From positions 510,001 to 542,000 of the forward strand of contig CP149973.1 of the NCBI GenBank assembly GCA_029269845.2: a stretch of 32,000 nucleotides of DNA, in the 5' to 3' direction. This DNA is from Opitutia bacterium KCR 482 (GTDB lineage Bacteria; Verrucomicrobiota; Verrucomicrobiia; Opitutales; Intestinicryptomonadaceae). Below, piece after piece: positions 1 through 32,000 of the stretch. Made by a program: the position numbers and the translations under genes. Below the pieces are notes generated by a model. The model was given only the letters and a program-made list of their open reading frames with translations, had not been told where the DNA came from and made no database searches. How positions within the stretch are numbered: position 1 is the first letter of the stretch; each line of letters begins with the position of its first letter.

Positions 1-1274
1 ATCGCCTTGCGCCCCTGATTCTCGAAGCCCTGCAAGGTGCGCACAACCTCCGACTTCGCGTAGAGCCAGTCCGCCTGCCTGTGCCCGCGCAGCCCCATTT
101 CGGGCGGATAAACAAAGAACATGCCGCCGAGCACGGGCACAACCTGCAATTTGTTTTTTGCGGCAAGGCGCACGGTTTCGTCGGCGACGGTCCACTCGTA
201 GACGCCCTCTTTCGGCTCAATCACGCGCCAGTTGAAGGGGTTGCCGCCGTCCCACATGCGCAGGTAGACAATGCCCGAATCGGCAAGATACGCAATTTCC
301 TCGGCGGTCGGGCAGCCCGACTCCCCGTTTGTGAACACGCCGCAGTAGCCCAAGTCTACGGGCAGGTCTCCCGCCGCAACCCTCATGCGGGGCGACACTG
401 CAAACGGAACGCAGCCCGATTTCTCGCCGTCCACGGAAAAATTCAAAACATACAATCCGTTTTTGTCGGGCGCATTGAAGACAAATTCTTTGGAAAAATC
501 CCCCGAGGGAAGCTCGATTTCCGCCGAACCTTTCGCGAGCACTTCCTCGGAATATTTCGGCGATACAAACCAGTCGAGCTTCGCCGTTTTTGCCGCGCCG
601 AAATTCCGCCCCGCAATGGCGGCGGAAACTTCCGCATTTTTGTCGAATATGGCGGCGTTCGAAACACACTCGGCGGAAAATCTTTTCGTAATTTTTTTTA
701 GGAACGAGGAATCAGCCGAAAGCTTCGTTTCGTCAATTAAAACCGAAAATTTAGGAGTTTCAACAGCCCCCGACTGCGGCACAAGGCGGAAGCCGGCAAA
801 GGACAGCCGCGCGGCGGCTTTCGAGACCTTCTCAAAACGGAGCGGCAGCCACTCGTCAAGAACCCGAAATCTTTTCATGTCGAGCTTGTACGAATACTTT
901 TTCCACTCCGTGCCGACGTCGAACTTCGCCAGCTGGTGGCGGTAGACGGTGTTGCCGTTTGCAAGCGCAAGCAGGCGGATTTGCAGCGGGTGCGACGCCT
1001 TAGCCGAAAACGAAATTTCGTAGACGCCATCGCGCGAAACGCGGACTTCCGAAAGGTTCAGCCCGCCGAGGCACGACTCTCCCGCGGAATATGAAAGCGA
1101 GTTTGCGGAGTCGGAAAATTTTTCGATTTTCACGCCGAGCGTCTCGGGCGCGGAATCGCTGAACCCGAAATCGAGCAAGCCGTTTTTGAGGTCGGCGTTT
1201 TTAATCAGATTCTGCGACGCGAACGCCGCCAAGCCCGCAAGCATATATACGATAAACAGTGTGCATTTTTTCAT
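1..1274 (-). CDS. Secreted glycoside-hydrolase-like protein (signal peptide, beta-rich N-terminal module, TIM-barrel-like region); 3' end runs off the window
   Basis: Absent from the supplied ORF track because it is open at the window edge. My translation of the minus strand from ATG (1274..1272) gives 424 stop-free codons: MKKCTLFIVYMLAGLAAFASQNLIKN...GIVYLRMWDGGNPFNWRVIEPKEGVYEWTVADETVRLAAKNKLQVVPVLGG. It has a hydrophobic signal peptide. The W..IEP.EG.Y.W block is typical of clan GH-A hydrolases (GH5/GH42-like). Listed plus-strand ORFs 81..701 and 385..945 look like antisense artefacts. Confidence 0.6.
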   Translation of the reverse strand, partial: MKKCTLFIVYMLAGLAAFASQNLIKNADLKNGLLDFGFSDSAPETLGVKIEKFSDSANSLSYSAGESCLGGLNLSEVRVSRDGVYEISFSAKASHPLQIRLLALANGNTVYRHQLAKFDVGTEWKKYSYKLDMKRFRVLDEWLPLRFEKVSKAAARLSFAGFRLVPQSGAVETPKFSVLIDETKLSADSSFLKKITKRFSAECVSNAAIFDKNAEVSAAIAGRNFGAAKTAKLDWFVSPKYSEEVLAKGSAEIELPSGDFSKEFVFNAPDKNGLYVLNFSVDGEKSGCVPFAVSPRMRVAAGDLPVDLGYCGVFTNGESGCPTAEEIAYLADSGIVYLRMWDGGNPFNWRVIEPKEGVYEWTVADETVRLAAKNKLQVVPVLGGMFFVYPPEMGLRGHRQADWLYAKSEVVRTLQGFENQGRKA

Positions 1275-1469
1275 GTGTATCCTCTTTTTATTTGAGCACA
1301 CAATAGCCCGACAAAGCCCGTATTGCAAGAATATTCGCCCTGCCGCAAGCGCGGGGAAACTTCCGCGGAGACGGGGCATGCGGAATTTGCACATTCGAAA
1401 AATCGTCTTGAACAATACGCGAATTTCCGTTTTTTGATTTTTTCAACGCAACACAAACACTATCTATAT

Positions 1470-3272
1470 ATGGGAAAAACAATGCCATTATTAGCCGCGC
1501 TCCTCGCGGCGTCGGGACTTTTTGCCGAAACCGCGGAAATCCGCACGCATTCGCAAAACGGCGCGGTCGAATCGAAAACCGTCAAACTCGAAAAAATCGG
1601 GGCGGACAAATTCCGACTTGCAATCCCGAAGTCGGACATCGGCAAAGACGCAAAATTCATAGACATAGTCGCCGAATTCGCAAAGGCGGACAAGGGCGAC
1701 GACGGCTACTGGATTATGCCGCGCGGCACTTACGGCAACTTCGACAAGGACAGCGGCGTCTACCGCCGCGGACGCCAGCTCATGCCGATTTTCGGAATGA
1801 AACGCGGCGAAAAAATGTTCTGGGGACACATGAAAACATACCGCTTCGACTACGAAGTAGTGGTCGAAGTCAAAAAGGGCAAATACGAAATATTCCCGCG
1901 AATCACCCTCGACACCGTCCGCAAATTCTTCGAGCCGTACGACGACGTCGTGGTCGAGTTCAACATGCTATCGGGCAAAGACGCCGACTACAACGGAATG
2001 GCGAAAGCCTACCAAAAATACCAGCTCGACCGCGGCGCGGTTCGCACAATCAAAGACCGCGCGAAAGACTTCCCGGAGCTTGAATACCTGTGCGAATCAA
2101 TAGTAATCAGAATCCAGACCCACTGCGCAAAACCGATTTCAGAAAAACGCATAGACTTCACAAAAGAGACCGAACTTCCCGTCATCGCGCACATGCCCTT
2201 CGGCGTGTCGGAGGAGTTCGTTAAGGCGATTAAGGATTCGGGAGTGGACAAGGCGACAATCGTCTCGGCGGGCTGGAACTACGGCGGCTACGACGGCAGA
2301 ACGCCCTCGCACTTCCCCGTGGAAATCACGGTCGGCGGCGAGGACGGGCTGAAAAGGCTATGCCAAAAAGTGCGCGAAATGGGCTACCAGTTCACGCTGC
2401 ACGCGACAAACACCGACGGCTACACGGTATCCCCGATGTGGAATCCCGACTGGGTCGGCAAACGCGCCGACGGCTCTTTCGACGTCGGCGGACTCTGGGC
2501 GGGCGGCAACTGCTACAATGTCTGCCAAAACTGCTCGTGGCACAAGTGGGTTCCCGCAGAGCTTAAAAAAATGCGCGACCTCGGCGCAAAAGGCCCGCAT
2601 TACATCGACGTGTATTCGGCAACCTACCCCAACCGCTGCGCCGACCCCAAGCACCCCGCAACCCCCGAACAAATGGCGGAATACCAAAATAAAATCCTCG
2701 CCGAAAGCAAACGGCTTTTCGGCGGCGCGGCAAGCGAGTCGGGCTACGACCACGTTGCGGGAAACCTCGACTACATCAACTATATCGAGCGCGACATAAA
2801 ACTGCTATGGGAGGGCAAGCAAAACAGACTCGTCGCTGGCGTGTATCCGCTTTGGGAACTTGTCTACCACGGAATCATTCTCTACAATTCCGACCGCGCA
2901 ACGCAAAACCACACGCGCGGCAAATGCACATACAGGATAGAAAAAAGCGGCGACCCGCGCTGGATGGAGGGCGACGGAATCGTAGACCCGAAAGTTTCGC
3001 TTAAAATCGTCGAATTCGGCGGACGCCCGATTTTCTATACATACAAGTTCGCCGACGTGCCGCGAATCAAACGCGCGTGGGACGAATTCAAACCCGTGCG
3101 CCACCTGCAAAAGGAAATGATGGTGCGCCACGACACCGTGGCCGACAACGTTTTCATCACGGAATTCGGCGACGGCAGCAAAATAGTAAGCAACTATAAC
3201 GAAAAGCCGTTCGTCTACAAGGGCGCGGAAATCAAGCCCGTAAACTACATACTAATCCCGCCGACAAAATAG
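1470..3272 (+). CDS. Secreted hypothetical protein (600 aa), possibly a glycoside-hydrolase-like TIM barrel
   Basis: ORF 1323..3272. Start moved to in-frame ATG 1470 (MGKTMPLLAALLAASGLFAETAE, signal peptide). Balanced composition throughout. The block GWNYGGYDGRTPSHFPVEITVGGEDGL...LHATNTDGY resembles GH-like/DUF families, but I cannot name the family with confidence. Confidence 0.75.
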   Translation: MGKTMPLLAALLAASGLFAETAEIRTHSQNGAVESKTVKLEKIGADKFRLAIPKSDIGKDAKFIDIVAEFAKADKGDDGYWIMPRGTYGNFDKDSGVYRRGRQLMPIFGMKRGEKMFWGHMKTYRFDYEVVVEVKKGKYEIFPRITLDTVRKFFEPYDDVVVEFNMLSGKDADYNGMAKAYQKYQLDRGAVRTIKDRAKDFPELEYLCESIVIRIQTHCAKPISEKRIDFTKETELPVIAHMPFGVSEEFVKAIKDSGVDKATIVSAGWNYGGYDGRTPSHFPVEITVGGEDGLKRLCQKVREMGYQFTLHATNTDGYTVSPMWNPDWVGKRADGSFDVGGLWAGGNCYNVCQNCSWHKWVPAELKKMRDLGAKGPHYIDVYSATYPNRCADPKHPATPEQMAEYQNKILAESKRLFGGAASESGYDHVAGNLDYINYIERDIKLLWEGKQNRLVAGVYPLWELVYHGIILYNSDRATQNHTRGKCTYRIEKSGDPRWMEGDGIVDPKVSLKIVEFGGRPIFYTYKFADVPRIKRAWDEFKPVRHLQKEMMVRHDTVADNVFITEFGDGSKIVSNYNEKPFVYKGAEIKPVNYILIPPTK

Positions 3273-3304
3273 CGCGGCAAATACAAGCAAACGTACACAC
3301 TGAT

Positions 3305-3330
3305 GGCGGCAGTTTCGCCGCCCTTTTCTT
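3305..3330 (+). terminator. Rho-independent terminator after 1470..3272
   Basis: GGCGGC-agtttc-GCCGCC hairpin followed by CTTTTCTT, about 30 nt after the stop codon. Confidence 0.55.
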
Positions 3331-3420
3331 GCGCCCCCCATTCCGCGCGGACTGTTTTTTGGACGTTCCCGATTCAGGGAAATAATGCTCGCTATTGGTA
3401 TGTATGCATTATATTGCGGA

Positions 3421-3869
3421 ATGAAGAAGATTACCGCTTTATTTATGGCGGCGACCGGCATTGCCTGCGCCCAAACATACAACTACGACGCGGCAAACGA
3501 AACTCTCGTTATAAAAGGAAAAGGCAACTCCGTTGCCGACCTGAACATTACAAGCTCGGTAGGCTCGCTTGAAATCGGCGCGGCTACGGGCGACATCTCG
3601 GCGACGGACGTTTCCAACGGGCTTAACGTAGGCGACGTCGGCAACGTCGGCAACGTGAACGTAAGCGGCACAAACGTAAACGTGCTCGACGGCAAAACCG
3701 TAAGCGGCAACATCGTTTCGACGACCGACTTTACGCTCACCAACGGCGGTTCGGCGCGGGCAGAGGCTACAACATCACCGAACAGTGGCGCGTCTATGCC
3801 GACTACGCCACGGAGATTTCGGGCGAAATCTACCACAACGTGAACGCGGGCATACAGTTCAGCTTCTAA
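3421..3869 (+). pseudogene. Frameshifted small secreted repeat protein with an outer-membrane beta-barrel-type C-terminus (autotransporter/Pmp-like remnant)
   Basis: Frame 1 (ATG 3421) reads MKKITALFMAATGIACAQ (signal) then ...GLNVGDVGNVGNVNVSGTNVNVLDGKTVSGNIVSTTDFTLTNGG. It degenerates into Arg/Pro/Thr junk and stops at 3843. Frame 0, from about 3750, reads FGAGRGYNITEQWRVYADYATEISGEIYHNVNAGIQFSF and stops at 3867..3869. That alternating-hydrophobic tail with terminal Phe is typical of OM beta-barrels. The frame switch lies at about 3745..3760. Confidence 0.4.
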
Positions 3870-3885
3870 AAAAACGCAGTGAGCA

Positions 3886-3921
3886 AAAATCCCAAATTGC
3901 GCAAGCTTTTCGGGATTTTTT
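3886..3921 (+). terminator. Putative rho-independent terminator
   Basis: AAAATCCC...GGGATTTT stem (18-nt loop) followed by a T-run, 17 nt after the frame-0 stop at 3869. This supports 3869 as the real gene end. Confidence 0.45.
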
Positions 3922-3943
3922 GCGCAATAAATTTACAATTTGT

Positions 3944-3971
3944 TTGACAGCTAAATCCGCCCCCGTAAAAT
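3944..3971 (+). promoter_or_regulatory. Near-consensus sigma70-type promoter abutting the start codon (implies a leaderless mRNA)
   Basis: TTGACA (3944..3949), 16-nt spacer, TAAAAT (3966..3971). The ATG of the next CDS is at 3978, only 6 nt after the -10 box, with no room for a Shine-Dalgarno. Confidence 0.45.
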
Positions 3972-3977
3972 AAAGTC

Positions 3978-5651
3978 ATGAACATTTATAAAAAGTTATT
4001 GATAGGATTGGTGTGCCCGCTTTTTGCGCTTTCGGCAAATGCGGAGGAAAAGAAGGAATGCTACGACGCCGACATCGTCGTTTACGGCGGAACGTCGGGA
4101 GCGGTTGTCTCGGCGATAAGGGCGGCGCAGTCGGGCAAGAAAGTGTTTCTTGTCTCGCCCGACACCAACCTCGGCGCGATGTCGAGTTCGGGTCTGGGAA
4201 TGACGGACTCCGGCAACACGGCGGCAATCGGCGGGCTTTCGCTCGAATTCTACAAGCGCGTCTACGCAGAATACCAAAAGGATTCCAACTGGTACGCCGA
4301 AAAACGCTCCGAATTCAAGGGGTACGGACAGGGCACAAAGGCAATCAGAGACCACGACAAAACCATGTGGATTTTCGAGCCGCGCATAGCGCTTACAGTG
4401 TTTAAAAACTGGCTCGCAGAACACCCCGAAATCGCCGTGCACCGCGGCGAATATCTCGACCGCGAAAACGGAGTCGAAAAGGTCGGCAAAAAGATAAAGT
4501 CAATCACTACGCTCAGCGGCAAAAAGTACCGCGCAAAAATGTTCATCGACGCTACGTTCGAGGGCGACCTCATGGCGGCGGCGGGCTGCAAATACACCGT
4601 AGGCCGCGAAAGCAACGCCCAGTACGGCGAAGACTTCAACGGATACCGCGGCACGCTCCGCCAAAACGGGCACTACTTCACCGCAAAAGTCGACCCCTAT
4701 AAAATCAAGGGCGACAAAAAAAGCGGACTGCTCAAATACGTTTCGGGAGAAAAACCGCCCAAAGACGGCTCGGCCGACAGGCGCGTTCAGGCGTACAACT
4801 ACCGCCTCTGCTTTACCGACTACGCCCCCAACAGGGTCGATTTGCCCGTGCCCGAAAACTACAACGCCGCCGACTACGAGCTGTGCGGACGCTGGTTCGA
4901 GGCAGACCCCGAAGCCTTCCCGCTCATCATTTCGAAAATGCCCAACGGCAAGACCGACATTAACAACAAAATGGCGTTCTCGACCGACTTCATCGGCGAA
5001 AACTACAACTATCCCGAAGCGTCCTACGAGGAACGCGCGAAAATCGCAAAGGCGCACAAAGACTACACACTCGGACTCTTCCACTTCTGGAAGACCGACC
5101 CGCGCACGCCCAAAAAATTCAGGCAGGCAATCGAAAAACTCGGACTCCCCAAGGACGAATTTGCCGACACGGGCAACTGGCCGTTCTACATGTACATTCG
5201 CGAGGCCCGCCGCATGGTCGGCGAATATGTCCTCACCCAGCACGACTGCCAGAACACCAAGATTTCGCCCGAACCTATCGGCATGGGCTCGTACACGCTC
5301 GACTCGCACAACACTTCGCGCTTCGTAGACGAAGACGGCTTTGTGCAAAACGAGGGCGACGTGCAGAGATCAATCCGCGCGTCGGGACCTTACCAGATTT
5401 CCTACGGCGTGATTGTCCCGCGCAAGGAAGACTGCCAAAACCTGTTCGTGACATGCGCGGTTTCGGCTTCGCACATCGCGTACGGCTCGCTTAGAATGGA
5501 ACCCGTATTCATGGTGCTGGGGCATTCCGCCGCCGCCGCCGCCGAACAGTGCATAAACAGGGACATCGCAGTTCAGGACGCCGACATGGACGACCTTCGC
5601 GACACCCTCGTCAAGGAAAAGCAGGTTTTGTGGCTGCCCAAAAAACGCTAA
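3978..5651 (+). CDS. Secreted FAD-dependent oxidoreductase (FAD_oxidored/GIDA-like fold)
   Basis: 557-aa ORF with N-terminal signal peptide MNIYKKLLIGLVCPLFALSANA. A dinucleotide-binding motif DADIVVYGGTSGAVVSAIRAAQSGKKVFLVSP follows the signal peptide. This family is commonly expanded next to glycan-degrading genes. Confidence 0.85.
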   Translation: MNIYKKLLIGLVCPLFALSANAEEKKECYDADIVVYGGTSGAVVSAIRAAQSGKKVFLVSPDTNLGAMSSSGLGMTDSGNTAAIGGLSLEFYKRVYAEYQKDSNWYAEKRSEFKGYGQGTKAIRDHDKTMWIFEPRIALTVFKNWLAEHPEIAVHRGEYLDRENGVEKVGKKIKSITTLSGKKYRAKMFIDATFEGDLMAAAGCKYTVGRESNAQYGEDFNGYRGTLRQNGHYFTAKVDPYKIKGDKKSGLLKYVSGEKPPKDGSADRRVQAYNYRLCFTDYAPNRVDLPVPENYNAADYELCGRWFEADPEAFPLIISKMPNGKTDINNKMAFSTDFIGENYNYPEASYEERAKIAKAHKDYTLGLFHFWKTDPRTPKKFRQAIEKLGLPKDEFADTGNWPFYMYIREARRMVGEYVLTQHDCQNTKISPEPIGMGSYTLDSHNTSRFVDEDGFVQNEGDVQRSIRASGPYQISYGVIVPRKEDCQNLFVTCAVSASHIAYGSLRMEPVFMVLGHSAAAAAEQCINRDIAVQDADMDDLRDTLVKEKQVLWLPKKR

Positions 5652-5677
5652 AAAGCGTCGGCAAATAACGGCTTGCG

Positions 5678-5706
5678 ACCGCCCGAAATTTCGGGCGGTT
5701 TTTTTG
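5678..5706 (+). terminator. Rho-independent terminator
   Basis: Perfect palindrome CCGCCCGAAA/TTTCGGGCGG followed by a run of 7 T, 27 nt after the stop at 5651. Confidence 0.7.
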
Positions 5707-5750
5707 CGGACACGCACGCCAAGCCCTGCGCCGCGCCGCCGAACCGCGCC

Positions 5751-6593
5751 CTACTCCGACAGCGCGGCGGCGGAGTCGGATTCCAGCGCGGACATGTCGA
5801 TGTCGTCTTTCAGCGCGGTGCCGCTTATTCCGCGCGCGCGCGACTCCTCCATCAGCAGGGAAAGCTTCCGCGCCGCCAAGTCTATCGGCATGCCCGACGG
5901 GCGGATATTCGAAATGCAGTTTCTGTCGGACTCCACGCTAGCCCACTTCGAGCGGTATGTGAAATACGCGCTCAGGCTGTCGGGCGAGCCGAGACCGGGG
6001 CGTTCGCCGACAAGGATAATCGTGTGCCTCGCGCCGAGGATTTCGTTGATGTCGTCCTGAATTTTCACGCGGGCGTAGGGAACGATGAACACGGGGTACG
6101 CCGACCAGTTCTCCTTGGGCAGGTATTTGAACAGCGCGATTGCGGTGTCGGAGGCATGGGCGTTTGCGGCGGTCGCCGAAAGCCCGTCGGAGACGACGAC
6201 CGCGAGGTCGCGGCGTCCCCATTTCGGGGCGAGTTCGGCGAGCGCGGCGCGGGACTCTTCGCAAAGCCTCCGCCCGGCGTCGGGGTTCATAAGATACGTC
6301 CGCTTGTCGGAAACCGTCGTGTGCAAAACGACGCTTTCGAAGCCCGCCTTTTCGAGCTTTTCGGCGATTTTTTCGGGAAAGAACTGCGCGTGAACAGCGT
6401 CGCGCGCGCGGGCGTGCGCAAGGCGGAAATCGAGAAGCGACGGCGTGCGCTGGCTGCCGCCCGCGCGTCCTATGCCGATTCGCGCGGAAGTGTATTTTTG
6501 AAGCCCGACCCACGGATCTGCGCCGCCAATTGCGTTGGGAAGCGAATTCGCGCGGAGGGGAACTTCGGAAATGTCAGTCGATGGCGTGTTCAT
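5751..6593 (-). CDS. eutC: Ethanolamine ammonia-lyase small (light) subunit
   Basis: 280 aa. Collinear by eye with E. coli EutC: ...RIGIGRAGGSQRT..LLDFRLAHARARDAV...VVVSDGLSATA...ILVGERPGLGSPDSLSAYFTY...DRNCISNIRPSG. The N-terminus is short, with no obvious microcompartment-targeting helix. The start overlaps the eutB stop by 20 nt. Confidence 0.9.
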   Translation of the reverse strand: MNTPSTDISEVPLRANSLPNAIGGADPWVGLQKYTSARIGIGRAGGSQRTPSLLDFRLAHARARDAVHAQFFPEKIAEKLEKAGFESVVLHTTVSDKRTYLMNPDAGRRLCEESRAALAELAPKWGRRDLAVVVSDGLSATAANAHASDTAIALFKYLPKENWSAYPVFIVPYARVKIQDDINEILGARHTIILVGERPGLGSPDSLSAYFTYRSKWASVESDRNCISNIRPSGMPIDLAARKLSLLMEESRARGISGTALKDDIDMSALESDSAAALSE

Positions 6594-7965
6594 AGTCGTT
6601 TAGAAATTTGTTGCTTCCGCCGACTTGCAAAACTTTGTTGTCGCGGAAAATTTTCATCTTTTCGAGCCACGCCTCGAATTCGGGCGCGGGGCGCAAGCCC
6701 AGCAGCTGGCGGGCGTAGAGAATGTCGTGGAACGACGTCGTCTGGTAGCCCAGCATGACGTCGTCGCAACCGGGAATACCCATGGCGTAGTTCAGCCCCG
6801 CGGCGGCGAGGAGCGTAAGGAGCGTGTCCATGTCGTCCTGATCCGCCTCGGCGTGGTTCGTGTAGCAGATGTCGCAGCCCATGGGGAGCCCGAGAAGCTT
6901 GCCGCAAAAATGGTCTTCAAGACCGGCGCGGATAATCTGCTTGCCGTCGTAGAGATATTCGGGCCCGATAAAGCCGACGACGGTGTTTACAAGAAGCGGG
7001 CGGAACTCGCGGGCGACGGCGTAGGCGCGGGCCTCGCACGTCTGCATGTCAACGTCCCAGTTTCCCTCGGCGGAGAGAGCCGACCCCTGCCCCGTCTCGA
7101 AGTACATCACGTTGTCGCCGACAGTGCCCCTGCGGAGGGAGAGAGCGGCCTCGTGCGCCTCGCGGATAAGCGAGAGGTTTATGCCGAAATTTTTGTTGGC
7201 GATTTCCGTGCCCGCAATCGACTGGAAAACCAAATCTACGGGCGCGCCGCGCTCCATGGCGGCTATCGCGTTGGTTATGTGCGAAAGCACGCAAGACTGC
7301 GTGGGGATTTCGTAGCGGTGCACAAGCTCGTCGATGAGTTTGAGGATTTCGGTCATCGCGGGGACGCTGTCGGTGGCGGGGTTTATGCCGATTACCGCGT
7401 CGCCGCTGCCGTACAGAAGCCCGTCGAGAATGCCCGAGGCTATCGCTTTGAGGTCGTCCGACGGATCGTTGGGTTGCAGGCGCGAGGAAAACCTGCCTTT
7501 AAGCCCGAGCGTGTCCCTGAACTTCGAAACCACCCTGCGCTTCGACGCAACGAGTATCAAATCCTGATTGCCCATGATTTTCGACACCGCCGCGACCATC
7601 TCTGGCGTAAGCCCCCATGTGAGCTTTTCGAGCGTTTCTCCGTCGGTCTCGTAGCGCAGAAGCCAGTCGCGGAACTCGCCGACGGTAAGCGACGAAACCG
7701 GCTCGAACGCCTTTTTGTCGTGGCGGTCGAGAATCAGCCGCGTTATCTCGTCCTCGTCGTAGGGAACCAGAGGCTCTTCGAGAAACAGGGAAAGGGGAAC
7801 GTCGGCAAGGCACATCTGCGCCGCCACGCGCTCCTCGTAGTCGGCGGCGGCAATCCCCGCAAGAACGTCGCCCGACCTCGCGGGCGACGCCTTTGCCGTC
7901 AACTCTTTCAACGAGCGGAAATTGTGCGTCTTTCCGCCCGTGCATATACTCCAAGTTTTCTTCAT
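6574..7965 (-). CDS. eutB: Ethanolamine ammonia-lyase large (heavy) subunit, adenosylcobalamin-dependent
   Basis: ORF 6574..8508 trimmed to in-frame ATG at 7965 (MKKTWSICTGGKTHNFRSLKELTAKASPARSGDVLAGIAA...), 463 aa. Strong collinear similarity to E. coli EutB: LQPNDPSDD, YFETGQGSALSA, VNTVVGFIGPEYLYDGKQIIRAGLEDHF, GCDICYTNHAEADQ. The upstream 181 codons overlap dctM and are Arg-rich junk. Confidence 0.93.
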   Translation of the reverse strand: MKKTWSICTGGKTHNFRSLKELTAKASPARSGDVLAGIAAADYEERVAAQMCLADVPLSLFLEEPLVPYDEDEITRLILDRHDKKAFEPVSSLTVGEFRDWLLRYETDGETLEKLTWGLTPEMVAAVSKIMGNQDLILVASKRRVVSKFRDTLGLKGRFSSRLQPNDPSDDLKAIASGILDGLLYGSGDAVIGINPATDSVPAMTEILKLIDELVHRYEIPTQSCVLSHITNAIAAMERGAPVDLVFQSIAGTEIANKNFGINLSLIREAHEAALSLRRGTVGDNVMYFETGQGSALSAEGNWDVDMQTCEARAYAVAREFRPLLVNTVVGFIGPEYLYDGKQIIRAGLEDHFCGKLLGLPMGCDICYTNHAEADQDDMDTLLTLLAAAGLNYAMGIPGCDDVMLGYQTTSFHDILYARQLLGLRPAPEFEAWLEKMKIFRDNKVLQVGGSNKFLNDYEHAID

Positions 7966-7973
7966 GGCAAGCT

Positions 7974-9305
7974 CTACATCTTGGTGTTGAACAGCGACGG
8001 CAGCCACAGCGCGATTTGCGGGAATATCATAATCAGAACCAGCGCAAGCAGCATGAGACCGACGAACGGAATAATCGACGCGTAAATGTCGCGGATTGTT
8101 ATGCTCTTCGGGGACATCGCGCGCATAAGGAACAGATTGTATCCGAACGGCGGCGTGATGTACGCTATTTGGCAGGTGATTGTGTAGAGAATCCCGAACC
8201 ATATCGGGTTGAAGCCGAGCTTCATCACAAGCGGTATGTACAGCGGGGCTACGATTACGAGCATCGCGGTGTCGTCGAGGAAAATGCCGAGTATCACGAA
8301 AGACAGTTGCATGAGCAGCAGCACTTGCCACGGCGAAAGCCCCCAGTCGTTGAGGAACAAGCCTTCGAGGGCGCGAACCGCTCCGAGTCCGTCGAAGACC
8401 GCCGCAAACGCGAGAGCCGCCATCATGACCCACATGAACATCGCCGAGTTGTCGAGGGTTTCGCGCAGAATCTTCTTGAAGATTTTCCACGTCAGCCTGC
8501 GGCGGCACAACGCCACCACGAACGCCGCAAACGCGCCGAACGCCGAGCTTTCGACAAGGCTCGTAAGCCCGAAGAAGAACGATCCGATGACCGAAAATAT
8601 CAGAAGAAGCGGGATAATGCCCGCGCTCAAAACCCTGAGCTTTTCCTTCATCGAGAAGTTGCGCTCCTCCTTCGGGAGAATCGGGCCCATCTTCGGGTTA
8701 AGCCTGCACCTGATGAGAATGTAGGCGAGGAAAAGCGCTGTCATCAACAGCCCAGGTCCCACACCCGCCAGCCACAGTTGGCTTACGGGTTGGCGGGCAA
8801 TCATGCCGTAGAGGACAAGCACAATGCTCGGCGGAATCAGAATGCCGAGCGAGCTGCCCGCCTGAATGAGTCCGCTAATCATGCGCTTGTCGTAGTTGCG
8901 CTTCAAAAGTTCGGGCAGCGCGACGCTGCAACCGATTGCCATGCCCGCGACGCTCAAACCGTTCATGCACGAAATCAGAACCATCACAAGCAGAGTTCCC
9001 ACGGCAAGCCCGCCCCTGAGCGAGCCCATCCAGACGTGGAACATGTAGTACATGTCGTTTGCGATGCCCGATTCCGACAGCATGAAGCCCATGAAAACGA
9101 ACATCGGCAGCGTCAGCATGGGATACCAGTTGAATAGCTTGATTGCCGCGTTGAAACCTATCGCCGAGCTGCCGTCGCCCCAGAGGAACAACGCCGCCGC
9201 GACGCCGACAAACCCCATCGCCGCAAATACCCTTTGCCCCGTGAGCATAAGGAGCATGAGCGTGGAGAACATCAGCAGAATAATAATTTCGGGAGAGAGA
9301 CTCAT
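7974..9305 (-). CDS. TRAP transporter large permease subunit (DctM family)
   Basis: 443 aa and highly hydrophobic with multiple TM segments. The N-terminus MSLSPEIIILLMFSTLMLLMLTGQRVFAAMGFVG is typical of DctM. An 8-nt gap separates it from eutB and a 1-nt gap from dctQ. Confidence 0.9.
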   Translation of the reverse strand: MSLSPEIIILLMFSTLMLLMLTGQRVFAAMGFVGVAAALFLWGDGSSAIGFNAAIKLFNWYPMLTLPMFVFMGFMLSESGIANDMYYMFHVWMGSLRGGLAVGTLLVMVLISCMNGLSVAGMAIGCSVALPELLKRNYDKRMISGLIQAGSSLGILIPPSIVLVLYGMIARQPVSQLWLAGVGPGLLMTALFLAYILIRCRLNPKMGPILPKEERNFSMKEKLRVLSAGIIPLLLIFSVIGSFFFGLTSLVESSAFGAFAAFVVALCRRRLTWKIFKKILRETLDNSAMFMWVMMAALAFAAVFDGLGAVRALEGLFLNDWGLSPWQVLLLMQLSFVILGIFLDDTAMLVIVAPLYIPLVMKLGFNPIWFGILYTITCQIAYITPPFGYNLFLMRAMSPKSITIRDIYASIIPFVGLMLLALVLIMIFPQIALWLPSLFNTKM

Positions 9306-9306
9306 A

Positions 9307-9903
9307 TCAATACTTCCTTCCTATTGCCCTGCAAAAATCCTTCAAAAGCTCGGCTACGGCTTGCAGGAACATCAACGCCATACCCGCGGTCATGACAATC
9401 TTGATTGGAGCCATCGGCGGCTTCCAAACGCTGTGGTTGCGCTGGTCGAATTCGAGCGCGAACGCCGAACTGTCCCAGCCGCCCTTCACCATTATGTAGA
9501 GGTAGAACAGCAGGAAAAACACGGTGAAGACGTCCACGATTGCCTTTGTGCGCGGCTTCCACCGCTCGTACAAAAAGTCCATGCGGACGTGTATTCCGTG
9601 TTTGAGGCTGCTTGCGCCACCCAAAATATAATATGCCGCCATCGTAAACTGCGACATCTCCATTACCCATATCACGGGGTGGTGCATTGCGTTGGTGATA
9701 ATGGAATATAAAAGTATGCCCATCATCGCCAAAAGCAGGTACATCGCGCCCTCGCCGACGAACTCGCTGAATTTTCCGACCGAACGAATGTAAAGGCGGA
9801 TAAGCTTCATCATGGGAGCGCCCGTGTTTTCCTTTACCTTCTTCCAGTCCACGGTTTCAAGCCAGTCGTCGAAATCGTCGAATCTCGTTCTTCTGATAAT
9901 CAT
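9307..9903 (-). CDS. TRAP transporter small permease subunit (DctQ family)
   Basis: 198 aa with four predicted TM helices, lying between the P and M subunits. The first 30 residues (MIIRRTRFDDFDDWLETVDWKKVKENTGAP) are hydrophilic. An alternative start at MMKLIRLY (about 9813) is possible. Confidence 0.8.
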   Translation of the reverse strand: MIIRRTRFDDFDDWLETVDWKKVKENTGAPMMKLIRLYIRSVGKFSEFVGEGAMYLLLAMMGILLYSIITNAMHHPVIWVMEMSQFTMAAYYILGGASSLKHGIHVRMDFLYERWKPRTKAIVDVFTVFFLLFYLYIMVKGGWDSSAFALEFDQRNHSVWKPPMAPIKIVMTAGMALMFLQAVAELLKDFCRAIGRKY

Positions 9904-9934
9904 AAAGTCGGAATGTTTGTAGTTTTACGCATCG

Positions 9935-9969
9935 GGGCGCGTCCCGCCCGCTTGGGAGGGAACGCGCCC
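9935..9969 (-). promoter_or_regulatory. Intercistronic GC-rich stem-loop between the TRAP binding-protein gene and the permease genes
   Basis: GGGCGCGTCCC (9935..9945) pairs with GGGAACGCGCCC (9958..9969), giving 11 bp with one bulge and a 12-nt loop. No U-run follows on the minus strand, so it is not a classic terminator. Confidence 0.5.
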
Positions 9970-9991
9970 GACGGTTTTGAAAAAACGCGGT

Positions 9992-11074
9992 TTAGCGGTA
10001 CGGCGAGCCTGCCTTTTCCATCATCGCGTTGTAGTCCCTGAAAATCTTGACGACCTCCTTCTGGCGCGGAGTGCCCTTTGCGACTATCTCGTCCCAGAAT
10101 TTGAGCGCGCCGTCCTCGACGCTCTTCCATTCGTTTTCGGGAATCGTGGTGAGCTTGAGCTTGCCGCCGTTGACGCGCAGGTTCGCCTCGCCCGCCCAGT
10201 ACCAGTATTGGCGGTAGTAGTGCGATGAATCCATGCACAGCTTGAACAGCTCCTGCAAGTGCGGGGGCACTTTCGCCCAGGACTTGCTGTTGGCGACAAA
10301 CGAGCCAATCCACGCGCCCGAAATGTTGTTTGTGAGGAAGTATTTTGTGGCGTTCGCCCAGCCTACCGTGTACGCCTCGGTGATGCCGCACCACACGACG
10401 CCGTCAAGCTCGCCCGTGCGCAACGCCATTTCGATGTCCTCGACGGGAATTGTAATCGGGACGATTCCGAAGCGCGACAGAAACCTGCCCGCCGTCGGGA
10501 ACGTGTAGAGCTTTTTGCCCTTGATGTCGGCGAGCGAGCGAATCGGCTCTTTTGTGATGAAGTTGCAGGGATCCCACGAGCCGGAGCTTAGCCACGTTAC
10601 GTTTTTGACGTCGTTGTAGGAATCCGCCCAGATCTTGCCGAGTCCGAACTCGTTGAAGAGCGCGGGAACGTCGAGCGAATAGCGGGTCGCAAGCGGGAAG
10701 TACGCGCTGAACGGCGCGACGTCGGCGGGAGAGCCCATGGAATCGTCGTCGCTTTGCACGCAGTCGAGAGTGCCTTGTTGGAGCGCGCTGAAAAGCTCGC
10801 TCGTCGGAACGAGTTGGTCGGCGTAGTACAGCTCGATTTTCATCTCGCTGCCCGCTATTTTGTTGAAAGCGTCAACCGCGGGCTTGATTACGTGCGCCCC
10901 GAGCGCGGTGCTCGCGTATGTCTGCAACCTCCACCGAATGGGCTTTTTAGACGCGCCCATTACATACGGAGCGCCGAATGCCGCCGCCGCCCCGACTCCG
11001 AGCTTTTTGAGAAAGCTCCTCTTGTTCATACGTCCAGCGGACGCGACCGAGTTCCTTGCGATGTTTTCGTTCAT
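9992..11074 (-). CDS. TRAP transporter substrate-binding protein (DctP-type, COG4663-like) with Tat-like/Sec signal
   Basis: 360 aa. AAAGGA Shine-Dalgarno about 8 nt upstream of the ATG. Signal region ...MNKRSFLKKLGVGAAAAFGAPYVMGA. The mature part (IRWRLQTYASTALG...GELDGVVWCG...) is typical of TRAP extracytoplasmic solute receptors. Confidence 0.85.
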   Translation of the reverse strand: MNENIARNSVASAGRMNKRSFLKKLGVGAAAAFGAPYVMGASKKPIRWRLQTYASTALGAHVIKPAVDAFNKIAGSEMKIELYYADQLVPTSELFSALQQGTLDCVQSDDDSMGSPADVAPFSAYFPLATRYSLDVPALFNEFGLGKIWADSYNDVKNVTWLSSGSWDPCNFITKEPIRSLADIKGKKLYTFPTAGRFLSRFGIVPITIPVEDIEMALRTGELDGVVWCGITEAYTVGWANATKYFLTNNISGAWIGSFVANSKSWAKVPPHLQELFKLCMDSSHYYRQYWYWAGEANLRVNGGKLKLTTIPENEWKSVEDGALKFWDEIVAKGTPRQKEVVKIFRDYNAMMEKAGSPYR

Positions 11075-11103
11075 TTTATTGTCCTTTCGTTTTTAGGAGT
11101 AAA

Positions 11104-11922
11104 TTAGAAGCCTATCGACGTACCCACGCCGAACCAGATGTTGTTTTCCTTGCCCGCGACAGCCGCGTAGCCGCCGTCGGAGTCGTTATTGCACGCATAG
11201 CGCACGCCCGCGGAGAGTTTCCAGTAGTCGCTTACGGCAACCGTCGCGCCCGCCGAGAAGCCAGCGTAGGCGTAGCCGCCGACTTCGGTCATTCCGCCGA
11301 TGTAGTCGGCATATCCGCCGAACGCCGCCAAGTCTATCGTGCCCCAGTTTTCGCCGAGAACCCATTTTGTGATTGGCGCGGAATACGAAAGCCCCGCCTC
11401 TAATACAGTGCCCGAATATGTCAGGTTGTAGAAGCCGCTGACGTACGGAGACACCGCGAAATCGCCGAGAAATTCGGAAGTGTCGTAGCTGAGCGAAAGT
11501 TTAAGCTCGTTCTCGACGGTCGAACCCGACGACGGATACGTGTACGCAGTGTAGCCGAAATCTACGGTGAAGTTTTCGATTGAATACGTCGCGCCCGCGT
11601 AGAGGTCGTTCTCGCCGTATCCCGCGCCGTCGGTCGAATAGCAGCCCCACCAGCCGATGTACGCGCCGAAGCCCGCGCCGATGTCGTAGGCGATGTCCAC
11701 TTCGGGGCAAACTACCGAGCCGGCAAGCTGTTTTCCCCTGAAAATGAACTCGCTCTCGTATCCGACGGACGCGGACGCCGAGAATTTGGAAAGGACATCG
11801 CTTGCAACCTGCATGTCGGAAAGCGAATTTATTTCCTTTTCGGGTGTTGAAGCGCCGGCCGCAAATGCGGACGCGGCGGCGATTGTCAATGCGCAGGTCA
11901 ATGCTGTAATTTTGTTTGCCAT
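11104..11922 (-). CDS. Outer-membrane beta-barrel protein, TorF/Gcw_chp-type putative porin
   Basis: ORF 11104..12108 trimmed to ATG 11922 (MANKITALTCALTIAAASAFAAG, signal peptide), 272 aa. Alternating aromatic/Gly strands: SVGYESEFIFRGKQL...GAYIGWWGCYS...ENDLYAGATYS...FGYTAYTYP. C-terminal ...WFGVGTSIGF with terminal Phe. Confidence 0.7.
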   Translation of the reverse strand: MANKITALTCALTIAAASAFAAGASTPEKEINSLSDMQVASDVLSKFSASASVGYESEFIFRGKQLAGSVVCPEVDIAYDIGAGFGAYIGWWGCYSTDGAGYGENDLYAGATYSIENFTVDFGYTAYTYPSSGSTVENELKLSLSYDTSEFLGDFAVSPYVSGFYNLTYSGTVLEAGLSYSAPITKWVLGENWGTIDLAAFGGYADYIGGMTEVGGYAYAGFSAGATVAVSDYWKLSAGVRYACNNDSDGGYAAVAGKENNIWFGVGTSIGF

Positions 11923-12095
11923 AGTTTTTTCGTTTGATGTTTGTATTGCGCGTCCGCCGAGCCTCGACGAACACAAAACCCATACAGCAGAAGGCGTGCC
12001 AGTTTTTGGGACGCGCGCAAAGACGCTAAAAATCAAAAACATGGCGCGAAAACGCCGATTCGCGGCGGCATGCGGGCAAAACCGACCGCAACATT

Positions 12096-12124
12096 TTCGT
12101 ATGCGCAAACTACAAATTTGTAAA
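12096..12124 (-). promoter_or_regulatory. Candidate promoter of the porin-TRAP-eutBC operon, overlapped by a 12-bp perfect palindrome
   Basis: The minus strand reads TTTACA, 17 nt, TACGAA. The palindrome TACAAATTTGTA (12111..12122) covers the -35/spacer. It lies about 175 nt upstream of the porin ATG. Confidence 0.3.
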
Positions 12125-12176
12125 ACCGCGCCGAACCACGCCCGCGCGCCCGCGCAAAACGCAGTCGCGCGGGCGC

Positions 12177-12208
12177 AAAAAAAAGCTCCCCGAAATTTTC
12201 GGAGAGCT
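12177..12208 (-). terminator. Rho-independent terminator of the ABC exporter gene
   Basis: The minus strand reads AGCTCTCCGAAAATTTCGGGGAGCT followed by T8. It is followed by a second perfect 10-bp GC hairpin (12146..12176). Confidence 0.65.
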
Positions 12209-12278
12209 AAAAAGCGCGGAAGCCGCTCGGCTGAAATTGGAAAACGGCTTGGCGAAATTCGGAAGCCGCGCGGCTTCG

Positions 12279-14018
12279 CTATTTCGCCGCCTGCTTCTCG
12301 TAGAGCCTGCGGTATTCGGGGCAGCGGTCGATAAGCTCGGAGTGCGTGCCGTAGTCCACTATCGCGCCGTCCTTGAAAACAATTATCATGCGGACGTTGC
12401 GGATTGTGCTGAAACGGTGCGCGATGATTAGCATGGTTCTGTCGCGCATGAGGGAGTCTACCGCCTTCTGAATGAACGCCTCGCTGTTGACGTCGAGCGC
12501 GGAGGTAGCCTCGTCGAGCACGATGAACGGCGGATTTTTCAGGAACACGCGGGCGAGCGCGATGCGCTGTTTCTGCCCGCCGGAGAGCCTGTCGCCGCGC
12601 TCGCCGACGACCGTTTCGTAGCCGTCGTCGAGGCTTTCGATGAACTCGTGCGCATAGGCGGTCTTTGCGGCCGCTATGACTTCGTCGCGAGTGGCGTCGG
12701 GGCGCGCGGCGAGAATGTTGTTGTAGACAGTGTCGTTGAACAAAACGGGATACTGCGGAACGCTGCCGAGATTTTCGACGAAATCGGCGGAAGCAATGTC
12801 GCGCAAATCGACGCCGTCGATTTTCACCGAGCCTGAGACGGGATCGTACAAACGCATCGCAAGCCGCGCGAACGTGCTCTTGCCCGCGCCGCTTTCGCCG
12901 ACGAGCGCGCAGCTCGTGCCTGCGGGAATCACGATGTTCACGCCTTTGAGAACGGTCTTGTTGTTGTACGCAAATTCGACGTTTTCGAAGCGCAGTTCGC
13001 CGCGTACGCGCCCGATTTTCACGGGGTTTGCGGGTTCGGGAACGGTCGTCCGGTAGTCGAGCACGGCGGAGAGGCGTTCGACAAGCGGCATGATTTTCAC
13101 GAAGTCGGTAAACATTCGCGCTATTCTCTTAATGGGGTCGATTGTGAAATAGAGCGCGATGCCGATTGCCGAAAAGGTCGGGAAGTCGATGTCGCCGAAA
13201 TACGCGTAGACGAAAGTTATCGAAACCATCGTAGCCGCGAGGAACTCCATGAACGGCTGCTGCATAAGCTCGAACTTCGCCATTTTAAGCGAGTACCATT
13301 TGACCTCGCCGTTCATGTTGTCGAACTTTTTTATCTGCGGCTGTTGGAGGGCGAAGACCCTGACTTCGTGCGCGGCGTCGAGGTTTTCGCCGAAGAGCTG
13401 CGCCATGTCGCTTAGCTTCACCTGTGCCTTGCCCGCGTAGAGCTTCATGTTTTTGCGTATCATCTGGACGGGCAGAATGCAAAACGGCACAGCCACCAAG
13501 AACACGAGAAGAAACACAACCTGCCCTTTCGTACAGCAAAGATAAAGCAGATAGCCCAACGCGCCCACAACCTGCAAGGGCTGCCTGAATATCTCCGAGG
13601 AGAACGAAAGCAGGACATTCTGGACGGAGACGGTGTCGCTTGTAAGGCGCGTAAGGAGATCGCCCGTGGTGAACTTGTCGAAGAACGCGATTGGGTAGCT
13701 CTGGATTCTGCGGAAAATGTCGCCTTTGAGAGTCCGCAGAATTTCGAGCGACGAATAGGTCATCAAATATCCGCTGAGGTAGCCGAAGATTGCCCTCAGC
13801 GCGAAAATCGTCGGCAGCAGCATTGCGATTCCGAAAATGTACCAGAGCGACTGCTCCTCGACGGTTTTCTCCATGAAGATTTTGCGGAGAACCTTGTCGA
13901 AAATAACGGGCATGCCGAAGCCGCTGCACGCGCCGAACAACGCGCCGAAAATCACCGCCGCCACGAGCTGCGGCAGGCACGGCTTGACGTATACTTTGAA
14001 TCTGAGAAGTTTTTTCAT
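12279..14018 (-). CDS. ABC transporter, fused permease/ATPase (MsbA-like type I exporter)
   Basis: 579 aa. N-terminal six-TM domain, Walker A GESGAGKST, signature LSGGQKQR, Walker B FIVLDEATSALD, H-loop IIAHR. Confidence 0.9.
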   Translation of the reverse strand: MKKLLRFKVYVKPCLPQLVAAVIFGALFGACSGFGMPVIFDKVLRKIFMEKTVEEQSLWYIFGIAMLLPTIFALRAIFGYLSGYLMTYSSLEILRTLKGDIFRRIQSYPIAFFDKFTTGDLLTRLTSDTVSVQNVLLSFSSEIFRQPLQVVGALGYLLYLCCTKGQVVFLLVFLVAVPFCILPVQMIRKNMKLYAGKAQVKLSDMAQLFGENLDAAHEVRVFALQQPQIKKFDNMNGEVKWYSLKMAKFELMQQPFMEFLAATMVSITFVYAYFGDIDFPTFSAIGIALYFTIDPIKRIARMFTDFVKIMPLVERLSAVLDYRTTVPEPANPVKIGRVRGELRFENVEFAYNNKTVLKGVNIVIPAGTSCALVGESGAGKSTFARLAMRLYDPVSGSVKIDGVDLRDIASADFVENLGSVPQYPVLFNDTVYNNILAARPDATRDEVIAAAKTAYAHEFIESLDDGYETVVGERGDRLSGGQKQRIALARVFLKNPPFIVLDEATSALDVNSEAFIQKAVDSLMRDRTMLIIAHRFSTIRNVRMIIVFKDGAIVDYGTHSELIDRCPEYRRLYEKQAAK

Positions 14019-14214
14019 GGAAAATAAGCTTTGGATTTTTCGTAAAATCCGCCCGATTAGTCAAGTTTTTACGCATGCGCGGGCGCGGCGCACAGCCCGA
14101 ACAAAGCGATGGCGCATTCGCAAGGCGGCGCAAAAACCGCGGGACGGTTTTGAGGGGACACGGCGTAAAAATCGGCTTGAAACGGAACGCCGCTTTGCTA
14201 CGCTGTCTCGGAGT

Positions 14215-16428
14215 ATGAAAGCTTCGATGAAGTCGTCTTTGCTGGGGCTGGGGATTTCCGTTACGGTCGTCCCCGCGGTCGCCATGTTCGCCTTCATCGC
14301 GCTGATGGGCTCGGACATCGTAAAAACCGCGAACTCCGAATTCCGCGCCGCCGCCCTCGAAGCCGCGCGTCAGGCGACGGTGGACATCCGCCAAATGTGC
14401 GACGTAATCGAAATCTCCGACGACGTCGCGACGGAGGCGGCAAAAAGCATAATCTCGGAGGAAATCGGCAAGCTCGGCAAAATCTCCGTCGCAAGCAAGC
14501 CGACGTCGTTTTCGGTGTTCCCGCTGGAATCGCCCGAAGCCAAGCAGATTGTGGCGGCGCGGCTGATAAGAATGGGGAACGACGAAATCTCGCCCGACGA
14601 CTTCGACGGAAAGCTCCCCAAGCTGCTCGAATCGCTCAAAGCGCGGCTGTTTTGCGACATCTCGGTATACTCGCCGATTCCGGAGTCTGACTTTTTTGTA
14701 AACGTTGCAAGCACCCTGACCTACCCCACGGGCGAAAGCTATGCCGGCGGCACGGTGTCGCCAAAAGACGGCGGCGGGCTGGGCGCGCTGTTCGCAAAGA
14801 CGCTGGAAACAAAAAGCCCCGCGGGCGGGCTTGTAAAAATCAACTCGGAGCACTACTCGGCAAACTGCGTTCCGCTCGAACGCGACGACGGCCAAATAGG
14901 CGCGGTTGCCGTGTTCGGCTCGCCGATGCCGGCGGTGGCGGAGCTTGAAAAATACCTGCAAAACTCGAACGTGGGCGAAACCGGCTCGGTGTGGGTTATC
15001 GACATTTCGGACCCGTCGTCGCCCGCGCTCACCGTCTCGCGCGACAACTCCGCGGCGGGAAAAATCGAGGACGACCCCATCGATGCCCGCCGCGCCTTCC
15101 TGCGCCAGATTATAGAAAAGAGCCAAAACCTGCGCGACGGCGAAATAGGAGTGGAAACCGTAAACATTCCCTCGAAAGACAGGCGGCGCGACATCGTAAG
15201 GCTTGTAACCTACACAAACTACAAGCCGTGGAAGCGCATAATCGGAACTTCGCTCGACGCCGACGAATTTTCGGGCAGCGAAACCGCCCTGCTCTCGCAG
15301 ATAGACTCGTTTTCGAAAACGATAGTCTACGTCGGCGCGGTGTTCACGGTTTTGGCAATCGGGATTTCGTGGATTTTGGCGTCGCAGATGTCGAGGCCGC
15401 TGAAAATTCTGCGCCGCGTGGCGCGGCACCACTCGCGCGGGAACATGGCGGCGGCGGAGTCCGAACTTGCCGCCTACCGCGACAGGGGCGGCGCGAGAAT
15501 CGCCGAGTTCGACAGCCTGATTCTCGCAATCTACGACATGACAATCGGGCTTTCCGATTTGATAAAATCGATACGCGACGACGGCGAATACGTAGCCGAC
15601 GGCGCAGTGCAGATTTCGGAGCTTGCGCGGTCGCTCGAATCAATCTCGCATTCGGAGGTGGCGTCGATGAGGCGCGTCGCGGCGACGGGGAAATCGATTT
15701 CGTTTTCGGCGGACGCAATCAACAGGGCGGCGCGTTCGTCGGCGGCGCGGGTGCGCAAAACGCTCGACAGCAGCCGCGAAGGCGGCGACAACCTGCTGCT
15801 TCTAAAACGCAACTACGACGCGCTTTTCGCCGCGACGGAAAACGTCGCCGAAAGGCTCTCGGTAATCAACGGCAACGCCGAAAAAATCACGGCGGTGGTC
15901 ACGGCAATCGGCGAAATCAACAAGCGCACGAACCTGCTTTCGCTCAACGCCTCGATAGAGGCGGAAAAAGCGGGGGAAGTCGGGCTTGGCTTCGCGGTAG
16001 TGGCGCGGCAGATACGCAGGCTCGCCGACAAAACCTCGAAAGCGGCTTCCGACATCGAAAACGCCGTAAGGCAGATGCAGTCGGCGGTAAATTCGGGCGT
16101 GATGGAAATGGACAGGTTCGGGGCGAGCATGCGCCAGAGCCTTAAAATCATTCTGGAAACGGCGGACTCGCTTTCGAGGGTCGTGGGCGACATCGAGGGC
16201 GTCGGTCCGAAGTTCGAAAACATCGCGGGGCGCATCGCGGGCATGTCGGACAGCGCGCGCAGAATCAGCGAAACTATGACGGAGCTTTCCGCAAATTCGG
16301 AACGCATGCGCGACACCGTCTTCGAATTCAAGTCGGCGACAAGCTCGCTCGACGCCACGAGCGACTCGCTTCTCGACGAAGTTTCGCGCTTCAAAACCGC
16401 GGGGGAAGGAGGCGTTGCGCGAAAATGA
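14215..16428 (+). CDS. Methyl-accepting chemotaxis protein with periplasmic Cache-type sensor (paralog 1)
   Basis: ORF 13837..16428 trimmed to ATG 14215 (MKASMKSSLLGLGISVTVVPAVAMFAFIALMGSD), 737 aa. Domain order is TM1, Cache-like region (...GQIGAVAVFGSPMP...VGETGSVWVID...), TM2, HAMP-like linker and signalling-domain tip RTNLLSLNASIEAEKAGEVGLGFAVVARQIRRLADKT. Confidence 0.85.
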   Translation: MKASMKSSLLGLGISVTVVPAVAMFAFIALMGSDIVKTANSEFRAAALEAARQATVDIRQMCDVIEISDDVATEAAKSIISEEIGKLGKISVASKPTSFSVFPLESPEAKQIVAARLIRMGNDEISPDDFDGKLPKLLESLKARLFCDISVYSPIPESDFFVNVASTLTYPTGESYAGGTVSPKDGGGLGALFAKTLETKSPAGGLVKINSEHYSANCVPLERDDGQIGAVAVFGSPMPAVAELEKYLQNSNVGETGSVWVIDISDPSSPALTVSRDNSAAGKIEDDPIDARRAFLRQIIEKSQNLRDGEIGVETVNIPSKDRRRDIVRLVTYTNYKPWKRIIGTSLDADEFSGSETALLSQIDSFSKTIVYVGAVFTVLAIGISWILASQMSRPLKILRRVARHHSRGNMAAAESELAAYRDRGGARIAEFDSLILAIYDMTIGLSDLIKSIRDDGEYVADGAVQISELARSLESISHSEVASMRRVAATGKSISFSADAINRAARSSAARVRKTLDSSREGGDNLLLLKRNYDALFAATENVAERLSVINGNAEKITAVVTAIGEINKRTNLLSLNASIEAEKAGEVGLGFAVVARQIRRLADKTSKAASDIENAVRQMQSAVNSGVMEMDRFGASMRQSLKIILETADSLSRVVGDIEGVGPKFENIAGRIAGMSDSARRISETMTELSANSERMRDTVFEFKSATSSLDATSDSLLDEVSRFKTAGEGGVARK

Positions 16429-18638
16429 AAATTCCGCTGAAAAAGACGCTCGCGGCTTTCTCCGTGGGGCTTTCCGCGCTTCCGGTAATCGTCATCGGGC
16501 TTCTCGTGCTGATGATGAACAGCGACATCAGGGAAATCGTAAACTCCGAATTCGACAAAATCGGCGCGCGCGCGACGCGCCAAATTGTGGAAGACACCGT
16601 GCGGATTTGCAAAATAATCCGCCGCACGCAGCTCGACGAAGACGACAAGGCGCGGGACGCCGTCCGCGAACGCCTCTGGAATATCGGCTTTCCGAAACTG
16701 CTCGACAAAAAGGCGAAAATCCGCGTGGCGTCGCAAATGACGCCGACGGAATTCAAGACGGCGGAAATTCCCGCAATGGCTTTCGGCAACAGCGAAATAG
16801 TCTTGAAGATGTCGCCCGACGGCTCGCTCGAAAGGGCGTCGGGACGCGCCGCGGAAATCCTCGAACAGCTTAAAACCGAGACGGGGCTTGACTTCGCGAT
16901 ACTCCAAAAAATCGACGCCGACGGCAACATGCTGCGCATAGCATCGACCGCGCTCGACGCCGAGGGAACGCCCTTTGTGGGCACATACATTCCCGCAAAC
17001 GGCGGCTACGACGACGGCGCGATTGTCCGCACACTGCTTGCCCGCAAGGCGTTTTCGGGAATTTCGCGCGGGGGGGCGGTCAACTTCATCGCAAACTACG
17101 AGCCAATCATAGACCAGTACGGCGACGTTATCGGGGCGGTGGCGTTCGGACGCCCGCAGGCGTCGATTGCGTACCTGCTAAAATATTTCGAAAACATAAG
17201 AATAGGCAACACGGGCTACGTCTGGGCAATAGAGCTTGTCGGGCGCGGCGAGTCGGTTGTGAGGATTTCGCGCGACGGCAAGCGCAACGGCTTCATCGTC
17301 GAGGGAGACACGTTCAGGGAACGGCGCGAGGCGACGCTCGAAATCATAGCCTCCGCCGTCGCGCAGGGCGAAAAAATCACCGTGCGCGACTACAAGTCGG
17401 GAGCGGAGCGCAGCCTCACCGACCTCATAACCGCCTACACATATTTCAAGCCGTGGAACCTCGTGATAGGGTCGAGCGGGTACAGGAACGACTACGCCGC
17501 GGGGGTGGAAAGAATAGACGCCTCCGCGCGAAACTTCGTCTTCATGCTCGTGCCCGTCGGTCTTGCGATGCTCTTCTTTGCGGGCTTTGCGGCGTGGCTT
17601 GCGGGTGTGCGCGGCGTCCAAATGGTGGACGGGCTAAAACGCGCAATCGGGGAAATCAAAGGCGGCGACATTCCCGCCGCGCAGGCGGAACTTGCGGAAC
17701 TTGCCGACCCGCGCCAGTGGAGCAACTCGGAAATTTTCAGGCTGTCGCTCGCGCTCGACACAATGTCGGCAAACATCTCGAAGCTCGTGGCAAAAGTTCA
17801 GGACGCAGGCGAAAACCTCGCCCAAAGCGCGGCGAAAATCTCGTCGGGCGCGGAGGACATAGCAAAGACCACAAGCGCGAGGGCGGAAAGGCTCTCCGAC
17901 ATTCTCGGCACGATAGACTCAATTTCAAACTCGGCGTCGCTGCTCAACGCCGACGCGCTCGACGCGGCAAAAAACATAGAGGCGTCGCTCGAAATCATGA
18001 GCGACGGCGGCAACCTGCTCGGCAGGCTCAACGAAAACGCGGCAATTCTGCTCGGCGCGGCGGACTCCGTTTCGGCGAGGCTTGCGGTCATAAAGGACAA
18101 GACCGAGCGCATTCTCGCGGCAATGTCCACAATCAACGCGGTCAGCGAGCGCACGAACATGCTTTCGCTCAACGCCTCGATTGAGGCGGAACGCGCGGCG
18201 GACGCAAACGGCGGCTTCGCGGCGGTGTCGGCGGAAATCACGCGACTTGCCGACCGCACGGCGGTCGCGGCAATGAACGTCTCGCGCATGGTCGCCGAAA
18301 TGGACGACTCCGTAAACCTCGGCGTGGGCGACATGGACGACTTCGCCGCAAGAATGAAATCGAACTCCGAAATGATAAGCAAAGTTCACGACAACCTCGA
18401 GTCGGCGGAGGGGCAGATTGCGGAGCTTGGCCCGAAGTTCGAGTCGCTCGCGGAGGACGTTTCGGGGCAGGAGAAAAACGCGGGCGCTATCGCCTCGCAA
18501 ACGCAGTCGCTCGCGGAACTTGGCGAGAAAACCCGCGCGCAGGTCGACGCTCTCAGGGAAACCACGGTGTCCATTTCACGCACGTCGGAGGCTCTTGCGG
18601 CAAAGGTTTCGAGCTTCGCGGTAATCCGCAAAAAGTAG
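16425..18638 (+). CDS. Methyl-accepting chemotaxis protein with periplasmic Cache-type sensor (paralog 2)
   Basis: 737 aa. The start overlaps the paralog-1 stop (ATGA). Same architecture: ...[13 protein letters not shown]...[11 protein letters not shown]..., TM2, tip [37 protein letters not shown]. Confidence 0.88.
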   Translation: [737 protein letters not shown]

Positions 18639-18693
18639 CGGACGCAAAAAAAGACGAAAAAGAAGCGAACGCGAAACCGCGCCCGCGGGCGCA

Positions 18694-18717
18694 AGTGAAC
18701 ACATGTTCACTTTTTTT
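18694..18717 (+). terminator. Hairpin plus T7 after the second MCP gene (also operator candidate O1)
   Basis: AGTGAACA-CA-TGTTCACT (18694..18711) followed by TTTTTTT. It is preceded by the GC palindrome GCGCCCGCGGGCGC (18679..18692). Confidence 0.45.
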
Positions 18718-18718
18718 C

Positions 18719-18747
18719 TTGACGAGTGAACGAGTGTTCTTTTTTAT
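18719..18747 (+). promoter_or_regulatory. Sigma70-like promoter of shc-tetR, with operator-like palindrome O2 filling the spacer
   Basis: TTGACG (18719..18724), 17 nt, TTTTAT (18742..18747). The spacer begins with AGTGAACG-AG-TGTTCTTT (18725..18742), an imperfect copy of the 18-bp palindrome at 18694..18711. The ATG is at 18757. Confidence 0.4.
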
Positions 18748-18756
18748 CCGCGCAAT

Positions 18757-20721
18757 ATGGAAGAAAAATCGCACATGCAAAAGGCGTCCGACTGGCTTTT
18801 CGAACGCCAACTCCCCGAAGGCTACTGGAACGCGCACCTCGAAACAAACTGCTGCATGGAGGCGCAGTGGCTGATGGCGTGCAAATTCTGCGGAATCGAA
18901 AGCGGAAAAAACGCGGGAATCATAGAATACATTTTGAACTCGCAACGCCACGACGGCAGCTGGGACGTCTACTACGGCGCGGAAAACGGCGACGTCAACA
19001 CGACGCTCGAATGCTACTACGCGCTGCGCATTTTCGGCTTCCCAAAGGACGACCCGCGCATGGCGGCGGCGCGGGAATGGCTGCTGAAATACGAGTGGTA
19101 CAAGCACGTGAGGGTGTTCACAAAATACTGGCTCGCGCTTTTCGGCGAATGGGACTGGTCTAAAACGCCCGCGCTTCCGCCCGAAATAATCTACTTTCCG
19201 AAATGGTTTCCATTCAACATATATCGCTTTGCGGCGTGGGCGCGGGCGACAATCATGCCGCTTTGCGTGGTGACGTCAAAAAAACCCGTCAAGACGCTCG
19301 CGCCGGAGCTTAGAATAGACGAGCTTTTCCCCGTCGGGCGTGAAACCGCCTACGAAATGCGGAAAACCGACGACGGCGAAAAGTTTTCGACTAAAAAAAT
19401 ATTCCTCGCCGCCGACAAAATCTTCCATTTCTTCAACGACAAATCGGGCGACTCCGCCCTGCGCAAACGCGCAATCAAAGACGCCATGGACTGGATTATA
19501 GAGCATCAGGACGACGACGGCTTTTGGGGCGGAATCCAGCCGCCGTGGATTTACGGCATAATTGCGATGCACATTCTGGGCTATCCGCAAACGCAGGAAA
19601 ACATGGCAAAAGCCGTCAACGCCGTCAATTTGCACTGGACGGAGCAGACGGAAAAAGGCACGCGCATAAAGGCGAGCGAAAGCCCCGTGTGGGACACAAT
19701 GCTTGCCGTAAACGCCCTGCTCGACGCCCGCGCGAGCGTTTCAGACTCCCGACTTTCGAAAGCCGTCGACTACCTGCTCGAAAACGAAAACCGCTACTAC
19801 GGCGACTGGTCCGAAACCGTCGGGCGCGGAGTCAAGCCGAGCGGGTGGTCGTTCCAGCGGGCAAACAAATTCTACCCCGACATCGACGACACCGCGGTCG
19901 CGATTGTCGCACTCCTGAAATACCGCGACGCCCTGCCGAAGTCGGATCCGCGCGCCGCGAAAATTTCGGAAGCCATCGGGCGCGCGGCGAAATGGATTGT
20001 CGCAATGCAGTCGAAAAACGGCGGCTGGGCGGCCTTCGACCGCGACAACACAACCGAGCTTGTGACGAAAATCCCGTTCTGCGACTTCGGCGAAGTGCTG
20101 GACCCCCCGAGCGTAGACGTCAGCGCGCACGTCGTGGAGGCCCTGCTCAAATGCGGCTATTCAAAAGACTGCGAGTGCGTCTCGCGCGGCATAAAATTCA
20201 TTCTCGGCGAGCAGGAGGACGACGGCTCGTGGTTCGGCCGCTGGGGAATCAACTATATCTACGGCACTTGGTGCGCGATGACCGCGCTCAAAGCCGCGGG
20301 CTTCGAGTACTCGTCGCCCGAAATCAAACGCGCGGCGGACTGGCTTGCGGGCAGGCAGAACCCCGACGGCGGCTGGGGCGAGCGGGCTTCCACCTACATG
20401 CAGCCTCGCAGCAAAAGCGGCTCGACCGCCTCGCAGACGGCGTGGGCGTTGATTGCGCTGATGTCGTTCGAAACGCCCTACGGCGAAAATATCCGCAGGG
20501 GCTTGGACTACCTCAAAAACACGCAGACCCCCGACGGAACTTGGGTTGAGGCCGAGTACACGGGGACGGGCTTCCCCGGATACGGGCTGGGCGCGAAAGT
20601 CGATTTGCGCAACGGCGCGCCGCTTCCGCAGGGCAAGGAGCTGTCGCGTGGATTCATGCTGCGCTACGGTTATTATTGCCATTACTTCCCGATTATGGCA
20701 CTCTCGCGCGAAATACAATGA
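18757..20721 (+). CDS. shc: Squalene-hopene cyclase (class II terpene cyclase)
   Basis: 654 aa. Catalytic DxDDTA motif (FYPDIDDTAVAIVAL). Repeated QW motifs (QRHDGSWD, HQDDDGFWGG, QSKNGGWAAF, QEDDGSWFGRWG, RQNPDGGWGE, TQTPDGTW). The second Met (MQKASDWLFERQ) is an alternative start. Confidence 0.93.
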   Translation: MEEKSHMQKASDWLFERQLPEGYWNAHLETNCCMEAQWLMACKFCGIESGKNAGIIEYILNSQRHDGSWDVYYGAENGDVNTTLECYYALRIFGFPKDDPRMAAAREWLLKYEWYKHVRVFTKYWLALFGEWDWSKTPALPPEIIYFPKWFPFNIYRFAAWARATIMPLCVVTSKKPVKTLAPELRIDELFPVGRETAYEMRKTDDGEKFSTKKIFLAADKIFHFFNDKSGDSALRKRAIKDAMDWIIEHQDDDGFWGGIQPPWIYGIIAMHILGYPQTQENMAKAVNAVNLHWTEQTEKGTRIKASESPVWDTMLAVNALLDARASVSDSRLSKAVDYLLENENRYYGDWSETVGRGVKPSGWSFQRANKFYPDIDDTAVAIVALLKYRDALPKSDPRAAKISEAIGRAAKWIVAMQSKNGGWAAFDRDNTTELVTKIPFCDFGEVLDPPSVDVSAHVVEALLKCGYSKDCECVSRGIKFILGEQEDDGSWFGRWGINYIYGTWCAMTALKAAGFEYSSPEIKRAADWLAGRQNPDGGWGERASTYMQPRSKSGSTASQTAWALIALMSFETPYGENIRRGLDYLKNTQTPDGTWVEAEYTGTGFPGYGLGAKVDLRNGAPLPQGKELSRGFMLRYGYYCHYFPIMALSREIQ

Positions 20722-21299
20722 AGGACACGAAGGGAAAAATACTCGAAACGGCGTTCGCGCTGCTCGTAAAAAACGGCTACAACGGCGTTTCGATAGGCGA
20801 CATCACAAAGGCGCTCGAAATCACCCGAAGCCTGCCATACCGCTACTTCCCCTCGAAGCGCGATCTGCTCTTCGAGGCGTGCAAGCTCTACTACTACGAA
20901 CGCTTTTTCCCCGAAAGATTCGACGCGGGAAAAGCGTCGCTCAAAGAGCTTCTCGAAGTGATTTCGCAAAACATGGAGCGCATAATCTTAGGGCTGTCGC
21001 GCTCGCTCGGCAGGGAGCTTTCGGTGTTCGACTACAACGTAATGTACTTCGACGCCCTCCGCAACGAGCCGCGTTTCAGACGCTACATGCGCTCGAAAAT
21101 GCTCGAGCTGCGGGCAATAGCGGAGAACGCCGTAAAAAATTCCGAAATAAAAAAGGGGATTTCCGCCGAATTTGTCGAACGCGTTTTTACCGACATTTGG
21201 AGCCGCTGCGCCCATGTGCAGGACAACGCGTCGAACCGCGTAAATCTTGCGCGAATCCTCGACGACATCGGCACATTCTACAAGCTCGTTTCGGCGTAG
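20718..21299 (+). CDS. TetR/AcrR-family transcriptional regulator
   Basis: ORF 20676..21299 trimmed to ATG 20718, which overlaps the shc TGA as ATGA. 193 aa. N-terminal HTH ILETAFALLVKNGYNGVSIGDITKALEITRSLPYRYFPSKRDLLFEA. Confidence 0.85.
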   Translation: MKDTKGKILETAFALLVKNGYNGVSIGDITKALEITRSLPYRYFPSKRDLLFEACKLYYYERFFPERFDAGKASLKELLEVISQNMERIILGLSRSLGRELSVFDYNVMYFDALRNEPRFRRYMRSKMLELRAIAENAVKNSEIKKGISAEFVERVFTDIWSRCAHVQDNASNRVNLARILDDIGTFYKLVSA

Positions 21300-21375
21300 C
21301 GCAATCAGCGCCGAGAGCGGGCGGAACGAAACGCGCCCTGCCCCGCAGCCGCTGCGCGAAGCGTTTTACCGAAAC

Positions 21376-21449
21376 AAAAAAATCCGCAACCGGCCTTGCT
21401 TTGCCCGTCCCGTTTTCGGGCGCGGTTCGCAGGCGGTTGCGGATTTTTT
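21376..21449. terminator. Bidirectional terminator between convergent tetR and the Nudix-PRTase gene
   Basis: AAAAAAATCCGCAACCG (21376..21392) pairs with CGGTTGCGGATTTTTT (21434..21449) around an inner GC hairpin. An A-tract sits on one side and a T-tract on the other. Confidence 0.55.
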
Positions 21450-21459
21450 GCGCGTTTTT

Positions 21460-22533
21460 CTACGAGCCGGGGTGGCACGCGGGAATCGACGCAAGCTCGG
21501 CGGGAATCGCGTCGGGCGCGTAGGTCGGGAACGAAAATTCGAGGAGGCTCACGCAGGGCACTTCGAACTTCGCCTTGCCCTCGCTTCTATCGACAAGAAC
21601 CGCGACCGCCGCGGGCTTGCCGCCGTTCGCCTTGACGATGTCGATGCATTCCTGAACGCGTCCGCCGCGCGTGATTACATCTTCCACAATCAGGATTTTC
21701 TCGCCGTCGCCGATTTTGAAGTTGCGGCGCAGAACGAGGTTGCCGTCCTGCTTTTCCGCGAAGATGAAACGCTTGCCGAGCTGTCTTGCGACTTCCTGAC
21801 CGAGCACAAGCCCGCCCATCGCGGGGGCGAGAACGGTGTCGCATTCAACGCCCGCGAGTTTCTTTGCGAGCATTGCCACAAGCTCCGACACTCTGTCCAT
21901 GTGCTCGCAAACGCGCGCGCACTGGAAGAAATGTCCGCTGTGGAGGCCGCTGCGGAGGATAAAATGCCCCTCCATGAGCGCGCCGGTGTCCCTGAATATT
22001 TCGAGAATTTTTTCGTTGTCGTTCATAGGTTTTATAGTCTGTTCGAAAGTCCAGGAGAGTTCGCCCGCCCGCGAGCAATCGGCGCGGAGAACCGCCATGC
22101 CGCCGTCGCAAAATCTTTCGCGGACGTCCCAGAGAAGTTTTTTGTCGGTTTCGGGAATTTTGATTTTTCCGCCCCGAATTTCGGAGTAGTCGAAAAACGC
22201 GAAGCCGCCCTCGCCGATGTCTGGCGGGAGCTTTTCGAGACGCTTTTTGCACTCGAAAAGGAACATCAGCCAGTGCGCGCTGCCCTCGTAGCCGCGCTCG
22301 CTCGTCATCGAGAACAGGTGGAGGTCGGACGCCTCCAATTCAAGCCCGATTTCCTCGCGCGTTTCGCGGATTGCGCATTCAAACGGCGACTCGCCGTCCG
22401 CCATTTCGAGCTTGCCGCCAATCGGACTCCAGCAATCTTTGTTCGGCTCCTTCGCGCGGCGGATAAGCAGGAACTTTCCGTCCGCGTTTCGGACGAAAAC
22501 AAGCACGCTGATTTTAAACGGAAGCTTCTCCAT
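21460..22533 (-). CDS. Nudix hydrolase fused to a type I phosphoribosyltransferase (orotate PRTase-like)
   Basis: ORF 21460..22599 trimmed to ATG 22533, 8 nt after the purU stop. 357 aa. The N-terminal half has the Nudix box GGKLEMADGESPFECAIRETREEIGLE. The C-terminal half starts at an internal MNDNEKILEIF and shows GHFILRSGLHSGHFFQC and the PRPP-binding loop KILIVEDVITRGG. There is no stop between the halves. Confidence 0.8.
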   Translation of the reverse strand: MEKLPFKISVLVFVRNADGKFLLIRRAKEPNKDCWSPIGGKLEMADGESPFECAIRETREEIGLELEASDLHLFSMTSERGYEGSAHWLMFLFECKKRLEKLPPDIGEGGFAFFDYSEIRGGKIKIPETDKKLLWDVRERFCDGGMAVLRADCSRAGELSWTFEQTIKPMNDNEKILEIFRDTGALMEGHFILRSGLHSGHFFQCARVCEHMDRVSELVAMLAKKLAGVECDTVLAPAMGGLVLGQEVARQLGKRFIFAEKQDGNLVLRRNFKIGDGEKILIVEDVITRGGRVQECIDIVKANGGKPAAVAVLVDRSEGKAKFEVPCVSLLEFSFPTYAPDAIPAELASIPACHPGS

Positions 22534-22541
22534 TTCGAAAA

Positions 22542-23393
22542 TCAGTCGAAGATTACGGTCTTGTTTTTGTAGGCGAGAATGCGCCCCTCGATGTGCCACC
22601 TTACGGCGTCGGCGAGAACCGAGCGTTCAAGCTCGCGCCCCTTGCGCATCAAATCCTCCACGCTGTTGCGGTGGTTGACGGGAGCTACCGACTGCGCGAT
22701 AATAGGGCCTTCGTCCAAATCCTTCGTGGCGTAGTGCGCGGTTGCGCCTATGAGCTTTACGCCGCGGGCGTACGCCTTGTGGTAGGGCTTTGCGCCCGCG
22801 AACGCGGGCAGGAAGCTGTGGTGGATATTGATGACGGGGCACCCCACGTTGTCGATGAAATCGCCGCTTAGAATCTGCATGTAGCGAGCCATCACGACAA
22901 GCTCCGCGCCGCTCTCGCGGATTATCCGCATTTGCTCGGCCTCGGTTTCGGGCTTTGTCTCTTTTGAAATCGGCGTGTAGTGGAATTTCAGTCCGAACAT
23001 TTCGCTCATTTCGCGCAAGTCCTCGTGGTTCGAGATTACGCAGGCGATGTCGCAGTGAAGCTCGCCAGAGCGGCAGCGCAAAACGATGTCGCTGAAACAG
23101 TGCTCGAATTTCGAGACCATCACCGCAATTTTCGGGCGCACCGACGACTTCTGCACCGACGCCTCCATTTCCAAATCCGACGCGGCGAACTCCCTGAACA
23201 GGCGCATTTCCTCGTCTACGTCGCCCGCGGGAATCCACTCGACGCGCTGGAAGAAAATGCCCTCCTGACGATCTCGGTGCTGGTCGGCGTGGAGAATGTT
23301 TCCGCCGCGGGCGTAAATCCAGCCCGACACGCGGGCGACTATGCCCGCGCGGTCGTGGCCGTGCAACAATGCAACAATTCTTTCTTCTGACAT
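22542..23393 (-). CDS. purU: Formyltetrahydrofolate deformylase
   Basis: 283 aa. N-terminal ACT domain (HDRAGIVARVSGWIYARGGNI). C-terminal block INIHHSFLPAFAGAKPYHKAYARGVKLIGATAHYATKDLDEGPII is nearly collinear with E. coli PurU. Confidence 0.9.
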   Translation of the reverse strand: MSEERIVALLHGHDRAGIVARVSGWIYARGGNILHADQHRDRQEGIFFQRVEWIPAGDVDEEMRLFREFAASDLEMEASVQKSSVRPKIAVMVSKFEHCFSDIVLRCRSGELHCDIACVISNHEDLREMSEMFGLKFHYTPISKETKPETEAEQMRIIRESGAELVVMARYMQILSGDFIDNVGCPVINIHHSFLPAFAGAKPYHKAYARGVKLIGATAHYATKDLDEGPIIAQSVAPVNHRNSVEDLMRKGRELERSVLADAVRWHIEGRILAYKNKTVIFD

Positions 23394-23447
23394 ATCACTA
23401 AACTTGCTTGCGCGGCGCGCGGACTTTGCGCGCGCGGCGCGGTTTTG

Positions 23448-24692
23448 TTAAAACTCGAATTTCGAGCGTCCCATGCGGCGGGCGATTTCCTCTACTACCG
23501 CCTTTTCGGCGTCCTCTCCGTGCGCTTCGAAAGTTACGGAGAAACGGACGAACGCGCCTGCGTCGTCCCACGGAACGGTGCTAATGAGGTGCTCGGAAAT
23601 CATCCACTGCGAGAAGTCCTCGCCGGTCTTGAACTCCGTGCGCGAGCCGTCGGGCTGGATTGCCGACTTGGGCGCGGGCATATAGAGGAAGAATCCCGCC
23701 TTGGGCTTGCGCGGCGAGAAGCCGAGGTTTTTGAGAACGCCGACAAGCAAATCCATTCTGCGCGAGTACTTGGCGGCAATCGCGCGGGTTATCGACGGAT
23801 TTTCAAGACCCTTTGCCGCCGCGAGCTGAATGCCGAGGAACTGTCCCGAGTCCGTATTGTCCTTGACATCGCCGTACGCCTTTACGATTAGCGGATTCCC
23901 GCAGACCCAGCCGATGCGCCAGCCCGTCATGTTGTGGCTTTTCGAGAGCGAGTGAAGCTCTACCGCGACGTCCTTTGCGCCCTCTATTTGGAGAATCGAC
24001 AGCGCGTTGCCGTCGAACGTAAGCGACGCGTACGCGGCGTCGGAAACCACTATTATGTTGTTGCGCTTCGCAAACGCCACAAGCTTTTCGAAAAATTCGC
24101 GCGTGGCGCTCGCGCCCGTCGGGTTGTTGGGGTAGTTTACGACAATCGCCTTGGCGCGTTTGAGAACGTCGGCGGGAATCGAATCGAGGTCGGGCAGGAA
24201 GCTGTTTTCCGCCGAAAGTTTGAGGTTGTAGACTTCGCCGCCGAGGTATTTTGCATGCGTGCCGAAAACGGGATAGCCTGGGGTCGTCATGATGACGACG
24301 TCGCCGGGGTTCACAAAGCAGTTCGGCAGAATGCTGAGGGCGGCTTTCGAGCCTATCGAGTGGAGGATTTCGGTGTCGGGGTCAAGCTCGACGCCGAAGA
24401 CCGCCTTCATGTATCCCGCGGCGGCAACCTTGAAGTCGCGACCGCCGTTGTCGGCATAGCCCCTGTTTGCGGGGTCTTTCGCGGCGGCGTAGAGGGCTTC
24501 GACCACTTCGGGGAAAGCCATTTCGTCGGGCTCGCCCACGCCCATGTCGATGAGCGCGACGTCGGGCTTCGCGGCCTTTGCGGCGCGCTTTGCGCGTTTG
24601 ATTTTCTCGAACTTGTAGATGGCATTGCTTTTGCCGTAGTTCGCGCCGCCGATTCTTTCGGCGAAGAGGTTTTGAATGTATGAGTCGCTCAT
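23448..24692 (-). CDS. Class I/II PLP aminotransferase, probably LL-diaminopimelate aminotransferase type
   Basis: 414 aa. Shows IDMGVGEPD, NYPNNPTG and the PLP-lysine motif SLSKSHNMTGWRIGW. The N-terminal FAERIGG...YKFEKIKRAK block resembles sequences I recall annotated as DapL-type, but substrate specificity cannot be read from sequence alone. Confidence 0.65.
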   Translation of the reverse strand: MSDSYIQNLFAERIGGANYGKSNAIYKFEKIKRAKRAAKAAKPDVALIDMGVGEPDEMAFPEVVEALYAAAKDPANRGYADNGGRDFKVAAAGYMKAVFGVELDPDTEILHSIGSKAALSILPNCFVNPGDVVIMTTPGYPVFGTHAKYLGGEVYNLKLSAENSFLPDLDSIPADVLKRAKAIVVNYPNNPTGASATREFFEKLVAFAKRNNIIVVSDAAYASLTFDGNALSILQIEGAKDVAVELHSLSKSHNMTGWRIGWVCGNPLIVKAYGDVKDNTDSGQFLGIQLAAAKGLENPSITRAIAAKYSRRMDLLVGVLKNLGFSPRKPKAGFFLYMPAPKSAIQPDGSRTEFKTGEDFSQWMISEHLISTVPWDDAGAFVRFSVTFEAHGEDAEKAVVEEIARRMGRSKFEF

Positions 24693-24775
24693 TGAATCCG
24701 TCTTGTTTTTAATGGGTTGATTTTTTTAAAAAAGTGTCAAGTATGAAAGGAAATAAGAGAGAAGGACTAAAATCA

Positions 24776-25615
24776 ATGAAAATAATAAGCTCTCCCAAAG
24801 AAATGAAGGAATTTTCCGCGAACGCGAAAGCCGCAGGCAAAAAAATCGCGCTCGTACCCACCATGGGCGCACTGCACGACGGGCATTTGAGCCTCATCGA
24901 CAAGGCGAAATCGCTGGCGGACGTAGTGGTCGTGTCGGTTTTCGTCAACCCCACGCAGTTCGGCCCGAACGAAGACTACGACAAATACCCGCGCCAGCTC
25001 GAAGCCGACGTCGCAAAATGCGAGGAGCACGCGGCCGACGTCGTCTTCGCGCCCTCCCCCTCCGACATATACGCGCCCGACGCCTCCACCTTCGTCTCGG
25101 AAGAGCAGATAAGCCAAAACCTCTGCGGCAAAAGCCGCCCCAAACACTTCCGCGGCGTGACGACTGTTGTAAGCATTCTCTTCAATATAGTAAAGCCCGA
25201 CTTCGGCGTTTTCGGCGAAAAGGACGCCCAGCAGGTCTCCATCATCGAAAGAATGGTGCGCGACCTCTTCATGGACGTCGAAATCGTCCGCGCCCCGATT
25301 GTCCGCGAACAGAGCGGGCTCGCCCTCAGCTCGCGCAACAAATACATGACGCAGGCGGAGCGCGACGGCGCAACGCGAATCAGGAAATCGCTGCTGGCGG
25401 GCAAGGCTCTCGTCGACGAGGGCTGCACGAACATCGACAGAGTCAAGGCTCTCGTCATAAACACGCTGGCCGACCCAAAAACGCGCATAATCTATGTGGA
25501 AATTGTGGACGCCAAAACGTCGCTGCCCGTTTCGGAGCTTGCGAAAGGCAAGTGCAGAATCTCGCTCGCGGTCTGGTATGGGCAGACGCGCCTCATAGAC
25601 AACATCGTTGTTTAG
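24776..25615 (+). CDS. panC: Pantoate--beta-alanine ligase (pantothenate synthetase)
   Basis: ORF 24734..25615 trimmed to ATG 24776 (GAAGGA Shine-Dalgarno about 10 nt upstream). 279 aa. Shows KKIALVPTMGALHDGHLSLI, VSVFVNPTQFGPNEDYDKYPR and FGEKDAQQ. Confidence 0.9.
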   Translation: MKIISSPKEMKEFSANAKAAGKKIALVPTMGALHDGHLSLIDKAKSLADVVVVSVFVNPTQFGPNEDYDKYPRQLEADVAKCEEHAADVVFAPSPSDIYAPDASTFVSEEQISQNLCGKSRPKHFRGVTTVVSILFNIVKPDFGVFGEKDAQQVSIIERMVRDLFMDVEIVRAPIVREQSGLALSSRNKYMTQAERDGATRIRKSLLAGKALVDEGCTNIDRVKALVINTLADPKTRIIYVEIVDAKTSLPVSELAKGKCRISLAVWYGQTRLIDNIVV

Positions 25616-25658
25616 CGCGAAATACAACAACAACACTTTACACACCAGCAAAACAAAT

Positions 25659-27254
25659 ATGAAATTCGACGTAGTAGTAGTCGGAAGCGGAATCGCGGGG
25701 CTTAGCTTCGCGCTGAAAACCGCAAAATTAGGGCACAAGGTCGCCATCGTCACCAAAAAGGAACGCTCGGACACCAATACAAACCACGCGCAGGGGGGAA
25801 TCGCAAGCGTCACAAGCTGCGCCGACAATTTCGAATCGCACGTCAAAGACACGCTGATTGCAGGCGACGGACTCTGCCACGAAGACGCCGTGCGCGAAAT
25901 CGTGAAATCCGGCCCCCAGCAAATCAAGGATTTGATTGAGGAAGGCGTGCAATTTACAAGCCTTCAAGACGGCTCGCCGTCGCTCGGGCGCGAGGGCGGA
26001 CACTCGCAAAGACGTATCCTGCACGTCAAAGACTACACGGGACGCGCAATCGAAGAGGCTCTGCTCAAATGCGTCGCCGAAAACAAAAACATCGAGGTTT
26101 TCGAGCACCACTTCGCGATAGACCTCATCACAAAGGCGAAAACAAACTCGCTCCTCCCCGACCAGCAAAACGAAATAATCGGGCTGTACGTCTACGACAC
26201 GAAAAACAGCGTCGTAAAAACTTTCAAAACGCGCGTCGTGATGCTCGCCACGGGCGGCACGGGCTGCGTCTACCTCTACACAACAAACCCGACAATCGCC
26301 ACGGGCGACGGCATCGCAATGGCGTATAGGGCGGGCGCGGAGGTCGCAAACCTCGAATTCATTCAGTTCCACCCCACCGCGCTCTACTCGCAGACGGGCG
26401 AACGCTTCCTGATTTCGGAGGCGGTGCGCGGCGAAGGCGCAATTCTGCGCAACGCAAAAGGCGAGGCGTTCATGTCGAAATACGACCCGCGCAAAGACCT
26501 CGCCCCGCGCGACATCGTGGCGAGGGCAATCGATAGCGAAATGAAAAGGCTCGGCTCGCCCCACGTCTGGCTCGACATCACGCACAAATCCTCCGACGAC
26601 CTCAAAACGCGCTTCCCGCAAATCTACGAGCACTGCCTCAAATGCGGAATCGACATTTCGAAAGACTACATGCCTGTCGTCCCCGCGGCGCACTACATGT
26701 GCGGGGGCGTGCGCACGAAGCTCGACGCGTCTACGACAATCAGGGGGCTGTACGCTTGCGGCGAAGTCGCCTGCACGGGGCTTCACGGGGCGAACAGACT
26801 TGCGAGCAACTCGCTGCTCGAAGCCGTGGTGCTTGCCAACAACGCGTCGGTCGCGGTCGATAAATACCTCGAAAACGCAAAGGATACCGACGTCGACGTT
26901 CCGCTCTGGAAAGACGGCGACGTGCGCAACCCAGACGAGCGCGTGGTTCTGCAACACAACATGGGCGAACTGCAACGCACCATGTGGGACTACGTCGGAA
27001 TAGTCCGCACAACAAAACGCCTCGAACGCGCCCTCAACAGGATTGAAAACCTGCACAGGGAAATCGACGAATACTACTGGAATTTCAAAATCGAGCCGAC
27101 GCTCATCGAGCTTCGCAACGAAGTTCAGGTCGCGATTCTGATTATCCGCTCCGCGCTCGCGCGCCACGAAAGCCGCGGGCTGCACTACACGCTCGACTAC
27201 CCCGAAAAGCTCCCCACCACGCGCGACACAATCCTTAAAAGAGAGTCTTTCTAA
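25659..27254 (+). CDS. nadB: L-aspartate oxidase
   Basis: ORF 25608..27254 trimmed to ATG 25659 (MKFDVVVVGSGIAGLSFA). 531 aa. Shows QGGIA, HPTA, RGEGA, YACGEVACTGLHGANRLASNSLLE and SRGLHY. Confidence 0.92.
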   Translation: MKFDVVVVGSGIAGLSFALKTAKLGHKVAIVTKKERSDTNTNHAQGGIASVTSCADNFESHVKDTLIAGDGLCHEDAVREIVKSGPQQIKDLIEEGVQFTSLQDGSPSLGREGGHSQRRILHVKDYTGRAIEEALLKCVAENKNIEVFEHHFAIDLITKAKTNSLLPDQQNEIIGLYVYDTKNSVVKTFKTRVVMLATGGTGCVYLYTTNPTIATGDGIAMAYRAGAEVANLEFIQFHPTALYSQTGERFLISEAVRGEGAILRNAKGEAFMSKYDPRKDLAPRDIVARAIDSEMKRLGSPHVWLDITHKSSDDLKTRFPQIYEHCLKCGIDISKDYMPVVPAAHYMCGGVRTKLDASTTIRGLYACGEVACTGLHGANRLASNSLLEAVVLANNASVAVDKYLENAKDTDVDVPLWKDGDVRNPDERVVLQHNMGELQRTMWDYVGIVRTTKRLERALNRIENLHREIDEYYWNFKIEPTLIELRNEVQVAILIIRSALARHESRGLHYTLDYPEKLPTTRDTILKRESF

Positions 27255-27769
27255 TGCCAGACATCGAAAAATTCATAGTGTCGGTGCCCGACTTCCCGCA
27301 TAAGGGAATCGAGTTTTTCGACATCACGCCGCTCATGGCAAACCCCGAAGCGTACCGCTATACAATAGAAAAAATGGCGGAACTCGTGGCGCAGACAAAC
27401 CCGACGAAAATCATGGCGGCGGAATCGCGCGGCTTCTTCTTCGGGCCGGCAATCGCGCTGAAACTGGGGCTGCCGTTCGTGCCGATTCGCAAAAAGGGAA
27501 AACTTCCGAGGGAGACAATCGACGTGGAGTACGACCTCGAATACGGCAAGGACACGCTCTGCGTGCACCGCGACGACATCGGGAAGTCGGACAGACTCGT
27601 GGTGCTCGACGACATTCTCGCAACGGGCGGCACGGCGGAGGCGATGTGCAAAATGGCGGAACGCGTCGGCGCGGAAATCGCCTGCTGCGCGTTCTTCATG
27701 GAGCTCGGCTTCCTCAACGGGCGCGAAAAACTTAAAAACCGCAAGGTTGTTTCGATGTTTGTAAAGTGA
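27254..27769 (+). CDS. apt: Adenine phosphoribosyltransferase
   Basis: 171 aa. Shows VPDFPHKGIEFFDITPL, ESRGFFFG, FVPIRKKGKLP and VLDDILATGGT. The ATG overlaps the nadB TAA by 1 nt. Confidence 0.92.
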   Translation: MPDIEKFIVSVPDFPHKGIEFFDITPLMANPEAYRYTIEKMAELVAQTNPTKIMAAESRGFFFGPAIALKLGLPFVPIRKKGKLPRETIDVEYDLEYGKDTLCVHRDDIGKSDRLVVLDDILATGGTAEAMCKMAERVGAEIACCAFFMELGFLNGREKLKNRKVVSMFVK

Positions 27770-28176
27770 GGCTTTTCGGAAAAATCGCGGCGGCGCTCGC
27801 CGCCCTCGCGCTGGCGTCCTGCGGGACTCCGAGCGCAAACTTCTACCCGCTGGGAACGGGCGCGGCGCAAAACCTCGCGCCAATCCCCGCCGATAAAGTC
27901 CAGCTCTTCATCACAAAACGCCCCGATTTCAAATACGCGGAACTCGGCATGATAACCTACGAAACGCCATCGTCGTTTTCGGACGAGCCGCGCGTCTACC
28001 AAATCATGCGCGTAAAGGCGGGGGAAATCGGCGCGGACGGGCTGATAATAATGGATTCGCAGTCGTCGTCGGAAAGCTTTCCGCGGATTGCGCTCGACTA
28101 CTACGGCAACCCCATGCTCACCGACACAACACACTCGTACATAAAATACCGCGGCATGGCAATCAGGCGCGAATGA
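27766..28176 (+). CDS. Hypothetical lipoprotein
   Basis: 136 aa. GTG start overlaps the apt stop (GTGA). Lipobox LALASC (MRLFGKIAAALAALALASCGTP). Confidence 0.6.
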   Translation: MRLFGKIAAALAALALASCGTPSANFYPLGTGAAQNLAPIPADKVQLFITKRPDFKYAELGMITYETPSSFSDEPRVYQIMRVKAGEIGADGLIIMDSQSSSESFPRIALDYYGNPMLTDTTHSYIKYRGMAIRRE

Positions 28177-28177
28177 C

Positions 28178-28516
28178 ATGAAATGCCTGCTTCCGATAGT
28201 GCTGCTTGTCCTCTCGAACGTGTTTATGATGTTCGCTTGGTACGGACACCTGAAATTCAAGAGCGCGCCGCTGTGGTTGGCGGTCGTGGCAAGCTGGGGG
28301 ATAGCGTTTTTCGAGTACTGCCTGCAAGTGCCCGCAAACAGAATCGGACACAACTATTGGGACGCCGCGCACCTGAAAACGTTGCAGGAAGTGATAACAC
28401 TGGGAGTGTTCGTAGTGTTCTCTCTGCTGTATCTGAAAGAGGAGTTCAAGTGGAACTACGCGGTTGGATTCGCATTGATGATAGCGGCAGTGTTTTTCGT
28501 GTTCAAGAAATGGTAG
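28178..28516 (+). CDS. Small DMT-superfamily membrane protein (DUF486-like)
   Basis: 112 aa with four hydrophobic segments. The N-terminus MKCLLPIVLLVLSNVFMMFAWYGHLKF is characteristic of the conserved DUF486/DMT family. Confidence 0.75.
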   Translation: MKCLLPIVLLVLSNVFMMFAWYGHLKFKSAPLWLAVVASWGIAFFEYCLQVPANRIGHNYWDAAHLKTLQEVITLGVFVVFSLLYLKEEFKWNYAVGFALMIAAVFFVFKKW

Positions 28517-28594
28517 CGTTGGCGGGAATAAAAAACCGAAAAAAACACTTGCCATAGGCAAAAAAAGCTATTGCATAAGTCGGATAAAAATTTC

Positions 28595-28672
<78 letters not shown>

Positions 28673-28676
28673 AAAA

Positions 28677-28711
28677 ATAAGGGACTTCCGCAAGAAGTCC
28701 TTTATTTTTTT
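28677..28711 (+). terminator. Rho-independent terminator after tRNA-Thr
   Basis: ATAAGGGACTTC-cgcaa-GAAGTCCTTTAT (12-bp stem) followed by a T-run. Confidence 0.6.
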
Positions 28712-28797
28712 ACACTTACAGATGCGCGAAGTTGTACCGATTGCCCGCATGATATACCCTTAAAAAACACATTTGGGGCAAAAAAAGCTATATTTTT

Positions 28798-28816
28798 GCC
28801 TACCTGCCGCCTACCA
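28798..28816 (+). repeat. 19-bp direct repeat, copy A (GCCTACCTGCCGCCTACCA)
   Basis: Perfect copy at 30127..30145. Followed by TTTGCGGGC, whose reverse complement GCCCGCAAA follows copy B. Confidence 0.8.
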
Positions 28817-28889
28817 TTTGCGGGCGTATAGTAAACAAAATATCAATAGGTAAAAGCGGGCTGCATAAATGCCCGAGTCTCTATATCAA

Positions 28890-28902
28890 GGTTTATTAAA
28901 CC
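28890..28902. promoter_or_regulatory. 13-bp perfect palindrome GGTTTATTAAACC, copy 1 (downstream of the RHH gene)
   Basis: 6-1-6 palindrome. An identical copy lies at 29132..29144. Confidence 0.4.
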
Positions 28903-28925
28903 GCGTTTTGCGCTATTTATCATCT

Positions 28926-29096
28926 TTATCCTTTTTTTACTCGCTTTATCTCCGCGACGTATTGAGTTATTGCGTCGCGGATTATATCCGACAAAGCCAC
29001 ACCGTATTTTTGCGCCAAAACACGAGCGTCCGCCACAAGCTTCTTTTCGAGTGCAGCAGATATTCGTTCTTTTTTTGGCGATAATTTGTTGGGCAT
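28926..29096 (-). CDS. Ribbon-helix-helix (CopG/Arc/MetJ-type) DNA-binding protein, 56 aa
   Basis: Below the ORF-track size cutoff and found by hand translation: MPNKLSPKKERISAALEKKLVADARVLAQKYGVALSDIIRDAITQYVAEIKRVKKG. It shows a basic tail, a short beta-strand (ERISAAL) and two helices, which is the RHH_1 pattern. The listed 103-aa ORF 28843..29154 is a different frame of the same strand and looks spurious. Confidence 0.6.
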   Translation of the reverse strand: MPNKLSPKKERISAALEKKLVADARVLAQKYGVALSDIIRDAITQYVAEIKRVKKG

Positions 29097-29131
29097 TGTC
29101 AATCATTTTTTGATTGTCGGCAAAAAAAGCA

Positions 29132-29144
29132 GGTTTATTAAACC
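29132..29144. promoter_or_regulatory. 13-bp perfect palindrome GGTTTATTAAACC, copy 2 (in the divergent RHH/exonuclease promoter region)
   Basis: Directly abuts CTTGTCAAC (29144..29152). That sequence reads TTGTCA on the plus strand and TTGACA on the minus strand, so the -35-like boxes are shared. Confidence 0.4.
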
Positions 29145-29214
29145 TTGTCAACACTTTTTTTAAAAAATAAAAAAACTTTTGACGCCGCCGAAAAAAATCG
29201 GGAAAATAAAAAAT

Positions 29215-30123
29215 ATGAAATATTGTTTTTTAGACTTCGAAACTGCAAACAGCGAGCGCGAATCCATTTGCGCCGTGGGTATATCAGTGCGCGAAAACGG
29301 CGCTGAGATTGACTCGTTTTACTCACTTGTAAAACCGACGCCGTTTAGGCTCGACCAACGCAACCAATCCGTGCACGGTATTGAGTATACCGACCTCGTG
29401 GACGCACCCGAATTTTGGAAAGTTTATGCGCTCTTTGAACACCACCTAAACGGCATTGTGCTTACCCATAATGCCGCATTTGATTTGAGCTGCCTGTCTG
29501 CCGCACTAGACGCAAACCACATAATATATCCTGATTTTTTGTATATAGATACATTAAAAATTGCCCATAAAAAATACGAGCACGCCAAACTCTCCGACCT
29601 TGCGGAAATCTACGGCGTGCCTTATAAATACGCGCATAACGCACTTGCCGACGCCCGAATGCTCGGCGAAATCTACGAACGCATGCGCCTTGATTTTTGC
29701 CCCGAAATTTGCGGGTACGACATGCAACGCTTTAAGCCGAACCCTTTCGATTTTCCGACGTATCCGCAACCGACATCGCAAAAACAAAAGACGAGCAAAG
29801 ACGCCGCGCCGCAACAAAAGACAGTTGACGACCTGCCGTTTGCAGTCCCCGACAAAATCGAGTTTGCGGAAAAAAAATTTGTCGTGACAGGAGAGTTTGC
29901 AACCATTCCGCGAAAACGCGTCGAGGAGATTGTGCTAAAAAACGGCGGAACGTTGCAATCGGCGGCGAACTCAAAGAGTAGTTATATCATTGTTGGCAGC
30001 GTGGCGGCGAGCGGCTGGGCAAATGGCAATTACGGGCGAAAAATCGAGCAAGCTTTGAAGCAGCCGAATATCATTTTTGTTTCGGAGTCAGTCCTGAAAA
30101 ATTTCCGCGAATTTACCTTATAA
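29215..30123 (+). CDS. DEDDh 3'-5' exonuclease (DnaQ/epsilon-like) fused to a C-terminal BRCT domain
   Basis: ORF 29179..30123 trimmed to ATG 29215, 302 aa. ExoI FLDFETAN, ExoII LTHNAAFDLSCL, ExoIII HNALADARMLGEIY. A low-complexity linker (PQPTSQKQKTSKDAAPQQK) follows. The BRCT-like tail reads KKFVVTGEFATIPRKRVEEIVLKNGGTLQSAANSKSSYIIVG...IIFVSESVLKNF. Codon usage is AT-richer than in neighbouring genes. Confidence 0.85.
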   Translation: MKYCFLDFETANSERESICAVGISVRENGAEIDSFYSLVKPTPFRLDQRNQSVHGIEYTDLVDAPEFWKVYALFEHHLNGIVLTHNAAFDLSCLSAALDANHIIYPDFLYIDTLKIAHKKYEHAKLSDLAEIYGVPYKYAHNALADARMLGEIYERMRLDFCPEICGYDMQRFKPNPFDFPTYPQPTSQKQKTSKDAAPQQKTVDDLPFAVPDKIEFAEKKFVVTGEFATIPRKRVEEIVLKNGGTLQSAANSKSSYIIVGSVAASGWANGNYGRKIEQALKQPNIIFVSESVLKNFREFTL

Positions 30124-30126
30124 CCC

Positions 30127-30145
30127 GCCTACCTGCCGCCTACCA
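30127..30145 (+). repeat. 19-bp direct repeat, copy B (GCCTACCTGCCGCCTACCA)
   Basis: Starts 4 nt after the exonuclease stop. Part of a local hairpin GCCTAC-N14-GTAGGC. Confidence 0.8.
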
Positions 30146-30183
30146 AAGCCCGCAAACGTAGGCAGAACAGCAAACCACATTTA

Positions 30184-30230
30184 ATTTGTAATCATCAGGT
30201 CGTCAGTTCAAGCTGACAGCTGGCTTACTT
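30184..30230 (+). repeat. Direct repeat copy 2 (attR-like): degenerate tRNA-Thr 3' half
   Basis: 47 nt, identical to 28625..28672 except for loss of one C in the T-loop/stem junction (TTCAAGCTGAC against TTCAAGCCTGAC). There is no matching 5' half, so it is not a functional tRNA. Confidence 0.85.
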
Positions 30231-30237
30231 TTAACAG

Positions 30238-30266
30238 AAAGGGTTTCCGTTCGGAAACCCTTTTTT
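30238..30266. terminator. Palindromic terminator hairpin after the tRNA fragment (possibly bidirectional)
   Basis: AAA-GGGTTTCCG-tt-CGGAAACCC-TTTTTT. It also lies 62 nt downstream of the minus-strand gene ending at 30328. Confidence 0.55.
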
Positions 30267-30327
30267 GCGTTCGGATTGCGCGTTTTTGCGTTTGCTGACA
30301 TTCGTCTGCTACTGCGATTTTACGGGC

Positions 30328-30873
30328 TCAGGCGTTCGGCAGTTTAGAGAGCCATTCGAAGACGGCGGGGCGGAGGCGGGCGGGCATGGCGGGCGCGGTG
30401 TGGCTGAGGAATTCAAGTTTTTCTACCACTTTCCCAGCGATTTCCGTTGCCGCCTTGCGGTAGTCGCGGTCGCATGACGCGTAGATTTTTGCCGCGTCCA
30501 AAACAAGCGTCTCTGTGCGCGGATAGTATGATGTCATCAAGTTCCACGGGTTTTCGCCGCTGTCGCCGCCCGTGCGGAAGTCCGTCCGCAACAGAACTGA
30601 CGGAATGTCGGCGAATTTCGCGAACATGAATTCCACGACCGTTCCGCTGTCAAGCTCGCAACCGTCGTAATTGAACAAAGCCAAGTCGCACGAGAGCAGT
30701 GCGGAGATGTCTGCGTCGCGGATTTCCTTCGGCGAGCTGCCGCGGTGTTCGATATTTTGCGGCAGAAGGCACTCGAACTTTCCACACGAAACACGCCCTA
30801 TTTCGTCGGCGAGCATAGCGTTTCCCGCCAAGTCTTTATGCGTGAAAAGCGAGCCTGCAAAGTACACTTTCAT
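30328..30873 (-). CDS. Nucleoside 2-deoxyribosyltransferase-like family protein
   Basis: 181 aa. N-terminal MKVYFAGSLFT and the acidic block DGCELDSGTVVEFMFA match the YFAG..F / D.G...E.G.A signature of the NDT/DNPH1-like fold. A 1-nt gap separates it from the upstream MFS gene. Confidence 0.7.
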   Translation of the reverse strand: MKVYFAGSLFTHKDLAGNAMLADEIGRVSCGKFECLLPQNIEHRGSSPKEIRDADISALLSCDLALFNYDGCELDSGTVVEFMFAKFADIPSVLLRTDFRTGGDSGENPWNLMTSYYPRTETLVLDAAKIYASCDRDYRKAATEIAGKVVEKLEFLSHTAPAMPARLRPAVFEWLSKLPNA

Positions 30874-30874
30874 C

Positions 30875-32000
30875 TCAGTTTGTCTCCGATTTCTTCATTG
30901 CCTGAATTGTCCGCACCCTCGGCAGGAAGTATGCCACGATTCCCAGAAGCGGGAAGAACGAGCAGAGTTTGTAGACGAACTGAATGTCCGTGGCGTCCGC
31001 TATTTTCCCGAGCACCGCCGACGACACCCCCGCGATTCCGAACGCGAACCCGAAGAAAATTCCCGACACAAGCCCGACTTTCATCGGCAAAAGCTCCTGC
31101 GCGTACACGAGAATCGCCGAGAACGCCGACGACATTATAAGCCCTATTATCACGCTCAGCGCAACCGTCCATTCGAAGTTTGCGTACGGCATTGCCAGCG
31201 CGAACGGAGCGGAGCCTAAAATAGACCACCAAATCACGAGCCTCCGCCCGTATTTGTCGCCGACGGGCCCGCCGACGAGCGTCCCCAATGCCGTCGAGAG
31301 CAGAAACACAAAAAGCATGACCTGCGATGTCTCGATGCTCACTCCGAATTTCGACATCAGATAAAACGTGTAGTAGTTCGAAAAGCTGACCGTGTAGAAG
31401 TTTTTGGAGAACACCAAAAACATGAGAATCGCCATGACGAACCAGACCGTTCTGCGCGGAAGCGCGCCCGATTCCGATGCGTTCGAGACCGGCAGCGAAG
31501 TCTCGCGCGCGGCGATTCTGCGCGAGTACCAGCGGCAGGCGGGAACGAGGGAGACCATCGCCAAGACGGCGAGAACCGCGAATTTTGCCACGCACGTCTG
31601 CTCGCGCACGAACAGCGCGGCGAGGAGCGGCCCGAGCGCGAAGCCCGTAGAGCCGCCGACCTGAAAAATCGACTGCGCCAAGCCGCGCTTTCCGCCCGAC
31701 GCAAGCGACGTTATCCGCGACGCCTCCGGGTGCATTATCGACGACCCTATCCCCGACACGAACACCGCGCCCATGACCGAATATAGCCCGCCCGAAAACG
31801 CAATCAGAATCAGCCCGCACATCGTGCAGCAAAGACCGACGGGGAGAAACCAGCCCGCGGGTTTTTTGTCGAAAACGTAGCCGAAAAGAGGCTGCATAAT
31901 CGACGACGAAATTTGGTATGTGAGCGCAATCAGCCCGATTTCGCCGTAGGTCAAATTCAGGTTGGATTTCAGCAGCGGGTATATCGCAGAAATGATGGAC
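30875..32000 (-). CDS. MFS transporter, Fsr (fosmidomycin-resistance)-like; 5' end runs off the window
   Basis: ORF 30875..31954 continues stop-free to the window edge (...SIISAIYPLLKSNLNLTYGEIGLIALTYQISSSIMQPLFGYVFDKK), so the listed TTG start is not the true start. It has multiple TM helices and the MFS motif GDKYGRR. Confidence 0.85.
   Translation of the reverse strand, partial: SIISAIYPLLKSNLNLTYGEIGLIALTYQISSSIMQPLFGYVFDKKPAGWFLPVGLCCTMCGLILIAFSGGLYSVMGAVFVSGIGSSIMHPEASRITSLASGGKRGLAQSIFQVGGSTGFALGPLLAALFVREQTCVAKFAVLAVLAMVSLVPACRWYSRRIAARETSLPVSNASESGALPRRTVWFVMAILMFLVFSKNFYTVSFSNYYTFYLMSKFGVSIETSQVMLFVFLLSTALGTLVGGPVGDKYGRRLVIWWSILGSAPFALAMPYANFEWTVALSVIIGLIMSSAFSAILVYAQELLPMKVGLVSGIFFGFAFGIAGVSSAVLGKIADATDIQFVYKLCSFFPLLGIVAYFLPRVRTIQAMKKSETN

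Follow-up and report, generated by a model that had tools for sequence, protein, structure and literature searches.

A 2018 review of the field named only Eat and EutH as ethanolamine transporters (PMC5821096). Short, shell-less eut operons have been described in Pseudomonas aeruginosa (PA4022-eat-eutBC with EatR/RpoN; PMC5821096) and Acinetobacter baumannii (eutBC; PMC9426561), and EutBC is functional in Acinetobacter without a shell or EutA (PMC9426561). TRAP binding proteins, for their part, mostly clamp carboxylates through a conserved arginine (PMC4646407), a rule to which the Csal_0678 family is an exception (Fischer et al. 2015, PMC4646407; 2018 review, PMC5812351). Csal_0678 of Chromohalobacter salexigens was crystallised with ethanolamine (PDB 4UAB; PMC12410723, PMC4646407), and EtoX of Phaeobacter, a member of the same family, binds ethanolamine with a Kd of 7.9 µM, while phosphoethanolamine, glycerol phosphates and phosphocholine are not bound (PMC10132767). 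Both Csal_0678 and the EtoXWV system of Phaeobacter sp. MED193 (PMC10132767) feed the gamma-glutamyl ethanolamine pathway, which comprises a GS-like ligase, dehydrogenases and an FGase-type amidohydrolase.

Here we describe a locus from an anaerobic gut verrucomicrobium of the order Opitutales, lying within a 32-kb window, i.e., the whole stretch of DNA that was analysed. Its six genes occupy positions 5751-11922 of the minus strand and, to judge from their sequences, very probably constitute a metabolosome-free "short" ethanolamine-utilisation operon of gut Opitutales, with uptake through a TRAP transporter of the EtoX/Csal_0678 type and not through Eat or EutH. The initial annotation had described six tightly packed minus-strand genes with gaps of 1 to 88 nt, and all of its coordinates were confirmed, as were the gene families of all but the barrel gene. 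In the direction of transcription, a gene for an outer-membrane beta-barrel of 272 aa (11104-11922) is followed after 29 nt by dctP, encoding the TRAP solute-binding protein (9992-11074; PF03480, 1.3e-19), the true start of which may be Met16. After a spacer of 88 nt comes the small membrane subunit DctQ (9307-9903; PF04290, 7.7e-24; alternative start at 9813), then, 1 nt further on, the large membrane subunit DctM (7974-9305; PF06808, 1.1e-69; TIGR00786, 274.7 bits against a cut-off of 268). The gene for EutB, the large ethanolamine ammonia-lyase subunit (6574-7965), begins 8 nt after dctM and overlaps by 20 nt that of the small subunit, EutC (5751-6593).

The upstream limit of the operon is the terminator of an upstream ABC-transporter gene (12184-12208, minus strand), formed by an 11-pair stem and then TTTTTTTT, and its downstream limit is a hairpin at 5677-5700, between the converging genes for eutC and an FAD-oxidoreductase. 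This hairpin was called terminator-like on the plus strand, where a 10-pair stem is followed by a T-run; for the minus strand, its position is 51 nt past the stop of eutC and a T-run is lacking. Inside the operon, the dctP-dctQ spacer contains a GC-rich stem-loop without a U-tract (9935-9969, minus strand). The folding energy of the 88-nt spacer was -34.5 kcal/mol (z = -3.0), with none of 200 shuffles as stable, and the stem-loop could influence how stable the transcript is. In two wastewater libraries labelled RNA-Seq, possibly of DNA, 6-10% of the words sampled from the window were present. A few short contigs from these libraries were identical to the window, one of them spanning the dctM/eutB junction (7843-8085); they were left out of the evidence because such contigs are unable to prove a single transcript.

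Expression of the operon is probably driven by sigma-54. A -24/-12 element of the sigma-54 type, TGGCACGCCTTCTGCT (11986-12001, minus strand), is situated 63 nt 5' of the ATG of the barrel gene and is the only site at which the 32-kb window matches TGGCAC-N5-YTGCW, with 0.03 expected by chance. Of 30 EutBC-linked loci, 19 have the slightly broader pattern TGGCAY-N5-YTGCW 5' of the first operon gene, compared with 1 of 50 loci without EutBC. A scan for sigma-70 promoters gave nothing above chance. The genome encodes rpoN and four strong enhancer-binding proteins, of which the one at genome position 116197-117705 is the first candidate for the activator. Versions of the operon in Opitutaceae have a GAF/sigma-54/HTH activator next door, to which EatR of P. 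aeruginosa offers a parallel (PMC5821096). Within the window studied here no gene for an enhancer-binding protein stands beside the operon, and the best genomic match to the Opitutaceae activator, at 45% identity, is about 400 kb away.

DctP is the sole DctP-family protein of the genome, and its likeness to the described ethanolamine-binding proteins is extensive. Residues 39-360 align with residues 24-343 of the Csal_0678 chain (PDB 4UAB/4XF5), which is the whole mature length, at an E-value of 2.5e-143 and 481 bits; the next PDB match is at 1e-15. Tyr190 of DctP occupies the column equivalent to Arg147 of SiaP, in which 4YZZ has Arg and Csal_0678 has Phe. This column holds Tyr or Phe in all 63 classified homologues: EutBC-linked proteins mostly have Tyr (26 of 31), the others nearly always Phe (31 of 32). 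The carboxylate-clamping arginine, for which inspection had been recommended, is therefore absent by alignment. Invariant across 81 proteins are many aromatic residues and E233 (motif GITE), which aligns with the Glu at position 217 of the 4UAB chain and is the counterpart of Glu220 of Csal_0678 only if a 3-residue numbering offset is assumed. An AlphaFold model of DctP built from a 21-sequence alignment (pLDDT 50) was too poor for the pocket to be read.

Because DctP resembles Csal_0678 and Tyr190 replaces the arginine that clamps carboxylates, the reading of this TRAP system as a route for ethanolamine is supported. The Csal_0678 structures 4UAB and 4XF5 are reportedly the work of Vetting et al. 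2015. The initial annotation, which had proposed an unrecognised TRAP route for ethanolamine, was right in its assignment of function, given the Csal_0678 match and the membership of the EtoX family, but the transporter class had already been characterised and has been known since 2015. In common with Csal_0678 and EtoXWV, an aromatic residue takes the place of the arginine, the aromatic residues and a putative Glu platform are conserved, and DctQ and DctM are encoded alongside. The differences lie in the fate of the substrate, which would here be B12-dependent EutBC instead of the gamma-glutamyl pathway (the genes of which were confirmed in two loci of the comparison, L050 and L048), and in two additions, namely a barrel gene and a probable sigma-54 promoter. 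The binding proteins themselves also differ: those linked to EutBC fall outside the proteobacterial clade (clade support 99), have Tyr and not Phe at 190, and are distinguished from the others at five columns.

The adjacent genes for the two enzyme subunits both exceed curated family cut-offs, EutB with 700 bits against 554 (NF011649; PF06751, 5.6e-213) and EutC with 279.9 bits against 230 (NF003971 equivalog; PF05985, 3.5e-80). EutB, the only one in the genome, matched PDB 2QEZ (6e-146) and 3ABO (1.6e-143), and aligns over its entire length with the enzymes of Listeria and E. coli. As had been noted, EutC has no long N-terminal targeting extension, since its PF05985 match starts at residue 26 of 280. 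The adenosylcobalamin required by EutBC would be supplied by a predicted PduO-type adenosyltransferase, of which the genome has one. The same adenosyltransferase family adjoins dctP in three related loci (L009, L011 and L012), in the slot that the barrel gene occupies here. The genome also has one cobalamin riboswitch, and an Rfam scan of the window found one tRNA only, with no B12 riboswitch near the operon.

None of the genes for eutA, eutT, shell proteins, an aldehyde dehydrogenase or a regulator was found in the 32-kb window, in keeping with what had been reported from its sequence, and neither EutH nor Eat was found genome-wide, which extends the earlier statement that no known ethanolamine permease is present. 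In the genome-wide search a EutA candidate came up as a 29-bit partial-model match in an unrelated 518-aa frame; it was judged not to be EutA. The supposed lack of a microcompartment holds for the window, which has no shell gene, but not for the genome, in which a PVM-like locus of the PTAC/aldolase type, 1.43 Mb from the operon, contains its only BMC genes. An acetate-kinase-like gene in that locus is putative, its label having been read from the N-terminal sequence. The features of a Eut metabolosome, i.e., shell genes, EutA, EutT and an EutC encapsulation peptide, are not those of this operon. It shares with the short eut operons of P. aeruginosa and A. baumannii an EutBC without shell, EutA or EutT, a PduO-type adenosyltransferase encoded elsewhere and a -24/-12 promoter. 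Unlike them, it has a binding-protein-dependent TRAP system for uptake in place of an Eat or EutH permease, it includes neither an aldehyde dehydrogenase nor an adjacent activator, and its host is an anaerobic gut verrucomicrobium.

Gene order was compared across 80 related loci, and dctP-Q-M-eutB-eutC was found in 33, distributed over Verrucomicrobiota, Kiritimatiellota, Acidobacteriota and some Betaproteobacteria. Among 151 sampled genomes of the order, all those with this DctP have EutB 2-3 kb away. The proposed check for conservation of a porin-TRAP-eutBC order was thus positive for dctPQM-eutBC, and in two lineages also for the barrel gene, which is present in 10 of the loci. Among the full texts searched for TRAP transporters with eutBC or Verrucomicrobia, a set without Tsoy et al. 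2009 or Vetting et al. 2015, none described EutBC as a neighbour of this binding-protein cluster. Three features appear to be new, namely an importer coupled to EutBC and not to the published gamma-glutamyl pathway, a Gcw_chp/TorF-like barrel gene at the head of the operon, and the -24/-12 sigma-54 element before the first operon gene.

Two further readings of the substrate have to be set against ethanolamine. The chain of 4XF5, the ligand of which we take to be an aminopropanol, is identical in sequence to that of 4UAB, and ethanolamine ammonia-lyase is generally known to turn over 2-aminopropanols slowly. Together with the five distinguishing columns of the EutBC-linked binding proteins and their Tyr instead of Phe at 190, this could point to another short amino alcohol (2-amino-1-propanol or 1-amino-2-propanol) as the physiological substrate, and to an operon for aminopropanol catabolism. 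We consider this unlikely, as DctP is very highly similar to a protein solved with ethanolamine, with 103 positions invariant, EutB and EutC are by their scores an ordinary ethanolamine ammonia-lyase, and the gut is rich in ethanolamine (PMC5821096). The initial annotation had also raised the possibility that EutBC acts on an acidic or anionic amino-alcohol substrate brought in by a conventional carboxylate-binding TRAP system, a reading that could draw only on the fact that TRAP binding proteins mostly take carboxylates via a conserved Arg (PMC4646407). This is highly improbable and already contradicted by the sequence, in which the Arg column is filled by Tyr190; the closest solved relative binds ethanolamine (PMC4646407), and EutBC is canonical both by curated cut-offs and by its matches to solved enzymes, with EutB aligned along its full length to those of Listeria and E. 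coli.

The first gene of the ethanolamine operon encodes a protein with an N-terminal hydrophobic Sec signal and a C-terminal Phe, predicted to fold as a small barrel with some 12-14 strands. In the AF2 model it is a beta-barrel of 12-13 strands (pLDDT 87, pTM 0.81), from which Foldseek retrieved OmpG, PcoB, NanC and Tsx (E 1e-5 to 2e-8), and the best match in the ESM Atlas (TM 0.84) is a Gcw_chp cluster, 98% of the members of which are Gcw_chp. The protein itself has no match among Pfam and NCBIfam models, PF09694 (Gcw_chp) being absent even at E up to 10, and its membership of that family is transitive only, by way of the 39 of 68 homologues that match PF09694 (best 5e-18). PF09694 is presumably what NCBI names "TorF family putative porin", and the earlier label of a TorF-type beta-barrel is accordingly upheld for the fold and the homologues but not by any model match of the protein, which we describe as distantly Gcw_chp/TorF-like. 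To our knowledge, no member of the Gcw_chp family has a demonstrated substrate or function.

A barrel-family gene lies directly 5' of dctP in 10 of the 33 EutBC-linked loci and beside none of the 47 that lack EutBC; in the other 23 EutBC-linked loci, where a few contigs end too near dctP to judge, it was undetected, and unnamed ORFs 5' of dctP in three loci (L019, L044 and L073) gave no Pfam and no barrel-profile match. Two close paralogues elsewhere in the genome score as high as the operon copy, and their neighbourhoods are uninformative and hold no transporter genes. Both the paralogues and the 23 loci would fit a barrel that is simply co-transcribed, as a general porin or a structural protein of the outer membrane, and has no specific role in ethanolamine uptake, and ethanolamine, at 61 Da, is small enough for general porins. 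We regard this as a serious possibility that falls somewhat short of probable, given that the barrel adjoins no locus lacking EutBC and that its gene stands between the sigma-54 element and dctP in two lineages, the binding proteins of which are only 64-70% identical to DctP here. More tentatively, the barrel may be an outer-membrane channel that is tied to the substrate and serves ethanolamine or small cationic amines, co-induced via sigma-54 with the TRAP importer and EutBC, although we hold this to be doubtful. If true, it would be the first functional context for the widespread Gcw_chp/TorF-like barrel family, and would complete an envelope-spanning ethanolamine route in PVC-group gut bacteria, unlike either Eat/EutH or the gamma-glutamyl pathway.

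For the ethanolamine operon as a whole, the conserved -24/-12 element suggests that one sigma-54 promoter would serve all six genes. Ethanolamine may then pass the outer membrane through the Gcw_chp-like barrel, a step proposed from gene position only, and, by homology to the solved ethanolamine complex, would be captured in the periplasm by DctP, in a pocket of aromatic residues that lacks the Arg and has a putative Glu platform. Family membership suggests that DctQM would carry it into the cytoplasm, where free EutBC, the identity of which as an enzyme is clear, would convert it to ammonia and acetaldehyde with adenosylcobalamin presumably provided by the single PduO-type adenosyltransferase. 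The acetaldehyde might, speculatively, be handled by unlinked enzymes, candidates being the acylating aldehyde dehydrogenase, PTAC and acetate-kinase-like gene of the distant PVM-like locus or, alternatively, the genome's single Fe-alcohol dehydrogenase.

Discussion of ethanolamine, one of the major nutrients of the gut, usually centres on its use by enteric pathogens with Eat/EutH and microcompartments. Current understanding is not overturned by this operon, which gives an uncharacterised family of barrels a substrate context that can be tested. For commensal gut Opitutales, other Verrucomicrobiota and Kiritimatiellota it predicts an importer that is of high affinity, depends on a binding protein and is connected directly to EutBC, a coupling that would allow competition for low concentrations of ethanolamine. 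The two fates of TRAP-imported ethanolamine, gamma-glutamylation and B12-dependent deamination, would then each match a separable branch of a single binding-protein family.

ORF listing and Pfam/NCBIfam scans identified six co-directional genes on the minus strand, bearing out the initial annotation of a compact cluster with gaps of 1 to 88 nt and a 20-nt overlap between eutB and eutC. The first gene of the unit (11104-11922) encodes a 272-aa barrel protein that opens with a signal peptide and ends in Phe; it is followed by dctP (9992-11074; 29 nt further on), dctQ (9307-9903; 88 nt), dctM (7974-9305; 1 nt), eutB (6574-7965; 8 nt) and eutC (5751-6593). The unit ends upstream at a strong terminator (12184-12208) that belongs to the ABC-transporter gene before it, and downstream at a hairpin (5677-5700) that it shares with the converging gene. 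The window represents positions 510001-542000 of a 2.30-Mb single-contig genome, and in public data the locus has its nearest relatives in uncultured Opitutales from the gut, human-gut MAGs and 'Candidatus Merdousia' among them. The 88-nt dctP-dctQ spacer holds a stable, GC-rich stem-loop that lacks a U-tract (9935-9969, minus strand; -34.5 kcal/mol, z = -3.0), which may stabilise the upstream binding-protein message.

DctP aligned with PDB entries 4UAB/4XF5 over residues 39-360 (E = 2.5e-143), the next solved structure scoring 1e-15. 4UAB is Chromohalobacter salexigens Csal_0678, crystallised with ethanolamine (PMC12410723), described by Fischer et al. as a TRAP binding protein with an atypical ligand and no equivalent of Arg147, the carboxylate-clamping residue of SiaP (PMC4646407); a 2018 review termed this ligand 'a particular surprise' (PMC5812351). 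Its Phaeobacter homologue EtoX binds ethanolamine with a Kd of 7.9 uM, but not phosphoethanolamine, glycerol phosphates or phosphocholine (PMC10132767). In pairwise alignments, Tyr190 of DctP occupies the column of the Arg in 4YZZ and of a Phe in Csal_0678. Across 81 family members, 103 positions were invariant, including many Trp, Tyr and Phe residues and E233 of the motif GITE, which aligns with the Glu that we take as the published platform residue Glu220, an equation presuming a three-residue numbering offset. The Tyr190 column contained Tyr in 26 of 31 proteins linked to EutBC and Phe in 31 of 32 without EutBC nearby.

The initial annotation had offered two readings of the operon, an unrecognised TRAP route for ethanolamine or an EutBC pair acting on an acidic amino-alcohol-type substrate. 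Given the homology to Csal_0678 and EtoX and the presence of Tyr190 at the Arg column, the acidic-substrate reading fails, while the ethanolamine route stands as to function but not as to novelty, since such a route was already recognised. As for the enzyme, EutB and EutC both scored above the NCBI curated cut-offs, and EutB, the sole copy in the genome, aligned over its full length with the large subunits from Listeria and E. coli. In some other Opitutales operons a single eutC follows two full-length eutB genes in tandem (L013:13117-15899; L028:13075-15838; G148:C1:58168-60841), each copy matching PF06751 at ~1e-210, and in one Opitutales MAG a gene for a formate/nitrite-transporter-family channel lies directly 3' of eutC (L028:16736-17521).

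Searches of the genome found neither EutH nor an Eat-type permease, no other DctP-family protein and no convincing match to EutA. The genome encodes one PduO-type adenosyltransferase, one cobalamin riboswitch and one Fe-alcohol dehydrogenase; in three sister loci a PduO-type cobalamin adenosyltransferase gene sits directly 5' of dctP, the slot of the barrel gene in the window (L009:9188-9772; L011:9121-9714; L012:9189-9707). A microcompartment locus lies 1.43 Mb from eutBC (C1:1941957-1949185) and comprises PTAC, three BMC-H, an acetate-kinase-like gene, two EutN-type genes, aldehyde dehydrogenase and class II aldolase, a composition we take to be that of the sugar-aldehyde compartment of Planctomycetes and Verrucomicrobia. 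In Acinetobacter, EutBC has been shown experimentally to function with neither shell nor EutA (PMC9426561).

Related loci were collected by a binding-protein search of species-representative genomes followed by tblastn with all six proteins. Of the 80 loci, 33 kept the order dctP-dctQ-dctM-eutB-eutC; they belong to gut Opitutales, Opitutaceae, Verrucomicrobiales, Kiritimatiellia, one Acidobacteriota MAG, and Zoogloeaceae and Accumulibacter MAGs. In five Kiritimatiellia-like loci (L073, L074, L075, L078 and L080) the dctQ and dctM matches are ~740 nt apart, compared with 1 nt in the window. The remaining loci, mostly from Proteobacteria, lacked EutBC; two that were inspected contained FGase, a GS-like ligase, aldehyde dehydrogenase and a GMC oxidoreductase, which is the gene set of the published gamma-glutamyl route. 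The published importers of this type serve that pathway, whereas the one in the window is coupled to EutBC. A quick maximum-likelihood tree placed the 48 proteobacterial binding proteins without EutBC found (18 of them from contigs too short to classify) in one clade with support of 99; EutBC-linked proteins fell outside it, and the EutBC label required only two changes. Within a 151-genome sample of the order this binding protein occurred in four genomes, all with EutB 2-3 kb away. Of three further species in the genus, two lack this protein, which makes the module accessory. One barrel-dctPQM-eutBC operon, L075 (CAVCJC010000043.1), is filed under 'Lachnospira hominis' and clusters with UBA MAGs of verrucomicrobial origin in the tree, within an otherwise Kiritimatiellia clade; it is probably a mis-binned contig.

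The barrel protein matched no curated family model in Pfam or NCBIfam. An exhaustive phmmer search returned 237 relatives, and 39 of 68 aligned homologues matched PF09694 (Gcw_chp). Its AlphaFold model is a confident barrel (pLDDT 87) resembling OmpG, PcoB, NanC and Tsx; in the Atlas, a verrucomicrobial Gcw_chp cluster is its top neighbour (TM 0.84). By tblastn the gene was found 5' of dctP in only the six nearest loci; a profile search and hhalign (probability 99.3%) added four more in the same slot, from a Kiritimatiellia-like group whose binding proteins are just 64-70% identical to the window DctP. Neither tblastn nor the profile search found it in loci without EutBC. The genome carries three further paralogues, two with scores no lower than that of the operon copy. 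The family may therefore be the usual porin type of this clade, one copy having been recruited to the operon.

The best evidence here for counting the barrel gene as part of the operon is the position of a sigma-54-type element, TGGCACGCCTTCTGCT (12001-11986, minus strand), 63 nt before it. This element is the only TGGCAC-N5-YTGCW match in the window (chance expectation 0.03). With the slightly broader pattern TGGCAY-N5-YTGCW, a match lay 5' of the first operon gene in 19 of 30 EutBC-linked loci compared with 1 of 50 without EutBC, usually as the sole match within ~20 kb, and was located before the barrel gene where present and otherwise 42-160 nt 5' of dctP. RpoN is encoded in the genome, as are four strong enhancer-binding proteins. 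In Opitutaceae the operon adjoins the gene for a GAF/sigma-54/HTH activator, whose best match in this genome (45% identity) is ~400 kb away. The element and activator parallel the short eut operon of P. aeruginosa, which is under EatR/RpoN control (PMC5821096).

Elsewhere in the window, two methyl-accepting chemotaxis genes in tandem, encoding Cache_3-Cache_2 sensor domains (13837-18638, plus strand), lie ~2 kb from the operon, past the ABC-transporter gene; in Vibrio, Cache domains are known to sense ethanolamine (PMC12410723). A squalene-hopene cyclase gene lies at 18757-20721 (plus strand), and a tRNA gene (28595-28667) falls within a stretch of lower G+C (28000-30000; 0.45-0.47, compared with ~0.57 elsewhere).

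Taken as a combination, the importer, EutBC, the conserved predicted sigma-54 promoter and the barrel gene that two lineages dedicate to the operon seem to form an arrangement undescribed in the searchable literature.
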